Positions 1 through 64,000 of a stretch of DNA of 64,000 nucleotides are shown here, piece by piece. How positions within the stretch are numbered: position 1 is the first letter of the stretch; each line of letters begins with the position of its first letter. Origin of the DNA: Chloropicon primus (taxonomy: Eukaryota); contig CP060754.1 of assembly GCA_023205875.1 (NCBI GenBank), forward strand, positions 124,001-188,000, given 5' to 3'. The position numbers and the translations under genes were made by a program. The notes under the pieces were generated by a model. That model made no database searches. It saw only the letters and a list, made by a program, of their open reading frames with translations, and was not told the DNA's origin.

Positions 1-420
1 CTTCACCACGCGAGCGTAGTCCACCGGGTGCTGGACAAGCGTCTCGAGCTCCGGGAACCTCCTCTTGTACACCTCCTTCGAGTACAGGTGAAGCTCGTGG
101 ATCTCCGCGTCTATCTGGGAGACGAGCGAGTTCAGCTCCTGTACGAGCTCGTCCGCACCCCCGGCCCCCGCACTGGTGTACCCGCCCTCCTCCTCCGACC
201 CCCCCCGGTCGACCAGCTCCAGCAGCTCCTTGTACCTCTCGCTAGACGCGAGCTTGGACTCCGCCGTCCTGCCGTGGCTCCGCACTCCCATCGCTCCCGC
301 GACCTTGGCATGACTCTCCTGATGCGTCTCCTTTCTCTCCCCCTGCAGTCCTTGCCCCCCCCCCTCCTCCCCGTCCGAGGACAAGTCCTCCAGGTCCGCC
401 ATAAACGTTTCCAGCGCCAT
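1..420 (-). CDS. PRP31: U4/U6 snRNP protein Prp31, N-terminal part (runs off window start)
   Basis: Manual translation from ATG at 420 (frame absent from the ORF track): MALETFMADLEDLSSD...IDAEIHELHLYSKEVYKRRFPELETLVQHPVDYARVVK, matching the Prp31 NOSIC motif 'KRFPELESLV..PLDY'. Confidence 0.85.
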   Translation of the reverse strand, partial: MALETFMADLEDLSSDGEEGGGQGLQGERKETHQESHAKVAGAMGVRSHGRTAESKLASSERYKELLELVDRGGSEEEGGYTSAGAGGADELVQELNSLVSQIDAEIHELHLYSKEVYKRRFPELETLVQHPVDYARVVK

Positions 421-669
421 CTCTCCCTCCCTCCTCCCTCCAACTCCAACCCCAAGCCAACCCTCCCACTAAACAAACACCTCTCCCTCTCCCTCTCTCC
501 CTCTCTCCTCTCTCTCTCCCTCTCCCTCTCTCTCTCTCCCTCTCTCTCAAGCGTTTGCGTTTGTGGTTGAGAAAAGGAGAGCAGACTTGTGCTTGGCCAG
601 GAGAGGGAGAGGAGAGGAGAGGAGAGGAGGGGAGGAGGGGAAGGACGGGAGGAAGACAAGAGGTGCAGG

Positions 670-2493
670 ATGAAGGGAAAGTGCGTGGGGGTGGGGAGGG
701 GGGAGAGGGCAGCGGTGACGGTGACGGCGACCAGGAACAGGGGAGGGAGGACGAGAGGAAAGAGGGGGGCTCAGGGGGTGGTGAGAGCGAGAGGGGAGGA
801 GGACGAGAGGAACGAGGGGGGGGAGGGGACCTCGCCTGTGCCAGGGGCGGGGCTCGGGTCGAGGGGATCCAGGAGCAGAGGCAGCAGGATTCGGCGGGGG
901 GACATCCCGGACCCGGTCCTCCGGAGGCGGAAGGCGGAGCGCCAACAGGGGGAGGAGGCCAAGGCCGAGACGGATGGCTTGTTGGATTCCGTGGACCCCG
1001 TCTCTCTCGGAAGGCGGGCCCGCAAGGAGGTCGACCAGGCTTGGAGGAACTTCACGAGGTTGGGTCAGTTCGCCTCCACGTCCTTGCAAGAGTACGAGGC
1101 TTCCGTGGAGCGCCTTGAGACCGACATGGTCGGGCTGGAGGGCACGGGGTACGAGGTTCCCCAGGCGTTGGACACCCGCGTGCTCGTCGTGGGGGGCACG
1201 GGCCAGGTCGGGCGCGTCGTCCTGAACAAGCTCCTGCTTCGTGGGTACACGGTGAGGGCCCTGGTCACGAACCTGTCGGACGAGATATTGGAGAACTTCC
1301 CGCCCTCGGTGGAGCTCGTCAAGGGCGACGTTTCTGTCAAGACGGAGGCCCTGGACGCGACCAGGGACTGCGACAAGGTCATCTTCTGCGCGCGGGCGAG
1401 GACGAACCTCCTCGCGGACGTCACGAGGGTCGAGAACGAGGGGGTGAAGAACTTGGTGACGGCCATGCTCCACCACAAGAATGAGGAGAATACCGTCGCG
1501 GCAGCGGCTGGGGACCAGGCCCCGACGAGGAAGAACAAGATTGTTTTGTTCAAGTACCAGAATTACAAGAAAACTGGCAAGTTTGGTGAGTGGAGCGTCG
1601 AGAGTCAGGGCGACAACCTCGCCAAGGACTTTGGGTACATCGGCACGTCTGCGAAGCCCAAGATCACGGTGCAGATGCCCAACGAGGAGAACAAGAGCTT
1701 TCTGTTTGAGGGACTGAACACGGACTACGCGGAGACGACCTCGAAGATCAAGCTCCCAGAGGGCGTGTCGCTCAGAAGCTGCGAGGGCTTGGTTCTGAAC
1801 TGCCACGGGAACGGCAAAAAGTTCGCGGTGGTGCTGTACACCGAGGACAGCGAGGGGAGGCACGGGTACATCTCCGAGTTCAGCACACTGGGGACGGGGT
1901 TCTGCACCAGGAGGATTCCTTTCTCTGCCTTCACGAGGCTGAACGCGGACCAGCCGCCCTTGAACCTGAACGACGTCAAGGACTTTGGCCTGAGATATCG
2001 CTCGGCGTGGAACAAGACAGATAACGAGGGTCAGGAGACCTCGCGAAGCAGAAGCTTCAGAATGAAGGTGGACTGGGTGAAAGCCCTGCCGAGCGGACCC
2101 GAGTCTGACGTGATCCTCGTGTCTTGCTCTGGCTCCCAGTACGAGGAGGGTGACCGGGAGAGGCTTCTGAAGCCAAAGAGGGCTGGGGAGGCCCACCTGA
2201 GGAATTCTGGCTTGGGCTACACGGTGGTCCGCGCGAGCTCTCTCGTGGATGCCCCCGGAGGCCAAAAAGCCCTCCTCTTTGACCAGGGCAGCAGGCTCGG
2301 CGGCTCCATCTCCTCGGCCGATGTCGCAGACGTCTGCATCAGGTGCCTGCACAGCAGCGAGGCGAGGAACAAGACCTTTGAGGTCACGAATGAATCGGAC
2401 CAAAGCGTGTCAGAGTTTGAGCTGGTGGCCCACATCCCAGACAAGACGGACTACGTCACAACTGCTGTCCAGGGGCTTGAGAAGAACACTTGA
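670..2493 (+). CDS. HCF173: HCF173-like plastid protein: NAD(P)-binding SDR fold interrupted by a CIA30-like domain
   Basis: VLVVGGTGQVGR Rossmann motif, central CIA30-like insert, C-terminal LRNSGLGYTVVR...ISSADVADVC...RNKTFEV; Arg/Gly-rich transit-like N-terminus. Confidence 0.75.
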   Translation: MKGKCVGVGRGERAAVTVTATRNRGGRTRGKRGAQGVVRARGEEDERNEGGEGTSPVPGAGLGSRGSRSRGSRIRRGDIPDPVLRRRKAERQQGEEAKAETDGLLDSVDPVSLGRRARKEVDQAWRNFTRLGQFASTSLQEYEASVERLETDMVGLEGTGYEVPQALDTRVLVVGGTGQVGRVVLNKLLLRGYTVRALVTNLSDEILENFPPSVELVKGDVSVKTEALDATRDCDKVIFCARARTNLLADVTRVENEGVKNLVTAMLHHKNEENTVAAAAGDQAPTRKNKIVLFKYQNYKKTGKFGEWSVESQGDNLAKDFGYIGTSAKPKITVQMPNEENKSFLFEGLNTDYAETTSKIKLPEGVSLRSCEGLVLNCHGNGKKFAVVLYTEDSEGRHGYISEFSTLGTGFCTRRIPFSAFTRLNADQPPLNLNDVKDFGLRYRSAWNKTDNEGQETSRSRSFRMKVDWVKALPSGPESDVILVSCSGSQYEEGDRERLLKPKRAGEAHLRNSGLGYTVVRASSLVDAPGGQKALLFDQGSRLGGSISSADVADVCIRCLHSSEARNKTFEVTNESDQSVSEFELVAHIPDKTDYVTTAVQGLEKNT

Positions 2494-2829
2494 AGTGCAT
2501 CAGTCGGGGAACATTAGTACGTGCAAGAATCCCTTTTTGTAATCCACCACACTCTCCAACTCCGTCCGTTGTTGGCGCCATCGAAACCGTCCGCATAAGT
2601 TGACTGCAAATTCCAGATTTTCCTTTCGTCTACTGCATGTTCAAAAAGTTTTTCAATACGGATACGATCGTACAGACGAGTCTCGAGTCGAACGAAAGGA
2701 CGCTCGAGGGGCAAAGGAACGACTTCGGCAGCCCTTGAACCGTTGACCCAGTCCAGGAGATACATGCAATGACGCTCTGGCGCGCAGGAAGGTAGTCGCA
2801 AGTTTCACCCCCCGCCAAAGGAAGGTGTG

Positions 2830-3775
2830 ATGTTTCGCTCCCGAGGGTCCAAGAGGAGGGGAGGGAACAAGGTAAGTGGTAATAACCATCCCCGGTTTGG
2901 GTGGAACTGCCTGTTGTCCGTAGCGTTGGCGGAGGCACCATCACGTTCCTCAAGCTGACGACGAGGCTCTTGATGTGTCCAGGTGGTTCGCGCTGTGAGG
3001 ACTTCCATTGGTTGGATAATACCGCAGGCGAGGAAGAGGGACGAGCAAAGCGAGGAGAAACAGAAACAGCAAAGCAGGGAGGATTTCGCCAAGGAACTCA
3101 ATCAAAAGGTAGGGGCTTTAGTTTCGCATTCCTGTTAAGGTTGTGGGTGAATCCTGACGCCGAGTTTGATCTCCAACCCTGCAGATAAAGAGCGCCCGGG
3201 GCCTGGGGAGACGCATCTCCTCGGTCTTCAGGAGAAGGACGAGCACCATCGCACCAGCTGAAATCCTCAAGATCCAGAAGAGGAAGGAGAACGGTGCGAG
3301 GGGCCACGAGCAGTCCATCGAGGACGTGCTGAGGGCGAAGCAGCAGCAGCACCACCACCGGGTGCCTCCGCCGCCACCACTTGGGGACACGGGGTCGCCC
3401 GGGCGTCGAACCTCTGGGCTTCGACTCGCTGGTCTTGGGAAAGAGTTTGTGTACAGGGACTTTATGCCACACTACGTGGAGAGGCACGACAGGTATGAGA
3501 CTTTTGACTCTCTGCTGAAGCGAGCGAACAAGTGGATAAAAGACCAGCAGCTGCAGGTGCTCACACTTGAGACCCTCCTCGTCCCGGCAGGGAATCTGCC
3601 CGGGAGGGATTCGTCGTCCCTGGACAAGTTTCTATCGGTGGAAGTGCTGCGAATATGGTACGACAAGAACCAGACGTTGCAGCAGTTCCTGAGATCCAAC
3701 AAGAGAGAGCTGCCGAAGACCTTGTTCTCCTCGCACTATTTTGGAAAGAAGGTCAAATCGTACTTTTTGTGCTGA
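2830..3775 (+). CDS. Hypothetical protein, 3 exons (2830-2871, 2983-3108, 3185-3775)
   Basis: GT-AG introns keep the frame (MFRSRGSKRRGGNK|VVRAV...ELNQK|IKSARG...); globular-looking C-terminal part YRDFMP...YETFDSLLKRANKWI. Confidence 0.55.
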
Positions 3776-3929
3776 TGAGATGGGTGCACGGCGGACAGCG
3801 GCTCGCTCCACTCAAAAACTGTTTTCATAACAAACTTCATATTATGGTACTTTTAAGTTGTAAAATACATCAGTCCAGTGCAATGGACATTAAAAAACTG
3901 CCTCCACTTGACGTCGAACGTCAAAAGCT

Positions 3930-5144
3930 CTAAGACAGGTTCTGCAAGTTGTTCTGAATGACCATCCAATATGATGTTGGCAGGCTTCTCAGCTTCTTCC
4001 ACTTGGGCACGTACGCCCTCTGGGTGAAATTGTCGTAATCATTGTTCTCCACGCTATCGAGGATCTGCTGGTAAAGGACGAGGGCGCTCAGGACGGGCCA
4101 GCGCGCGTTCTCCTCCAGCTTCATCACCCCATCCTCCGCCATCTTGAAGTACTGCCTCGCCCTCTCGATCTGGAACTTCATGAACTGCCTCCACCTCTCG
4201 TCCGTGACCCCGTCCTTGCTCACGAGGGAGCAGCTCATGACCTCCTCCTCCGATATCCCGAACCTCTCCAACTCGTCCAGGGGGATGTAGATGCGGTTCC
4301 TGTAAGTGTCCTCCCCCACGTCCCTCAAAATGTTTGTGAGCTGGTTCGCGATCCCGAGAGCCAGCGCCGCCGAGTACGTCTCCTCGATCTCGCCCGTGAA
4401 CTGGGGCGCGATCCCCATGACGGGGGTGGTCATCAGCCCCACCGTGCCCGCCACCCTGTAGCAGTACTCGTAGAGCTCCTCGAAGCTGTTGTACCTCGCC
4501 TTCACCAGGTCCATCCTCATGCCGTCGATCATGTCCCTGAAGGGCTGGATGTCGACGGGAAACTTGGCCACGGTGTCCGACAGAGCCGCGTCAAGCATGT
4601 CGTAAGGCTTCCCCGCGAATATGGCCTCGAGCCTCTCCTCCCACCTCTCCAGGGCCTTGGGGGTTATCCTGGAGGCGTGCGGGCCGTCCACCAGCTCGTC
4701 CGTGCGCCTGCACCAGACGTAAATGGCCCAGATCGCCCTCGCCTTCTCCTGCGTCATCAGCTGCGTCCCGAGGTAGAACGTCTTGGCGTAGTACTCGGTC
4801 ACCAGGCCGCACCGCTCGTAGGACTCCTCCAGGGCCTGAGGCGTCAGCTCGGCCAACGGAGCTGCGCGACCCTCCGCGAGGTCGCCCAGGGTGAACTTCT
4901 CGCTCCGCGCCACGGAGCGCTTCAGGCCGTTGTCCTCCGAGGGGCACTCTACCTCAAGCTCCGCCGGCTGCTGCGCCACGGCCCTCGCCGTTGTCGGACC
5001 CCCGACACCCCTCCCGACGCCCAGGGCTCCCTGCCCCTGGCACCTGCCTTGGAGACGGGGCAGCCCCCTCGTCGTGGTGGCCGTTCCCCTCGCGCTCCCC
5101 ATCCCCCTCGCACCTCCCACTGCCATCCCTCCAAGCTTGGACAT
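3930..5144 (-). CDS. PSY: Phytoene synthase, plastid-targeted
   Basis: [52 protein letters not shown] motifs. Confidence 0.97.
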
Positions 5145-5866
5145 GGACTCGACACCGAACAGCACCCTGCAACGTGAACGTCTCGCCGGAAGCAACCCCG
5201 TGTCACACCCCCTTTCGGCTCTTCTCTTCCCAGGGGGTGGTCTTGTCTTATCTTATCTTATCGGAAAATCCACTTTATCTCCCCCGATAAGTCAAAATCC
5301 GGCCCAAGGCAAGCCTTCCAGCCTGCGCGTGTGTGTTGTTTTCGTGTTCCCCCCCGATACGTTCGTCTCTCTTTCCCTCCCTCACCCCACTTGGACTCGT
5401 TTGTTCCTCCTTCCCTCGTCTTCCAAGTCGTCTTCCAACTGCCCCGCTTCACCTCTTCGCCTCTTCGTCCTCGCCTCTGCCGTCCGTCCAATCCCAATCT
5501 CGTCCCCTCCTGGCCACCAATCCAAATCCAAAGCGGGAGGAGTATGGAAATTTCCATTATATCGTCTTATATCGAATATTCGGCGGCGGCGGCGAGGCAC
5601 GCCTTTTGCCTTGCCGAGAAAGAGGAACGCAGTTAGGGAACGAGAGTTCGCGAGCGAGAGAGAAGAAAAAAAAAACACGAACAGGTGTTGAGGAAGATAT
5701 TAGCAGGTGAGTGAGGGACGGAGGACGATAAGAACTTCATTTCCTCGCGAGGGTGGGTGCGTCCAAGTGCTTGGACTCTCGCGCGACTCGTGTGCGCTGA
5801 CACTTTCGCTGCTCCTCTCTTCGATTGCTGCAGAAACTTCAGAGGAGGACTAGTGTGCATAACAAC

Positions 5867-6289
5867 ATGTCTGATGGAGAAGTAGAGACCCCAGTCGAGG
5901 CCCCAGCCCCAGCCGTTGGAGAGCCCCTTGACCTCATGTCTGCCTTGCAGATGGTCTTGAAGAAGGCCTTGGCTTGCCACTCCTTGATGCGCGGACTCCA
6001 CGAGGTCGCCAGGACCATCGAGAAGGGCGAGGCCCAGCTCGTCGTCCTCGCCCAGGACTGCGACAACGGAGACTACGTCAAGCTCGTCGAGGGCCTTTGC
6101 AAGGAGAAGAGCATCTCTCTCCTCAAGGTCCCAAAGAAGTCTCAGTTGGGAGAGTGGTGCGGACTCTGCAAGATCGATGCCGAGGGCAACCCAACCAAGG
6201 TTGTCAACTCCTCCTGTGCCGCCGTCACCGACTACGGTGAGGAGACCGAGGGCCTTGCCGTCCTCATGGAGCACCTCAAGAGCGCTTAA
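5867..6289 (+). CDS. RPS12: 40S ribosomal protein S12 (eS12)
   Basis: ALQMVLKKAL...RGLHEV, LGEWCGLCKIDAEGNPTKVVNSSC; probable 5'-UTR intron ~5707-5833. Confidence 0.95.
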   Translation: MSDGEVETPVEAPAPAVGEPLDLMSALQMVLKKALACHSLMRGLHEVARTIEKGEAQLVVLAQDCDNGDYVKLVEGLCKEKSISLLKVPKKSQLGEWCGLCKIDAEGNPTKVVNSSCAAVTDYGEETEGLAVLMEHLKSA

Positions 6290-6741
6290 GGAGGCAGGCT
6301 TGGCAGACGACGGGGGCTGCTTTTCGGAAGGTCTGCTTGACGTTCGGAAAACGCTACTTGTTCTGTTAAAAACCCAAACCTTTTTTTTTTCTTTTAATTT
6401 GTCAATCCATACTTTACGTTTTTTGGCACATCCTTGGAGTTCTCTTTCGCACAGCCTCCCCCCCTCCCCCCCCTCGACCTCTCCCCCCTCCTCGGCTCCT
6501 TGGCTCCTCCCCCACCAACGACTCGACCCTTGCCCAAAAGAACCAAGCCCATTCTCTCTCCCAAAAATAGCTAAAAGCGAAAAGGTAACCGCCTCGTCGT
6601 CGTCAGTGCCCTTGCTCGAAGGGGGGGGGAGAGCTCTCGGGGAGGGGTCCAGGGCGCGTGCCGAGACAGCCTGCGCCGCGGCTTTCGTCCCGGCGTCCCT
6701 CTTTCGCGTTGTGCCCGCTGCTGCTTTGTGTTTGGTGAGTT

Positions 6742-8448
6742 ATGGGTCAGGAGGGGGAGGATCGAACGAAACGGACGACGAGGGGGGGTCTGGTTCTGTC
6801 CGCGGGCTCGGGAGGCGAGGAGGAGGGAAGCGGCGCGGGGGACGGAGCGGTCGGGAGCCTCTTTCCCGAAGACAACGTTCGCGGCGAGTGGCGGGTGAGG
6901 CGACAGCTGACGCTGACAGACGACGAGGACGACACCGCGGGGCTGCTGAAGGGGCAGCAGCCCTTCCATCACGAGAGGGGGAGGGAAGCGAATGGGGTTG
7001 GGGGCGCCACCATGGCGGAGACCTGGAAGAGCGTCGGCTCGGCAAGTGGAGGGGACTCGGACGTCTTCGGGCTTCCGTTCTCCCCGCAGCAGGGGGAGGC
7101 CGGGAAGGCGAGCGCGGGGGCGTCCTCGGGGTCGAGCTTGGCGGACGTGCTCTTGGAGGCAAAGAACAGCACGGGGCACATGATTCTGGGGACGAAGATG
7201 AACGTGCTGCTCGTGTGCGCGCCCTTGGCTTGGGCTTCGAATCACTGGTCCTGGGGCAGCGGCCTCACCGCGGTGCTGGCGCTCCTGGCCCTGTGCCCCC
7301 TCGCCGAAAGACTTGGGTTCACCACGGAGCAGCTCGCGCTGAGAACGAACGACACGCTGGGAGCCTTGCTCAACGTCACTTTTGGGAATGCCACCGAACT
7401 GATTCTCTCCATCGTGGCGCTTAAGCAGGCGGAGATCACCCTGATTCAGATGAGCCTCATCGGGTCCATCCTGTCCAACCAGTTCCTTGTCCTTGGCTCC
7501 GCCATGGTAGTCGGAGGACTGAAGCACGGGGTCCAGCTGTTCGAGAGGACGTCTGCCGTGCTGCACCTCAGTCTGCTGGTGGGAAGCAGCGTGGCGCTGC
7601 TGATACCCATGGCGATGTCCTACGCGGGAGGGGAGACAGGGGTGAGGTCGCCCGTCGCGTGGCTCTCGAGAATCATTTCCGTGGTGATGATCGCCGCGTA
7701 CGGCTTGTTCCTCTACTGCATTCTGAAGAGGGAGAAGAGCCAGATCAAGCCGTCCCCGCCGGAGAGCAGCCGGTTAGCGGCGTCGGCGTTCTCCATCCTG
7801 CACAAGTCAGTCACGCGGCTGCATCGGTCCAGCATGGAAAGGCCAGCGCCTTTCTTTAAGGCTGGGACCAGCCCGGACATCGAGCTGGGCAGTGCGATGG
7901 GGAGCGGGAGGTCGACACTGGAGAGCGCCAGGTCGCTGGGATCGCTGCAGGAGAGGCCAGAGGAGGAGGAGGAGGAGGAGGCCCCCGTGATCAGCACTCT
8001 CTCTGGCGTGCTCTGGCTGGGCCTCGTTGCGATTCTCATCTCCGTCATGTCAGACATCCTGGTCGACAACATCGAGGCTGGGGCGGCGCAGGAGCTCCAC
8101 GTCCCCTCGAGCTTCCTCTACACGATCATTGTCCCCATCGTTGGCAACGCGGCGGAGCACACCTCCGCCCTCATCTTCTCCTATAGGGACAAACCAGACA
8201 TCGCCTTTGGCATTGCAGTCGGAAGCAGCGTGCAGATCGCCCTCCTGGTCATTCCCGCCTGCGTGCTGATCGCCTGGCCCATGGGGCAGGACCTCACGCT
8301 GCGTTTCGGCAGCTTTGAGACGTGCGTTTACGCGGCCTCCGTTCTCCTCCTCTTCACCACGATCAGCGACGGTCTGAGCAACTGGACCAAAGGCGCCCTC
8401 CTCATCACCTCATACCTCGTCATTGCCATTGGGGTCTGGTTCCAGTGA
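6742..8448 (+). CDS. CAX: Ca2+/H+ (cation/proton) exchanger, CAX family
   Basis: alpha-1 repeat TFGNATELI, alpha-2 repeat PIVGNAAEH, GSILSN, acidic central loop, multiple TM segments. Confidence 0.92.
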   Translation: MGQEGEDRTKRTTRGGLVLSAGSGGEEEGSGAGDGAVGSLFPEDNVRGEWRVRRQLTLTDDEDDTAGLLKGQQPFHHERGREANGVGGATMAETWKSVGSASGGDSDVFGLPFSPQQGEAGKASAGASSGSSLADVLLEAKNSTGHMILGTKMNVLLVCAPLAWASNHWSWGSGLTAVLALLALCPLAERLGFTTEQLALRTNDTLGALLNVTFGNATELILSIVALKQAEITLIQMSLIGSILSNQFLVLGSAMVVGGLKHGVQLFERTSAVLHLSLLVGSSVALLIPMAMSYAGGETGVRSPVAWLSRIISVVMIAAYGLFLYCILKREKSQIKPSPPESSRLAASAFSILHKSVTRLHRSSMERPAPFFKAGTSPDIELGSAMGSGRSTLESARSLGSLQERPEEEEEEEAPVISTLSGVLWLGLVAILISVMSDILVDNIEAGAAQELHVPSSFLYTIIVPIVGNAAEHTSALIFSYRDKPDIAFGIAVGSSVQIALLVIPACVLIAWPMGQDLTLRFGSFETCVYAASVLLLFTTISDGLSNWTKGALLITSYLVIAIGVWFQ

Positions 8449-8695
8449 AGAGTGCAATCATGTAATCCCAAAATTTTCAAGTCAGAGAGTCAGTGTCCTT
8501 GCTTGCCGTTATCAAGGGAAACAAGGAAACCTGATGATCCACGATTTCAGAGGCAGCAAGTGTGTGATCCTCCACAACTTCGACTTCGTGTCGTGTCCCC
8601 TTTGGCCGTTTTGAAAAAACGAGAATTTCCAGGGAGGCCAGCCGCACCTGGAAAGAAAAATCAGAATCAGAGGGTTTCCATCGCGAGGGAGAGCG

Positions 8696-8742
<47 letters not shown>

Positions 8743-8751
8743 AGGGAAGAC

Positions 8752-9375
8752 ATGGACCTGTCAGAGACGTTCACGAAGCCGCTCCAGGACTTCGCTAAGA
8801 ATTCTGTCAGACTCATTAAGAGGTGCACGAAGCCTGACGCGAAAGGTAAGGACTCGAGAGAGAGAGGGGGGCTTGACTCACGCACTCACGCACGCGAGGA
8901 GGGAGAGGGGGAGGGAGGGGGGGAACCCGGCCGAGGGAGAGGGAAGTGGGCCTTCGGCGGCGACGGCGGCGGTGGTGCACATGCGTGTGTCGAGGTGCTG
9001 CTGCGAGCGCGGAGCAATTGTCGGCGGTCTTGTTCGAGGGTGCGAGAGCGCAGATCGGAGTGTCTCGGGCCCCTGATCTCCCTCTCGGCCACCAGACCGG
9101 ACGCTTCCCCGTCAGCAAGCGGCTCGCCGCTGGACCCCGGTAGCGTGGGTTGCTGTTGCGGCGAACTGACACCTCTCGTTCGCTCGTTTTATTTCTCCTT
9201 GCTGTTCCTCTGGCGATGACACACAGAGTACAAGAAGATCTGCTTTCAGACGATAGTTGGTTTTTCCATCATGGGGTTCATTGGTTTCTTCGTGAAGCTT
9301 ATCTTCATCCCCATCAACAACATCATCATGGGAAGTTCCGCGGCTGCCGAGGCTGCTGCCGAGGCTTCTGCTTAA
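8752..9375 (+). CDS. SEC61G: Sec61 translocon gamma subunit, 2 exons (8752-8845, 9227-9375)
   Basis: [24 protein letters not shown]...[23 protein letters not shown] after splicing G|GTAAG...CAG. Confidence 0.93.
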
Positions 9376-9469
9376 GAGCAGCAAAAGAAGTACAATAATA
9401 TCCTAGTTGAGAATATAAGAAATTGGTTCTGTTTTTACTCCCCTCCCTGGTGCTCCCCACCCAACGCCG

Positions 9470-10993
9470 TTACCTTTGCTTTATCCTGTGGATGTAGACT
9501 TTGGGAGAGAGCACGACGACGAGAGGAACGCCCCTCGAGAGCACAGCCTCCTTCAGGCTGGAAAAGTCCCTGGGGAGCTCGAAGCGGGCATACCCGTCTA
9601 TCTGCCTCACGAGCTCGTAGCTTGGCCGCTCGGCGTCCGCAGTGACTAAATAATCGAAGGTGTGCTCGCCCTGACACTCATCCCAAGGCGTCTTGTCATA
9701 CGTCCATGCTTCGTAGTCTTCTCCAAACCTGCTGACACCTGTCATCGCAGGAAACACGTCTATGTGCACGCTCACCTTGGCGTCCTTGGCCCCCAGCCCC
9801 ATCCTGTGAAGCTCCTCAAAAGCTTTGCCCCCTGGATAATTCATGCAGGACACCGTTGCAGCGACGTAGGTGTGGAGGAGGACCACAGCAATAATGCCGA
9901 CGGAGAGGAAGCCCAACCACAGTCTTTTCCTGCCCTTCATCTTGAACACCCTGCTCAGACCAGTAGCCGCGACCACGTTGAAGTACGGCAGAACGGGGAA
10001 TAAGAATCTGACTTCCTTGTGGGGCAGCATCGAGTAGAGCAGGACGTAGGCCAAGGCGATCAGACCAAAGGGCCTTATCCGCCTCTCGTACAGCGCTCCG
10101 ATCAGCACAAAAAACGCGCTCCCTGACAGTGCTCTGGGAAGAGCTGATGTGAAGTACCAATGAGGGGAAGAGACGCCCCACTCGGAGCTTCTGTTGTCCC
10201 CCGCTGGGTTGTTGAAAAGGAACACCTCCAGCTCTGGCCACAGCAACCTCCCCCAAAATACGGAGTCCACCGCCACCGTCAGAACAACAGAGGCGATGCT
10301 TGACACAACGCCAGTAGCCACGAGCCCCACCAGCGTCATCCTTCGCAGCAGCAGGAGAGCGACGGAGGCTGGGGCTAGCAAGAGAACCATGTCACAACGG
10401 AAGATCACGCCGGCGCAAGTCAGGTACTGAACCACCCTCCGAGCATCCCCCTTCTCGTCCCGGATGAGACTCGCCAAGGCCAGGTTCGAAGCGATGACAG
10501 CGAAAGTGTTCGGAAGGAACCGTGAGGCGTAGAACATGGTGTGGAATTGCGAAGCCTGCAGTACCCCATAGCACGCGCCGGTTCCCCTCCCGAATCTCTT
10601 TGCCACCGCCTGCTGCACTCTCACGAAGGTCCACGATGCGAACAATCCTAGAACTAAGCGGGCCGTCGCCCTTTGGAAAGAAAGTCAGCGAGTCGGAAAC
10701 GCAGATCGAGGACCATTCCCTCGTACTTACAGGTTCGCAAGCTTCGGCAGGGCGAGCGCCTCGGTGGCGTACTTGAATGGCGCCGCTGTAACCGCCGTGG
10801 CCAAAGCTCCGAGAAACGTTCTGGGCACCACTCCAGGAAACTCCTGGTGGTCATAACGTTCCAGGTCAAAGCCGTGGTAAAGCAGATCGTGGACTGCTTG
10901 CACGTTGAAGCTCTCCTCGACTTTGGTGTAGGGCGCTACCCACAGGTGGGTCAACACCGCGAGCGGGATCACCAAGGTGCAGAGGGCCTCCAT
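9470..10993 (-). CDS. ALG12: Dol-P-Man alpha-1,6-mannosyltransferase (GT22), 2 exons (intron ~10671-10730)
   Basis: [47 protein letters not shown]. Confidence 0.93.
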
Positions 10994-11108
10994 TCCTCTC
11001 TCTCTCTCTCTCTCTTCTGGTTTATGGAATGGAATTTTTGCCTCGAGCTGTCAAGGAGGGCGAGCGCAGCGAGGATTGATGGATGGAAAACGAAGCAAGC
11101 AAGGTGGA

Positions 11109-12440
11109 TTAAAATGGCGAGACTTTAAGGGCAAGGCGGATCAGAACTTCCGGCACGAGCCTCCTGTTCTTCGAGCTTTTGAAGTCCGTCTCGGGCTTGA
11201 TCACGCTGAGGACGCCTTCCGAGAGCCTGTCCCCGGTCCCTCTCATGGGGTTCTCTATCAGGGGCGTCGTGTGAGTCTCCCCCTCGTAAAATATCCTGTC
11301 CACTTCCACCCCTGCCCTCTCCAGCACGTGGCCGAACTCCTCGGCATGCTCGTAAGGAATGGAGTCATCATCCTTGCCGTGAAGCAGGGTGACGGGCGGG
11401 AGGGAGTCGACCACGCTACTGTACTTGTCGGGCTCCTCCACGTAGTTGAAGATCCTGGTGGCCGGGGATATGTCCTCAAAGCAAGTCGCGCCATTCACAG
11501 ACATTATGGCGTTCAGGAGACTGAGGTGCAGGCCCCTGCTGTTGAGGTGGTCCGAGAGTCGGTCCATGTCGTACGCTCCCGAAACCCCAATGAAAGCTTT
11601 GATCTGCTGCGGGGTCCAAGACGAGGCTTTGCCTGAACCTTTGCCCCCAGCCAGGTGCAGCTTCTCGGCGCACTCTATCAGGGCAAGGGACGAGAGGTGC
11701 GCACCCGCGGACTGCCCGACAAGGCACACGTTTGTTGGGTCCCCGCCGTACTTGTGAATGTTATTGATCACCCACCCGATGCCCCGGTCCACGTCCTCCA
11801 GCATCTCTTTGATTCTGCCCTGCGGAAAGTTCCTGTAATCCAGGGAGACGACAAGAACGCCTTCCTTGGAGAGGACCTTGCCAAAGAGGGAGCCCCAAGC
11901 CTTGTAGCCGATGATCCAAGCCCCGCCAGTCACAAAAATGGTCACGGGGAGGTTGTAAGGCGCCTCGACTCCAGGAGGCAGGTACAAGTCGCACCTGTTC
12001 CTCGGGTTCGGCCCGTACACCACGCTCCTCTTGACCCGCGAGGAGAAGAAGTAGAAGAAGGCCACCTGGATGAAACCCGGCATAAGGAGCGCGGAATACA
12101 CCAAAAGCCGGAGCAACATCAGGACCCACTTTTTTCCCGGGACGAGGGCCATCTGCCGGCCGAGCTCGAGCGTGAGCTGCGCGACGATGAAAGCCTCGCT
12201 CATGAGCATGTGCAAGAAGCTTGCAGAGTACCTGGCCACCTTGGACGGGAAGAGCACGAAGTGTAGGAACTTCCGTATGTACTTGTCCTTCATGGTGAGC
12301 ATCAGGAACGCCCCGTCCCCCTCGCTCCTCGCTCTCCCCGAGCTGTTCGAGCTCGAGGTCTGCGCCGGTTCCCCCTCGGCTTCCCCGCCCCCCTCGCGCA
12401 GCACCTCGTACCCCCCCTTCTCCCTCGGTCTCCAAGTCAT
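11109..12440 (-). CDS. Isoprenylcysteine alpha-carbonyl methylesterase (ICME-like alpha/beta hydrolase); start uncertain
   Basis: FVTGGAWIIGYKAWGSL, DYRNFPQG, GQSAG nucleophile elbow. Confidence 0.88.
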   Translation of the reverse strand: MTWRPREKGGYEVLREGGGEAEGEPAQTSSSNSSGRARSEGDGAFLMLTMKDKYIRKFLHFVLFPSKVARYSASFLHMLMSEAFIVAQLTLELGRQMALVPGKKWVLMLLRLLVYSALLMPGFIQVAFFYFFSSRVKRSVVYGPNPRNRCDLYLPPGVEAPYNLPVTIFVTGGAWIIGYKAWGSLFGKVLSKEGVLVVSLDYRNFPQGRIKEMLEDVDRGIGWVINNIHKYGGDPTNVCLVGQSAGAHLSSLALIECAEKLHLAGGKGSGKASSWTPQQIKAFIGVSGAYDMDRLSDHLNSRGLHLSLLNAIMSVNGATCFEDISPATRIFNYVEEPDKYSSVVDSLPPVTLLHGKDDDSIPYEHAEEFGHVLERAGVEVDRIFYEGETHTTPLIENPMRGTGDRLSEGVLSVIKPETDFKSSKNRRLVPEVLIRLALKVSPF

Positions 12441-12772
12441 CCTCCCCCTTCTCCTCAAGTTGTACTGTGCCCCGAGGACGTTACCGTTTCCCTCCCCGTT
12501 CCCCGCCGCTCCCCTCCCCCTTCCCTCCGCCACCCCAATGAGTCTTCCTCCCTCCTTGTGCCCCTCCGTCGCTCCCTCTCGCCCCTCCCCTCGCCCCTCC
12601 CCTCCTCCCTCGTCTCTCCCTCCTTTCCCCCAGAGGGCAGCGACCAATGACTTGGTTTCAAACGCCCGTCTCGTCTTCTGTCTCGACCTCGTCGAAAACC
12701 AGAGTGGAGAGGGAGAGGGAGAGTGGCTTGGCTTTTGGGCTTGGGCTTGGTGTAGTGGTCTGCGGTGGGGGG

Positions 12773-13600
12773 ATGAGGGTGAAGAGGCCGAAGCCGAAGG
12801 ATGTGATGAAGTTGCCGGACGAGCTCTTCGTGCAGCCGCAACTCCTGGACCAGCTGGCGAACACGCAAGACCGAGGGGCGGTGTATTTCGGGGAGTGCGT
12901 GTACCCGCCGTGGAAGAGGCAAAGGAAGAGCGCAAAGGACGAGAAGAAGTTCAAGAGTCAGGCAGGGAAGCTCAGCGTGTCGGCCAAGCACGTGAAGGGG
13001 AGTGACGTGGTCAAGGCTCCCAAGAAGCCCTTCACGCTGGAGGAGGAGAAAATCATATTGGAAGAAAGGAGGAAAGGCAGGACCTGGGATCTGATCGCGA
13101 GAATGCTTTCGGGTCGAACCGCAGCCAAGGTCAAGAAGCACTACAATCTTCTCGTGAAGAACCGGGTGGAACCGCCCAAAGTGGTGCCGGTGGTGGCGAG
13201 GGCAAGCAAGCAGGTCACCCCGCAGGTGATCCCGCCTCCTGCGGCCTACGGCGCCGCGGCTGCCACGGTGGTACCCCTTACGAAGGAGGAGCAGGAGACG
13301 AAATTGTACAACAAGATAGTGGTCGTTCCGGACAAGTTCGACCAGAAGAAGAGGCCCCAGCTCTTCTTCGTGCTCAATTTCAACGAGGTTGTGCTCAAGT
13401 GCCACCTGATTCCTCTCCGCGAGGTCGGGGTCTTCAAGGGGGACGGAAAGACCAAGTGGATGCTGGTTCCGGAGGGGCAGGGGGAGGAGCTGGAGGATGT
13501 GCCTGCTGGCAAGTGCACGATTATCAGCTCAGAGGCCGTGAACAAGGTCCCGGATGCCGACAAGGAAGCCTGGCACATCTTGGACAGGAGGTACGAGTGA
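12773..13600 (+). CDS. Myb/SANT-domain protein
   Basis: KKPFTLEEEKIIL...GRTWDLIARMLSGRTAAKVKKHY single Myb repeat. Confidence 0.7.
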   Translation: MRVKRPKPKDVMKLPDELFVQPQLLDQLANTQDRGAVYFGECVYPPWKRQRKSAKDEKKFKSQAGKLSVSAKHVKGSDVVKAPKKPFTLEEEKIILEERRKGRTWDLIARMLSGRTAAKVKKHYNLLVKNRVEPPKVVPVVARASKQVTPQVIPPPAAYGAAAATVVPLTKEEQETKLYNKIVVVPDKFDQKKRPQLFFVLNFNEVVLKCHLIPLREVGVFKGDGKTKWMLVPEGQGEELEDVPAGKCTIISSEAVNKVPDADKEAWHILDRRYE

Positions 13601-13737
13601 CCGCGCCCGGGGAGAAGCGCCTCGTCTTTCCCTTTCGTTTGGCTTGAGGGGAAGGTTTTCGCGCGACAATATTTGTTGTAAGTTTATTATATTTCTGTAC
13701 TGTTAACGGCGACACGGAAGCTTTCCGGTGCGAGACC

Positions 13738-15324
<1,587 letters not shown>

Positions 15325-15700
15325 TCAAGTCAAGTCAAGCAACACCCTCCTCGGTCACACCAACCTCTTCGGCTCTCGTCTGTTGCCCCCCTGGCACAAA
15401 AACGTGAAACGTTTTTTCCTCGGCCTCGCCTCGCGGCTCGCTCTGCGGACATTTCCAGCAGAGGGGACGAGAGCCCAGATCACGAGGAGGATCAGCAGCA
15501 GCGGATCACGAAAGGGAAGGAGGGAGGACTTGGACTTGGACTTGGACTGGGGCGAGGGAGGAGGTTTACTCTTTGCTGAGACCTTAGCCTTGGTCTGAGC
15601 CTCCTTGTGAGCAAGGGACCTGGGCTTTGGCCTGCTTCCGTCCTTGTGGGACGGATACGGATTGGACAAGGACGAGGACGAGGACGAGGACAATAGGACA

Positions 15701-17470
15701 ATGATGGCGTCGTGGGCTCGTCGTTTTTGCGCTCGTCGGGCTGGTGTCCTCGTCTCGAGAACTCTCGAGAAGAGCGTCGGGCTTGTGTCCTCGACGGGTC
15801 GGGGGCTGCACGGCCCTCGGGGGTCGGAGGCTCTCGCTCGGTGGGGGGTGTGCGCCGAGAAGCTCGGGGACCCCAGGGAGGGACCGCTCTTCGCGAGGGC
15901 GAGCGCGGCCGGAGCCTTGCTGCTTGGGGCGACGACCCTGGCCCTCGCGACGGAGGGGCACCCGAAGCCCCGCGTTGTGCACGCGGAAGCGGTCGCCCCC
16001 GCTCCCGGGAGGGACCTTCCCGTGTTCTCCAGGGGGGAGGTGGAGGGGCACGACACCCTCGAGAAGGGGATCTGGGTGATATGCGGGGACAAGGTTTACG
16101 ACATCACCGAGTTCGTTCAGAACCACCCCGGCGGGGCGTCGAAGATCATGCTCGCGGCTGGAAAGTCCGTGGAGCCGTTCTGGCAGATTTACCAGCAGCA
16201 CCTCGGGAACCCGGCGGTCCAGGAGATCCTCGGGGACCTGCAGATCGGGTGGCTGGACCCGAAGGACGTCGCCGGGATGGAGCTCGATCTCGATCGCAAC
16301 GACCCTTACGCCAGAGAGCCCAAGACCCACCCCGCCCTGAGCGTGCATTACGCCAAGCCAGTGAACGCTGAGATCCCTCCCTCTCTGCTGATGGACAGCT
16401 GGATCACGCCCAACGACCTGTGGTACGTGAGGCACCACCACCCCGTCCCCGTCGAGCATATCGAGGGCAGGGACAAGCTGTCCCTGGAGCTGGGAGTTTC
16501 CCTGGGGGGGTCGCACACGACCCAGGTATTGTCTCTGCAGGACTTGAAGGAAAAGTTCGAGAAGAAGAAGGTCGTGGCGACGATGCAGTGCGGCGGAAAC
16601 AGGCGAGGTGGCCTCAACGGAGTGGATGACACAAAAGGGACCTCCTGGGACGTCGGGGCCATCAGCAACGCAGAGTGGGCTGGGGTGTCGCTCCTCGAAC
16701 TCCTGAGGCACATGGGGGTGGAGGGCCCCGAGGACGCTGAGAAGAAGGGCATCAAGCACGTCCAGTTCGAGTCCCACGACGGGATGACGGCCTCCATACC
16801 CATCGAGAAGGCCCTGAATCCCTACGGGGACACCATAATCGCGTACGAAATGAACGGCGTGGACATTCCCAAGAAGAACGGGTACCCGCTGAGGGCCATC
16901 GTCCCAGGGGTCGTTGGGGTGCGGAACGTGAAGTGGCTCAAGTCGATCACCCTGAGCAGTGAAGAGGCGGAGGGCCCGTGGCAGCGGGGGATGAACTACA
17001 AGGTCTTCTCCCCCTCCGTCAAGGATCTGAATTCCGTGGACATCGCGAGCGTTCCGACCATCCAGGAGCAGCCCGTGCAGAGCGTGATCGTTTCGCCTCA
17101 AGACGGCGAGACCCTCGAGGTCGTCCCCGAGGAGGAGCTGGAGATAAAGGGCTACTCTTGGAGCGGTGGGGGGAGAGGCGTGATTAGGGTTGACGTCTCC
17201 ATTGACTCGGGAAAGAGTTGGCACACCGCGACCTTGAAAGAAGGGAGCGAGCAGAATCCGATGAGGGCCTGGGCGTGGACGTTCTGGGAGGTCAGCATCC
17301 CCGTCCCGGTGTCGCAGGGAAAGGTGGCAACAAAGGTTGACATTTGCTGCAAGGCTACAGATTACGCACACAACTGCCAGCCAGAAACGCCGGACTCCAT
17401 CTGGAACTTGCGTGGCCTCAACAACAACTCGTGGCACCACGTCAACGTCAATTTGGACGACGTCTCTTGA
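15701..17470 (+). CDS. SUOX: Sulfite oxidase with cytochrome b5, Moco and dimerisation domains, mitochondrial-type presequence
   Basis: VYDITEFVQNHPGG (b5), ATMQCGGNRR (Moco Cys), GYPLRAIVPGVVGVRNVKWL, IWNLRGL. Confidence 0.92.
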   Translation: MMASWARRFCARRAGVLVSRTLEKSVGLVSSTGRGLHGPRGSEALARWGVCAEKLGDPREGPLFARASAAGALLLGATTLALATEGHPKPRVVHAEAVAPAPGRDLPVFSRGEVEGHDTLEKGIWVICGDKVYDITEFVQNHPGGASKIMLAAGKSVEPFWQIYQQHLGNPAVQEILGDLQIGWLDPKDVAGMELDLDRNDPYAREPKTHPALSVHYAKPVNAEIPPSLLMDSWITPNDLWYVRHHHPVPVEHIEGRDKLSLELGVSLGGSHTTQVLSLQDLKEKFEKKKVVATMQCGGNRRGGLNGVDDTKGTSWDVGAISNAEWAGVSLLELLRHMGVEGPEDAEKKGIKHVQFESHDGMTASIPIEKALNPYGDTIIAYEMNGVDIPKKNGYPLRAIVPGVVGVRNVKWLKSITLSSEEAEGPWQRGMNYKVFSPSVKDLNSVDIASVPTIQEQPVQSVIVSPQDGETLEVVPEEELEIKGYSWSGGGRGVIRVDVSIDSGKSWHTATLKEGSEQNPMRAWAWTFWEVSIPVPVSQGKVATKVDICCKATDYAHNCQPETPDSIWNLRGLNNNSWHHVNVNLDDVS

Positions 17471-17515
17471 GATCGTCTAGCTGCTTGTTGTCTTTTTGTA
17501 AACACATTGTCAAAA

Positions 17516-18742
17516 TCACGCACTCCGCTCGTAAGGCCCCAGGCTCAGAACATTCTTGTCCAAATCGACCGAGAGATGCCCTCTCGACGTCAGGAAAGCT
17601 AGCCCAACGAATATGACGTCAAACTTGGGCGCCGCCCCGTCCCCGATCTCATCCTCGGGGGGCTGCCACAGAACGTCGATCGGCGTGCTAACTAGAAGGC
17701 AGTCCCCCCTGCAGGAGCGAGTGCTCGCCGCTACCACCAGATTCCCCCCGTCGATCGTTTGGAGCTCTATCGCGCACTGCGCCACTCCGAGTTGCAAGAG
17801 ACTCTTGTCCCACAACCGCTTCGACACCAGCATCCCTGTCGTGCCGGTGTCAATCACAGCGAACACGGGCCGGTCCAACGCCACCTCGTAACCATTGACC
17901 ACGAGGCTCTCCACTTTGCAAGCGTACTCGAAGGCCGGCGAGCCCATCGGGCGTAAGTCGACCAGCGGGATTCGGCTGCCCACATCTCCCCCCCCCTGCT
18001 CGTCCCAGGCCGCCCGCCCCAGCGTGAACTTTGAGCTCAAGAAATCCACGGTGAAGGACGTGAAGGGCGTCTGAGACAGGAGCGAGGGCCGAATGCCCTT
18101 GGAAACATCCCGAACCAGTCCGAACATCGGGGCGAAGTTCCCTGGAGCGCTGCCCACGCGCTCCCCGAACCCCTCGCTCGCGCCGAACGTCACGTCCTCC
18201 ATCCTCAGCTCCCCCTCCTCCCCCCTCAGCACCACGTCGCCCCTCAACCAGTCCGTCAGCCCGTCTTCCTGCAATCCGTAGACCTCGTACGTTGGACTGA
18301 ACATCCTCCGTTCCCGCCTCTCCAGGCTATCGAAGGTGGTGTCGAGGCATCCCCAAGTCTCGTCGATCTCACCGCAGGATCCGCTCACTGTCATGAAAGG
18401 CGAAGCGGTGTCCAAGACCCCACTGAATCTGATATCGTTTAGCTCCCAGTCCACGACGTACGAACCCCCTCGCCTGTCGAACCTCATGGGCATCGTCAAT
18501 ACTGCAACACTCGAGGAGGAGGTGGACTCGTCCGAGTCTGAGTCCACCTCCTCCTCGAGCATCGACGGAGCCATGCTTGTTGTGGCCACCCCTTGGATGA
18601 ACCCTCTCCTCCCCAGGAGTTCAGACATCTCATCCGGCGAGGCTCTCCCCCTTGCGTCCCTCTTCGCCCTGCACGACCCTGCGTATCCTCCCCCCCATCG
18701 CACTCGTCCAACACGACAACAACCCGCCACCACCATCACCAT
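17516..18742 (-). CDS. Aspartic-protease-like hypothetical protein, probable plastid transit peptide
   Basis: Two pepsin-like motifs, VLDTASPF and AVIDTGTT, plus C-terminal IFVGLAFL. Confidence 0.55.
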   Translation of the reverse strand: MVMVVAGCCRVGRVRWGGGYAGSCRAKRDARGRASPDEMSELLGRRGFIQGVATTSMAPSMLEEEVDSDSDESTSSSSVAVLTMPMRFDRRGGSYVVDWELNDIRFSGVLDTASPFMTVSGSCGEIDETWGCLDTTFDSLERRERRMFSPTYEVYGLQEDGLTDWLRGDVVLRGEEGELRMEDVTFGASEGFGERVGSAPGNFAPMFGLVRDVSKGIRPSLLSQTPFTSFTVDFLSSKFTLGRAAWDEQGGGDVGSRIPLVDLRPMGSPAFEYACKVESLVVNGYEVALDRPVFAVIDTGTTGMLVSKRLWDKSLLQLGVAQCAIELQTIDGGNLVVAASTRSCRGDCLLVSTPIDVLWQPPEDEIGDGAAPKFDVIFVGLAFLTSRGHLSVDLDKNVLSLGPYERSA

Positions 18743-19006
18743 CGTCGTCCTCGTCCTCGCCTCCTCCGAGTGCTTGTGCAGTGCTTGTCCCCCTTGAGGA
18801 GGAAGAACTCGAGGATGATGAGGGCCTTGTGGCACTTCCTCCACTTGGTCTCCCTCTCGTCCAAGCCTCCTGTGCAGCACGTTGAAGATCTCGTTCAAGA
18901 CTTCCCTGCAGCAGCTTTGGGCCTTTTGAACGGAGAGAGAGAGCCGAGAGAGAGAGGAAGGGAGGTGGGGGTTAGGCGTGTATAGTTGGGGCTTGTTTGG
19001 GAGAGA

Positions 19007-19525
19007 ATGAGCCTTCTGAGGAGGCTGAGCGAGGTGTGGAGGGGGAACCTCTTTCACTACCGGCTGCTGAGGGCGGAGAGGCTGCGGAGTTTGGCGCTGG
19101 GTGCGACGAAGGGGGACACGGACGTGGTGGCCAGCCTCGCCCTGCGGAAGTTTTCGGGGGAGGCCGAGGCCGAGGAGGACACGGACGCCATTCACATCAC
19201 GGACGCCTGCGTCGCGCGCATCAGGGAGCTCAGGAAGGACGGAGCCGAGGGGGAGAGCAAGGACAACTTGCTGAGGGTGCGCGTGGACAGCGGAGGTTGC
19301 TCCGGCTTCCAGTACACCTTTGACATGGACACGTCGACGAAAGAGGGGGACAGGGTCTTCTCCAAGGAGGACGTGAAGATCGTCGTGGACGAGGTCTCCA
19401 TGCAGTTTCTCAAGGGGGCCACGGTGGACTACGTCGAGGAGCTGATAAAGGAGTCGTTCGAGATAACGAGCAACCCAAACGCCGAGTCGTCTTGCGGGTG
19501 CGGTAGCTCCTTCGTGCCGACCTAG
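19007..19525 (+). CDS. ISCA2: A-type Fe-S cluster assembly protein (IscA/HesB family, ISCA2-like)
   Basis: VDSGGCSGFQY and NPNAESSCGCGSSF. Confidence 0.92.
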   Translation: MSLLRRLSEVWRGNLFHYRLLRAERLRSLALGATKGDTDVVASLALRKFSGEAEAEEDTDAIHITDACVARIRELRKDGAEGESKDNLLRVRVDSGGCSGFQYTFDMDTSTKEGDRVFSKEDVKIVVDEVSMQFLKGATVDYVEELIKESFEITSNPNAESSCGCGSSFVPT

Positions 19526-19621
19526 AGGAGGAGTCAGGGCCCTTGCCCCTTATTATAAAACATTTCTTTGGTCTGTTGAACATTCTGTATTATGGCATAT
19601 TTTGTGTACATACAACTCCCC

Positions 19622-20664
19622 TCACATCCTGAGCCTCAACCTCTCCTCGTTCGTGCAAGCCTGGTCCCTCTGCACGGGCACGAACCACAGCAGCTTCGAG
19701 GTTCCGAAGACCTCCTCGAAGTTCTTCTTGACCCCTTTGTCGTAGGGCCACGGCTTGATCCTTTCCTTTTCGAACATCTCGATCGTGGTGCAGTTCGCGG
19801 CGATGAGCTTCAAGTGCATCACGATAAACCCGAACAAGCTCAGGCAGAAGGCGAGGTCCACCACGAAAGCCATGAAGGACACCGCGAGCTGAGCGGGGTT
19901 GCTCCCCTTGTCCGCGTTCCTCTCCCCCTTGAAGAACTCGGAAAAGTACGGAAGGAGCGCAAGGACGCTGAGGAGGCTCAGCAAAAACGTGTGCCAGAGG
20001 AACAAGAAAAAGAACTTGTAGTTCCTCTCCCCCACGCAGTTCATCACCCAAACGCAGTGATGGTCCATCTTCAGCACGCACCTGCCACAAATGGAGCAAT
20101 GGTGGGTCCTCTCGGGCTTCCACTTCTGGCACTTTCTGCAGAACCGCGGCCTCCTCGGGTCGGACTTGTCGCTCATAGCTTCGGGGTTCTCCTCCGGGTC
20201 AACGTCTGGCCTGAAGTCGTCCGGAACGTGGCCGGGGCAAGTCAGAATCGCCGCGAAGTAGCTCCAAAGCATCAGAGCAGCCTGTTTCGGAGGAAAGAAA
20301 GAGAACGAGGAACGCACCGTCAGCGCTTTTGCACCTTCGCGTGAAGCAGTATTCGAAGAAGCAACTCACCAGGACGTGGAAGCTCGCCACAACGAAGATT
20401 GCGGCCACTTCCTTGACGGGGGAAATGTTCTGGTCGAACATCGCCGGCCCGTAGATCGTCACGACTATGGGATAGTACGACAGTGCGACCAGACCGAGGA
20501 CGACCAGAATCATGACATTCCCCAAGAGCCTCAGGCACTTGCAAAATTGAAACACCTGTGTGTGAGATCAACGAAGAAAGGATCGCACCGTCAGAGTTGG
20601 TTCGCGCGTCACGGCAGCCCCGAGGGCAGCCTCTTCGACTTACGTTGCAGTCGCTCCCCGCCAT
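19622..20664 (-). CDS. DHHC-type protein S-acyltransferase, multi-exon
   Basis: [29 protein letters not shown]; exon 1 MAGSDCN|GTAAGT splices to VFQFCKCL. Confidence 0.92.
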
Positions 20665-21073
20665 CCTTCTCTCTGTCTGTCTGTCTGTCCGTCTCTTTCT
20701 CTGTCCTCCTGTCTCCTTCGTTCAGGTGGGTTCGCTGCTGGATGTCAGCCCCGTGCGTTTTCTTTCCTTTCCTTTCCTTTCCTTTCCTTTCCTGCCGTGC
20801 GTCTCCCTCGGTGGTGCCCGGTGGTGTCCGGTGGGTCCTTCAGCCCCCCTCTCCGTCAGTCCGCCCCTCCCCCTCCCCTTACCTCTTCATCCTCCCCCTC
20901 AAACTCGAGTTCCTGTTCCTCCCTCCGTCTGGGCTGTCTCCGGTGGGTCCTTCAGCCCCCCTCTCCAGAAGACAAAACGACAGAGCGGGGGCGGGAGAAA
21001 CGAGGTGCGGCTTGTGTTGCTGCTTGTGTTGGTTGGAGAGAGAGAGAGAGAGAGAGGGGAAGTTTGGGGAGGG

Positions 21074-21388
21074 ATGAATAATACGAACGGGAAGGTGACG
21101 ACGAGGCTGAGGACGCACCAATCGCAGGTGGGGTCCGCGCCGGCGTACGAGTACGACACGCCGCCTCCGTTTGATAACGTGGCGCTGGATCAGTGGGAAA
21201 TGGCACGAAAACTGTGGACCCAAACGCCACCGGGGTACAAGAAGCAGCACAAGAGGCCCGTGCTCAGTGTGGACATCACGTACGAGGAGCTTCTCATGAC
21301 GAACAAGCCCTTCGCGCAGACCGTGTCCTTGCAGGAGATGGTGGACTTCTTGGTGGACTGCTGGGAGCAGGAGGGACTCTACGATTAG
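21074..21388 (+). CDS. Small hypothetical protein (104 aa)
   Basis: ATG after a GA-rich leader, codon usage like neighbouring genes, TGTAA-like signal downstream. Confidence 0.5.
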   Translation: MNNTNGKVTTRLRTHQSQVGSAPAYEYDTPPPFDNVALDQWEMARKLWTQTPPGYKKQHKRPVLSVDITYEELLMTNKPFAQTVSLQEMVDFLVDCWEQEGLYD

Positions 21389-21524
21389 GCGGCGCGGGTT
21401 CGGGGCAGTTGCCGCGACCGAGTCGCGCGCTCGAGGCTCGGGCGTTCGGTCGATCGCCGCTCCCGCGGCAATCTTTCCCCAGTAATTTTGTAAGCATACT
21501 TCTGTGTAAAAAAGTACTTTTAAA

Positions 21525-23141
21525 TTACACATCGACGACATCCTTCTGCTGTTGTTGCAGGGACTCGAGTTTCCTCTTCCAGTCCAAGTCGAGCACATAG
21601 CCCGGGTACTTGGAATCGAAAAGAAGCATGGGTCTCGTCTGCCAGCCCGCAGATCGGACGTCCCTCTCGAACTGGTTCATGTTCTGCTCCGCGAGGCGCT
21701 TGCTCCTGCGGATGACCTCCGACTCCGAGTGGGACTTCCCCTGAAGAGTTCTGAAGTAAGAGGCTTGCAAAACGCCTTTCAGGAGGTCCCTCTCCGTGGC
21801 CGAGGCGCTGAAGACCAAGCGCAGGGTCTTGCGCGCCAAAGGACCCCTCTTGCCCGGAATCAGCATGTACTCCTCCTTCTCGTAGTGCTTCAAGTACACG
21901 CAAAGGGACCCGACGTCAGTCAAGCTTTGACTGACGGAGTCCACTTGCAGAGGCCAGGTCCCCTCGGGACTGAATGGAAAGAAGGTGATGTTCTCGATTT
22001 TGCTCATGGTCCCCGACGGCACGACCTGCCTGCCGCTTCCGACCCAGTGGGAGGCAAGGACCTGCAACCTGTCCCTGTTGAGCGTCTTCAGTTCGATGGC
22101 CCTCAACTCCTTCTTCACGAGGACGATGTCCGCCGCCGCCAGAAAGGGGAAGGACAGGAAGGGCAGGGCCAGCCTCATCTGCGGCGATACGCTCTGCATC
22201 AAGTGAGACAAGCCCAAGGCGCACCCCAGACCCAGAGTGTCCGCCACGACGTGCTGAGCTTGACTCTTTGCCGTTATGTCGGCCATATTATCAGCCATGG
22301 CGAACTTCTTGTGGAAGGCAGGCTGCGTGGCGAGCGCGATGGAAAGGCCCACGCTCTTGCCCACATTACCAATCGATGCGAGGAGCAAGAAATTCTGGGG
22401 CGACAGCGGCGTGAGCATCTCCAGACCGCACGCTATGTCGCAAACCACCGTGGAAAGGAACCTAAACTTTTTCAGCTCCAGGTCGTACTGACTTCCCAGC
22501 TTGGTGACTATCCCCAGCTTCCCCAGCTTTCCGATCCCGTCCTTGAGAAGCCAATTGAAGGCCGCTGCTGTGGGCAGGCTCCTCTTTGCCCCGACGCCAA
22601 CAGCTCTCAGCATGGACTCCGTGGTGTACACGCTGAGGATGGAGCTCGTAATGCGCTGCAGGAACCTCCACCGGACGTAGTTCCAGTAGTCTGGCGAGAC
22701 GTTCTCCGGGATGAACGCCTCCCTGGAGAGGCGCCCCAGTGTCTCCCTCAGGCTCGACCCGCCCTTGCCCTCCTTCCTCGACCGCACTCTGTCCCGAAAC
22801 ACTTCCAGCTGAACTTTCTTTCCCCCAATCATTTCAGCTATCGGTGCTAGGAGTCGCGAACCGCGCTCACCCCTCGCCCTCCTAGACCCATTGCCGCCCC
22901 CGCCCCCCACCTCCCCCTTCTGTTTCCCTTTGTTCCCCTTGGCTTCCAGCCGAGCCACCACCTTCCCTCGCAAGGCCTGGCTTATGGACCCCAATCTCTT
23001 CCTCGACTCCCTCTCCAAGTTCCCCAGCCACCTCCCCCGTCTCCTCCTGTTGGTGTTTTCCCTCCTCCTCCCCCCCCCTCCCCCCTTCCTCTCCCCCCCT
23101 TCCCCCACCCCTCTCCTCCTCTCCTTCTCCTGCAGCGCCAT
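21525..23141 (-). CDS. ROOT UVB SENSITIVE (RUS/DUF647) family protein
   Basis: VSPDYWNYVRWR, AAAFNWLLKDGIGKLG, NMADITAKSQAQ, LKTLNRDRL. Confidence 0.88.
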   Translation of the reverse strand: MALQEKERRRGVGEGGERKGGGGGRRRENTNRRRRGRWLGNLERESRKRLGSISQALRGKVVARLEAKGNKGKQKGEVGGGGGNGSRRARGERGSRLLAPIAEMIGGKKVQLEVFRDRVRSRKEGKGGSSLRETLGRLSREAFIPENVSPDYWNYVRWRFLQRITSSILSVYTTESMLRAVGVGAKRSLPTAAAFNWLLKDGIGKLGKLGIVTKLGSQYDLELKKFRFLSTVVCDIACGLEMLTPLSPQNFLLLASIGNVGKSVGLSIALATQPAFHKKFAMADNMADITAKSQAQHVVADTLGLGCALGLSHLMQSVSPQMRLALPFLSFPFLAAADIVLVKKELRAIELKTLNRDRLQVLASHWVGSGRQVVPSGTMSKIENITFFPFSPEGTWPLQVDSVSQSLTDVGSLCVYLKHYEKEEYMLIPGKRGPLARKTLRLVFSASATERDLLKGVLQASYFRTLQGKSHSESEVIRRSKRLAEQNMNQFERDVRSAGWQTRPMLLFDSKYPGYVLDLDWKRKLESLQQQQKDVVDV

Positions 23142-23207
23142 TGCCAGAGGACCAAAGCAAAGGCGGGGTCGGTCGCGACGAGGGTAAGAGGAAGGGGGAA
23201 GGGGACC

Positions 23208-26144
23208 ATGGAGACGACGGGGAAGGGGGGAGGGGGGGTGGAAATGGGGGGGGACGGGGTGAAGAGCGCGGAACACTTGTTCGAGCAACGACCCGTGGAG
23301 GAGATTAGGGGGGTGGAAAAGAGGGCGAGGGAGCAGGTGGACTTAAAGAGGGAGGAGTTGAGGCAGGTGGTGGGAGCGAGTTACAGAGAGTTCATAGACT
23401 CGGCGGACGGAATCAAGGCGTGCTCGACCGCGGCGACGACCGCGGCGAGGGACGTGGAGGAGATCAGGAACAAGATCTTCGAGCTTGGCGACAGGCTCGA
23501 GGCGAAGCTGAGCCGTGCAGAGGGAAAGGACGACTCGAGGGAGAAGGGGGGGGAGAGCGAAGGCGCGCTGCCCCTGGGAACGCGCCTGTTTGCTCTGGGC
23601 TCGCGTGCGAAGGTTCTGCTGGACACCTCCGAGTCCATCTGGGCGGTCCTGGAGGCCGAGAAAAACAGCCAGCAGCAGCAGCAGCAGACCGAGACTTCGA
23701 GACACGGAAGCGACACCGAGCAGTCGCGCGTTCTGTCTCACGGGGCACGCCTGGCAGCCCGCGCCTTCGTACTGTGGCAGACCCAGGGCAAGGAAGTCTC
23801 GAGGAAGTTTCCCCTACTGGCCAAACAAAAAGTTCAGCTCGTGGACCTGTGCAAAAAGCTTCGGAAGGCGTGCCTGAGCCGCCTGGAGAGCGCCCGCACC
23901 GACAGGGCCCTCGCCGTGGATGCACTCGCCGCGCTTGTGTTGCTCGATGTGGTCCAAGCTGCCCAGAAGACCGCTTCCAGCGCGGGTTCGGGCTTGCAAG
24001 ACATGGCCAGCATAAAGAGCGGGCTGTCTTTATGCTCCCTGTGGCTCAAGCAGAGACTCTCTGCGATTCCAAAGGCAACAAAGTCGTGGGAGAGCCTTTC
24101 CAGCGTCGGGGAAATCGTCAAGGACGTTCTGTGCGAAGTCGAATCCTTGTTCGTTGCGTCGAAACAGTACTCGAAAGCGAACCTTGCTTCGATGTGCCTT
24201 CCAGACGTGGAGGGGGACATATGGTACGAAGCTCTACCAAGGCACGAGGAGGAACTCAAGTTGTGGAGGCAGTACTTGGACGGATTTGTCCACACCACCT
24301 CGCCCATATCTCTGAAGATGGTCTCGGAGCTGTGCTCCAAGTGGGTCAAGTCAGCTCAGAAGGAGAGCGAGGCTATCACGAAGGACCACATTGGTTCTCT
24401 GTCCGAGCTTCCTGTCCTCATGGAGGCGGAGAAGAGAATCCACGGAGTTTTGGACGCCACCCAAAAAAACGACCTGTCTCTTGACGCGTCAAAGGACTTC
24501 GAGGCCCACTGCCTGGCGATTCTGCGGCGGAAGGTGCACCTGTGGAATGAATTTTACGAAGCCTCTTTCGCCGAAAGAGCAAAGAGCATCATCAAAGAAA
24601 GCTTCTCGGAGATATTGCCGATGGTGAAGAACGAGGTGAAGAAGGTGGATCCCTCCATGGACTTGGAGTTAGAATATAGAAACAAGCTGTGCCGCATCCT
24701 CCACTCGATAAGGGTCATGGTGAGCAAGATATTTATTGAGATGATGCAATTCTTCCTCCTGCCAAGGGACACCTCCGTTCTGGAGAGCAGGGCGAGCTCC
24801 CTGCAGGGCTTTATGCAGGAGTGCTGCTTTGACCTCCTCAAGGACATTGGCGCCTATCTAGAGGAGGTCATGGACAAAATGTCCTCAGAAAGTGAAAACC
24901 TTTGCGAGTATGGAGTCTTCCTCAGCAACCTCTGCGACTGCTTGCAGACAGAGAATTCTCAGCTTTTCCGCTTCCTCTTTGGCAAGTCAAAAGAGTGGAT
25001 CAACGCTGGAACCTCGAACAAGAAGGACATATCTGCCATTGAGATGTACTCCCTTGACATTGAGGACATTCACAAGTCAAAGAGCGAGCTCTTGGAGCAC
25101 CTGAAGGAGAACTCCCTGTCCTCTGCTCAGTCGGCCTTGTCCTCCCTGGATTACCCCCTCAAGCTTGAGATGGACCAGAAGCTGCAATCCATTTCGAGGA
25201 ACGCGTTTGGTGCCTTCGTGGACCACGTCTGCAGCAGCGTGCAGAAGTCGGTGGAATCCCACCTTGAGAACGACGAGAATTTGCTGAGCTCAAAGAGGGA
25301 CGCAAACTGGGAGGAGATCGTGGTGCAGCACCAGGATGAAGACGGGAACAACGTGGACATGAAGTTCTGCTTGCCTCACATGCCCTCGCCCTTCATCGTG
25401 GACCACCTCTTCTCTGCCCTGGGCGAGCTGCACAAGGCAAGATACGTCAAGTCAAACCTTCCTAACTTCAAGGTCTTTGAGGAAGAACTCTCGCGGACGT
25501 TCATGAAAGCGTTCAGTGGTTTCCTGGACAAGAGGAGCAAATCGCTGGGTGAGCGGGGCGTGCTCCAGCTCCTTTTCGATGTCAGGTTCATCTTTGACGT
25601 GCTCGCCGGGGGGAACACCGGGCTATCAGGCTCCTTGGGGTCCCTTGGTTCTTTGGGCTTGACCTCGGCAAAACACTCGGCGCTGGAGCGAAGATTGAGT
25701 GGGCTGCTGGATCCAATAGATTGGGCCACCTACGAGCCTTACCTGTGGAAGAATGAAGTTCAATTTTACCACCGGTGCAGCCTGCTGTTCCAGGACTTCA
25801 TGTCAATTCACAAGGTGCACGGGGACAAGGAAGTGAAGACAAAGTCCTCGTCCAAGAGCAATATCATGGAGATGTCCTCCAACGTCCCGAGATTCAACTA
25901 CCTGCCCATTTCCACGCCCAGCGTGTTCAAGGCGGAGACGGCTGACGATCTTCTCGAAGCCGGCTTTGCTGATTCGAGCTCGAAACAGTCGAGCCAGGGG
26001 AAGATGGCGAACGGCGGTAGTGCATCCGACAAGGAGAAGTCCAACATGTTCGGAAGCATTCTTGGCGAGAAGGCCGCGGAGGCCACTGCCATGGCGCAGG
26101 ATCTGTTCTCGGGAGCTGGATTCTTCACTTCCCTCACGAAGTAA
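23208..26144 (+). CDS. COG1: Conserved oligomeric Golgi complex subunit 1
   Basis: Vps51 domain KREELRQVVGASYREFIDSAD; LQLLFDVRF; LDPIDWATYEPYLW. Confidence 0.88.
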   Translation: METTGKGGGGVEMGGDGVKSAEHLFEQRPVEEIRGVEKRAREQVDLKREELRQVVGASYREFIDSADGIKACSTAATTAARDVEEIRNKIFELGDRLEAKLSRAEGKDDSREKGGESEGALPLGTRLFALGSRAKVLLDTSESIWAVLEAEKNSQQQQQQTETSRHGSDTEQSRVLSHGARLAARAFVLWQTQGKEVSRKFPLLAKQKVQLVDLCKKLRKACLSRLESARTDRALAVDALAALVLLDVVQAAQKTASSAGSGLQDMASIKSGLSLCSLWLKQRLSAIPKATKSWESLSSVGEIVKDVLCEVESLFVASKQYSKANLASMCLPDVEGDIWYEALPRHEEELKLWRQYLDGFVHTTSPISLKMVSELCSKWVKSAQKESEAITKDHIGSLSELPVLMEAEKRIHGVLDATQKNDLSLDASKDFEAHCLAILRRKVHLWNEFYEASFAERAKSIIKESFSEILPMVKNEVKKVDPSMDLELEYRNKLCRILHSIRVMVSKIFIEMMQFFLLPRDTSVLESRASSLQGFMQECCFDLLKDIGAYLEEVMDKMSSESENLCEYGVFLSNLCDCLQTENSQLFRFLFGKSKEWINAGTSNKKDISAIEMYSLDIEDIHKSKSELLEHLKENSLSSAQSALSSLDYPLKLEMDQKLQSISRNAFGAFVDHVCSSVQKSVESHLENDENLLSSKRDANWEEIVVQHQDEDGNNVDMKFCLPHMPSPFIVDHLFSALGELHKARYVKSNLPNFKVFEEELSRTFMKAFSGFLDKRSKSLGERGVLQLLFDVRFIFDVLAGGNTGLSGSLGSLGSLGLTSAKHSALERRLSGLLDPIDWATYEPYLWKNEVQFYHRCSLLFQDFMSIHKVHGDKEVKTKSSSKSNIMEMSSNVPRFNYLPISTPSVFKAETADDLLEAGFADSSSKQSSQGKMANGGSASDKEKSNMFGSILGEKAAEATAMAQDLFSGAGFFTSLTK

Positions 26145-26264
26145 TAAAGTTAATTTACGAAAAAATTTTCTGAACTGTCCACTATTACTGTTATACAACA
26201 TACAACAACTGACCACACATACACGCACGCGCGCGCACACACACACACACCAACGCCCATTCCT

Positions 26265-26639
26265 TCATTCCCCCTGAGTTGTGGCAGTGCTCGTGGTGGC
26301 CGTTTCCTTCACTGACGACTTGTCCTTCTGAAGCGTGTGTCCTGCCTGAGCCGCCATGGCGGAGGCCATCTGAAACGCGCCCACCGCACCCACTGCGGCC
26401 AGGGCGACGGCCCCAAAGGCAGCCACACCCATACCACCTACGGCATTGAACGTCGAGAACTCCTCCATCTCCTCCAGGTTTTCTGGTTTCGCTCTGTGGT
26501 TCTCCTGGGTGTGTCTCGATCCCGTCTTCTCCGCGCCACTGCTGAGTAGACGCATCCCCCCTCTCCCCCACGACCCCTCCCCCACGACCCCTCCCCTCCC
26601 CACCCCCTTCACCACGCGTAGCACCACCCCCGACCTCAT
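26265..26639 (-). CDS. Small hypothetical protein with mitochondrial-type presequence and one hydrophobic segment
   Basis: Arg/Gly-rich N-terminus followed by GMGVAAFGAVALAAVGAVGAF. Confidence 0.5.
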   Translation of the reverse strand: MRSGVVLRVVKGVGRGGVVGEGSWGRGGMRLLSSGAEKTGSRHTQENHRAKPENLEEMEEFSTFNAVGGMGVAAFGAVALAAVGAVGAFQMASAMAAQAGHTLQKDKSSVKETATTSTATTQGE

Positions 26640-26833
26640 TCCCTTCGCTCTGGCTTCTCCTTTTGCGGGGAGCAAGATCTTGCCGGTTCAGGCCGGTCTG
26701 TTCATTCCATCGTAAGACGCGGGGGTTGGGGGACGGAGGGCCAGAGGGAGAGGGAGGCAAGGCCAAGGGGGGACGAGAGGGAGACCGGTCCCGCAGAGGA
26801 GGAGGCACAAGTTAGAAAAGGACCGAGAACAAG

Positions 26834-28474
26834 ATGCCGCCGAGGACTGCGACGGCGAATATCGCCATATTGATATGCTGCTGCCTGGGGAGCTTCATAC
26901 TGGTTTACATGTCCAAGTCTTTGTACTGGAAGCTGGATTCGTACTCGGATGTGCAGGACGTGCGGACCTTTCAGAAGGCGGACCTCTTGAAAGGAGCTTC
27001 GAGGCAAAAGTTGGGGAAGTTGCCCAAGCCGAGGCTCAAGGAAAATCGGGAGAAGATGAAGAAGAAGAAGACGAAGAAGAAGACGGCGAACCAAAAGGTT
27101 GAGGCCGCCAACATACAGGAGGAGGAGGTCTCCATCAATTGCTCGGAGTACGAGTGGAACCAGACGAATTTGCACAAGGGCATCCAGATCTTCACGGAGA
27201 AGCAGTGCGATTCTTACGAGCTCCTCACCAAGGGAAGGTCCCTCAAGCAGCAGAGAGGGATCGTTCGGGTCGATCGAAGGGTGGAGCTGACGGGCTGCCC
27301 AAGCGGGCAAAGTCTCGATTACGATCCCAGCCTGGACCACGTGACCGCCTATTGCGCCAACCAGACGGACGGTGTTCTGTATAACTTGGGCAGGAGCGGC
27401 CCTTACGCAGCCAGTATCTTGGGCACACACGCCAGCAACATCCTCGAGATGATGGACGGGACGCTGGTCCTGACTTCCTTCTACGGCGAGGAGGGGGGAC
27501 GCAACGTCAGCATAGTGTTCTCCAAGTTTGACCAGGAGGCGGGGAGGTGGAGTCCACCAAATGTCGTCAGCGGCGTCAAGGCCAGGTCGGCACAGAATCC
27601 TGTCCTCATTGCCGATCGAAGCGGCAAGCTTGTCCTCCTTCACACCTCTCAGCAAGCCGACAAGGGCCAGGGCACCTCCATGATCATCAAACTGGCTGCC
27701 AGGGCCCCCTTCGAGCGTTGGACCAAGCCCAAGCAGGTCAAGTTCCCTGGAAAAGAGGGGCCTTTCGTTAGGCACAAGATGGTCCTGAGCGAGAAAAAGA
27801 CGTGGCTGCTCCCCGTGTATTACACGCCGAAGGGTTACAGGGACATCGGGGAGCACTACACGGAGATGCTCGAGTCCAAAGACGCTGGGGAAACATGGAC
27901 AAGAAAGGGGGTGATGTCCGAAAAGGGGGAAAACTTAGCACAAGCCAGCGTCATCAGACTCAATGGGGGACAGCTTCTTGCATTCTTTAGATCAAGAAAA
28001 GAGAATTGGCTCTTCTCCAGCTTCTCTTACGACGATGGGGCGACTTGGACGAAAGCCATCCAGACTCAGCTTCCGAATAACAACTGCGGAGTCGCGGCAA
28101 CGCTGCTGGAATCCGGAGCGATCGCCCTCGTTTTCAACAACCAGAGAGATGACAGGTTTAGGTGGCCTCTGACCATCGCCCTTTCTTACGACGACGGCTT
28201 CACCTGGCCTTACCTGAGGGACATTGAGGACGATGACGAGACTCAGAAGCTGACGACCTGCCCGAGGTGCGTCTTTGGCAAGAAAGCGGAGTACAGCTAT
28301 CCTTCCATACTCCAGTCAAAGGATGGATACATTCACATCACTTACACGTATAAACGGTCCTTCATCAAGCACGTCAAGATCGGGGAGGAGTGGTGCAGGG
28401 AGGGCTCGACTTCGGGGGCTTTCCAAGGACACGAGCTCGGCCAGATGCCGAGTCTTCTGTTCCTTCTCCCTTAG
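26834..28474 (+). CDS. BNR/Asp-box repeat sialidase-like protein, type II membrane anchor
   Basis: Asp boxes SKDAGETW, SYDDGATW, SYDDGFTW; EYSYP; N-terminal TM segment. Confidence 0.8.
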   Translation: MPPRTATANIAILICCCLGSFILVYMSKSLYWKLDSYSDVQDVRTFQKADLLKGASRQKLGKLPKPRLKENREKMKKKKTKKKTANQKVEAANIQEEEVSINCSEYEWNQTNLHKGIQIFTEKQCDSYELLTKGRSLKQQRGIVRVDRRVELTGCPSGQSLDYDPSLDHVTAYCANQTDGVLYNLGRSGPYAASILGTHASNILEMMDGTLVLTSFYGEEGGRNVSIVFSKFDQEAGRWSPPNVVSGVKARSAQNPVLIADRSGKLVLLHTSQQADKGQGTSMIIKLAARAPFERWTKPKQVKFPGKEGPFVRHKMVLSEKKTWLLPVYYTPKGYRDIGEHYTEMLESKDAGETWTRKGVMSEKGENLAQASVIRLNGGQLLAFFRSRKENWLFSSFSYDDGATWTKAIQTQLPNNNCGVAATLLESGAIALVFNNQRDDRFRWPLTIALSYDDGFTWPYLRDIEDDDETQKLTTCPRCVFGKKAEYSYPSILQSKDGYIHITYTYKRSFIKHVKIGEEWCREGSTSGAFQGHELGQMPSLLFLLP

Positions 28475-28521
28475 GATATCGGGCACGATGTAAACAGTTT
28501 TTTATACAGCAAGATTCGCTT

Positions 28522-29883
28522 TTAGGGAAGGAGACAATCTCTTTCTTCTTCCTCCTCGAACAGCGTTTTGCCGGGCCTGTGAATAAGCGCCGACCCCAAG
28601 CAGACGTCCCCGTCGTACAAAACCAGAGCCTGTTCAGGCGTCACGGCTGCGTGTGGTTCGTCGAACTTCACATAGTGCAGAGGCCCTATCACGTCCGTCT
28701 CCTGGGAGCCAGAATGGTAGAACTTGGTGGGCTCGTCTTCCACCGGAGTTTTGGGGGAATAGAGGGTGCACTTTCCATCTTGCTCCAGGTATCTTGCTTT
28801 GAACTCGCACCTCAGCCTGCCCGTTCTGGCGTAGGCACCAGGTGGACTGAAACCAATCCAGTGGAGCTCCTTCAGAAATGCGCCGCGAGAAAACTGAGAG
28901 GGATGGTCCCTGTTCTCGGCGACATAAACGACTCCCTTGTCCACGTCTTTCCCCACGACATAGAAGGCCCCCCTGCCCCCAGACTCGATTCTCGAGCGCT
29001 GCCCGCGCGTGTACAGCTCCAAGCCCTCGTGCGTTCCCATACTCGAACCATCCACCGCCACAAACTCCCCCGGAGTAGGATAAATATATTGCTTAAGAAA
29101 GTTGGAGAACCTCCTTTTGCCAATGAAGCAGATCCCTGTGCTGCTCTTCTTGCCTGCGTTGGGCAGTCCGATCGAATCCGCGAGACCTCGGACTTGGTCT
29201 TTCGTCAAGGCCCCCACAGGAAACACCGTGCTCCCCAGCTGATCCTGGTTCAGTCTTGAAAGGAAGTACGTCTGGTCTTTTCTCTTGTCCAAGCCACGGA
29301 CTAGCCGCACTTGTTTCCGGCTCTCGCAGTAGCCCAGCCGCGCAAAGTGGCCTGTGGCAAGACCGGTGGCCCCCAACTCCTTTGCGCGTTTCATCAGAGC
29401 TCCGAACTTCATGAACTCGTTGCAGTACAGGTCTGGATTCGGCGTCTGCCCCGCGCCGAACCTTTCGATGTAGGGTTGGAACACGCTCTGCCAATACTCC
29501 GCCACGAGGTCTACCTCCACGAAAGGGATCGAGAGGTGAGCGCAAGCTTTCCTCGCAAAGGTTCTGTCCTCGGCCACAGTGCACCCGGACTCCCCTTCCT
29601 CGAGCTCATCCCAAGTCTTCATGTAGATCCCGAACACGTCGCAGCCCTGCTCCTTGAGGATGTACGCGGCAACGCTCGAGTCCACGCCCCCCGACATGGC
29701 CACCGCAATCCTCGGCTTCTCCGGGCCGTCGGCAGGTGCTGGAAGGTGGGACCAGGACGGCCGGACCAACGCTTCCCTCACCTTCTCGTCGCTGCTTGGC
29801 GAAAGCGTCGAGGCCCCCCTCCAGCAGGCTAGCAGCTTGCCGACCGGCGAGGTCGAGGCCCGGTGCCGGAAGCGCGGGATCAT
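28522..29883 (-). CDS. mnmA: tRNA-specific 2-thiouridylase MnmA/TRMU, organellar
   Basis: AMSGGVDSSV, TPNPDLYCN, ATGHFAR, KDQTYFL, GICFIG. Confidence 0.96.
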   Translation of the reverse strand: MIPRFRHRASTSPVGKLLACWRGASTLSPSSDEKVREALVRPSWSHLPAPADGPEKPRIAVAMSGGVDSSVAAYILKEQGCDVFGIYMKTWDELEEGESGCTVAEDRTFARKACAHLSIPFVEVDLVAEYWQSVFQPYIERFGAGQTPNPDLYCNEFMKFGALMKRAKELGATGLATGHFARLGYCESRKQVRLVRGLDKRKDQTYFLSRLNQDQLGSTVFPVGALTKDQVRGLADSIGLPNAGKKSSTGICFIGKRRFSNFLKQYIYPTPGEFVAVDGSSMGTHEGLELYTRGQRSRIESGGRGAFYVVGKDVDKGVVYVAENRDHPSQFSRGAFLKELHWIGFSPPGAYARTGRLRCEFKARYLEQDGKCTLYSPKTPVEDEPTKFYHSGSQETDVIGPLHYVKFDEPHAAVTPEQALVLYDGDVCLGSALIHRPGKTLFEEEEERDCLLP

Positions 29884-29927
29884 CCTCTCGACCCGTCCTG
29901 GACCGCGTGTATTTAAGCGCAAACCAA

Positions 29928-30233
29928 TCACTTGTCCTTCTCCTTCTCCTCCTTGAGGACCTTGGCCTCCCTGATGACGTAGTTGAGGCTGGCACCCAAG
30001 AGAACGGCGAGGGCGGCCATCACAGAGAAGTGGAACCTCAAGTCAATCTCCCCCGTGCCGTTGTCCTTGCCCTCGTCGTCGTCGTCGCCCCCCCCGCCTG
30101 CCGACAGGAAGGCCACCACCAGGCAAAGCGTCACGAGAAGCACCAGGCACCCGTTCAGAAACCAATACGTCGGCAAGTTCACCCCACTCGTGAACGCTCC
30201 TTTCACGATATCCTCCAACCACTTGACGAACAT
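29928..30233 (-). CDS. Pkr1-like ER membrane protein (V-ATPase assembly factor-like)
   Basis: Two TM segments; pattern 'AFTSGVN...HFSVMAALAVLLGASLNYVIRE' resembles Pkr1. Confidence 0.5.
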   Translation of the reverse strand: MFVKWLEDIVKGAFTSGVNLPTYWFLNGCLVLLVTLCLVVAFLSAGGGGDDDDEGKDNGTGEIDLRFHFSVMAALAVLLGASLNYVIREAKVLKEEKEKDK

Positions 30234-30457
30234 AAAGCCCCAACCACGTACGTCCGCAACAACCAACCACCACCAAGTTCTTCCCTCTCTCTCTCTACGC
30301 GACCGCGACGCGACGCTGACTGCCGCCCAGGACAAGAGGATGGATCTGGCCCCGGGCCAGCTCGTCCAGCTGGATCGATCGATCGACGAGGAGGGGGAGG
30401 AGTGTCGAGTGGTGTCAACAGATCGAGGCGAGGCGAGGCGCGCGAGAGGCGAGGAGG

Positions 30458-31924
30458 ATGGGGAGGGAGAGTGCAAGGTATGACTACGTGGTGGTGGGAG
30501 GTGGGGTGGCGGGGACGTGCTGCGCGAGGTTGTTGTGCTGCAAGGCGCCCAAGGCGTCGGTGTGCCTCGTGTCTCCCACGGAGAGCTTGAAGACCGTCAA
30601 AGTGGTGAAGCGCGTTACGGACAATCTCGACGAGCTCACTGTGATCGAGCAGCCCGTGGGGTCGTTCAACGACGCGAACCTGGAGTTCGCCAAGGACTAC
30701 GTCGAGAGCATCGACCCGGAGGAGAAGACCTTGGTGCTGGGCGGGGGCCGGAGGATCTCGTACGGGAAGCTCGCCGTGTGCACCGGTGCGAGCCCGAGGG
30801 TCCACCTGTCGGAGAGCCCCCGGCTGATCACGGTGAGGGACACGGACAGCGCCGAGTCCCTGAGGGAGGTGATATCCAGGTCGAACACGAGGCGGGTGGT
30901 GGTCGCGGGAAACGGCGCCATCGCCCTGGAGGTGATAAACAAGCTCAGCGGGGTCGAAGTGGTCTGGATCGTGAAGCATGACCACGTTGGAGACTCCCTT
31001 CTGGACGTGGACGTGGCCCTGCACTTGCTGGAGTCCTTCCAGAAGAGGAACAAGGGCACCTTGCGCGTGGACCAGAGCAGGGGGGGGGCGGAAGACCAGG
31101 GAGGGGGCGGGGGCGCGGCAGGAAAGATCAGGGAGGAGAGGTTCAGGACCCCGCCGGTGAAGCCCGACTTTGGCCACGCCCTCGGCCCCAAGTGGCACGA
31201 GGCCTTCCCCAAGTCCAAAGACGGCCGGGAGACGAGCTTGAGGGTGGTGTACAATAGGAAGCTCGTGGGTGTGGACGAGGGGACCGAGGGCGATTCCGAG
31301 GGGTGGCCAATCTCCGCCGTGCTTTCGGATGGGGAGAGAATTGGGGGCGACGTCATCATATCTTGCATCGGGGTCGTGCCAAACACGACGTGGCTTCCCA
31401 GAGATCGGTTTCAGATGGCGCCGGACGGCGGGCTCAGCGTGAGCGCCAGGCTGGAAACCAGCGTGAAGGACGTCTACGCCGCCGGGGACGTCTGCACCCT
31501 CGACGAGGAGAACCTCGGCCCCCAGTTCTTTCAGATCAGGCTGTGGTCCCAGGCCAGGATGATGGCCGAGTTCGCGGCTCACTGCATGACTGACTCGAAG
31601 GAAGCGGAGTTCTTGGACCTCGGCTTCGACCTCTTCACCCACGTGACCCACTTCTTCGGCTCCAAGGTGATTTTGCTCGGCCTGTACGACGGGCAGCGCC
31701 TGGCGGGGGAGCCGGAGAAGGACAAGGTCCTCTACACCCGAGAGACCGAGGACACCTTCGTCAGGGTGCTGCTCCTGAGGGGAAGGATGCAGGGCGCCGT
31801 GCTCGTGGGGGAGACCGACCTCGAAGAGGTCTTCGAGAATCTCATCCTCGGTGGAATAGACTTGTCCAGGTTCGGTCCCGAAATGCTCGACCCCGAGAAC
31901 GACATCGAGGACTTCTTTGATTAA
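30458..31924 (+). CDS. PYROXD1: Pyridine nucleotide-disulfide oxidoreductase domain-containing protein 1
   Basis: VVVGGGVAGTCCA, VRDTDS, GNGAIALE, ALGPKW, QIRLWSQAR, C-terminal DIEDFFD. Confidence 0.93.
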   Translation: MGRESARYDYVVVGGGVAGTCCARLLCCKAPKASVCLVSPTESLKTVKVVKRVTDNLDELTVIEQPVGSFNDANLEFAKDYVESIDPEEKTLVLGGGRRISYGKLAVCTGASPRVHLSESPRLITVRDTDSAESLREVISRSNTRRVVVAGNGAIALEVINKLSGVEVVWIVKHDHVGDSLLDVDVALHLLESFQKRNKGTLRVDQSRGGAEDQGGGGGAAGKIREERFRTPPVKPDFGHALGPKWHEAFPKSKDGRETSLRVVYNRKLVGVDEGTEGDSEGWPISAVLSDGERIGGDVIISCIGVVPNTTWLPRDRFQMAPDGGLSVSARLETSVKDVYAAGDVCTLDEENLGPQFFQIRLWSQARMMAEFAAHCMTDSKEAEFLDLGFDLFTHVTHFFGSKVILLGLYDGQRLAGEPEKDKVLYTRETEDTFVRVLLLRGRMQGAVLVGETDLEEVFENLILGGIDLSRFGPEMLDPENDIEDFFD

Positions 31925-32139
31925 GTTAAAGTAATAATAAACTAAGGGCCCCACGACCACCATCCATTCGTTCGTTGCGTGTTTGTCCAAAACCCAGCCC
32001 CTTATGGTGTTCAGACATCAGATCAAAAACAGCACACAGAAAAGTCACGAAAGGACGGTAGGGAAATCACAGTCAATACTGGAAGCACAGAGGCAAGTTC
32101 TCCTTTCCACTGAAAGAGAGAAACACGGAGAGAAACGAA

Positions 32140-32309
32140 GACCGGCCACAACTTACCTGTTAGTTTTCTGCAAAGGTCGTTTCACCGAGTTTGTAAGTTT
32201 CTCGGCAGGGTAATTCAGCCCTACCACGACCATTCCACCGTACATGAACGAACACTTCCGCCCACGCACGGCAGCCCGTACTAACAAACGTATGTGCAAC
32301 CCTGAGGAG
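32140..32309 (-). ncRNA. Candidate Fanzor omegaRNA scaffold
   Basis: Directly 3' of the Fanzor stop; nested stems whose G-U pairs work only on the minus strand; 7-bp loop/3' complementarity. Confidence 0.6.
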
Positions 32310-34481
32310 TTACACACTTTTTGGTTGACGCAAGTGCTTCAGGAGGACGTTGCGTGCCCCGTTCACATCCCGACCGCACTTGAAGCCACACTTCTGGCAC
32401 TTGTACACCTCTGCTCCACCCAGGTTGTCCTTGATGTGTCCGCACTTGCCACAGGTCTTGGAGGTGTACTCCTCCGTCACGATCGCCAGCTCACTGCCGT
32501 GCAAGAGCACCTTGGAAGCCAAGAACGTTCTGAACGCATAGTGCCTCAACGTCAAGAGCGTGCGAGCCGTCTTCTTCCTGATCACTCGGCGTCTCCCGTT
32601 GTTGTTCTTCTTCACCATGTCTTGGGACTTGAACTCCGGGAGGAGGATTGTGTCGAACCTCCTGCATAGATCGTTGGCTACCTTTTTGTGAAGCTCGTTC
32701 GTCAGACCTCGAAGTTTCTCCATGCAGGCGTATTGCTGTCTCTTCAAGTCGCGGCGGTCGAGGTAAGGGAGCTTCACCTTTGGGTCTTTGCGCTCGGAAA
32801 TGATCTCATCAATCCTCCAGCAGAGGTTGAACAGCCTCGCGAAGCCTCGCTCGCCCTTGGCATACTCCCCGACGCCTTCTTGCGGCGAGTACGACGTCTG
32901 AAAGGTCCTGACTCCCGGATCCAGGGCGACAACCTTCCGCTTGTTCTCAGGCTTCAGGGGTGGCAGGCGATCCCATGGCGTCGCGATGGGAATGTGCATG
33001 TGGAACTGCCCAAGGCGATTTCTTGTGATCTTCACGGCACCCTCGATCTTGCCCCCGGGGATCTCCTCCGTCAAGTACAGGGGCCCGCCGGCCATCTTCT
33101 TCTTGAACACCTCCAGCTTGGTCCACTTGCGTCGTTTGTTGTGCTTGGTGTCATCCTTGTGCCTCGTGTTTGGCCTTTCGATCGTCTCCACGTTCTTTAA
33201 CTCTCTTGCATCAATTTCAATGGTCCAAGAGCTCGGTTGCTGACGTTGACGATACTTGAGAACGAAGCGGTGCCCCTTCTCCTCGCCGCGCTCCTTCATC
33301 GCTTCCTGCTTCGCGATGTTCGAATCCCATGCCTTGATGAGACTTCGCACGGCAGCTTGTCTGATGGCACAGGGGGTATCCTTCAGCCAAGGATGCTTCT
33401 GATTTACAAAGGCCCCGCTAACGTAGTCCCGGTCCTTGCCCACTTGGATGCGAAAAGCTCTGCCTCCAATTTGGCTCTCGAGTCTCTTCTCTCTGGCCGC
33501 GAAAAGCTCTGCCTCCTGTTTTGTCCATGGCCGTGGAGAGCATTGGATTTCTTTCAGCTCTTTCTCCAGGCCCTCAAAGACCTCAGGGCCTCGAGGTTTG
33601 GCCGTCACAAATCTGTCCAGCAGGACGGTCCAAACCAGCGGAAAACGCTCCTTCTTGACCGCCTCCAAACACTTGTTGTATGTGAAACGCGCAGCTCCCA
33701 TCCAGTTGCAAAGGCACTTCGCCTGCTCAGGGTTCAAGCGCATCCTCAGCTTCCTCGTCCGTATCACCGTTCGCTCCGACAATAGCTTGGAGGTCTTCAG
33801 TTTCTGCCCCCTCTTCCTTTTGGCGGGCGACTGCAATGCCTCGACGGATACCACAGAATCTTCTGGAAGGTTCAAGCACGACCTCCATCCCGTCTTCGGA
33901 CACTTTACCTCTTCAAGTTCTCTCTTGATCGATGAGAACCAGGTCTTCTTCACGCTGTCGTCCGCCAAGCCACCCGGCTGCTTCCCTGCTTTCTTCCCCC
34001 TCTTGTTCTTCTTCTTCTTACCCTTCTTCTTGTTCTTCTTCTTGCCCTTCTTGCGAGGCTTCTTGCGAGGCTTGCCTGACGAGCTCGAACTCTCACCCGC
34101 AGAGGAAGCCGCCTCCGGCGGCTTCCCCTTCCGCTTCCCCCCCCGCTTCTTGCGAGGCGTGCTCGAACCCTCCTCGAAAGCAGAGGCGGGGTCGTCCAGC
34201 GGCTTCTCCTTCCGCTTCCGCCCCCGCTTCTTGCGAGGCGTGCTCGAACCCTCACCCGCAGAGGCGGGGTCGTCCGCGATAGGAAGCAGGCACAACGAGT
34301 AGAGCAACTGCAAGCCCTGATTCCAGAACCGACGTAACGGCCGCTCCGTCGTCGGAGACTCCTGCCCCGACTTCGAAGCGCCCTGAGCATGACTCTCGCC
34401 AGAGTGCGACCTCCTTGTGGAACTCGTCGAGCCACTCCCCTGCTTCTCCTTTTTCTTACGGCGCTTCCCTGATCGCGCCAT
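32310..34481 (-). CDS. Fanzor (Fanzor2/IS607-TnpB-like) RNA-guided endonuclease, 723 aa, intronless
   Basis: HTH/WED RTRKLRMRLNPEQ...WMGAARFTYN; RuvC-I VVALDPGVRTF; RuvC-II ILLPEF...EEYTSKTC; zinc ribbon CGKC..CQKC; RuvC-III GRDVNGARNV. Confidence 0.93.
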   Translation of the reverse strand: MARSGKRRKKKEKQGSGSTSSTRRSHSGESHAQGASKSGQESPTTERPLRRFWNQGLQLLYSLCLLPIADDPASAGEGSSTPRKKRGRKRKEKPLDDPASAFEEGSSTPRKKRGGKRKGKPPEAASSAGESSSSSGKPRKKPRKKGKKKNKKKGKKKKNKRGKKAGKQPGGLADDSVKKTWFSSIKRELEEVKCPKTGWRSCLNLPEDSVVSVEALQSPAKRKRGQKLKTSKLLSERTVIRTRKLRMRLNPEQAKCLCNWMGAARFTYNKCLEAVKKERFPLVWTVLLDRFVTAKPRGPEVFEGLEKELKEIQCSPRPWTKQEAELFAAREKRLESQIGGRAFRIQVGKDRDYVSGAFVNQKHPWLKDTPCAIRQAAVRSLIKAWDSNIAKQEAMKERGEEKGHRFVLKYRQRQQPSSWTIEIDARELKNVETIERPNTRHKDDTKHNKRRKWTKLEVFKKKMAGGPLYLTEEIPGGKIEGAVKITRNRLGQFHMHIPIATPWDRLPPLKPENKRKVVALDPGVRTFQTSYSPQEGVGEYAKGERGFARLFNLCWRIDEIISERKDPKVKLPYLDRRDLKRQQYACMEKLRGLTNELHKKVANDLCRRFDTILLPEFKSQDMVKKNNNGRRRVIRKKTARTLLTLRHYAFRTFLASKVLLHGSELAIVTEEYTSKTCGKCGHIKDNLGGAEVYKCQKCGFKCGRDVNGARNVLLKHLRQPKSV
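34050..34275 (-). repeat. Three imperfect ~78-81 bp tandem repeats encoding basic NLS-like units in the Fanzor N-terminus
   Basis: DDPASAGEGSSTPRKKRGRKRK / DDPASAFEEGSSTPRKKRGGKRK / EAASSAGESSSSSGKPRKKPRKK. Confidence 0.85.
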
Positions 34482-34698
34482 GACTGCTAGGGTTTCACTC
34501 GGCGTCCTCCTCCCTTCCTCTCGCGAGGTAAGATTTTTTACCAGTGCCTTGCCCAGCAAGTGAGAACACGAGCAAACATTTTGTGGGTTGTCCTTTGGGT
34601 GTGACCAAACTGGTATACACTGGAATCCCACCAACAGGGGAAAACCTCCAACACCGAAACGAAAAATGGGGGGAGGAAAAGATTAGACGAAGGAGGGA

Positions 34699-35277
34699 AT
34701 GATGATTGCTGCTGCTCGTTTGGGTGTCAGGTCTGTGGGGGGAAGAGGAAGAGGGCTCTTACTCACGACGAGGTCAAGGTCGGTTGGTAGAAGTGCGGCA
34801 ATGGCGGGGGGAGACTCGTTGTACAAGTACTCCGCCTTGGACATCGACGGCAAGGAGACAAAGTTGTCGAAGTTCGAGGGGAAGGTGAGCCTTGTTGTTA
34901 ACGTGGCGTCCTTCTGAGGCTCGACGAAGCAGTACGCAGGTCTCCAGAAGCTTTATGAAAAGTATGAGGACGACTTCGTAGTGCTCGCCTTCCCTTGCAA
35001 TCAATTTGGCAAGCAGGAGCCTGGAAGCGAAGCGGAGATAAAGGCTTTCGTGGCGGACAAGTACGGGGTGACGTTTCCTATGTTCTCGAAGATCGACGTC
35101 AAGGGCCCTGAGGCCCACCCGATCTACAAGTTCTTGCAGGCGAACGAGTCTGACGACGTGGGCTGGAACTTCTTCAAGTTTCTCGTCAACAAGGAGGGCG
35201 AGGTCGTCGGGAAGAGACACTCCAACAGAGTTACTCCCGAGGACCTGGACGACGATATTGCTGCCCTCGTGGGCTAA
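34699..35277 (+). CDS. GPX: Selenocysteine glutathione peroxidase, copy A (UGA=Sec at 34915-34917)
   Basis: VVNVASF-U-GST, LAFPCNQFG, WNFFKFLV all in one frame; SECIS downstream. Confidence 0.93.
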
Positions 35278-35344
35278 GCGCTTCCCGTCTTCCGAGCGAG
35301 CCTCCCTTGCGAGAGCAACCCGGTGCGGGGGCGGGACAGGGACA

Positions 35345-35400
35345 GAAGATCATGACCGGGGCACCTCAAATACGCATGGTGCTTTGTGATTACGACACGC
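35345..35400 (+). promoter_or_regulatory. SECIS element of GPX copy A
   Basis: ATGAC-cggggcacc-tc-AAA-tacgcat-ggtgctttg-TGAT: AUGA/GA quartet, 9-bp stem, apical AAA. Confidence 0.85.
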
Positions 35401-35507
35401 ATGAAAAATGCTAGCTTTTAACCTTTCCGCCCTTGTAAACGGAGTTTTTTTTGTTTTGTTGTTGTTTTACACGAAAACACGAGAACCAAAAAAATCGCTC
35501 AAGCAAT

Positions 35508-35590
35508 CACGTTCCCCCTCCCCCTCCGCCCATGGGAGTACTTGGAAGACACCATGGTCCGGTCCGGTCGCACTCTCGTTCCCCCCTCTT
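35508..35590 (-). pseudogene. ~80-bp inverted fragment of the 5' end of the GPX gene that starts at 39576
   Basis: Reverse complement of ~39545-39623 (ATGGTGTCTTCCAAGTACTCCCATGGGCGG...), with small indels upstream of the ATG. Confidence 0.85.
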
Positions 35591-35685
35591 GTTCCTCGGG
35601 GGTAAAATTGAATGGAGTCGAATCACGATAACGGACAAACGAGAGAGAGACGCAGACGCCAAGGAGACAAGGAGACAAGAGCACC

Positions 35686-36261
35686 ATGACTGAAGAGGAA
35701 GAGCAGGTTTCCCCTGTTTCGCCCGCGGAGTCGCCCGTCGTGGTGGAGTCCGAGGAGGTGCAGGAGGTGGTGGCACCACCAGAGCCGCTTCAGGAAGTCG
35801 AGCCCGAGCCGTTACCAGAGCCCGAGGTTTCGGAGGTTTTATCGAGCTCGAGGGCCGAGATGGAGAGAGCTTCCGCTGAAAAGAAGAGGCTGTCCATCCA
35901 AGGTGAGTCCCGGGCCTCACTCGAACGTTAAGGAGAGCCTCCCAAGCTGAGCCTCGTTCTTTTTCTTTCTCTCGCACACGCACGCACGACGACGACGACG
36001 ACGACAACACACAAAGCGGGACAGAGGGAGCTCGAGAAGATAAGAAAGGAGCTCGACGAGAAGGCTGCCGCGAAGAGGGATGCAGTGCGCGAGGCGAGCC
36101 AGAGAAGCGAGCAGAACAACATCGCCGACATGGCTCCCACGGCCACGAGGACCAAAGAGGAGTCGTGGGGTTTGGTCTGCGACTTGGTGGATTTCAAGAG
36201 GGACACGAAGGCGGACATGTCGGTGATGAGGGCCGTGCTCCTTCAGCTCAAGCACGGCTGA
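35686..36261 (+). CDS. CLC: Clathrin light chain, 2 exons (35686-35902, 36017-36261)
   Basis: Acidic N-terminus, coiled coil, C-terminal SWGLVCDLVDF...DMSVMRAVLLQLKH typical of clathrin light chains. Confidence 0.75.
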
Positions 36262-36328
36262 GACTTCTCGCCGAAGAAGTCGGCTGGGTTTTTCAACTCT
36301 TAACTCTTTCGTAAAGGTTTCGTTTCAG

Positions 36329-37397
36329 TTACATCGTGCCCGCTCCCCGCCACGCCGAGTTCTTCTTGAAGTCCGCCATGGTCTCTTCCACCATTTTGCT
36401 CACGCCGCTGGTCTCTCCGATGATCCCGTCGATCAAACCGAGCTCCAGGGCCTGCTCGGGTCCCAGAAACTTCTCCCTGTCGGTCTCCATCTCGATCTCC
36501 TCCACCGTCTTGCCGGTGTACTTGGAGAAAAGCTCGTTGGAGAACTTCATTTGCCTGTTCAGCTCCGCCGCGGTGATGTTGACCTCAACGAAGGAGCCCA
36601 TGGCGCCGCCCATCGGCTGCACCATCATGATGCGGGCATTCGGCATGGAATACCTCTTGCCCTTGTCGCCCGCCGCAAGGACGAGCGTGGAGTTGTGGGC
36701 CACGGAACCAAACGCTATCGTGGATATCGGCGACTTCATGGTGTTCATAACGTCAATGATCCCGGCGACATTATAGATGCTCCCTCCCGGGCTGTTCATG
36801 TAGAGTTTGATCTCCTGGGTGCTGTCCGTCTGCTCCAAAGCCATCAAGGAGCCCACAATCTGAGTAGTCGCCTGCGGGGTGGCGAAAGGGAAGACCCGGG
36901 GGGAGAAGAGAAGAGGTTTTAGGAAGGTTAGACGGGTGTTCAGGTTCGCTGGTCTCTTGCCGCCTGCGGGAGGCTTCTGCGGGGACTCGATCCGCCCTGC
37001 CGCACTTACGTCGTCGTTGAGGTAACCCGAAACAAACAAGATGCGGTTTTGGAGAAGGTACGTCATCATGTCCGTTGCCTGCGTTTCGCCGACCCGACCC
37101 GCCAAAAGCACACACGAAAAGAAAAATAGAGCCGCAGGTCAGAGTCTCCAGAGTCCCCTCTTCGCTCCCCGGGAGAGCGATCCTCACCTCATGCTCCCCG
37201 ATTTGGATAACCGGCTGTATCACGGGCCCCGCTGCAGCTACGACGGTTGTTTCAGCTTGAGCCTCCTTTCTTTGGTCCCTCGTCCTCCCCGCCTTGGGCC
37301 GCGAAGGTCCCTTCCTCTTGGAGGCATTCCCCACCGCCGCATCCCCTGCAGGCGCGAACCTCCCCCTCCTCACGTTCCTCGCTGCTACCCCCTTCAT
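36329..37397 (-). CDS. Plastid Clp protease core subunit, non-catalytic ClpR-type (ClpP6-related), multi-exon
   Basis: LLQNRILFV, YMNSPGGS, SMPNARIMM; the catalytic Ser and His positions are substituted. Confidence 0.8.
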
Positions 37398-37410
37398 CAC
37401 AGCAGTCCTC

Positions 37411-37442
<32 letters not shown>

Positions 37443-37585
37443 CCGCAACCGAAGGGGAAGGAGATCGAAAAAGGATAAGAGACGTCCTCGCGCGCCCAGG
37501 GGTGGTGGGAGGAGTGGAGTGGAGTGGAGTGGAGTGGAGTAGGTGTGTGGGTGTGGGTTGTGAATTGGTTGGAGGGAGGGGAGCG

Positions 37586-38623
37586 ATGGACGAGAGGACG
37601 GTGGAGGCGAACATCAGGCTGTACGATGGTCACGCCCAGCGGACGGCGCAGACGTACGAGCAGCAGAGACAGGCGAGGGAGTCGGGGGGGGCGTACCCCT
37701 TGAAGAAGTACCATAACCTGATAAAGGCGAAGCTGCTCAAGGAGTTCGCGCAGGACGCGGATTCGCTTCTGGACTTGTGCTGCGGGAGGGGGGGGGACAT
37801 CCACAAGTGGATCAATTGCAACGTCGGCAAGGTTTTGGGCGTTGACATCTCGACGATGGAGATCGTGGAGGCGAAGAGGCGGTACCTCGAGGCGAAGAAG
37901 AAGAGGCCCGGGGCGAGGCTGGAGGCCAAGTTCAACCACGTCGCTTGTTTGGGGACCAAGGAGTTGGATTGGGGGGCAAAGTACGACGTGGTCACCTGCA
38001 TGTTCGCGATTCACTACTTCTTCGTGAGCGAGGAAGCCATCAAGACGCTTTTCAGGAACGTCAAGGCCACCCTCAAGCCTGGTGGCTACTTCATCGCCAC
38101 CTTTCCCAGCGGGAAGAAGGTTCTGCAGACCCTGAATCAGAGGGAGGAGTACCGGACGCCGATGCTGTACCTCCGGAAACGCTGGGAGGGTCGGGACCCC
38201 AAGAGCCCTTTCGGTCAGGCTTTTGAGTGCGCGATCAGCGACACGGTGACAAGGGCCGAGAACGCGTCTCAGGAGGAGGTCGTGGGATCCAGGGAGTACC
38301 TCGTTTTCTTCAACGTCATCCAGGCCTTGGCCAAGGAGGTGAACATGTCGCTGGTGAAGACGTACCGGGGCGACGACGTGAACTGCCTGTTTCAGGACGA
38401 GGACGCCGCCTCGGGTTTCAAGCACTTCAAACCTCCTTTTGGGGACGGCGGCGACGACAGCCACCCGAGCTTGAAGAAAGCCAGCGAGCTGTACGTGGCG
38501 ACGGTTTTCCGGATGGGAGAGGAGGAGGAGGCGCAGCCGGCGAAGGCGGGAGCTGAAGGCGTCAAGAGGGGGAGGGAAAGCGGGGGGGAGGGGGAAGGCA
38601 GCGAGAAGAAGAAGAGGGCATGA
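37586..38623 (+). CDS. mRNA cap guanine-N7 methyltransferase family protein
   Basis: LKKYHNLIK, LDLCCGRGGDIHKW, CMFAIHYFF, LKPGGYF, EYLV. Confidence 0.88.
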   Translation: MDERTVEANIRLYDGHAQRTAQTYEQQRQARESGGAYPLKKYHNLIKAKLLKEFAQDADSLLDLCCGRGGDIHKWINCNVGKVLGVDISTMEIVEAKRRYLEAKKKRPGARLEAKFNHVACLGTKELDWGAKYDVVTCMFAIHYFFVSEEAIKTLFRNVKATLKPGGYFIATFPSGKKVLQTLNQREEYRTPMLYLRKRWEGRDPKSPFGQAFECAISDTVTRAENASQEEVVGSREYLVFFNVIQALAKEVNMSLVKTYRGDDVNCLFQDEDAASGFKHFKPPFGDGGDDSHPSLKKASELYVATVFRMGEEEEAQPAKAGAEGVKRGRESGGEGEGSEKKKRA

Positions 38624-38784
38624 TTCGTGCGCTGGTTCGTGTGCGCGTGCGCGCGCGGAGGGCTGAGCGGATTGGTGATTGCTTGAGCGATTTTTTTGGT
38701 TCTCGTGTTTTCGTGTAAAACAACAACAAAACAAAAAAAACTCCGTTTACAAGGGCGGAAAGGTTAAAAGCTAGCATTTTTCAT

Positions 38785-38840
38785 GCGTGTCGTAATCACA
38801 AAGCACCATGCGTATTTGAGGTGCCCCGGTCATGATCTTC
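38785..38840 (-). promoter_or_regulatory. SECIS element of GPX copy B
   Basis: Mirror image of 35345-35400. Confidence 0.85.
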
Positions 38841-38907
38841 TGTCCCTGTCCCGCCCCCGCACCGGGTTGCTCTCGCAAGGGAGGCTCGCTCGGAAGACGG
38901 GAAGCGC

Positions 38908-39486
38908 TTAGCCCACGAGGGCAGCAATATCGTCGTCCAGGTCCTCGGGAGTAACTCTGTTGGAGTGTCTCTTCCCGACGACCTCGCCCTCCTTGTTGAC
39001 GAGAAACTTGAAGAAGTTCCAGCCCACGTCGTCAGACTCGTTCGCCTGCAAGAACTTGTAGATCGGGTGGGCCTCAGGGCCCTTGACGTCGATCTTCGAG
39101 AACATAGGAAACGTCACCCCGTACTTGTCCGCCACGAAAGCCTTTATCTCCGCTTCGCTTCCAGGCTCCTGCTTGCCAAATTGATTGCAAGGGAAGGCGA
39201 GCACTACGAAGTCGTCCTCATACTTTTCATAAAGCTTCTGGAGACCTGCGTACTGCTTCGTCGAGCCTCAGAAGGACGCCACGTTAACAACAAGGCTCAC
39301 CTTCCCCTCGAACTTCGACAACTTTGTCTCCTTGCCGTCGATGTCCAAGGCGGAGTACTTGTACAACGAGTCTCCCCCCGCCATTGCCGCACTTCTACCA
39401 ACCGACCTTGACCTCGTCGTGAGTAAGAGCCCTCTTCCTCTTCCCCCCACAGACCTGACACCCAAACGAGCAGCAGCAATCATCAT
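38908..39486 (-). CDS. GPX: Selenocysteine glutathione peroxidase, copy B (UGA at 39270-39268)
   Basis: Same peptide sequence as copy A. Confidence 0.93.
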
Positions 39487-39575
39487 TCCCTCCTTCGTCT
39501 AATCTTTTCCTCCCCCCATTTTTCGTTTCGGACGGAAAACCAAACAGAGGGGGAACGAGAGTGCGACCCCGGACC

Positions 39576-40247
39576 ATGGTGTCTTCCAAGTACTCCCATG
39601 GGCGGAGGGGGAGGGGGAACGTGGGTTCGTTGCCGAAAGCGGTAGTAGGCTTGACCTTGCTTGCTGCGGGGTTTTACGTGGTCACGAGACTGGGGTTGGG
39701 AGGAAGACAGGCGCAGAGACCACACGCTGTGAGCTTGAGCGCTCCGGGAGGGGAAGCAGCGAAGCAGCCCGTGTACGACTCGTTGTACAAGTACACCGCC
39801 TTGGACATCGATGGGGTAGAGACTAAATTGTCGAAATTCGAGGGGAAGGTGTCGCTTATTGTGAACACGGCCACGTACTGAGGCTCGACGTACCAGTACG
39901 GCGACCTCCAAAAGCTGTACGAGAAGCACAAGAAGAGGGGGCTCGTCGTGATGGGCTTTCCTTGCAATCAATTTGGGAGGCAGGAGCCTCACGACGAGGC
40001 TACGATCAAGCAGTTTGTGGCGGACAAGTACGGGGTGACGTTTCCTATGTTTTCCAAAGTTGAGGTCAAAGGGCCTCATGCTCATCCCATATTTCGTTTC
40101 CTGACCTCCAGCGAGAAGGCCGGAACGGAGGAGATTGGGTGGAACTTCTTCAAGTTCTTGGTCGATCGGAACGGCCACGTCGTCAAGAGGTACAAAGGCG
40201 CTGACAAGCCCTTCGCAATCGAGAAGGACATTCTCGAACTCTTGTGA
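39576..40247 (+). CDS. GPX: Selenocysteine glutathione peroxidase paralog with N-terminal membrane/signal anchor (UGA at 39879-39881)
   Basis: IVNTATY-U-GST, MGFPCNQFG, WNFFKFLV in frame; hydrophobic AVVGLTLLAAGFYVV. Confidence 0.92.
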
Positions 40248-40282
40248 AGTGACCGAGTCAACGCCGGGTCCGGAGTGAAGCG

Positions 40283-40348
40283 AACACCATGATTGAGACA
40301 GCACCCCAAAAAAGACTTACTGGAGTCAGGGTGCCTCATGAACACTAG
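40283..40348 (+). promoter_or_regulatory. SECIS element (type 2) of the GPX paralog
   Basis: ATGAT-tgagacagcacccc-A-run-gact(tactgg)agtc-agggtgcctca-TGAA. Confidence 0.8.
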
Positions 40349-40454
40349 AATAGAATAAGTTTGCTCCCGCCCCGGGCCTTGCGATGGCTTTACTTTTATT
40401 AGTTTGTATGTATTGTTATTGCACACAAACAAACAAACAAACAAAAAACAAAGC

Positions 40455-41261
40455 TCAGGATTTTTTTCGGAGTTTTTCCTTGAACATCTTCTCCGCCTCG
40501 TTCCAGACTTCCGCAAAGGATTGCCCCCCCCCTTGGACCCTGTCCTCGATGGAGTTGATGTCCACCTCCGGCTCGTCCTCGCCCTTGAAGAGCCTCTTCC
40601 ACCACACCACCACGTTGTCGGCCACGGAGACCTTCCTCAACTCGACCAGAACGACCCTCTCCTTCTCCGTCGAGCCCGCCAAGTCCTTGAGCTGAAAGAC
40701 AGAACACGAGTCAGGCGCCGGATCGCGGGGAGCTTTGAGACCCCGATCGTCACTTACCTCCCAGTTGGCGAGCAGGTCGTCGTCCTCGGCGCGGCACGGG
40801 CACTGCAAGTCTCCGCCCACGCGGGTCCCTGAGGGTCTGTGCACGACCGAGAGGCACGTCGCGCGCTTGGTGCCGCCCAGGTAATCGAAGCCCGACAGCT
40901 CAACGCCCACTTCTGACGCCCTGCTGCCCCTCGGAACGATCACGCCCAAGGTGCACGTGGTTCGGTCCTGGGACCACAAGTAGCTTCCGCACCTGGCACC
41001 GTTCCTACTGAGCGCCCTGAGTTGGTCCTCGCCCTTCGCGCTGGCTGAGATCTCGCAGGCACTCTCAGATGGTTCGGAGGTCGACGGCTTCTCCTCCCCC
41101 TGGCCCGCGCGCTTCGACCTCACGGTGAGGTTCCCCACTCGGAGCTCCTCGTTCGCAGCCGGGTCCAGCCTGTGCACCACGGGACGTGCCCCTCTCCCTT
41201 CCTCCTCCTCCTCACCCGAGGAGGACACCTCCAACTTATCCCACTTGGAGTAGTCCACCAT
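40455..41261 (-). CDS. CS/p23-like (NudC-like) domain protein
   Basis: YLWSQDRTTCTL...VELRK...WWKRLF; N-terminus MVDYSKWDKLEVSS. Confidence 0.6.
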   Translation of the reverse strand: MVDYSKWDKLEVSSSGEEEEEGRGARPVVHRLDPAANEELRVGNLTVRSKRAGQGEEKPSTSEPSESACEISASAKGEDQLRALSRNGARCGSYLWSQDRTTCTLGVIVPRGSRASEVGVELSGFDYLGGTKRATCLSVVHRPSGTRVGGDLQCPCRAEDDDLLANWEVSDDRGLKAPRDPAPDSCSVFQLKDLAGSTEKERVVLVELRKVSVADNVVVWWKRLFKGEDEPEVDINSIEDRVQGGGQSFAEVWNEAEKMFKEKLRKKS

Positions 41262-41717
41262 CTCCCCTCCCCTGTGGTACCAGGCTCTGTCTGTCTCAGG
41301 CCGTCGCGTCTCTCCCCATCCACTTCACCCCCCCCTCTCCCCGTGCCCAACCTGCAACCCACGCAGCTCAGTCGCAATCCCAAAGCCTCGGAGCGAGGTT
41401 GAGGTTGAGGTTGAGGTTCAGGAAGAGTCCTCCCTCAATCCACCCCAATCCCCGCCGTGCAATGACCTCCCCCCTGGTCCACGCACACCGCCTTGCCTTG
41501 GCTTCCTCCTCCCCGCCCCGGTCCGGCTGGGGGTGAATTTTGCGCCGTCTGCTTGGCTCGGTTTTGAAACAAACCAAACGAGCGAGGGAGGGGCGACGTG
41601 TTCGGAAGAAGGGAGAGAGAGAGAGAGAGGCGGGGGGCTCCTCGAGCGGGTTTGAAGACGACGCGTAGGAAGTGACGGTTCTCGTTTCGCACGCGACGGG
41701 TTCTTCGGCGGAGGGGG

Positions 41718-41760
<43 letters not shown>

Positions 41761-41772
41761 AGAACAAAAAAT

Positions 41773-42693
41773 ATGGGGCTGGACTTGGACAAGTGTATAG
41801 CAAAGGTCCGGGACGGTTGCCAGTACCTGACGGAAGATGAGCTCAGAGACTTGTGCGAGATCGTCAAGGAGATCCTTCTCGAGGAGAGCAACGTGCAGGT
41901 GGTTTACAGCCCGGTAACGGTGTGCGGCGACATCCACGGGCAGTTCCACGACTTGTTGAAGCTCTTTGATACTGGCGGGAAGGTTCCCGAGACGAGCTAC
42001 ATATTTATGGGGGACTTCGTGGACAGAGGGTACAATAGTCTTGAGACATTTACGTTTCTCTTGCTTCTCAAGGCGCGCTGGCCCACGAAGATGACGCTGC
42101 TGCGCGGGAACCACGAGAGCAGGCAAATCACCCAGGTTTACGGCTTTTACGACGAGTGCCAGCGGAAGTACGGAAACGCGAACGCTTGGAGGTTCTGCAC
42201 GGAGGTCTTCGACTTCCTCACCCTTGCCGCGATCATCGACAACCAGGCTTTGTGCGTCCACGGGGGGTTGTCGCCGGACTTGCGCACGATAGACAGGATT
42301 AGAACCCTAGACCGTTGCTGTGAGATTCCTCACGAGGGCCCCTTCTGCGATCTGATGTGGAGCGACCCCGAGGACATCGAGGCTTGGTCCATATCGCCGA
42401 GGGGAGCAGGCTGGCTCTTCGGGAGCAAGGTGACGAGCGAGTTCAACAGAATCAACGGCCTTGACCTCATCTGCCGTGCTCACCAGCTTGTCCAAGAGGG
42501 CCTCAAGTATATGTTCGAGGAGGAGAACCTGGTTACCGTGTGGAGTGCCCCAAACTATTGCTACAGGTGCGGAAACATTGCGGCCATACTCACGTTCGAC
42601 GAGAACATGGACGCCAAGCCCAAGTTCTTCACCGAAACGGAGCAGAACAGCACCATGGTAGCCCCGAGGGCGACCGTGCCGTACTTCCTGTAA
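41773..42693 (+). CDS. PPP6C: Ser/Thr protein phosphatase 6 catalytic subunit (FyPP-like)
   Basis: [29 protein letters not shown]-terminal [12 protein letters not shown] is PP6-type. Confidence 0.92.
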
Positions 42694-42909
42694 GAGGACT
42701 TCTATTCCAATTCCGATGCATTGACTTGTGTAATATAAAATTTAAGGTTTCTCGCCCTCCGTTGTCGCCTTTCGCCACCTTCACTTCTTGCTCTCCTTCT
42801 CCTCCACACAACTCAACCATCTGGCCACTCGCTCACTCGAGAGAGAGGAGGGGCGCCACAGCTGCTCGAGGTGTGTGGGAGAACAGAAGGAGGCGAGGAG
42901 TGAAAGACC

Positions 42910-43602
42910 ATGTCAGGTGCGGCCCAGGACGACTTGGACGACCTCCTGGACGACGCTTTGGAGGACTTCCAGACGCTCAAGGTGGAGTCGAAGGCGAAAG
43001 AGGCCCCGAGCACGGCAACGGGGAAACCCAAGTTCGACCCGCTCGGGAAAGCGAGGAGGAAGCCTGGAGGCAAGAAGAAGGCGAAGAAGGGCGCCCAGGC
43101 GGCCCCTCAGCTCCCGCCCCGGGCGGAAGGCGATGGGACGGACAGCCTCATGGACAAGCTCGCGGAGCAGTTCGCGGGGGGTATCGAGGACGACGGCGAG
43201 CTGCAGAGCATGGTCGACAGTGTGATGCGGCAGCTACTGTCGAAGGAGGTCCTGTACGAGCCTCTGCAGGAGATTTCCGGCAAGTACCCCCAGTGGCTGG
43301 AGGAAAACGAGTCGAAAGTGAGCGAGGAGGACTTCGAGCGCTACTCCAGGCAGCTCGAGTCCATCAAAAAGCTGTGCTCAGTCTACGAGAGTACGGACGA
43401 CGAGGGCTTCGATGACGTCCTTCACCTCATGCAAGAAATCCAGTCCTGCGGCCAGCCCCCAGAGGAGATCATCAAGGAGCTCGCCCCTGATCTCCAGGTC
43501 GGCGAGGACGGCCTTCCGGTCCCCGCAACGGGTGTGCAGGACGCTCTGCACATGTTTGGGGAGCTGGGAAAAGACAAGACTGGGGGCTGCCCGATCCAGT
43601 GA
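42910..43602 (+). CDS. PEX19: Peroxin-19
   Basis: DLDDLLDDALEDF, LLSKEVLYEP, KYPQWL, GQPPEEI, CaaX-like end CPIQ. Confidence 0.93.
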   Translation: MSGAAQDDLDDLLDDALEDFQTLKVESKAKEAPSTATGKPKFDPLGKARRKPGGKKKAKKGAQAAPQLPPRAEGDGTDSLMDKLAEQFAGGIEDDGELQSMVDSVMRQLLSKEVLYEPLQEISGKYPQWLEENESKVSEEDFERYSRQLESIKKLCSVYESTDDEGFDDVLHLMQEIQSCGQPPEEIIKELAPDLQVGEDGLPVPATGVQDALHMFGELGKDKTGGCPIQ

Positions 43603-43756
43603 GGGAGTTGACTTTCTTTCGCTGTGCCTCCTCAAGCGTTGTATTACTATCGATTCAAAAACCCTGTTATTTTATTACATATGAATGCTTTTGCTCTTAG
43701 TTTGTGGTACAAGTGCCTCCCAGCGCCGCGTAGTCGTCCTCACAAGCGTCGTCGCA

Positions 43757-44902
43757 TCATTTCTCGCCCTCCAACTTGGCAGAAACGAGCTGAAACATGC
43801 CTTTTCCCTTCTTGTCGTCGTACAGTATCTTGCAGACGCTCCTAGAGAAGCTCCGGTCTATCGCGGTCTGCCCGAGGCTGGAATCGGATTCCGGGTTACT
43901 CGCCGGATGCAGAACGACCTCGCTCTCCAACCGCCTCAATTTTTTCAGGTAGGCCTTGCTCTCGAAGGTGTAGATCGATTGCAGCGCCTCCATTTGCGCC
44001 TCCAGGGCCCCAAGCTCCTCGTTCATGCCTTTCAGCTTGTTGATTCGATCTGTCGTCCCGGCCAGCTCGCCCGACAACAGGGTGGAGTGCTCGCACACGC
44101 TGCCGAGGATGTCCCACAGGTTTGCGGTGTATTCGAGGAGGTGCTTCCTCCTTTTGCTTGCCTCGCTCGGGTTCTTCTGCGCGGACCTGTCGAGGGCCTT
44201 CACGTTCGGACTCATGGACAGGCTCTTCGGGGACACGAACTGCTCGTTGTTCCTCGCCGGGGGGGTCTTGGGCTCGCCGTCCTCGCCCCCCCCTTCCAAG
44301 TTGTTCACCTCGAGCATCTTCAGCTGGAAGGGCTTGCCCTCTGGGTCTATGGGGTCCCCGGGACTCAAAGCCGAGCCGTTGAGGGCCGACCGGTAGGACG
44401 TGTGCCTCCTTTCCAGCAGGCTGTTCGCGATGTCGGATTCATCTTCCACGGCCTCCGCGTAACTCGAGGACCTGCAAGAAGACAGCAGCGGAGCGCAAGG
44501 CGTGAGCGGAAGCCTTGAGCCTTGACTCGAGATCGATCGATTCTATTTCCAAAGATCGCGGCACTTACCTCGACGGACCGCCTTTGTACCCCAAGTGGAT
44601 GTCCGAGTAAGACTTGTTCGTGGTTGGACTCCCGTGGGGCGTCAAGTACACACCGTCCGAAGTGGAGCTTGCAGCGAGCGTAAACAAGCAAAGCAAACCT
44701 TGGTCGTCAGCACAGGGTCCAAGATCTCTCGTGTGTCCAAGGCCTGGTCCTACCTTTCGTCCTCCTGTTCCGATGCGTACCGGTCTGCCACCCCCGGACT
44801 CGCCTGTTCCCGCCCCGTCATCTCCTCTCTGCCGTCGTGGGGTGAAGGTGAAGGTGAAGGTGAAGGTGAACCAAGGTTGTCCTTCTCGCGTTGTCCCTCC
44901 AT
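43757..44902 (-). CDS. Hypothetical coiled-coil protein, probably 3 exons
   Basis: 230-aa terminal exon with heptad pattern; splice sites near 44471, 44568 and 44753; ATG at 44902. Confidence 0.5.
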
Positions 44903-45082
44903 CCCCTTTTGAAACCGAGCAAACTTTGACAGGAAATTCCCAATCATAACGTGCGCGATGGGTAGGGGCGGATCATAAGCTGAACCTTTTCGGCGCAGCG
45001 TGGCCCGCGGGTCGCCTTGGGCTTTGGTTTCGTTGTTGGCGGAGGGAGGAGAGGGAGAAGGAGGTCGTGGGGTTGGAGGAGG

Positions 45083-46189
45083 ATGGTCGAGAATTGTGGG
45101 GACATCGTAAAGTGGGAGGGCCCGGTCAAGATCGTGGGGGAGACCGACGAGAACCTTCGTGCGAGGAGGGAGGCTCAGGCGGTGAGGATATGCAAGGCTC
45201 TGTTGGTGGGGTGGCCGGAGGACTCCAAAGCGGCGGTCGAGGTCATCACCGGGGGGGTCACGAACAGCCTGTACAAGGTGACGAACGCGGACTCGAGTGA
45301 CGTGGACTCGAGGACCGTCGCGCTCAGGGTGTTCGGGGACAACACGGATCTGCTCATCGACAGGGACAAGGAGCTGAATGTCATGACTCAGCTCAACGCG
45401 CGCGGGTTCGGGGCCAAGGTTTTCGCGACTTTCGCGAACGGAAGGATCGAGGAGTACCTCCTCTCCAAGCCCATGGACTACAACATGTGTGTCGAGAGGA
45501 AGTACATTTCGAAAATTGCCAGACTCACTGCCAAGTTTCACGCCGTGGAAATGGACTTGCCCCAGGGGAGGGAGCCGGACATGTGGCAGACCCTGTCCGA
45601 GTGGTACGACAAGGCCGTCGGCCTCGAGTTCGACGACGCGAGGAAGAGGGAAGTCTACGCCGACATCGACTTTGAGTTCCTGAAGGAAGAGATCGCGAGC
45701 GTACGGGAAGCTTGTCGCAAGCTGAGGCCTCAGGTCGTGTGGTCGCACGGAGACCTGCTGCCGGGGAACATCATGCTCGACAAAGAAACGGACGAGATGA
45801 CTTTCATTGACTTTGAGTACAGCACTTATGGCTACCAGGGGTTCGACATTGGCAACCACTGGAACGAGTGCATGGGCCTGGAGTGCAACATCGAGCTCTA
45901 CCCTGCGCTCGAGAAGAGAAAGTACTTCGTGGAGGAGTACCTCAAAGCCTGGGACGAGGGGGCGGGAGGAAGGGAATGCGTGAATGCGGAGAGGGTCGGG
46001 AGACTCCTGCTCGAGTCGGAGTTCTTCGTTGTCGTGTCCCACATTTTCTGGAGCGTTTGGTCCATCATCCAAGCCAAGTACTCGAAGATTGATTTCGACT
46101 ACATAGAGTACTACGAGAAGCGGTGGAAGTATTACCTGGACACCAAGCCCGCGATTTTTGCCAAGCTCGAGAAAGTCGCCGCGTTGTGA
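45083..46189 (+). CDS. Choline/ethanolamine kinase
   Basis: GGVTN, IDRDKE, HGDLLPGNI, FIDFEY, FDIGNHWNE. Confidence 0.92.
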   Translation: MVENCGDIVKWEGPVKIVGETDENLRARREAQAVRICKALLVGWPEDSKAAVEVITGGVTNSLYKVTNADSSDVDSRTVALRVFGDNTDLLIDRDKELNVMTQLNARGFGAKVFATFANGRIEEYLLSKPMDYNMCVERKYISKIARLTAKFHAVEMDLPQGREPDMWQTLSEWYDKAVGLEFDDARKREVYADIDFEFLKEEIASVREACRKLRPQVVWSHGDLLPGNIMLDKETDEMTFIDFEYSTYGYQGFDIGNHWNECMGLECNIELYPALEKRKYFVEEYLKAWDEGAGGRECVNAERVGRLLLESEFFVVVSHIFWSVWSIIQAKYSKIDFDYIEYYEKRWKYYLDTKPAIFAKLEKVAAL

Positions 46190-46327
46190 GCAAGACGAAT
46201 GCCGCTTGGCGGGGTGTGGAAGCCAGGCGGCGAAGCAGGTTTATGCAAGAGTTGTTTGTAGTTGTGTAATTAGTTTTTGTTTATAACAGTGATTAGAGAA
46301 TAGTTTTGCAGAGTCTTGAGCCCGCCG

Positions 46328-47320
46328 TCAATGCAGAGCAACACCCCCAGAGACGATTTTCGAGAAGGTTTCGGTCCTCTTCGAGGATATCTCCAAGCAC
46401 AGCTTGTCGTCCTGAACTTCGCCAGCTGCTTCGGCCGTGGTGCCTGCTTCAGATGAAGCGATGGACAGGATTTTCCTCGCGTCCTCGAGAGGGTACGTGG
46501 CGACCTTTGGACCAAAGACCTTGCTGCCCATCAGCTCCAGAGCATGACGACGCATCAAGGCGTGCAACCCTGCCAAGTGCACCAAGCAGGCTTGAAGATA
46601 AGTCGCTCTCCTCCACAGCTGGAAAAACTTGGAGTAGTTCCCGCTTTCCACCGCGCGAAGGACGCAAAGGGCGAACTGGACCTCCTCCGTGTCCAGCAAG
46701 TCTCGCCTCACTTGCATGAGCTTGAAGGCATCCAGCCCAAGGAGGATGGAGTAACCCCAAAACTCGGCCTCCTCGTGCCTCCGCGAGCCCTCCAGCTTGT
46801 GGTCATAGATCGTCAAAAGGGTCTGCAGAGTCTTCCCTAGCTGCTCGGTGTTGAGCTTCTGATCGAACCCGTGCGGGTTTTTCACGGACGCTTTCCTTTC
46901 ACACAGCTCGTAGCTGCACACGATGTGGTAACGAACCATCTTCTCATACATCACTGTGGCCTCCCTCCGGTTCAGGAGCCTTTGTATCATGAGGTCGCTT
47001 CTCACGCTCCGCATTCTGTCCCACAGGAGCTTGTAGGCATCCTCGAAGTCCACGCCCTCGACGTCGAGGATCCCCAGCATGTGATCCACTGTCCCCGTCA
47101 GGGCTCCGATGGTTCTAAGTCTCGTGGGGTGCCTGTCACAGCTGTCGATATTCCTTTTGTGCTTTTTTATGGCGAGCCTTTCCCGCGTCCAGCCTGCGTA
47201 CGACGTCGAAGGTATTCTCAGCTCGAGCGCGTGGAAATCGTTCCACTTGGCTCTCTCACACACCTCCTCCTCGGGGCACATTCCCTGGCACGTCCCCCTC
47301 GGCGGAACCCCCTCCTCCAT
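46328..47320 (-). CDS. SAC3/GANP family protein
   Basis: GTCQGMCPEEE, LWDRMRSVRSDLMIQ, EAEFWGY, GNYSKFF. Confidence 0.85.
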   Translation of the reverse strand: MEEGVPPRGTCQGMCPEEEVCERAKWNDFHALELRIPSTSYAGWTRERLAIKKHKRNIDSCDRHPTRLRTIGALTGTVDHMLGILDVEGVDFEDAYKLLWDRMRSVRSDLMIQRLLNRREATVMYEKMVRYHIVCSYELCERKASVKNPHGFDQKLNTEQLGKTLQTLLTIYDHKLEGSRRHEEAEFWGYSILLGLDAFKLMQVRRDLLDTEEVQFALCVLRAVESGNYSKFFQLWRRATYLQACLVHLAGLHALMRRHALELMGSKVFGPKVATYPLEDARKILSIASSEAGTTAEAAGEVQDDKLCLEISSKRTETFSKIVSGGVALH

Positions 47321-47471
47321 CTCGCACCGACCGTCAAGCGACGCGACAGGACAAGTCAGACCGCCGGGCCTCGAGAGGGAGTAACAGTAACGCACGCCTG
47401 TCGAACGGGAGAGAGAGGGGGGGGACGGGACACGAGAGGTGTGGCGGCGGGCGGCGGGGAGCCGGGGCGCC

Positions 47472-49028
47472 ATGCTGAACTTTTTCGGGAGCGGAAGTGC
47501 GGCCTCGGGAGGAGAGGACTATGAGAACGAAACGACGATGCTGATCACACCGAACTTGAGCGAATACAAGGAAGAGGAGGGGGAGAGACTCTTCACGAGG
47601 AGGAACACGCCGAGTCTGGTCGCGTTCTTCGTGTTCGTGTTCTCCTCGGGAGCTTTTATGTCCATTATCACGCCCTTTCTTCCTCTGGAGCTTGAGAAGT
47701 GCGGCGCAGAGAACTGGCTGGTCGGGCTGGTCTTCTCTGCTTACCCGTGCGCGAACCTGGTGGCGGTGCCCATTTCGACCAGGCTGAGCGGGAGGAGGGG
47801 CCTGGGCAGGTCGAAGGCATTCGCGCTCGGGGCCTCCCTGGAAGCCCTGTTTGGAATTGCTTTTGGTTATGCCCACGTCTTCGCTCCGGTGAAGTGGCTA
47901 AAATGGCTGTACCTTTGCATCAGGTACGGAGGATCCCTTCCTGCTTCGCTCACCGTGGGGATGGCCCTTGCTGCTGTGAACTGACAATCAACTTCTTTCA
48001 CCCCTTTTGCGACCAGATTTGCGCAGGGCCTTGGATCAAGCATAGCCTACACCGCGCTGATGGGCTGGGTTTCGGACAAGTTTTTGACCAGGCTCGCCGT
48101 GGTGCTGGGTTTCCAGGAGGCTGTGGGAGGAGTGGGCCTGATGCTCGGCCCCGCCTTGGGTGGCCTTCTTTACGGACTTGGGGGGGTGGCACTTCCTCTT
48201 TTAGCTTTCTCTTGCCTTGTTCTGGCCTCTCTGCCGCCTTTGGTTTGGTCCATGGCCACGGAAAAGCTGGAAGCCGCTCCATCGGCTGACGACGACAACG
48301 ACGGCGCGAGCACGCTTTCAGAGATTCTGACCGTGTCGGAGCTCATAAACGCTTCGACCGTAAATAGCACCGCAGTCACCCTCATAGCTGCCATTGGTTT
48401 TGGCTTCATTGCACCCATTGCTGCCCCGCACTTTGAGGACGTCCTGAGCGCGCAAATTCGACCCGGAGAAGTCGGTCTGCTCCTTGCCATCCCTGCACTG
48501 CTCTACGCCGTCCTTTCTCCCGTCAGCGGGGTCTTGGCTGAAAGCAAGTATGGTTACAAGGCAACCATGTTCACCGGTATTCTGCTTCTTCTGGTTGGGT
48601 TTCTGCTTCTGGGTCCGCTGAAGATCTTCGGCTTGGAGAACTACAGCAAAGGGATGTGGATCGATCAGATACTCGCCTTGATTCTGTTCGGAATCGGTGC
48701 CGCTTTCGCGTTCGTGCCGGCCTTGCCCGACATGCAAAGATCTGTGCTGCACCTTGGACCCGAAGCCACCAACGCCATGGCAGGATTCTTCAACGGAATG
48801 TACTGTTTAGGTGAGGCGACTGGGCCCTTGCTCGCAGGGTTGAGGGACGTTTTGTCACTCCCTTTCGTGTGCTTCATCATCTCTTTGGTGCATCTGGTTT
48901 ACATATTGGTCGCGCTGTACTGGTACATGTCAGTAAAACTTTGTCAGAGTGCCCTGAGGAAGGCGAGGTCTCACTCCTCCTTGGTCGATGCAGACGACCC
49001 GCACACTGCCCCTCTGCTGTACCGGTGA
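47472..49028 (+). CDS. MFS transporter (SLC18B1-like), 2 exons (intron ~47924-48016)
   Basis: About 12 TM segments, GLMLGPALGGLLY, PFLP motif. Confidence 0.82.
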
Positions 49029-49058
49029 GAGATCGGATCAAACATAATTATATCATAA

Positions 49059-50060
49059 TCAAAACTTGGTGTCTTTACAGATAATGAGGGAGCTCCTCGA
49101 TTTTGCAGCCACGTGGTCCGAAATGGATCCCAAGAGGCTGTCCGTTCTCGTTCGCTTCTTCCCCATGACGATGAATTCACACTCGAGTTCGGATGAGCGG
49201 CGCACGATTTCCGCGGCCACGTTCTCTCTCTTGTCCGCGCTGTAGATGCTCTCGTAAGCCAGTTCCATTCCCTCGAGGAGCGCGATGTAGTGATCGAAGA
49301 AACCCTTGACCTCCTCCCGGGTGTTCTTGTAGAACAAGTGGATCTTGTCCTTCTTCCTGACGAGGTACTTGATCACGAAGAGCAAGGCTTTCGAGGAGGC
49401 AGCCAATCCATCGACCGCGACGAAATACCCCCGAGGGGCTGCTGAAGCGCTGCTGTCGAGGAAGGTAGGCTTGACTATGAAAACAGGTATCTGCGGGGGG
49501 AAAGGAGAGGCGAAAGAAGAAGCAGAGGAATCGCCATGTCAGCTTGGAAAAACGTTCTCACCTTCTCTCGGTCTTCTGCCACTCACCTGAGAGTTCGCCA
49601 TGGAAAAGGAGGACATCCTTCCGATACGGTCCTTCTTCTCCCCGTTCAGACCGAAGGTACCGACGACAAGAAGCTCGACTTTGTGATCGCGAGCCATGCC
49701 CTCGAGCAGGGAAAAGATGCCGGCGTGCTGCGCGCACCTGTCTACGTGAGACTGGTGCCACTTCATGTCTATCATAGATTCCTTGTCAATCCTCAGCGAG
49801 GCGGAGTGCTTGAAGTGAGACGACTGAAGCGAGAGGGCCTCCTGCTTCGAAGGGTTTTCCACGTGAAAGCAGTGCAACTTTTCCACCTTGGGAGGCTTCC
49901 CCAAAGCTCTTTCGTTCATGAGCTTGCACACGAGGTCAAGTGCCTTGAGGGACATCAAAGACCCGTCAATCGCTACACCAAAGTTGAACGTTTTGTTCAT
50001 CGCCTCCAAAGTCTCCTTCAAGGCCTCGTGCGAGCCGCTTTCCAAGGTTTTGCTACTCAT
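49059..50060 (-). CDS. Tandem universal stress protein (USP) domain protein, spliced
   Basis: VAIDGS, LLVVGTFG, VAVDG, FIVMG...LLGSISDHVA. Confidence 0.75.
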
Positions 50061-50378
50061 CTTGCCCTCTCCACCGCCTCGTTTCACGGTCGCGCTGCTC
50101 CCAACAACCAACTTTGGACAAAAGTTTGGTCCTTTCTTTTCTTTTCAGTTTTCTCAAGAAGAAAGGAAAGGCCCGCGGAAAAAAGTTCGGCCCTGCGAAA
50201 GAGTTTTCAGAGTACTATTCTCGTATTCAGGCATATCTCCTCTCCTCTCCTTCTCCGAGGGAATGGAGGCATCTTCCTCGTGGCCTTTTGGTGTGCCTGC
50301 GGCTGCTTGTTCTTCTCGTGGTAGGAGCGTCGTAGTACTCCGTTCGTTCGTGGTAATCCCCTCCTCCTCCTCCTCCTC

Positions 50379-50413
<35 letters not shown>

Positions 50414-50846
50414 GTAGTTTGGTTTTGTGACATGCGTGCTTGGGTTGCTTGGGTTGATGTTGATGATTGGGGAACCTCCTCATCTTCTCCTGTTCTCCTC
50501 GTATCGTATGGTATGGATTCGTTATTCTTTTCCTTGAGGGAAGGGAAGGGAAGGGAAGTTTTTCTTTCTCAGAGCGGTACGACCGGAGAGAGAGGTTTTA
50601 GGAAAGAGGAGGAAAGGCCAAAGGAGTCGTATAGCGGCTGGGCGTGGAACGACTTGGCTTGCTTGTGAGAAAGAGAACGAGCGCTTGTGGGAGACCACTC
50701 GTGAGAAAAGGAGGGAGCGAGCGAGCGAGAGAGAGGCTTGCTGACTCGGAACCTCGCTGTCTTGACGGAGTCTCGACGCGAGCTCGTGGACGAAGGAGCG
50801 AAACTCACAGCCACAGGGACGCAAGGAACTTGGAAAGAAAGAGAAC

Positions 50847-51380
50847 ATGGGGGAGTCGCTGGAGGTAGAAAAAAAGGAGGCTGTGGAGGTGGAGTCCAGC
50901 GGGGAAATGATGATAAGCGGAATCTCGCTGACGAACTGGGGGTTGGTCATTGGCAAGTTGATTGTCCTTTATATTTTCCTCACCGGGTGGTTTACCGCGC
51001 TGTTCTACTGCGGAATGGAAGTGAGAGGAACAGACTACCTTAGACTCCCAAGCAAGTACTTTGGAGACTTCGACAGGAACAAGGGTTTCGAGTCCATCTA
51101 CACCATTTCTCAGCACCGGGATCCTATCCTTGTCGAGAACAACCGCCCAACCGGCTGCGTGACCTCCGTAGGCTTCGGAGGAGACAATATTCAGTGCGAC
51201 AGCGATGACAACGGTCTCTGGAACGTCTTCCCATGGGTGTCCTCCAACAAGATTGCTTTGGGCATGAACGCCCAGTGCTTCACTTCGCGCGCTGTGGACT
51301 TCGTGGCCAACGAGGATATGACTACCCTTGTCTGCTCGAACTACGTTGCCGACGGCACCTGGACCGGGTTCCCAGGCTAA
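50847..51380 (+). CDS. Hypothetical single-pass membrane protein
   Basis: N-terminal TM segment followed by a Cys-containing domain; biased codon usage. Confidence 0.6.
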   Translation: MGESLEVEKKEAVEVESSGEMMISGISLTNWGLVIGKLIVLYIFLTGWFTALFYCGMEVRGTDYLRLPSKYFGDFDRNKGFESIYTISQHRDPILVENNRPTGCVTSVGFGGDNIQCDSDDNGLWNVFPWVSSNKIALGMNAQCFTSRAVDFVANEDMTTLVCSNYVADGTWTGFPG

Positions 51381-51494
51381 CTCTTAGTTTTTGAGGAGCA
51401 GCTTGCCAATCACAAAGCTGAAGTGGAGACAACGAAAGCGAGAGCTTGTAGCTAAACAATGTCTTGGCAAATTCTTAAAAAAGTTTCTGATTTT

Positions 51495-54400
51495 TTAGTC
51501 AGCCGCAGCGTTGAAGAGAGAGCTCAGCCGCCTCACTTCATTGTTGCTCTTGCCCTCCTCTTGCCCCCCCTTTGCCGAATTCTCTCTCGGCAGGTTCTCC
51601 CCGTTCTCCATAGACGTTTTCGTCGACCCGAGATACTTCTTTTCCGAGTTGATCTGGACACTCCTTGCTGTGACCATGCCCTCCTCCTGCAGCACCTCTG
51701 CAGCGAGTGGGGTCTTGGAGCTCGTTCCAACAGGCAAAGGACTCCTGGAAGCGGTTGCAGGTGCAACAGGGGTGGAGAAAGTGTTGCCCTTCAGGATTGG
51801 AGACTCGAGGCCAGGCGTCTCTGGAGGACGAATCAGCGGCTGCCGAGACTTGTTCTCCTGCTGCATCTCGTACAAGACCTCCTTGGCGAAGGTGTTGTCA
51901 GCGACGAGGATCTCCTCCACCTCCTCCTTGTGCTCCTTGAGAACCGCGCACGCAAAATTCAAGAGGATTCCCAAAAGCGGCGATTTCCGGGCCTCAAGGA
52001 TTCCTTTCAACTCAATGATAAGGGGGACAATGGCACCAATAAGATGCTTCTTCATCATCGCCGAAATTAGTTTGCCTTTGACAGCCGCAAATGCTAACTT
52101 CCGATCCTCCTCCGCCTCGAAACTCTGAACCGCAATGTCAGCTTTGATCTCCTTTGACGAAAGAACGACAAGCGTGTCCCTGAGAACTTCGCTGTGGGTG
52201 TCAAAGTCCAGGGTGTTTTCAACGAAGTGCCCGATGCAATCTTCGCACAGTTTTGCTGCGATCTGAAATTTGTGCTCAGGGGCCATCCTCTTCAACAGGT
52301 GGTGGTAGATGACACACCTCTTCTGCCTGCTGGCCTCGTCAGACCCAGCCAGGTCCCTGATGTTTGTGGTGACGAGGGTCTGAGACTCCACTCCCATAGC
52401 CAAATTCGTGTGGCTGCTGTGTCCATTCAGGGCAAAGAGAGTCTGGACGAAGAAATTGTATGCCAGCAGAGACGCCTTGTGAGACAACGAGGTAGACAGC
52501 AAGAAGTTGCCAAGGGACTGGACAGCTTTGCTGTCATCTACCAACGAGAGCAAGAAACAGTGAAAGATCGGCCCGCGCCACTTGAGAAAGTCCTGCTGCA
52601 AGAGCGAGGCAAGCGCTATCAATGTTTGCCGTCGGACCATCTCCGAAGGATCATGGAAGCACTGCGCTATTTCCCCGATGTGGACATCCACCAAAGACGT
52701 GTACTTGGTGCAAAGGTCCGCCAAGATAAGCATGATGTTGTTCCTCACTGCTGAGATGTTCGTGTTCTTTATCTCATGGAAGAAGAGTGGAATGAATCTC
52801 TTCGCCAGCTCTTCGTCCCCATGGCAAAATTTGCCCAAACATGCCCAGGAGTGCGCCAAGATGGCGTGTGGAATGCAGACGCCTGAACCGAGAAGACGAT
52901 CTGATGTCATGCCCTGCACAAGCGTCACCACCCCAGCAGAAACATGAAAGGACTTGAGAAGTGAGAGCTCCCCCATGGTGTATATCGCACTGGCGAGCTC
53001 CTTCTGCAGTGCCACCAGGTTCTTCTCTTCCATGCTCTCCTTGAAAAATTGCTCCGCGCCTTGCGCAACACTGGAGACGAAGTTCGCGCACGTTCCATCC
53101 CCGCTAGAACTGAGAGTCTGCGACAGTTGGTGAAGAGTTGCAAGGCAGTAGGAGATAGCATCGATGGGCACGGAGAATGTTCTCAACCTCTGGGTGACCA
53201 CCTTGCACATTTCAAGGGAAAAGTCTCGATCCAAACTCTTGGCACAGTTCGCAGTTGTCTGCATCACTCTTGCCAGAGTTTTGGGTTCCCCGATGTAAGC
53301 GTCCAATTTCTTCAACGTGCCCTGAATAAAGTCACCCTTCAGCAAGGAAGGGTACTTTGCCACGACTTCTGACAGAACTATCCAGTGGCCTGCCTCGGTG
53401 CTGGCGTCGTCCATCTTCTGTATGCTCTCCTGCAGAACCCTGGCAACTTTGGAGAGCTGAGAGTGGGTAAACTTGGTTTCGTTCATCACCTTTCTGAACA
53501 AAAGCGCAAAGTTGTTCTCCAATTCGAGCAATCTGAGGAAGATGCCCCCGCTTCCACACGAAATGCTGTTCAAGAACTCCTTCTGGAAGCTCTCCTTGCA
53601 CTTATTTTGAATTGTAGGCTCTGCGTCAAGCGACAAGGGAAGAACGACCTGAAGCCACATTCTACAGGAGAACTCTTTGTCGCGGAACGAATTGTACAAG
53701 GAGCTCGCAGCGACGGCTGCCTGCTTGCGCACGCTCACATAAGCGTCATGGGAAGCGCTCGTGATTGCCTGAACAGATTTGGAGTCGATACCCTCGCACA
53801 GTGGAAGGACATTCTCCAACAGGCTCAGTGCAGCCTTCCTAACAGCAGGCTTGCTGTCTTTGGAGCGACCGATGGCAAGAGCTATCACCTTTCTCTTCAT
53901 GGATTCGCCCACAATTGCGTCAAGGTCCTTCACCTTGGTTGCGAGATTCGCCTGGTCCTCGTTGTATCGTTTGCATACCCCGCAAACAATGGAAGAGACA
54001 CAAGTGATTGCTTTGACGCGAATGAAGCCCGCCTTGTCAAGAGCTCTGTCCAGTATGCCCTGGACAAGGGTGGTCAAATCCAGATGAAACCCTTGGGGAA
54101 CGCTGTCGCCGGGCTGGAAACAAATTTCAGCCAAACGCTGAGCGACCTCGAGAGCGAACACGCGCTGGTTCGTCTGAGGGTGTCTGAACATTTTGGTGAG
54201 GAACAGGACGAACTCCGCTGCCTGTTCTGAGGGGAGGAAGGACGCAAGACTCGCCACAGAGGAAGAGCCGTGCTCCCTTGCTTCGGCATTTTCGGGGGCT
54301 TTGATGCAGCAGTGGCGAGCCAAGGCCCCGACGGCCTTGCTGGCCGTGCTTCTGCCGTCCCCCTGGAACTCTCCCGAGAACCCCCTAAGGAACCCGAGAG

Positions 54401-55160
54401 TCCCTTGCCTCAGCCACTGCTTCACCTTGGTCGGGGCTTTCCTGTTACTCACCTCGAGGGCGAGGACCGGCTGCAGCGAGCGCATCAGGACCACGGCGCT
54501 GGAGCTCCTGATCCCCTCGCCGGATTTTACCACCGCGACCAGGAAGCGGAACAGAGCCAGCAGGGACTTCTCCCAGAGGCCCGTGATCTCCACCTCGATG
54601 CTGCCGTCCTCCGACACGCTCTTCGCGTGCACTTCCCTCGAGAGCGGAGCGAGGGCCTCTATCGTCGTCGTGATGGTGCTCTCGAACGCGTTCAGGTTCA
54701 AGCGCTCGGAAATGGCTTTGGTGAGATTCTCCAGGACCTCGACGCTGCCGCCCTCCGCGGCGAAGTGCGTCCTCACGCTCGCGATAGCGCAGGACCAAGC
54801 GATTTCCTCGAAGAGCCCCTGGGCCGGGGAGCCGTCCAGTGCCAGGAGAGCGGCGTAGAACCTCGAGAGCTCTAGCCTCGCCCTCCCTCCCGGGCCGCTC
54901 GACAGGGCGCTCGAAAACCCCCGCGCGATACTCGCGGGTTTGACCCCCTCCGCGGCGAGCACGCCCCACAGGCCCACCTCCCCTCCCGCCCTGGCGACGA
55001 GCCTGCCCGCGGACTCCGCCCCCTCGAAGGCTTCCCTCTCCGTGAACCACCCGCTCTTCTCCGCGGCGTTGGTTGGGCCCTCCCCACCCCCCGCGACCTT
55101 CCGGATCAATTCCATCACCCTCCCCTCCTCCTCCCTCGTCCTTCCGCTCTCTGCAACCAT
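51495..55160 (-). CDS. NCAPD3: Condensin II complex subunit D3
   Basis: HEAT repeats; Cnd1 domain LGKFC...VRNNIM..LADLCTKYTSLVD, VRRQT, QDFLKWRG. Confidence 0.88.
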   Translation of the reverse strand: MVAESGRTREEEGRVMELIRKVAGGGEGPTNAAEKSGWFTEREAFEGAESAGRLVARAGGEVGLWGVLAAEGVKPASIARGFSSALSSGPGGRARLELSRFYAALLALDGSPAQGLFEEIAWSCAIASVRTHFAAEGGSVEVLENLTKAISERLNLNAFESTITTTIEALAPLSREVHAKSVSEDGSIEVEITGLWEKSLLALFRFLVAVVKSGEGIRSSSAVVLMRSLQPVLALEVSNRKAPTKVKQWLRQGTLGFLRGFSGEFQGDGRSTASKAVGALARHCCIKAPENAEAREHGSSSVASLASFLPSEQAAEFVLFLTKMFRHPQTNQRVFALEVAQRLAEICFQPGDSVPQGFHLDLTTLVQGILDRALDKAGFIRVKAITCVSSIVCGVCKRYNEDQANLATKVKDLDAIVGESMKRKVIALAIGRSKDSKPAVRKAALSLLENVLPLCEGIDSKSVQAITSASHDAYVSVRKQAAVAASSLYNSFRDKEFSCRMWLQVVLPLSLDAEPTIQNKCKESFQKEFLNSISCGSGGIFLRLLELENNFALLFRKVMNETKFTHSQLSKVARVLQESIQKMDDASTEAGHWIVLSEVVAKYPSLLKGDFIQGTLKKLDAYIGEPKTLARVMQTTANCAKSLDRDFSLEMCKVVTQRLRTFSVPIDAISYCLATLHQLSQTLSSSGDGTCANFVSSVAQGAEQFFKESMEEKNLVALQKELASAIYTMGELSLLKSFHVSAGVVTLVQGMTSDRLLGSGVCIPHAILAHSWACLGKFCHGDEELAKRFIPLFFHEIKNTNISAVRNNIMLILADLCTKYTSLVDVHIGEIAQCFHDPSEMVRRQTLIALASLLQQDFLKWRGPIFHCFLLSLVDDSKAVQSLGNFLLSTSLSHKASLLAYNFFVQTLFALNGHSSHTNLAMGVESQTLVTTNIRDLAGSDEASRQKRCVIYHHLLKRMAPEHKFQIAAKLCEDCIGHFVENTLDFDTHSEVLRDTLVVLSSKEIKADIAVQSFEAEEDRKLAFAAVKGKLISAMMKKHLIGAIVPLIIELKGILEARKSPLLGILLNFACAVLKEHKEEVEEILVADNTFAKEVLYEMQQENKSRQPLIRPPETPGLESPILKGNTFSTPVAPATASRSPLPVGTSSKTPLAAEVLQEEGMVTARSVQINSEKKYLGSTKTSMENGENLPRENSAKGGQEEGKSNNEVRRLSSLFNAAAD

Positions 55161-55620
55161 CTTACCCCTCCACGCCTCAATGCCTTGTCCCCGGGGTCAA
55201 TCGTAGTATCCCTCGAGATCCCAAGCAAACTTTTCGATCGGTCAATCCCACGAGGTCTCCCAACCCCAAGTAGAGCCTCTCCTCTCCCCCCGTCTCTCTC
55301 CCCGTCGTCCCTCTCTCCCTCTCTCTCCGTCCCCTCTCTCGTCCTCGTCCTCGTCCTCGTCTGTCTTCGAGTTTGAATTTCCCTCCTTGAAAGGAAGTTT
55401 CCATATGGAAATAGGGGTCGCGAAACGGGTGTATGATTGGCACCTGTTTCAGGCGGCGGCGGCTGGGGGGGTTGCGGGGGAGGGCTTCTCTTTCTCTTCT
55501 TAGAGGGGGTGTGGTGAGCGAGCGAGCGGGGAAGGACGCCGTAGGCTTTTTGGTGTGTCGTGTCGTGTGAGCGCAGAGGGTAAAGGACAAGCGAGGCGAG
55601 GAGAGAAGAAAGGCGACAGG

Positions 55621-58368
55621 ATGAGCTCGAGGTTCTTCGCGCGCGGTAGCAGTAGCGAGGAGGATGAGACCGAGACGGAGTCGGAGGAGTACTCCACCAC
55701 GGAGGAGACCGAGTCCGAGTCCGAGACGGAGTCGTCGTCCGAGGAGGAGGAGGAGAAGTCCGGAGTCAACAGGTTCTTGGTGAGCGACTCCGATTCGGAC
55801 TCTGACTTGGAGGACGCCCGGCGCGTTGTGCGCAGCGCCAAGGACAAGAGGGTTGAGGAGCTGACCCACATCGTGGAGGAGATCAGGAACAAGATGAAGA
55901 TAAACGACTGGGTGGGCATCAGCAGCAACTTTGACAAGCTCAACAAGCAGCTCGACAAGATCAAGCGCTCGGGGGCCCTGACGAAGACGCCGAAGATCTA
56001 CGTCAAGGCTCTGATCGAGATGGAGGACTTCCTGACGGCCGCTTTGGGGAACAAGGAGGCGAGGAAGACTATGAGCAAGTCCAACGCGAAGGCTCTCAAC
56101 TCCATGAGGCAGAACTTGAAGAAGAACAACAAGGAGTACGAGGCCGAGATCAAGTCCAGGAGGGAGGCTCCGGAGGAGTCGGACTCTTACTCGGACGACT
56201 CGGAGTCGGACTCCGACTCTTACGAGTCGGGCTCCGAGGGAGAGGGAGAGGAAGAAGGTTTCGAGAAGGTGAAGACCAAGGGAGAGAAGAAGAAGGTTCC
56301 TTTCATCGAGATGGATCCAAAGGACATCTCCTACGGGATGATCATGAAGAAGTGCCAGGAGCTTATCATGGCGAGAGGAAGGAAGGGAACCGACAAGCAC
56401 GAGCAGGCGAAGACCATGGAGTTCATGGTGAGGGTGTCCAAGACGGAGTCCCAGAGGGCTCAGATGATGATGAACCTCGTCTCGGCCTACTTTGACATGA
56501 CGACTGGCCTTCACACCCACTTGCCGATCCCTATCTGGAACCGCTGCTGCATGATCATCCTGGACCTCCTGAACCAGTTGGAGAAGTACCCGTACATCAG
56601 CGTCGATGATGCGTACGAGCAGGACTACTCGGAGGAGCAGGAAGGACCAACGGAGGGAGACGCCGTCACCATCGCCGGCAACTTGCTCGGGTGCCTCGAG
56701 CGTCTTGATGACGAGTGGTTCAAGTCACTCCAGGTCATTGACCCTCACACCGAGGACTACATGAACAGGTTGAAGGACGAGCCAGTCATTCTCGCGGTGG
56801 CCCAGAAGGTTTCAAAGTATTTCGCGAAGGCAGGAGCTGAGCCTGTTGTGGCGAGAATCTCTCTCAGGCAGGTTGAGCACTTCTACTACAAGACCGAGGC
56901 GGTGTACAACGCCATGAAGGCTCTGGTGGAGATCAAGAAGAAGGAAGCTTCCGAGTCTGCCCCAGCGGAGGAGGAGGAGACCAACCCGGCTGCAGCGGCA
57001 GCGAAGGCAACCCCAGTTGGCGACGAGGAGGACGTTCCTCCAGTGGAGCTCCCATCGGACTTCACCATGGAGGAGGACGTCTTCAAGCTCATGAAGGATC
57101 TCGTCCACTACATTTACAAGAACGCCGACGAGAGGACAAAGGCCAGGGCGATGTTGTGCGATATTTACCACAAGTCGATCCACAACGACTTTTACACGGC
57201 CAGGGATTTGCTCTTGATGTCCCACCTGCAGGAGGCCGTCCACAACATGGATATTGCCACCCAGCTGCTGTTCAACAGGACCATGGCCCAGATCGGACTG
57301 TGCGCCTTCAGAAAGGGTTTGATCCAAGACGCGCACTACTGCCTGTCCGAGCTGTATGGCAGCGGCAGAATCAGAGAAATCCTGGCCCAGGGCGTGGCGT
57401 TGAGGTACCACGACCGTACTCCAGAGCAGGAGAAGCTCGAGAAGAGGAGGCAGATGCCTTTCCACATGCACATCAACTTGGAGCTCTTGGAGGCTGTGAA
57501 CTTGATCTGCGCGATGCTTTTGGAGACTATTTACTTGGTGAACATCAACCAGATGGAGACGAAGAGGCGGGTGTCCAAGTCTTTCTGGAGACTTGTGGAT
57601 CACTACGACAAGCTGACCTTCATGGGCCCTCCAGAGAACGTCAGGGACCACGTCATGACCGGAACCTACGCGCTCTCCCAGGGAGACTGGGCAAAGTGCT
57701 CGGAAGTGATCTCGGCCCTCACCGTGTGGAACTTGCTTCCCCAGAAGGTCGAGGTTCTCGAGATGCTCACAACGAAGGTCAAGGAACAGGCCTTGAAGAT
57801 CTACCTCACCATCTACGGCCCTCACTACTCTTCCATAGCGGTTGAGCAGCTGTGCAAGATGTTCGAAGTCGGGGAGAACACTGTCCAGTCTATTGTGTCC
57901 AGGCTGATCATATCCGAGGACATCCATGGCTCGTGGCACCAGCCGACCCAGACCATCGTGATGCGCAGCAGCAACAACAACACCACGAAGCTTCAGAAGC
58001 TTGCTCTGCGGTGTGTGTCCAGCGCACAGGTCTTGGTCGAGTCGAACGAAAAGGCCTTGGCGCTCAGGACAGGCTCCTTGAGGGAGAGAGAGGACGGCGG
58101 TGGCAAGGGCAAGAACAGAGGGGACTGGGAAGGAAAGGACGGAAGACAGGGTAGGGGAAGGAAATGGGCTCCACAAGGCGGTAAAGTTCTCGGCTACAGG
58201 GATAGGAAGGGAGGCAGAGGGGATAGGCAGGGAAAAGGAGGCAAGGGACACCACCAACACCACCACCGCAGTCACGGTCACCAAGACGTCGCCTACTCTA
58301 GCTTCCAGAGGAGAAAGGAAGCGCCACGAGAGATGGCAACGCTCTCGAAAAGGGGAGGAAGGAACTAA
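55621..58368 (+). CDS. EIF3C: Eukaryotic translation initiation factor 3 subunit C
   Basis: MSSRFFA, RVVRSAKDKR, ARDLLLMSHLQ, PFHMHINLELLE, GPPENVRDHV. Confidence 0.97.
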   Translation: MSSRFFARGSSSEEDETETESEEYSTTEETESESETESSSEEEEEKSGVNRFLVSDSDSDSDLEDARRVVRSAKDKRVEELTHIVEEIRNKMKINDWVGISSNFDKLNKQLDKIKRSGALTKTPKIYVKALIEMEDFLTAALGNKEARKTMSKSNAKALNSMRQNLKKNNKEYEAEIKSRREAPEESDSYSDDSESDSDSYESGSEGEGEEEGFEKVKTKGEKKKVPFIEMDPKDISYGMIMKKCQELIMARGRKGTDKHEQAKTMEFMVRVSKTESQRAQMMMNLVSAYFDMTTGLHTHLPIPIWNRCCMIILDLLNQLEKYPYISVDDAYEQDYSEEQEGPTEGDAVTIAGNLLGCLERLDDEWFKSLQVIDPHTEDYMNRLKDEPVILAVAQKVSKYFAKAGAEPVVARISLRQVEHFYYKTEAVYNAMKALVEIKKKEASESAPAEEEETNPAAAAAKATPVGDEEDVPPVELPSDFTMEEDVFKLMKDLVHYIYKNADERTKARAMLCDIYHKSIHNDFYTARDLLLMSHLQEAVHNMDIATQLLFNRTMAQIGLCAFRKGLIQDAHYCLSELYGSGRIREILAQGVALRYHDRTPEQEKLEKRRQMPFHMHINLELLEAVNLICAMLLETIYLVNINQMETKRRVSKSFWRLVDHYDKLTFMGPPENVRDHVMTGTYALSQGDWAKCSEVISALTVWNLLPQKVEVLEMLTTKVKEQALKIYLTIYGPHYSSIAVEQLCKMFEVGENTVQSIVSRLIISEDIHGSWHQPTQTIVMRSSNNNTTKLQKLALRCVSSAQVLVESNEKALALRTGSLREREDGGGKGKNRGDWEGKDGRQGRGRKWAPQGGKVLGYRDRKGGRGDRQGKGGKGHHQHHHRSHGHQDVAYSSFQRRKEAPREMATLSKRGGRN

Positions 58369-58603
58369 TCGAATTGTATTCATATTATTCTCTAGAAATA
58401 GACATCGTTTGAGTAGCCAGCACCTCGGCTACTGACTCTTCTTCCTCCCCCCATAGGCATAGGTTTTCTCCCCGAGTCCAACCAGGGTTTAATCCTTTCA
58501 TTCCACTCCTTAAACAATTGAACAAAGCAGAGGATGTGATTTCCATAGGAAGACTTGGAGGGAACACCGAAGAGCGAGAGAGGAGGGGGGACCCACACCC
58601 AAG

Positions 58604-59332
58604 ATGGCGTTCTTGCCGGACGAGCGGAGCGTGACGGGGCGGATTGAAATCACAAGGCACCTTAAGAACATGAGGGAAAAGATCATGAGCGCGAAGCCGA
58701 CGCTTCGAACGCTGCCGGAGAAGCCAAAGAGCTCCAGGCGTCCTAGGAGTGCGGGAGGGAACACGACGCGGACCCCCACAAGGTCCAGGCCCCAGAGCGC
58801 CAAGTCTAGTTCCCCTCGAACGACGTTCAGCTCGCCCCCACACACTTTTGAGCTGGCGGAGCGCTTGAGCGCTAATCGGAAGAAGGCCCGCGCCGTGGAC
58901 TACGCCCAGATAACGCACCACAAGACTTTGCGAAAGATGTACACAAAAATACAAAACATGAGAAGCGACCTTAGCGATCTGGATTCTGGAAGCAGTACCC
59001 CTCGCAAGAAGAAGACGAAGACCAATAGGATTTCCATAGACTGGGAGAGCGGCCACGTGTATTCCGCCCCAGCGAGCCCTTTCAGCACGAAGAAGAAGCC
59101 AAAGAGACCCCAGTCGGCACCTCCGAGGCAGAGGATCAAAGCAACAACATCAAAACCCGAGTGCAGGGCCTACAAGGAAGCCATCAAGGATTACATCTGT
59201 GAGAACTCGATCTACGAGGAGGAAAGGCTGCACGAGCTCTTTGAGAGCTACAAAAGGGAGAAGCAGAAGGAGAACGAGGACGTCGTGATCAGAGCTATCG
59301 AGGAGCTCAAGATAGAGCTGAACGTCGTTTGA
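58604..59332 (+). CDS. Hypothetical basic protein, weakly SPATA7-like termini
   Basis: RPQSA repeats (seen in ciliary/basal-body proteins); N-terminal KIMSAKP; C-terminal helical IYEEERLHELFE. Confidence 0.5.
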   Translation: MAFLPDERSVTGRIEITRHLKNMREKIMSAKPTLRTLPEKPKSSRRPRSAGGNTTRTPTRSRPQSAKSSSPRTTFSSPPHTFELAERLSANRKKARAVDYAQITHHKTLRKMYTKIQNMRSDLSDLDSGSSTPRKKKTKTNRISIDWESGHVYSAPASPFSTKKKPKRPQSAPPRQRIKATTSKPECRAYKEAIKDYICENSIYEEERLHELFESYKREKQKENEDVVIRAIEELKIELNVV

Positions 59333-59563
59333 GACCCTCCGGGAGGGGACAAATCGCCGTTAGTGGGCTTTCTGGCAGGTTGGTCAAAAGTGGAGCAATC
59401 CCTTCTGTAAAAAAAATAACAATTTCGATATATATATATATACATAAGTACAAACTCAGACGTGGACTTGTTCGCTTTTGCTTGGTTTTTGTCTGGCTCC
59501 CCGAACACAAAAAGATTACGCGGGACGTCACGCTTGTCGTATCGAAAGACGACAAGTCTCTCG

Positions 59564-59923
59564 TCACTTCCAAGGTCTCTTGTCTGAAACAGCCGCGATG
59601 ATTCCTTTTATGGCATCCGGGTTGCTGGGGTCTTTCAGTCCCAACCAAATAGTGAGGTTCTTGGGACACCGTGCCATGGCCAACTTTTCTATGAGCTGCC
59701 TGGCCAAGACTTCCAGGAGAGGATCGTTCCGTCTCCCTAGCAATACCTCGACGGAATAAGTCTGCGTGAGGCTGTCTTGCCTTGCCTGAAGCAGCGTGCC
59801 TAGCTTTCCCATTTGGGTGGCAACTACCATGATCTGATCAAACTCCATGATCGCAAAGTCAGTGGGCACTCCCAGTATGTCTGCCGAGAAGCACTGCTTG
59901 GGAACAATGCTTCCGGCTTCCAT
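59564..59923 (-). CDS. PSMG3: Proteasome assembly chaperone 3
   Basis: IMVVATQMGKLGTL, VEVLLGRR, LARQL. Confidence 0.8.
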   Translation of the reverse strand: MEAGSIVPKQCFSADILGVPTDFAIMEFDQIMVVATQMGKLGTLLQARQDSLTQTYSVEVLLGRRNDPLLEVLARQLIEKLAMARCPKNLTIWLGLKDPSNPDAIKGIIAAVSDKRPWK

Positions 59924-60461
59924 GGTTTCAAGACTCAGCGCGACGGCAGGGTGCGAAAGGCAGACGAGAGCGCTCGGACGCAACAGCAGCAGCGAGTGTT
60001 ATGCCGCCGCCCTCAAATACCGAAACAGGGTCGCAACCACCAGAAACAACAGCAGCACCAAAGCCACCTTTTGTCGCAACTGCAGGGCGTTGTGGCGATA
60101 GAGAAACCGTCAGCGCTCCGTGAAGGAATGGAAGCTTCGCTCGTGAGACCGCGACGAGCGGAAGAGAAGACCGCGCGGAAGCGTACCTTTTGCGAGTACT
60201 TGTTCTTGAGCTGCTTCACTGCAGACTGGAAGACAGAAGCCCTGTTCGTTCGGTAGAGGGGCAAGCCGCCACCACTGGGCGTGAAGGGAAAAGTTTTTTG
60301 TCCTAGGTTCAAGTAGTTCGTGGGCGTCGTCCCGCGACTATGCATCACTCTCGCTCGCTCCTCTCTCTCCGCGACTTCTCCTTGCCTTCATCTGCCGCCC
60401 TTCCCTTCTCTCTCCTCTCCTCTCCGTGATTGATTTGATGGCGACGGAAGCGTTTCATAGA

Positions 60462-61919
60462 TTAGATTTTAGTGTTGATGTGCGGTGTGAAGGGACTTGG
60501 AGGTGGCCTAACGATTCCACCGAGCTTGAAAACTGTCTTCTTCTGGCTTGGCGTGGATGGAGCAACCCTCTTGAGAAGCGTTGTGCCTGGCCACCAAGGC
60601 ATTTGGGGCTCTGTCTTGAGCAGCATGCCAGGAGCCGGGTTTCCTGCCTTCTCCTTGGCTGCAACCTTGGTGACCTTCGTTTCCTTGGCCTTGGCCTTTC
60701 CCGATCCGCCCCCGCTGCCACCGTTGGTGCCCTTGTTGTGGCACTCCTCGCACCTGCACAGCTCGCTGCACTTGATTCCCGCCTGGAAGCACTCGCAGTA
60801 CTTTTTCAGGCAGTGACTCCTCTTGCAGTGGCAGCCCTTCTTGTGCCTCTGACCGCTCAAGATGGTTGGCTGGAAGGCCAGCGGATCCCTGCTCTGTATG
60901 CTCCTCCTGGTCTCGTCGACCACCTTCTTGTTGCTCGGGGTGTTGCCGCAGTCTTTGCACAGGCATTCTCCGCTGCAGAAGCGTCCACCCGCGAAGCACT
61001 CGCAGTAGAGCTTGAGGCACTTGCTCTTCTTGCAGTTGCATCGCTCGCCGGCGCAGGAGCTCCTCCTGCGCTTGCTGTTGGAGGACTTGCTGGCGGCTCC
61101 CTGAGTTCCACTGGCAGTGGTTCCCGGCGTCACCGGCGACACCACCTTGGTTGGTGGCGACTCTCCTTCCAGGAGGGCCTCGCCTCCAAAGTCCAGCATT
61201 CTCGAGGGGTTCTTCTGTTTTGGTGTAGTCGTGGAGGGTGATAACTTAGTGATTGTGGTGGTCGAGGTCTGGCTGCCCAAAGCATTCCTTCCGGCTGCGG
61301 AAGCCTTTGAATCCTTCGCGCCCTTGGCGGACCTCTTCTTCTTCTTCGCCGCGGCGCCCTTCTTCTCCCCGGTCTCCACCAGGTTGTCGTGGCCGCCCGC
61401 GTTGTTGTTCATCTCCGCGGGAACGGGGGGCACTGGCGGCATAATCACGGCGCAGTTGGGGTCTTGCAGGAAAGCCCCGTCCAAACCCAAGAAGTCACCT
61501 CCCGCCCCTCCTTTCCCGTTGTTAAACAGAGCCATCAGGTCCGGCGTCCAGTTCCCCGGCATCCCCGGGGAGCGAGCGCCCACCATCCCGCTCAAATTGC
61601 CGAAGGCTTTGCCCTTGGCGGAGGACGGCGTTATCGGAGAGAGCATCCCGTTGCAAAAATCAACGAAGGGCGAGTCCATGAACCGGACTCCGCCCAGGGC
61701 GGGATCAAAGGTCTCGTCCAACTTCACCTGCTCCTCCACTCGCTTCGGGGTGGCGAGGATGGCCCCGGCGTTTCCACCGGCACCGGGAGTCTCCGGATTA
61801 CCGGCAGCCGCGGCCTTGGCCTTCCTCTCCGCCGCGGCCGTCTTCGGCTTCCCCTTCTTCTTCTGCGACGACGACGAGGCCGCCGTCGCGCCCTTCTTCT
61901 TTCTGGTGTCCCTCGCCAT
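60462..61919 (-). CDS. Tesmin/TSO1-like CXC-hinge-CXC protein (LIN54-like)
   Basis: [25 protein letters not shown] hinge, [18 protein letters not shown]. Confidence 0.92.
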
Positions 61920-62958
61920 GGCACACCTCAATGGTCCCTACCGGTTCAACAGTGGCGCGTGTCAGCCCCTCGGTTCTCCCGCCCGCTGGCTCGGGGCCTG
62001 GCCTGGCGGTCGCGCCCCGAAAACGCCCCTTGGCTCTGCCGGTGCCGAACCGCGAAGGCCTCCCGACCTCACGACTTTGCGTGTTTTCTTTCCTTCGCGG
62101 GAAACCGATGCGGACCACCACTTCCCTGTCTCGGGCCGCGATCCCTGGTCCCTGCCGATCCACCCGCGGCGTGAACAAACCTCCGCCGTGCCCAAGACGA
62201 CGACGATCGAACGCGCTCGCCCTTTTCTCTCTCCCTTCGACTGCAGTCGTTTTGCGGTGAGGTCACGAGCTGTCTCCCCCGGCGCGGGAACTGAGGTTTG
62301 GCGCCAACAACCTTTTTACGGGGGAAATGCGATTTCTACAGCCGGGGGTTGTTTTGGGGGCCGTTTTTGAAAAAAAAATTTGGAGGCCGGAAAAGAGGAG
62401 AGGTTGGAAAAGTTGTTGAAAATGGAAAACGAGCTTCAGGAAACCCAAGGGAAGGAGAGGGGAGGGGGATCCTCCTCATTCCTTTGGTCCGGCCAGGAGA
62501 GGCAAGATCGCTCTTGCCAATCCAAGGGGCAAGTGGACAGAGCGTGGACCCGACCCGACCTTGGCTTGGCTTGATGGTGATGATGATGATGGGTTGTTGT
62601 TTGTTACTGTATATATTTTCTGTATTCCTTTTATCAATATACAACAATAGGATCGACTCCCTCGTCGTCACGAAACGCATTGTAAGCCTGATGATGGTGT
62701 TGCAAATGATCTGGGAGAGCAAGAATCCCCTGATGTATGGCTGCCACGACCGGTCGATCATGCTGCAGTATTTCTCCCCTCGACCTCCCCACTCCCTCCC
62801 CACTCCGTTCTCTTCGGGCAATGGTCCTCTGAATCCTATGGAATCTTATGATATGTGTGTGTGTGTGTGTGTGTGTGTTGTGGTGAATCCTTCCCATGAA
62901 CAATAACCTTTCTCGTGTGCTCCGGGCGGCTTGGCTGGGACTTGTTTGCCCCCTTGTG

Positions 62959-64000
62959 CTACACCGCGGAGTTTTCGTCCTCGGTAAAGTCAAACCACTT
63001 CCAAGGAATTTTGTTGGCGTCCTTGCCCTGGGTCTTGTGGAAGATCCACAGGCAGAGGATCACCACGCCGATGTCGTGCAGAATGAAAAGGAATAACCGA
63101 AGTGCGATGCCCCCTGGCGACGTCGTCCCGCCTTTCCGTTTGCTACTGCTGCTGCCGGCCCGCTTGGGGGACAGGCTCCCCGCCTTTGCCGCCTCGTGAT
63201 GCATTGCCGTGACCGGAGTGCCAGCAATCTGCAGGGGGGCAGGGAGCGAAAAGCACCCGTTAGCTGATCTTGGAGGAGGCGCAGACTACAGCCTGTCGGG
63301 AGAGAAGGGGGTTCCGCTGGCTCTGGCCTCTCTTACCTGGTTGTTGTGCACGGTGTCGGCCCACGCATTCGATTCGGACGCTGTGGAAGGGTCCTCCTCG
63401 TCCTCCTCCTCCTCCTCCTCCCCTTTCCTCTTCCTCAGCATCGACTGGCCCGTGGGGAGGCTGCCAAAGGCGAGGTGAGGAGGCAGGTAGTCGTCTCGGA
63501 TATCCTGCGTGTACGCGAGAAAGAGTTGTGGGTGTGGGTGGGTGGTCAGCACTTGACGACGTCCCTGGCAAAGGTGGAAAGAGAAGCCTGTCTCACCAGC
63601 TTCCTAAAGTGCTCCTGCTGCTCCTTCCGCTGCTCCTGCAGCCGCTCCCGCAGCTTGAGCTCGTTCTCTTCTTCCACTTGTCGGAGCCAGGCCCGGGTCT
63701 CCATGAGCTGTGCGTCCACCAGGGCTGCCTCCGCCTCCTGCTCCTCCCGCTCGAGCTCCATGTTTCGCTCAAGGGGAGTCTTGCCAACGAAGTCTTTCGT
63801 CGAGACGGGCCTCAACGTCCCGTCCAGCTCGCGCTTGTAAAACTGTCCATCAACTGTCGTGTAATCTTTTTCAACAACCAAAGGGGAGCACACGCAGGTC
63901 GCACACACACCAAAGGGGAGCGTCCGTCAGCACCGAGGCAAAGTGGCTGCGCAGAGGGAGTGAACCTACCTGGCCCGGTGAGGGGTGGGCTATCCGGCCT
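62959..64000 (-). CDS. Multi-exon hypothetical protein, 3' part (coiled coil, C-terminal hydrophobic segment); starts beyond the window
   Basis: Successive minus-strand coding-like blocks (63546-63870, ~63337-63525, 62959-~63230) with splice-like signals. Confidence 0.45.

Follow-up and report, generated by a model that had tools for sequence, protein, structure and literature searches.

The locus considered here lies in a stretch of 64,000 nt from Chloropicon primus (CP060754.1, positions 124,001-188,000; hereafter the window). Its minus strand contains a Fanzor2 gene nested within a mobile element:

32002-34653, minus strand: multicopy mobile element of the Fanzor2* type, devoid of TnpA, 2652 bp long in the window copy and delimited by contig depth and published heterozygous insertions
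32310-34481, minus strand: Fanzor2 ORF of 723 amino acids with its ATG at 34481, marked by the DPG motif, the alternative Glu and the third RuvC Asp

The encoded protein contains the Pfam domains Cas12f1-like_TNB and HTH_OrfB_IS605, and its best match among solved structures is ApmFz2 (PDB 9B0L, E 5.5e-20). The DPG motif is found in RuvC1 (ALDPG, residues 519-523), the canonical Glu is absent, with LLPEF at the canonical site, and an alternative Glu (E671, in TEEYTSK at 669) lies six residues ahead of the zinc finger (CGKC at 677). DPG and a Glu six residues before the zinc finger are given as Fanzor fingerprints in the available portion of Yoon et al. (PMC10711439). With the third RuvC Asp also present, the RuvC triad is intact at the level of sequence motifs. 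A metagenome scan provided homologues from 80 loci, the seven closest showing 39-56% identity; an IS607 TnpA is intact in one of these (L005) and, as found with the L005 TnpA as query, partial in three more (L001, L002 and L004). The same query detected no IS607 TnpA between 33600 and 34700 of the window at E<0.5. Based on the match in PDB and the homologues beside IS607 TnpA, rather than on a tree, the protein is assessed as nearer to Fanzor2 and IS607 TnpB than to Fanzor1. Its N-terminal extension (33990-34260, minus strand) contains an 81-bp duplication and Lys/Arg-rich repeats that resemble nuclear localisation signals.

The closest relatives are 91-99% identical at the protein level, and their top database cluster has 46 members, annotated as putative IS605 transposases of C. 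primus. Such genes number 25 in Lemieux et al., where their RNA-seq depths are 0.7-88, multi-mapping not being excluded (PMC6731263 Supplementary Data 6). The family is known as the Fanzor2* family of C. primus, and Yoon et al. 2023 (PMC10711439; bioRxiv 10.1101/2023.08.09.552727) describe its element as non-autonomous, the TIRs being degenerate and the 5-nt TSD variable.

The left end of the element is TGTTGG at 34653 on the minus strand, where a loose contig end is also found. Scoring of TIR alignments gave no location for the right end (~32002), which emerged from DNA contigs of four runs placed on 31950-34850 (at most three samples, one possibly identical to the source of the window) and from published insertions. 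In two runs, X1 and X2, the summed depth between the first bin and 34665 is about 2400-14400, and past 34665 it is 217-316; across 31950-32143, beyond the scaffold end described below, it still amounts to 3300-7800. In metagenome X8 one piece covers 32126-32590 with four differences and another begins at 32002, and one piece in metagenome X9 covers 32139-32441. Loose ends of X1 and X2 contigs at 32139 repeat window positions 32124-32136 and thus represent a small indel, not flank. A search for six motifs in the first 400 characters of each row of PMC6731263 Supplementary Data 8 matched three of 225 rows, which are heterozygous insertions of 2707, 2664 and 2664 bp. Within these characters, two of the three show differing flanks, then TGTTATGGTG, and then, as judged by eye, a match to the window from 32002 through guide and scaffold, while the third starts with the left end. 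The lengths of 2664-2707 bp agree with an element of 2652 bp or slightly more; an end at 32157 would predict 2497 bp. Other copies terminate in ...CCATAACA, the final CA of which is missing from the window copy, and by this comparison the full element is estimated at about 2654 bp with TG...CA termini. In the other copies the termini read TGTT.../...AACA, and the two flanks of the window copy share no 5-nt duplication. Two other candidates for the right end, 32158 (with a similar TGTT...GTTTTC) and 31980, are ruled out by the contig depth and the published insertions. Two of these insertions carry, in the portion available, about 25 extra bases ahead of the right end, for which an alignment artefact or a longer duplication is possible.

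The left end is abutted exactly by an 857-bp, 100% identical inverted duplication (34654-35510 and 38675-39531) that includes a glutathione-peroxidase-like gene, with a further matching pair close by (35508-35585 and 39549-39623). The X1 and X2 contig for the duplicated segment departs from the window at 34654; the left flank of the window copy appears rearranged, and the junction may be specific to the strain, a rearrangement induced by the transposon, or a feature of the assembly. The peroxidase-like ORFs halt at an in-frame TGA beyond which the frame continues (34915-34917 on the plus strand, its copy near 39270 on the minus strand, and another near 39880 on the plus strand), the contexts being VASF*GST and TATY*GST. 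We take this TGA to be a likely selenocysteine codon, a trait of the family.

The region at the 3' end of the Fanzor2 ORF is structured and noncoding on the sense strand only, as judged from shuffle tests on both strands. The initial annotation had proposed an omegaRNA at 32140-32309, and all the motifs that it named sit where it had placed them. On the minus strand this interval folds beyond shuffled controls (z -3.03, none of 200 shuffles as good), and on the plus strand it does not (z -0.11); however, z -3.03 is weak alone, because five of 158 background windows of 153 nt reach z <= -3 (25 shuffles each). A refined scaffold of 161 nt (32317-32157, minus strand) attains z -5.03, and is predicted to comprise the following parts:

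32292-32317, minus strand: 11-bp hairpin that straddles the stop codon and is predicted to form the 5' part of the omegaRNA, present in the MFE structure (P 0.97)
32277-32290, minus strand: stem-loop 1 (nexus) with a 3-bp stem and an 8-nt loop, 32287-32281 being the 5' strand of the pseudoknot; compensatory changes in five sequences (P 0.90 with the pseudoknot strands kept unpaired)
32235-32274, minus strand: 18-bp G-U-rich hairpin (P 0.96-0.98)
32175-32231, minus strand: 3' branched domain with a closing stem, a 7-bp hairpin and a weak CCGAG/CUCGG hairpin, exceeding the matching part of the homologues in length
32193-32199, minus strand: loop AACUUAC, by sequence a 7-nt complement of the first guide bases and splice-donor motif, and a candidate mask
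32157-32163, minus strand: CUAACAG, the conserved 3' strand of the pseudoknot and predicted scaffold end, from alignment and covariation

The fold is dominated by two helices absent from the initial annotation, namely the 18-bp hairpin (32274-32235) and the 11-bp stop-codon hairpin. When helix probabilities are computed with the pseudoknot strands kept unpaired, the 7-bp hairpin GGUAGGG/CCCUGCC holds up (P 0.93), whereas GUACGG/CCGUGC falls to P 0.00 because the 18-bp hairpin (0.96) displaces it. Under the same constraint the proposed closing stem reaches P 0.92 and CCGAG/CUCGG a marginal 0.35-0.49; as both drop to ~0.01 once downstream sequence is added, they are model-dependent. The 3' domain of the initial annotation taken together with the guide (32234-32140) folds, by itself, no better than shuffles (z -0.95). 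An Rfam scan of 31800-32700 recovered no family, its one match being at chance level (E 3.4).

Comparison with the homologues points to a conserved pseudoknot. Among the seven closest, L006 is without downstream DNA and L003 and L007 (52% and 48% identical proteins) are without the motif; L001, L002, L004 and L005 show a short stem with an 8-nt loop 16-20 nt past the stop codon, and a complementary stretch plus N-G 45-90 nt further on. When these four were aligned to the window by MAFFT without guidance, both parts of the pseudoknot came into register, the window pairing being UUGUUAG (32287-32281) with CUAACAG (32163-32157). In this set of only five sequences, selected for showing the motif, 92.7% of the 55 cells of pseudoknot and stem-loop 1 are paired and six of 11 pairs have changed on both sides, a score reached by none of 500 shuffles, with slid controls at or below 49%. 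The pairing is thus maintained against homologues of 42-56% identity. It corresponds to what the annotation had mentioned as a side idea, UGUUAG near the stop codon with CUAACA near 32160. The pseudoknot that it had preferred, AACUUAC with GUAAGUU, is a genuine complement in the window (chance 0.45% in exact register, 3.3% anywhere in the first 12 nt), but has no 7-nt counterpart in the four homologues (longest 3, 3, 6 and 2 nt), and GUAAGUU falls at the start of the guide position rather than inside the scaffold. Because the conserved pseudoknot is UUGUUAG/CUAACAG, the scaffold is predicted to end at 32157 (+/-1), 7-17 nt earlier than the 32150-32140 suggested before; as T follows the terminal G in all four homologues, the boundary may instead be 32156.

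A pattern scan recovered the layout of stem-loop 1 and pseudoknot from 17 of 103 downstream regions, compared with 3.5 for shuffled sequences (8 at most); of these regions only the five sequences were used, since the pattern had been drafted after seeing them. A covariance model of these five, searched against the window and 89 of the 145 loci, retrieved nothing but its training set below E 0.01. Three matches to the pseudoknot pattern in viral contigs are attributable to chance, none being beside a Fanzor, and a 19-mer of the scaffold has no exact match in viral contigs. The modelled interval is very likely a Fanzor omegaRNA scaffold with a 3' pseudoknot. In L003 the Fanzor2 gene (52% identical) is flanked by long repeats, direct ones of 272 bp and inverted ones of 83 bp, which begin right after its stop codon (313-1042 and 2897-3248); this locus, which lacks the stem-loop 1 motif, is possibly another capture by a different element.

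Within the window no second copy of the scaffold was found. In copies from elsewhere the two commonest scaffold variants among those listed both lie in loops, at 32253 in the 18-bp hairpin and at 32217 in the 3' branched domain, and a 5-nt insertion behind 32264 is likewise present in copies. A diverged subfamily (X1, X2 and X9; 32270-32457), about 10% different at the ORF end, retains stem-loop 1 and departs from the window at 32270, where the long hairpin starts. One X2 contig shows behind 32299 a partial scaffold and then at least 255 other letters, including a second piece matching 32234-32249; it may represent an omegaRNA locus that is rearranged or in tandem and lacks the normal end of the ORF.

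With the right end at ~32002 and the scaffold end at 32157, the guide position comes to lie about 155 nt inside the element, and judging from these two coordinates the scaffold end is in all probability internal to the element. Two features occupy the intervening tail:

32137-32156, minus strand: element-encoded guide-position sequence common to the copies, starting with GUAAGU; candidate 5' splice site CAG/GUAAGU
32002-32078, minus strand: terminal pyrimidine-rich zone of 77 nt free of AG, with TTGAC at 32076, GTGAC at 32048 and CTGAT at 32021; candidate 3' part of an intron

Conservation among copies had been expected to drop at the guide start; instead the copies are alike for ~155 nt further, to ~32002. 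At the DNA level, therefore, the guide is not drawn from variable DNA beyond the element end, the guide position being common to the copies; at the RNA level it could still be flank-derived, if the tail is spliced. The first ~17 guide bases are common to X1, X2, X8, X9 and the published chromosome 3 copy. One published copy, in noisy long reads and within the portion available, seemingly differs at guide positions 7 and 9 but retains GTAAGT. The unspliced guide of the element reads GUAAGUUGUGG.

The scaffold boundary itself, CAG/GTAAGT at 32157/32156, agrees with the U2 5' donor consensus, and the candidate host introns predicted from sequence in the window show the same donor hexamer, a CTRAC branch and a pyrimidine tract. 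GTAAGT is found at 13 of the window's 128,000 positions, and six strong donor hexamers combined account for 112 occurrences; a strong donor at the position independently fixed by covariation would arise by chance with a probability of about 1e-4 to 1e-3, without correction for hindsight. In the four homologues no donor hexamer stands at the guide start. Pyrimidines make up 63% of the tail (155 nt, or 157 with the CA), which is unstructured (z +0.9). The last AG of the tail lies at 32079, and the absence of AG over the final 77 nt has a chance of 0.016-0.058. Beyond the element, AG occurs at positions 1-2 and 3-4 of two published right flanks, as far as the first 400 characters extend, and the window copy makes an AG at the junction. 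In X1 one left flank has AGGAT as its last bases, and these would also open the right flank of that copy if the TSD is 5 nt. An AG near the flank start is weak evidence, because its background is 0.21-0.44.

Based on these observations we consider it possible, at somewhat short of an even chance, that a working guide is obtained by spliceosomal removal of the tail, which would join the scaffold to flanking host sequence. Transcription would continue past the right end into host DNA, the spliceosome would cut the transcript at 32157/32156 and use a branch point within the AG-free terminal zone, and the scaffold would be ligated to the first AG in the flank, restoring a site-specific guide. Such a guide would match the empty allele just past an AG; this allele would be cut by Fanzor2 and then repaired with the occupied homologue as template, so that the element would be retained or copied in the way described for TnpB. 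The loop AACUUAC, which resembles the 5' end of U1 snRNA, could mask the donor, or the seed of an unspliced guide that matches the element, and the spliced-out tail would be the part recognised by the transposase. This account would explain the position of the donor, the intron-like tail and the retention of a nuclease with an intact active site. The tail length of 155-157 nt is consistent with it, the mean intron size in C. primus being 152-154 bp; against it, the tail contains no CTRAC (CTGAT, TTGAC and GTGAC only), and the internal YAG acceptors with pyrimidine tracts at 32110 and 32079 could compete. In its fullest form, in which the host spliceosome would build the guide RNA of a transposon by removing an intron that starts at the pseudoknot and joining the scaffold to the first flank AG, such that the empty allele of each insertion becomes its target, the acceptor also forms part of the TAM and the U1-like loop gates the step, the proposal is more tentative still. 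Self-protection would need a TAM longer than AG, because the occupied right junction would also read AG followed by the guide match.

Alternatively, the fixed guide might be used unspliced, if an IS607 Fanzor2 once inserted into a carrier with TG...CA ends; its target would be Fanzor-less carriers or one other fixed site, and the donor motif an accident of the insertion site. Such capture by nesting is plausible because the homologues with the same pseudoknot sit at loci with intact or remnant IS607 TnpA, and the sharing of the first ~17 guide bases by X1, X2, X8, X9 and the chromosome 3 copy fits a fixed guide, for which new biochemistry is unnecessary. However, the guide has no other match in the window or the 145 loci (12 nt with one mismatch; 15 nt with two mismatches) and no exact 17-nt match in viral contigs, no contig in the four DNA runs links the tail to the left end, the copy with apparent changes at positions 7 and 9 (noisy long reads, partly available) kept GTAAGT, and the donor coincidence is left unexplained. 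On balance this seems rather unlikely. The donor could also be used with one of the internal acceptors, 32079 or 32110, whereby the fixed guide would be swapped or severed and the nuclease or its mRNA damped, an off-switch as in bacterial IStrons. Splicing of IStrons indeed separates guide from scaffold in the available account (PMC10690162), and here a strong donor is combined with two YAG acceptors after pyrimidine tracts; but the 47-nt intron to 32110 lacks a candidate branch A, the 78-nt intron to 32079 lacks CTRAC, and for the resulting guides neither the window nor the loci offer a convincing target, which leaves this alternative unlikely.

It may further be asked if the locus is a recent relic, whose scaffold was cut off from flank-derived guides at capture, so that useful cleavage was lost and the arrangement persists since the copies are young. 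Copies that are 91-99% identical at the protein level make their conservation explicable by youth alone, and the window copy has lost its terminal CA and has a rearranged left flank. Yet pairing maintained against homologues of 42-56% identity, the confinement to loops of the two commonest scaffold variants among those listed, and the intact catalytic motifs all speak against decay, and we regard a relic as improbable.

The locus is thus a Fanzor2* omegaRNA candidate of a published family, with its structure and boundary corrected. In the literature that we searched on Fanzors with a fixed guide or splicing, with subscription papers mostly outside, no report was found of an internal scaffold end coinciding with a splice donor. 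For TnpB and Fanzor the prevailing view is that the scaffold has to end at the boundary of the transposon, each copy then taking its guide from the flank; the C. primus family departs from this layout although it is mobile, as its heterozygous insertions indicate, and its nuclease is intact. Splicing of the tail onto flanking sequence, if true, would represent a new route to guide RNAs and a mirror image of IStrons, whereas a fixed guide would make this Fanzor a rare case among those of eukaryotes, with a single defined natural target. Either outcome is relevant to the role that Fanzors play for their elements, and tests of the enzyme would need the corrected scaffold of 161 nt.

The comparisons that follow draw on the available portions of the papers cited. 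The Fanzor2* of Yoon et al. belongs to the same protein family (97-99% identical), and a pseudoknot is predicted for it too; in that paper, though, TIR and TSD apparently fall within the scaffold, whereas the window scaffold ends ~155 nt before the right end. The scaffold motifs were not found in the supplement text of Yoon et al. 2023. More generally, Fanzor RNAs as described overlap the right end of the element, and the sequence past that end supplies their variable guide (PMC10432273, PMC10530073), and a nexus pseudoknot is described for TnpB and Fanzor2 (PMC11832414, PMC10690162). The termini of the element, with TGT... ends and a TSD of 4-5 bp (5 nt as reported for the family), are reminiscent of Ginger2/TDD, LTRs and integrase-type elements (PMC2836005); this is a resemblance only, as the window element has no transposase and few bases of inverted repeat. 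With the omegaRNAs of IS607 TnpB and Fanzor2 (ISXfa1; ApmFz2, PDB 9B0L, PMC11832414) the scaffold shares a first stem-loop that pairs with the last scaffold bases, long peripheral stems and a terminal G; it differs in that the element is without TnpA, encodes its guide position and carries a splice-donor motif at the scaffold end. IStrons, which combine a group I intron with IS605 or IS607 (PMC10690162), likewise have a splice site at the boundary of scaffold and guide that competes with the pseudoknot. In the window, by contrast, the motif is of the spliceosomal 5' donor type, a guide would be gained by splicing, and a search of 31800-32700 gave no match to a group I intron model. Finally, the fixed-guide derivatives of TnpB (the Cas12k ancestor and TldR; bioRxiv 10.1101/2025.08.27.672191) resemble the C. 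primus element, if its tail stays unspliced, in having a guide that does not come from the insertion flank, but they are bacterial and nuclease-dead, whereas the window protein has both RuvC triad and zinc finger and belongs to a recently mobile element.

Follow-up and report, generated by a model that had tools for sequence, protein, structure and literature searches.

The window (the whole 64-kb stretch of Chloropicon primus DNA that was analysed) carries an intact Fanzor2* copy, and we judge the chance to be about even that its guide comes mostly by splicing to downstream host sequence and not from the insertion flank. This reading starts from the observation of an intact ORF with its catalytic residues, near-identical copies, a TnpA frame that is dead and, past the stop codon, a structured RNA. 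Moreover, contigs that we take as RNA are discontinuous at position 32157, where three of them join different foreign sequences, and the DNA is continuous there. The protein is known, and the RNA arrangement is probably new. Fanzors have no settled biological role in eukaryotes, and in the standard model the guide has to come from the flank of the insertion. In this alga, which is cultured and diploid and has a small genome, an element that amplified recently appears to break this link. The features are collected in Table 1.

Table 1. Features of the Fanzor2* element and its surroundings, in window coordinates
Feature	Position	Strand	Basis or remark
Multi-copy non-autonomous element with Fanzor as sole cargo	32002..34655 (approx.)	(-)	DNA depth, flank divergence
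Right end with short degenerate inverted repeat	32002..32011	(+)	GGTGTT here, AACACC at 34650-34655
Candidate 5-nt target-site duplication (TSD) GCCCC	31997..32001	(+)	right end; after the variable 5-nt TSD of Yoon et al. (bioRxiv)
Glutathione peroxidase gene duplicate, inverted, 857 bp	34654..35510	(+)	0 mismatches to 38675-39531
Fanzor2 ORF, intact	32310..34481	(-)	reading frame, Pfam, NCBIfam, motif alignment
Decayed IS607 TnpA, second frame under the Fanzor N terminus	33841..34425	(-)	4 stops, YCRVSS catalytic motif absent
Lys/Arg-rich stretch, residues 137-166, predicted nuclear localization signal	33984..34073	(-)	composition, 21/30 K/R
HTH_OrfB_IS605, residues 240-277	33651..33764	(-)	Pfam
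RuvC-I Asp521 (DPG)	32919..32921	(-)	149/149 homologues
Pro615 in place of the canonical RuvC-II Glu	32637..32639	(-)	148/149 homologues
Alternative catalytic Glu670	32472..32474	(-)	alignment; matches ApmFz2 Glu467 by position
C4 zinc ribbon, C677-C698	32388..32453	(-)	Pfam and motif alignment
RuvC-III Asp705	32367..32369	(-)	motif alignment
Predicted omegaRNA scaffold, three hairpins and closing long-range helix	32157..32330	(-)	fold z -4.53
5' splice donor CAG/GTAAGT at the predicted scaffold/guide boundary	32151..32159	(-)	exon end 32157
Unstructured, pyrimidine-rich, intron-like tail common to copies	32002..32156	(-)	fold z +0.92

The nuclease and its published family

The ORF runs on the minus strand from 34481 to 32310 and encodes 723 aa with no internal stop; an earlier note on this DNA had given the uninterrupted 723-aa frame but not its strand, the element ends or the copy number. 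All of the motifs listed there were recovered, namely, ALDPG at RuvC-I (D521), the Pro of ILLPEF (P615), the Glu in EEYTSKTC (E670), the CxxC..CxxC ribbon (C677/C680/C695/C698) and RD.NGARN (D705). E670 is the first of two Glu residues in TEEYTSKTC and lies 6 residues before C677, in keeping with the Fanzor pattern of a catalytic Glu shifted to a place shortly ahead of the zinc finger, with Pro or Gly at the canonical site. D521, P522, G523, E670 and D705 were invariant among the 149 aligned homologues, and DPG at RuvC-I is part of the Fanzor definition given in the text of PMC10711439. The profile search that the note had proposed returned PF07282, the TNB zinc ribbon, at residues 647 to 712 (9e-18) and PF12323 (1.9e-06), and the NCBIfam model guided_TnpB scored 93 bits, just under its cut-off of 100.

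An AF2 model of residues 200 to 723 (mean pLDDT, 89.7) showed a TnpB/Fanzor2 fold; it superseded a first model built from 14 sequences, which had a pLDDT of 59.8 and was weak at the active site. The best solved-structure match by sequence was the mimivirus Fanzor2 ApmFz2 (9b0l; 1.5e-19), far ahead of the others. ApmFz2 was also the top Foldseek match (1.8e-12), whereas the Fanzor1 protein SpuFz ranked 46th (1.6e-04). Structural comparison of the model gave a Z of 22.3 with ApmFz2 (384 residues aligned, rmsd 3.7, identity 22%, the highest) and of 24.4 with ISDra2 TnpB (331 aligned). The five nearest loci carry IS607 transposase ORFs, and IS607 relatives form the nearest clade (support 1.0); the tree includes no Fanzor1 rows, so that placement in Fanzor2 and not Fanzor1 rests on the sequence and Foldseek matches and on the nearest loci. 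By every sequence feature tested, the ORF is a member of Fanzor2, and the IS607 descent put forward in the earlier note is supported. In metagenomic data, two proteins (P0030 and P0064) carry an XPG/FEN1-type nuclease fused to a Fanzor2-like domain.

Contamination or misassembly, raised earlier as a possible objection, is unlikely, because one DNA contig (31125-32029) crosses from unique flank into the element without a mismatch. The surrounding genes are eukaryotic (eIF3c, condensin, VPS51, SAC3 and a cap methyltransferase).

The 90%-identity cluster of the ORF comprises 46 sequences, 40 of which were read; among the 15 listed, the named members are C. primus proteins, mostly annotated as "putative IS605 transposase." The paralogues are 92.6 to 98.9% identical to the ORF, with C. 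primus labels on paralogues of 96 to 99% identity, and range from 686 to 746 aa. UPR03652 (97% identical), UPR02811 and UPR04245 (about 98% each) belong to the curated set of Yoon et al. 2023 (PMC10711439), where C. primus Fanzor2* is described as captured by a non-IS607, non-autonomous cut-and-paste element. Thus, the protein itself was already known, its family having been published as Fanzor2*. The preprint version of Yoon et al. (bioRxiv 10.1101/2023.08.09.552727) gives the TSD of these elements as variable and 5 nt long and found no autonomous partner for them; their terminal inverted repeats (TIRs) are degenerate. The C. primus genome paper (PMC6731263) gives a count of 25 IS605-like genes.

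Catalytic motifs were intact in 21 of the 23 cluster proteins checked, the exceptions being a 307-aa fragment and a SET-domain protein. The 20 coding variants scored, which came from 40 of 97 rows, were evenly spread over the codon positions (7/7/6), which shows no purifying selection between copies. The paralogues differ in clustered patches (residues 56-65, 255-256 and 342-348 of the ORF), suggesting mosaic subfamilies; patch 342-348 sits in a REC helix of the predicted model. One annotated copy is fused to a SET-domain gene that lacks its first 13 residues, and another record keeps that gene intact (P0135/P0136); the fusion is possibly an insertion at the gene start or a gene-model artefact.

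We then considered the N terminus. Its Lys/Arg-rich stretch is predicted to act as a nuclear localization signal, by analogy with the proteins described in PMC10530073. An 81-bp duplication and 9- to 12-nt Lys-codon repeats at 34071-34275 lengthen this region in frame. The earlier note had read the N-terminal pattern FWN..LLP..TWFS as a mark of the IS607 lineage. The lineage stood, but the pattern arises where a decayed IS607 transposase occupies a second reading frame of the same DNA: we regard it as overprinted on TnpA because the relatives show the same frame overlap and the window holds the relic. A resolvase match was present in 86 of the 127 loci that had a long Fanzor/TnpB frame; in 77 of these 86, it overlapped the open Fanzor frame by >150 nt, always with one fixed frame offset. 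Of the nearest loci, L003, L005 and L006 scored above the curated cut-off for IS607 transposase and L001 and L002 scored below it. Conservation of the Fanzor accounts for part of the TnpA match seen in the window, and the argument rests on the intact overlapping resolvases of the relatives; an intact serine-recombinase TnpA, as in an IS607 element, is absent from the window. We did not find this frame overlap in print, including the accessible text of PMC3627910, PMC10432273 and PMC10691335 (subscription papers were outside the scope of the search). The IS607-Fanzor2 element at L005 (2442-3517) adjoins an assemblin-like protease gene recognized by weak Pfam matches, hinting at a viral host.

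These data bear on whether the nuclease is used at all. It might be an unused passenger in vivo, with an ORF that is intact through recent amplification and a splice donor that does no more than supply the mRNA with a 3' end from the host. The identity of the paralogues (92.6-98.9%) and the even spread of the variants fit such a passenger, as does the Chlamydomonas Fanzor1 that formed an RNP without cleavage (PMC10530073, in the text available). Yet in-frame expansions left the Fanzor frame open, whereas stops accumulated in the TnpA frame that overlaps it, the catalytic motifs are intact in nearly all of the cluster proteins checked and the scaffold is still strongly structured; we consider disuse improbable.

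The element and its ends

In the DNA run X1, summed contig depth reached thousands within the element compared to about 80 to 230 outside, and single contigs reached a depth of 3572 compared to 82 to 108 in unique flanks. This suggests a few dozen copies, depth not being copy number. At the right end, four other copies have flanks that part from one another at 32002-32005, and in run X4 three contigs begin at 32002. The left limit, near 34653-34655, is less certain; another copy continues differently beyond 34653. A multi-copy element with the Fanzor as sole cargo and degenerate terminal inverted repeats agrees with the published description of Fanzor2* cut-and-paste elements. A 3-nt TAA target duplication, our first reading of the right-end flanks, was set aside as less probable in view of the variable 5-nt TSD reported in the preprint text and of the X4 contigs, which share sequence as far as 32002.

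The candidate TSD had no matching copy at the left end, which adjoins a duplicated gene. This duplicate of a glutathione peroxidase gene begins exactly at the left end of the element and has about double depth in X1. We read the left end as a repaired break. The duplicate is inverted and circularly permuted: after 857 identical bp, a 3-nt microhomology links it to about 85 bp taken from its own upstream region. A circular intermediate, or template switching at the left end of the element, would fit this arrangement. The gene (34654-35590 and 38675-39623) has an in-frame TGA, which we take to be probably a selenocysteine codon. A third, older paralogue at 39759-40247 (76% identity over 314 bp) lies head-to-head with the source copy and has an in-frame TGA too.

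The scaffold boundary and the splice donor

The 174 nt from 32330 to 32157, which follow the stop codon, folded better than any of 200 shuffles, and all of the structure signal lies in this segment; the next 155 nt, from 32156 to the element end at 32002, showed no such excess. DNA depth of this tail was high throughout, bar a length-variable patch near 32118-32141. The predicted scaffold is closed by a 6-bp helix with arms at 32285-32280 and 32164-32159, which reads GTTAGT/ACTAAC in the window. It also forms in the four closest loci (L001, L002, L003 and L005) with compensatory changes, the pairs in these four loci being GTTAGT/ACTAAC, GTTGGT/ACCAAC, GCTGGT/ACTAGC and GCTCTA/TAGAGC; these arms were compared by script, since MAFFT misaligned the RNA arms. 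In L001 and L002, the helix ends with AACGG, in which GG follows the last pair, and the experimentally mapped scaffold end of ISXfa1 is GAACGG (Yoon et al., PMC10711439). Similarly, the last scaffold bases of the ApmFz2 omegaRNA pair with its 5' part and close a pseudoknot, according to the sections of PMC11832414 consulted. In some contigs of X3, X4 and X1, a scaffold subfamily has the internal hairpin region (32184-32270) replaced and rejoins before the closing helix.

We examined how generally such a helix marks the element end. Enough downstream DNA was available for 145 loci, of which 75 had a partner copy defining an end; one locus was chosen to stand for each of 19 multi-copy groups, bad ones included, and compared with 240 shifted control positions. 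A helix of at least 6 bp ended 1 to 4 nt before the element end in 6/19 groups compared to 13/240 controls, and one of at least 5 bp in 10/19 compared to 59/240. The rule is enriched and not universal, since it failed in 9 of the 19 groups. In the window, a 7-bp helix ends at 32158 and a second one at 32082, and none of at least 5 bp terminates at a distance of 4 nt or less from the true right end. From homology and folding we infer that the scaffold ends at 32157 (plus or minus 2). In the OMEGA arrangement, the scaffold end coincides with the right end and the variable flank serves as guide; here the predicted end lies 155 nt inside. Rfam gave no match near the gathering score in 31800-34800. 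In viral contigs, the right-end and scaffold patterns gave 17 and 8 matches, respectively, none of them with a Fanzor or extended similarity.

The predicted boundary coincides with a splice donor that agrees with the consensus at 9/9 positions and is the only such donor in the window, both strands considered. We took X3, X4 and X7, from three studies, as RNA because they skip a GT..AG intron (35899-36014) that is retained in X1. All four sets are assembled contigs and not reads, the RNA status of the three is inferred and their depth is not expression; X3 comes from the same sample as X1. The contigs of X3, X4 and X7 all stop or fork at 32157. In X3, a contig ending there had a depth of 8050 compared to 332 for the read-through contig; in X4, the depths were 282 and 34, with 3/7 contigs ending at this position; in X7, the depth was 28 and there was no read-through. 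Three contigs run from 32157 into different GC-rich foreign sequences (two of six loose-end rows in X3 and the only one in X7). In contrast, none of the five loose-end rows of X1 fell at 32157, and X1 holds both sides of the position at similar single-contig depths (3572 and 2303, plus variants). X1 shows three right-end flanks, this copy's among them, and rare DNA variants could be missed in it. The three foreign sequences were absent from the window, where their acceptor AG was accordingly not seen, and the contigs did not include the spliced joint of this particular copy.

Internal acceptors at 32110 and 32079 were rejected, since no joint was seen there and X4 depth was flat at 34; X3 has an unexplained hole at 32094-32115, in the same region. 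One X3 contig (contig 10) carries a variant of the tail (32034-32093) that runs into an AG and then into foreign sequence; this may be the host intron that was the source of the tail, or a copy that is truncated.

Literature searches, subscription papers lying outside their scope, turned up no description of a Fanzor with a spliceosomal donor where its guide begins, or with a spliced or fixed guide. The text of Yoon et al. that was consulted mentions neither a splice donor nor a scaffold ending internally nor a TnpA relic, and reports no activity, although its figures 2A, 4A and S3 may show a boundary of their own for this element and so bear on the claim; the preprint text has no occurrence of "splic" or "intron."

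Source of the guide and comparison with known systems

The earlier note had placed the omegaRNA of Fanzors at the 3' end. The textbook guide from the 3' flank of the element probably does not apply here, because the predicted scaffold stops at the donor where the RNA-type contigs break, some 155 nt short of the element's right end. For the conventional arrangement to hold, a scaffold of about 330 nt would extend to the right end, including TIR and TSD, with the flank after 32002 as guide; the nuclease would cut empty alleles, and splicing would merely lower the omegaRNA level. The text of Yoon et al. (PMC10711439), in which TIR and TSD appear to be part of the scaffold in Fanzor2* elements, favours this, as do the characterized Fanzor RNAs that abut the right end (PMC10530073) and the whole 329-nt region, which folds better than shuffles (z -2.64). 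We consider it improbable all the same: that structure lies entirely upstream of 32157, the conserved closing helix ends at 32158-32159 with none at the right end and the arrangement would lack a fixed TAM because the 5-nt TSD is variable (Yoon et al., bioRxiv text).

Another arrangement would keep a guide that is identical in every copy. An ancestral IS607 element inserted at a host exon/intron junction may later have been taken up by a TIR element together with part of the intron. The unspliced minority, with the same guide (GTAAGTTGTGGCCGG...) throughout, would then be the working omegaRNA, and splicing would be a by-product or, as in IStrons, an off-switch. The intron-like tail is indeed common to the copies, and its first ~20 nt would be the fixed guide in unspliced RNA, for which read-through contigs exist (depth 332 in X3 and 34 in X4). 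Moreover, related groups end in CAG or have an AG after the helix (L045/L047 and L069/L158), and in IStrons splicing and omegaRNA function are described as mutually exclusive (PMC13565253). Against this, a search for targets of the fixed guide found only the element itself in the window, viral sequences gave 19 15-mer matches with none longer than 16 nt and a fixed guide would bring no benefit at new insertion sites. A frozen guide of this kind seems unlikely to us.

We thus return to a guide supplied by splicing. In this mechanism, the joints at 32157 would be spliceosomal cis-splices to host acceptors, and the end of the scaffold is positioned by homology at 32157 (plus or minus 2). The protein is predicted to enter the nucleus and bind the scaffold, and the first 15 to 20 nt after the acceptor would serve as a locus-specific guide. 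The acceptor AG would take the TAM position, mirroring the terminal AG of the scaffold as GG does in IS607. The TAM would be NAG but not CAG, because unspliced RNA would otherwise cut every copy. Breaks near insertions on both alleles, followed by local recombinational repair, would act in place of cutting of the empty site, and the element would be moved in trans by a transposase encoded elsewhere. The weak point is that an exon-derived target is present on filled and empty alleles alike, so that the benefit is not evident. The full form of the proposal, in which each insertion splices its scaffold to a host acceptor and the nuclease is aimed at exon starts with AG as TAM, is possible but doubtful. 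If true, a guide loaded by the spliceosome would be a new guide-loading route in the TnpB/Cas12 family, and the element would be a natural splice-reporting RNA-guided nuclease. For editor tests of this orthologue, the scaffold end would probably be misplaced if the transposon end were used.

Among known systems, the element belongs to the same family as the C. primus Fanzor2* described in the text of Yoon et al. 2023 (PMC10711439), being likewise non-autonomous with degenerate TIRs. Its protein resembles ApmFz2 (PDB 9b0l; PMC11832414), whose D324/E467/D501 correspond to D521/E670/D705 and which also has a basic N terminus, along with a pseudoknot-closed omegaRNA. ApmFz2, as described there, is carried by an IS607 element that has TnpA, its RNA extends to the end of that element and its TAM is GGG; in contrast, the Chloropicon protein has 723 aa compared to 520, its TnpA is dead and the predicted scaffold ends inside a TIR element. 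The IS607 elements with pro-Fanzor or Fanzor2 (ISXfa1 and L001 to L006) have the same overlapping TnpA frame and the same closing helix, but GTAAGT after this helix, present in the window, was found in none of the four relatives checked (L001, L002, L003 and L005). In IStrons, a splice site lies at the scaffold/guide boundary of the omegaRNA and splicing alters the guide RNA (PMC10690162; PMC13565253, in the text consulted), and the same would apply here. IStrons use an intron of group I that is self-splicing, whereas the window has a GT-type donor and no Rfam match, and at the spliceosomal 5' donor of the Chloropicon element the predicted scaffold would remain exonic and become linked to new sequence. 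The element is thus no longer an IS607 element and is not an IStron, but it is IStron-like in tying splicing to the guide boundary.

Follow-up and report, generated by a model that had tools for sequence, protein, structure and literature searches.

Several systems, summarized here from the available portions of the reports that describe them, resemble the locus analyzed in this study. In the maize Ac/Ds family, alternative transposition produces composite insertions with an edge exactly at a transposon end, and the broken ends are fused afterward by way of replication or the sister chromatid; the Ac reaction needs the termini of two nearby elements and carries element ends together with donor flanks to the target (PMC4270019). 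In circle-mediated (eccDNA) duplication, the two parts of the donor are swapped in the copy, the donor's outer ends are joined, and there is one internal opening, with the caution that nested events can also yield nearby copies (PMC7188851). Staggered-break inversions (PMC1885836) and dupINVdup rearrangements (PMC5338099) leave inverted duplications on either side of a block. In the alga Chloropicon primus, elements of the Fanzor2* family, with 28 and 30 annotated members in two published genomes, are non-autonomous and have short terminal repeats and a variable 5-nt target-site duplication (TSD) (PMC10711439). The available text of that report and of its preprint contains no mention of a rearrangement at any Fanzor2* copy, and none of the works listed on Fanzor elements, judged by title and abstract opening, describes one at such an element; the effects of Fanzor-carrying elements on native genomes are little documented in the literature searched.

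The present locus lies in a window of 64,000 nucleotides (the whole stretch of C. primus contig CP060754.1 that was analyzed) and documents, with single-base precision, the duplication of a host gene at the end of a Fanzor-carrying element. The element and the genes around it, in window coordinates, are:

30458..31924, + strand: oxidoreductase (Pfam Pyr_redox_2) that we take to be PYROXD1-like, left anchor gene; C. roscoffensis relative WZN61256.1
31998..32002, + strand: CCCCT, candidate TSD copy 1, outside the right end of the element
32003..34653, - strand: Fanzor2* non-autonomous transposon, ~2.65 kb, delimited by comparing three hemizygous copies of the published table with the window
32310..34481, - strand: Fanzor2 ORF, 723 aa, containing HTH, RuvC-type and zinc-finger motifs
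34699..35277, + strand: GPX-A, putative new copy; ORF complete if UGA73 is selenocysteine
35352..35390, + strand: SECIS-like hairpin (AUGA..AAA..GA), present in two relatives as well
35583..35587, + strand: CCCCT, candidate displaced TSD copy 2, recurring 929 bp beyond the left end
35686..36261, + strand: clathrin-light-chain-like gene (CLC), weak assignment, exon limits predicted
36329..37400, - strand: ClpP/ClpR-family gene (ClpR), PF00574; 5' limit approximate
37586..38623, + strand: mRNA cap guanine-N7 methyltransferase (capMT), PF03291; C. roscoffensis relative WZN61259.1
38908..39486, - strand: GPX-B, putative original copy, convergent with capMT, likewise in two relatives
39576..40247, + strand: GPX2, older paralogue (78% at the nucleotide level over 301 bp), which likewise contains an in-frame UGA

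The gene order and strands of the original prediction, GPX-A(+), an inverted 5' fragment of GPX2, CLC(+), ClpR(-), cap MTase(+), GPX-B(-) and GPX2(+), were borne out by Pfam for GPX (PF00255), the Clp protease (PF00574) and the cap methyltransferase (PF03291); the assignment to clathrin light chain is weak, with PF01086 (E=0.008, 16.6 bits) under the 22-bit cut-off. The antioxidant gene duplicated whole at the element end is likely, to judge from its sequence, a selenoprotein glutathione peroxidase. An Rfam search gave no match to the SECIS-like hairpin and two matches in all, at chance level.

The anatomy of the duplicated material is directly observed and comprises the following intervals:

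34654..35582, + strand: 929-bp insert, from alignment to the doubled donor
34654..35510, + strand: arm a, identical to 38675-39531
35508..35510, + strand: CAC, a microhomology at which the two donor ends are joined
35508..35593, - strand: arm b', the GPX2 5' end copied in inverted orientation; the host flank shares the final 7-11 bp
38675..39623, no strand: probable donor interval, 949 bp, GTG at either end, from the doubled-donor alignment
39532..39548, no strand: donor bases absent from the insert, 17-21 bp; an ancestral spacer under the favored model, filler if the block was inverted

Both repeat pairs are as originally claimed: the inverted pair of arm a and 38675-39531 spans 857 bp with 0 differences (100% identity), and the second inverted pair, 35508-35593 with 39543-39623 (~80 bp), aligns over 86 columns, 5 of them gap columns, with a perfect 55-bp core. 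The CAC at 35508-35510 is likewise a microhomology common to both donor ends. Aligned to the doubled donor, the insert is an inverted, circularly permuted copy of one contiguous interval, 38675-39623, in which 926 of the 946 circle bases are represented in rotated order, with 17-21 missing and one 3-bp insertion relative to the donor. Microhomology of 2-7 bp is found at all three junctions (3/3). Inverted duplications flank the block at both ends, as in dupINVdup rearrangements, and the pattern had been ascribed to a staggered-break inversion of an ancestral order GPX(+), capMT(-), ClpR(+), CLC(-), GPX2(+), both deduced rather than observed. A rotated copy of 38675-39623 inserted without inversion yields the identical sequence; a pattern usually taken for an inversion with duplicated ends can therefore be a rotated insertion, and it takes an outgroup to tell one from the other.

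Merged haplotypes or a mis-resolved repeat could account for arms that are 100% identical, and in the published strain arm b and its edge carry three variants at ~50%. However, a second published C. primus assembly, built with long reads, shows the identical seven-gene order over 12,161 bp, against 12,172-12,175 bp here (within 14 bp), making an assembly error unlikely; its proteins differ from those of the window, and it is therefore not the identical sequence. The published table additionally has no large indel at the locus. The locus is thus, as had been supposed, not an obvious assembly artefact, an explanation we consider very improbable.

An inversion of CLC-ClpR-capMT, by one staggered-break or template-switch event that duplicated both ends with its edge at the element, would produce the same sequence from only two new junctions and belongs to a well documented class (PMC1885836, in the part available); in a variant, an inverted GPX copy was put in at GPX2 and the block was flipped later via the 857-bp repeats. 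The capMT-GPX and ClpR-capMT adjacencies of relatives, with capMT and GPX convergent in two of them, are compatible with inversion and no-inversion models alike. The number of genes expected between PYROXD1 and capMT differs, being one under the inversion order and two under the present-day order, and C. roscoffensis has two annotated genes between WZN61256.1 and WZN61259.1 on one chromosome, an order taken from accession numbers that a split or extra gene would mimic. The dupINVdup class requires a block inverted relative to the outgroup (PMC1885836 and PMC5338099, as far as available), and by this indirect spacing test the block appears not to be. An inversion further predicts TTCGG as the TSD at the left end, whereas none of 12 k-mers (4-6-mers of the left flank) recur within 81 bp past the right end; it also leaves the CCCCT match to chance, and its filler does not resemble the element end significantly (P ~0.17). 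Because of the outgroup spacing and the candidate displaced TSD, both indirect, the no-inversion reading and an ancestral order other than the one originally proposed are favored: the genes between the two GPX copies were probably never inverted, and we regard the inversion as unlikely.

Beyond C. roscoffensis, metagenomes yielded close relatives at 2 of 80 loci, each ending before anything past GPX, and no relative showed a GPX-GPX2 adjacency; prokaryotic genomes yielded three loci, all distant. Viral contigs contained 80 distant capMT loci and no match to the element motif, Fanzor or PYROXD1, and no Chloropicon protein was evident among the best 120 of 851 matches in a GPX protein search.

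The left end of the element is intact (TGTTGGAGG) and lies at 34653, coinciding with the duplication edge to within 0-2 nt in comparison with other element copies; the Chr17 copy has GTGTTGGAGG in common with this element, and the sequence outside it differs. The edge and the Fanzor ATG (34481) downstream of it are 172 bp apart, in agreement with the ~170 bp at the element end given earlier. These ends were set from three hemizygous copies, each a noisy long-read consensus truncated at 400 letters. An exact edge would arise by chance in ~4e-5 of rearrangements (3-nt tolerance). The Fanzor2 ORF has HTH and TNB domains and the element encodes no transposase, as in the Fanzor2* family of C. primus, for which none is identified in the available text of PMC10711439; this copy differs in its clipped right end, which lacks the terminal TGTTG(T), and in having no adjacent TSD (as compared with PMC10711439 and the preprint, in part). 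The TSD is present only as the displaced CCCCT candidate, a low-complexity match (lenient chance 3%) that overlaps the donor's own C run and presumes that the right end lost element bases only. Three hemizygous insertions in the published table indicate that the family is mobile. Two other candidates were rejected: IS607-style ends at inner CCTGTT motifs (32157, 34630-34637), because three other copies extend past them, and a templated copy of the element left end in the filler 39532-39547 (score 18, P=0.001 against random 24-mers), for which P rose to 0.07 when shuffles were the reference and to 0.17 once five 81-bp zones were allowed for.

Taken with the insert anatomy, a transposase break at the left end of the element that, by way of a sister-chromatid exchange or a DNA circle, captured a neighboring piece and so duplicated the whole selenoprotein glutathione peroxidase gene is the account we consider reasonably likely. 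The ancestral order would have been PYROXD1, element, CLC, ClpR, capMT, GPX-B, GPX2, with GPX-B and GPX2 head to head and 90 bp between their ATGs, a tight arrangement. A transposase acting in trans would have cut the left end loose from its flank. A site between GPX-B and GPX2, at a distance of 4.9 kb, would have received the left end on one side, with a 2-bp CC overlap, and the freed flank on the other, through CCCCTCT with the loss of 17-21 bp; the outer ends would have been linked via CAC. This would be equivalent to integration of a 946-bp circle opened once, and circle-first and sister-chromatid routes would give the same junctions. No TSD of the new site was found, the other half of the site falling among the 17-21 lost bp. 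The breakpoint at the exact transposon terminus recalls Ac/Ds alternative transposition, but here one element is involved, with no second copy and no separate nearby terminus in the window by self-BLAST, no element sequence is copied, and the flanks of the target land at the donor (PMC4270019, as available). Compared with circle-mediated duplications (PMC7188851, likewise), the copy is small, ~4 kb from its donor and at a transposon terminus. The processes invoked are known, and no report of their occurrence at a Fanzor element was found in the literature searched.

The original prediction had suggested a nuclease- or transposition-induced origin; the link to the element holds, with the edge at its exact left end, and a transposase cut fits better than a nuclease cause. 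In the latter, the Fanzor nuclease would have cut an empty homologue and stray homing-type repair would have copied the element and, either earlier or later, the donor, the latter in two pieces. The ORF appears intact, the alga is mostly diploid with hemizygous copies, the clipped right end is on the side of the expected cut, and a heterozygous tract of the published strain ends within ~7 kb including the element (1.6% per edge, post hoc). Tested Fanzor2 enzymes, however, place their cuts 9-19 nt inside the flank that the guide matches (PMC10432273). Here that flank is on the right-end side, whereas the new junction coincides with the left terminus, the position of a transposase cut; because the cut should hit the other flank of the empty allele, a nuclease is less likely, and no guide RNA or TAM for this protein was found in the literature covered. 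We therefore doubt this course of repair, and equally that a Fanzor2 cut of an empty allele in a native diploid host triggered the duplication of a host selenoprotein gene. If true, it would be a natural record of Fanzor reshaping a host genome, and the same cutting would have left its scars in two hemizygous copies, as 23-24 extra nt at their right ends.

Microhomology of 2-7 bp at all three junctions is what ordinary repair leaves, and circle-mediated duplications are known without transposons (PMC7188851, in part), so the duplication might have formed without the element's enzymes, with the element inserted later at the junction or marking a fragile spot. A later insertion would leave the element bordered immediately on each side by the same 5-mer, and this is absent. 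The element also looks older than the duplication, as full-length identity is 97.6% for the closest paralogous protein among the 21 listed (an orthologous element protein lying outside the comparison set), against 0 differences in 857 between the arms. Given also the low chance of an exact edge, an origin independent of the element is improbable.

For a transposase break, Ginger2/TDD and IS481EU transposons, which have TGT...ACA ends likewise and, for Ginger2/TDD, TSDs of 4-5 bp (PMC2836005 and PMC10045372, as available), may offer at most a lead to the missing enzyme. The alga is small and cultured, 28-30 copies are annotated in it, and some insertions are hemizygous, so transposase and nuclease causes are separable by sequencing. 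Additionally, the perfect 857-bp repeats could now permit flipping of the three genes between them.

Self-comparison of the window recovered the predicted repeat pairs and CAC junction beside the Fanzor2 element, and alignment refined their coordinates:

32003..34653, minus strand: non-autonomous Fanzor2* transposon, left end at 34653
34654..35582: insert
34654..35510: arm a
35508..35593: arm b'
38675..39531: arm a', inverted relative to a
39532..39547: filler
39543..39623: arm b
38675..39623: inferred donor

Arms a and a' (857 bp) are without differences, b' and b share a perfect 55-bp core with 5 gap columns in 86, and CAC at 35508-35510 is common to a and b'. Templated insertion was considered for the filler, an idea that failed a significance check. 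Arm a carries a complete glutathione peroxidase (GPX) ORF, including an in-frame UGA, and a predicted hairpin, also found in two relatives, named SECIS-like from its motif; an Rfam search of the hairpin returned no match. GPX-A retains the ORF and the SECIS-like hairpin but just 45 bp of its native upstream sequence. In-frame UGA codons occur in both GPX types (34915-34917 and 39879-39881); since 27 residues around the UGA are absent from the deposited GPX2 protein QDZ17586.1, this entry is probably a mis-annotated selenoprotein.

The rearranged structure is real. In Supplementary Data 2 of PMC6731263, 01p00980 (IS605 transposase) is followed by 00990 (GPX), 01000 (hypothetical), 01010 (ClpP), 01020 (cap methyltransferase) and 01030 (GPX); 01040 is also annotated as GPX. 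The window has this order, and because its sialidase differs at 2 residues and its GPX2 at 1, that assembly is a sequence separate from the window's. Anchored on these residue differences, the locus spans 12,161 bp in the published assembly and 12,172-12,175 bp in the window; the near-equal spans therefore leave space for both element and insert, and the locus is absent from that assembly's tabulated large indels. Because the perfect 857-bp inverted repeats enclose them, the three genes in 35511-38674 could switch orientation; the block has the same orientation in both assemblies.

Two histories could yield this sequence. In the original prediction, the starting order was a, the inverted CLC-ClpR-capMT block and b, followed by inversion, which is probably not what happened; quite likely, the starting order was the present one (block, a', spacer, b), and a copy of 38675-39623 was inserted at the element's left end. 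The segment 38675-39623 has GTG at both ends, so that end-to-end fusion yields the CAC junction, and when aligned, the insert follows the 946-bp circle in a rotated order; it has a single 3-bp insertion and lacks 17-21 bp. The capMT-GPX adjacency in two metagenomic loci of close relatives (L001 and L002) and a weakly matched capMT-ClpR adjacency in a relative (13 residues, E=0.17) are compatible with both histories. Counting against the insertion is the 90-bp ATG-to-ATG distance between the head-to-head GPX-B and GPX2.

The outgroup C. roscoffensis encodes capMT (WZN61259.1) and PYROXD1 (WZN61256.1) on one 1,247,473-bp chromosome. Read from accession numbers assumed collinear with gene order as in C. 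primus (QDZ17576 is gene 94, QDZ17586 gene 104), two genes would intervene, which fits the history without inversion (predicting CLC and ClpR), whereas inversion predicts one. Inversion would also make the left-end flank original and TTCGG therefore expected at the right end, yet 0 of 12 k-mers from this flank recurred there, a comparison weakened by the clipped end. CCCCT just outside the right end recurs at 35583-35587 (lenient chance estimate 3%), where the insert joins the host flank through CCCCTCT microhomology, and this junction accounts for two of the three b versus b' differences. Taken together, the outgroup and target-site tests make the absence of an inversion likely.

The claimed tie to the Fanzor element holds, with a duplication edge at its exact left end. 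PMC10711439 and its preprint describe the C. primus Fanzor2* family as non-autonomous elements that carry terminal repeats and are flanked by a variable 5-nt TSD, and a motif search of the published indel table (PMC6731263) found 3 hemizygous copies in 225 rows, as noisy long-read consensus of at most 400 letters per cell. The Chr17 copy begins GTGTTGGAGG and is unlike the window outside it, so the left end falls at 34653 or 34654. Right ends read TGTTGTTATGG (Chr6) and TTGTTATGG (Chr3), while the window at 32002 reads CCCC then TTATGG, having therefore lost 5-6 terminal bases. The chance of an edge within 3 nt of an element end is about 4e-5 per rearrangement (29 copies, 17.5 Mb). Of the 21 paralogous Fanzor proteins listed, orthologous copy aside, the nearest shares 97.6% identity across its full length (98.4% across a part), against arms free of any difference; the element is therefore probably older than the duplication.

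The exact edge, clipped right end, rotated copy and microhomologies of 2, 3 and 7 bp are established. A transposase acting in trans would have cut between the left end and the adjoining flank; the two free ends would then have been joined to either side of a site in the GPX-B/GPX2 interval, and the outer ends to each other through CAC. A once-opened circle or sister-chromatid exchange would give the same junctions, and the clipped right end may have turned the reaction one-ended. No TSD survives at the new site. Ginger2/TDD transposons have TGT...ACA ends and 4-5-bp TSDs according to PMC2836005, a likeness that may serve as a lead to the missing transposase. Of the nuclease- or transposition-induced cause originally proposed, the transposon link stands; a nuclease accounts poorly for the left-end edge, because in the Fanzor2 enzymes tested, cleavage falls 9-19 nt inside the flank that matches the guide (PMC10432273), which in an empty allele would be on the right-end side.

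The whole structure resembles circle-mediated duplication (PMC7188851) and one edge alternative transposition of Ac/Ds (PMC4270019), while it departs from the full definitions of the Ac two-element case (PMC4270019) and staggered-break inversion (PMC1885836). The locus is an instance of already known kinds, linked to a transposon and probably without inversion; no such event at a Fanzor element is reported in the non-subscription literature searched.

The published strain has three variants at 45-49%, which correspond to window positions 39556, 39565 and 39624. Position 39624 lies immediately outside b, and its reference base equals the base after the junction in the left copy; 39556 mismatches the window letters at the corresponding offset. 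The variants are most simply read as cross-mapping between b and b'; they may instead reflect a second allele. Published Chr1 has 74 heterozygous sites in its first 170 kb, then a nearly homozygous tract to ~514 kb; the edge lies within ~7 kb including the element (window ~27450-34650, Chr1 169,825 onward; chance 1.6% per edge, post hoc).

The hemizygous copies at Chr3:123680 and Chr6:369520 show 23-24 extra nt outside the visible right end, and the copy showing the left end 3. The 23-24 nt may represent an extended TSD like that of IS481EU (PMC10045372), guide-matching flank lost from the empty allele, or noise in the alignment. Inner inverted motifs CCTGTTAGT and CCTGTTGGT (32157-32166 and 34629-34637, 150 and 16 bp inside the ends) are possibly relics of older ends; an inner motif as a guide-RNA end, giving a fixed guide, is possible. 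Within the Fanzor ORF, an 81-bp imperfect tandem duplication (34114-34278) lies in the N-terminus, which is rich in lysine and arginine; this region varies among copies. Those relatives of the Fanzor and of neighbouring proteins that have names come from Chloropicon primus, and metagenomic Fanzor relatives at 40-58% identity (P0006-P0010) hint that other marine organisms carry related elements.
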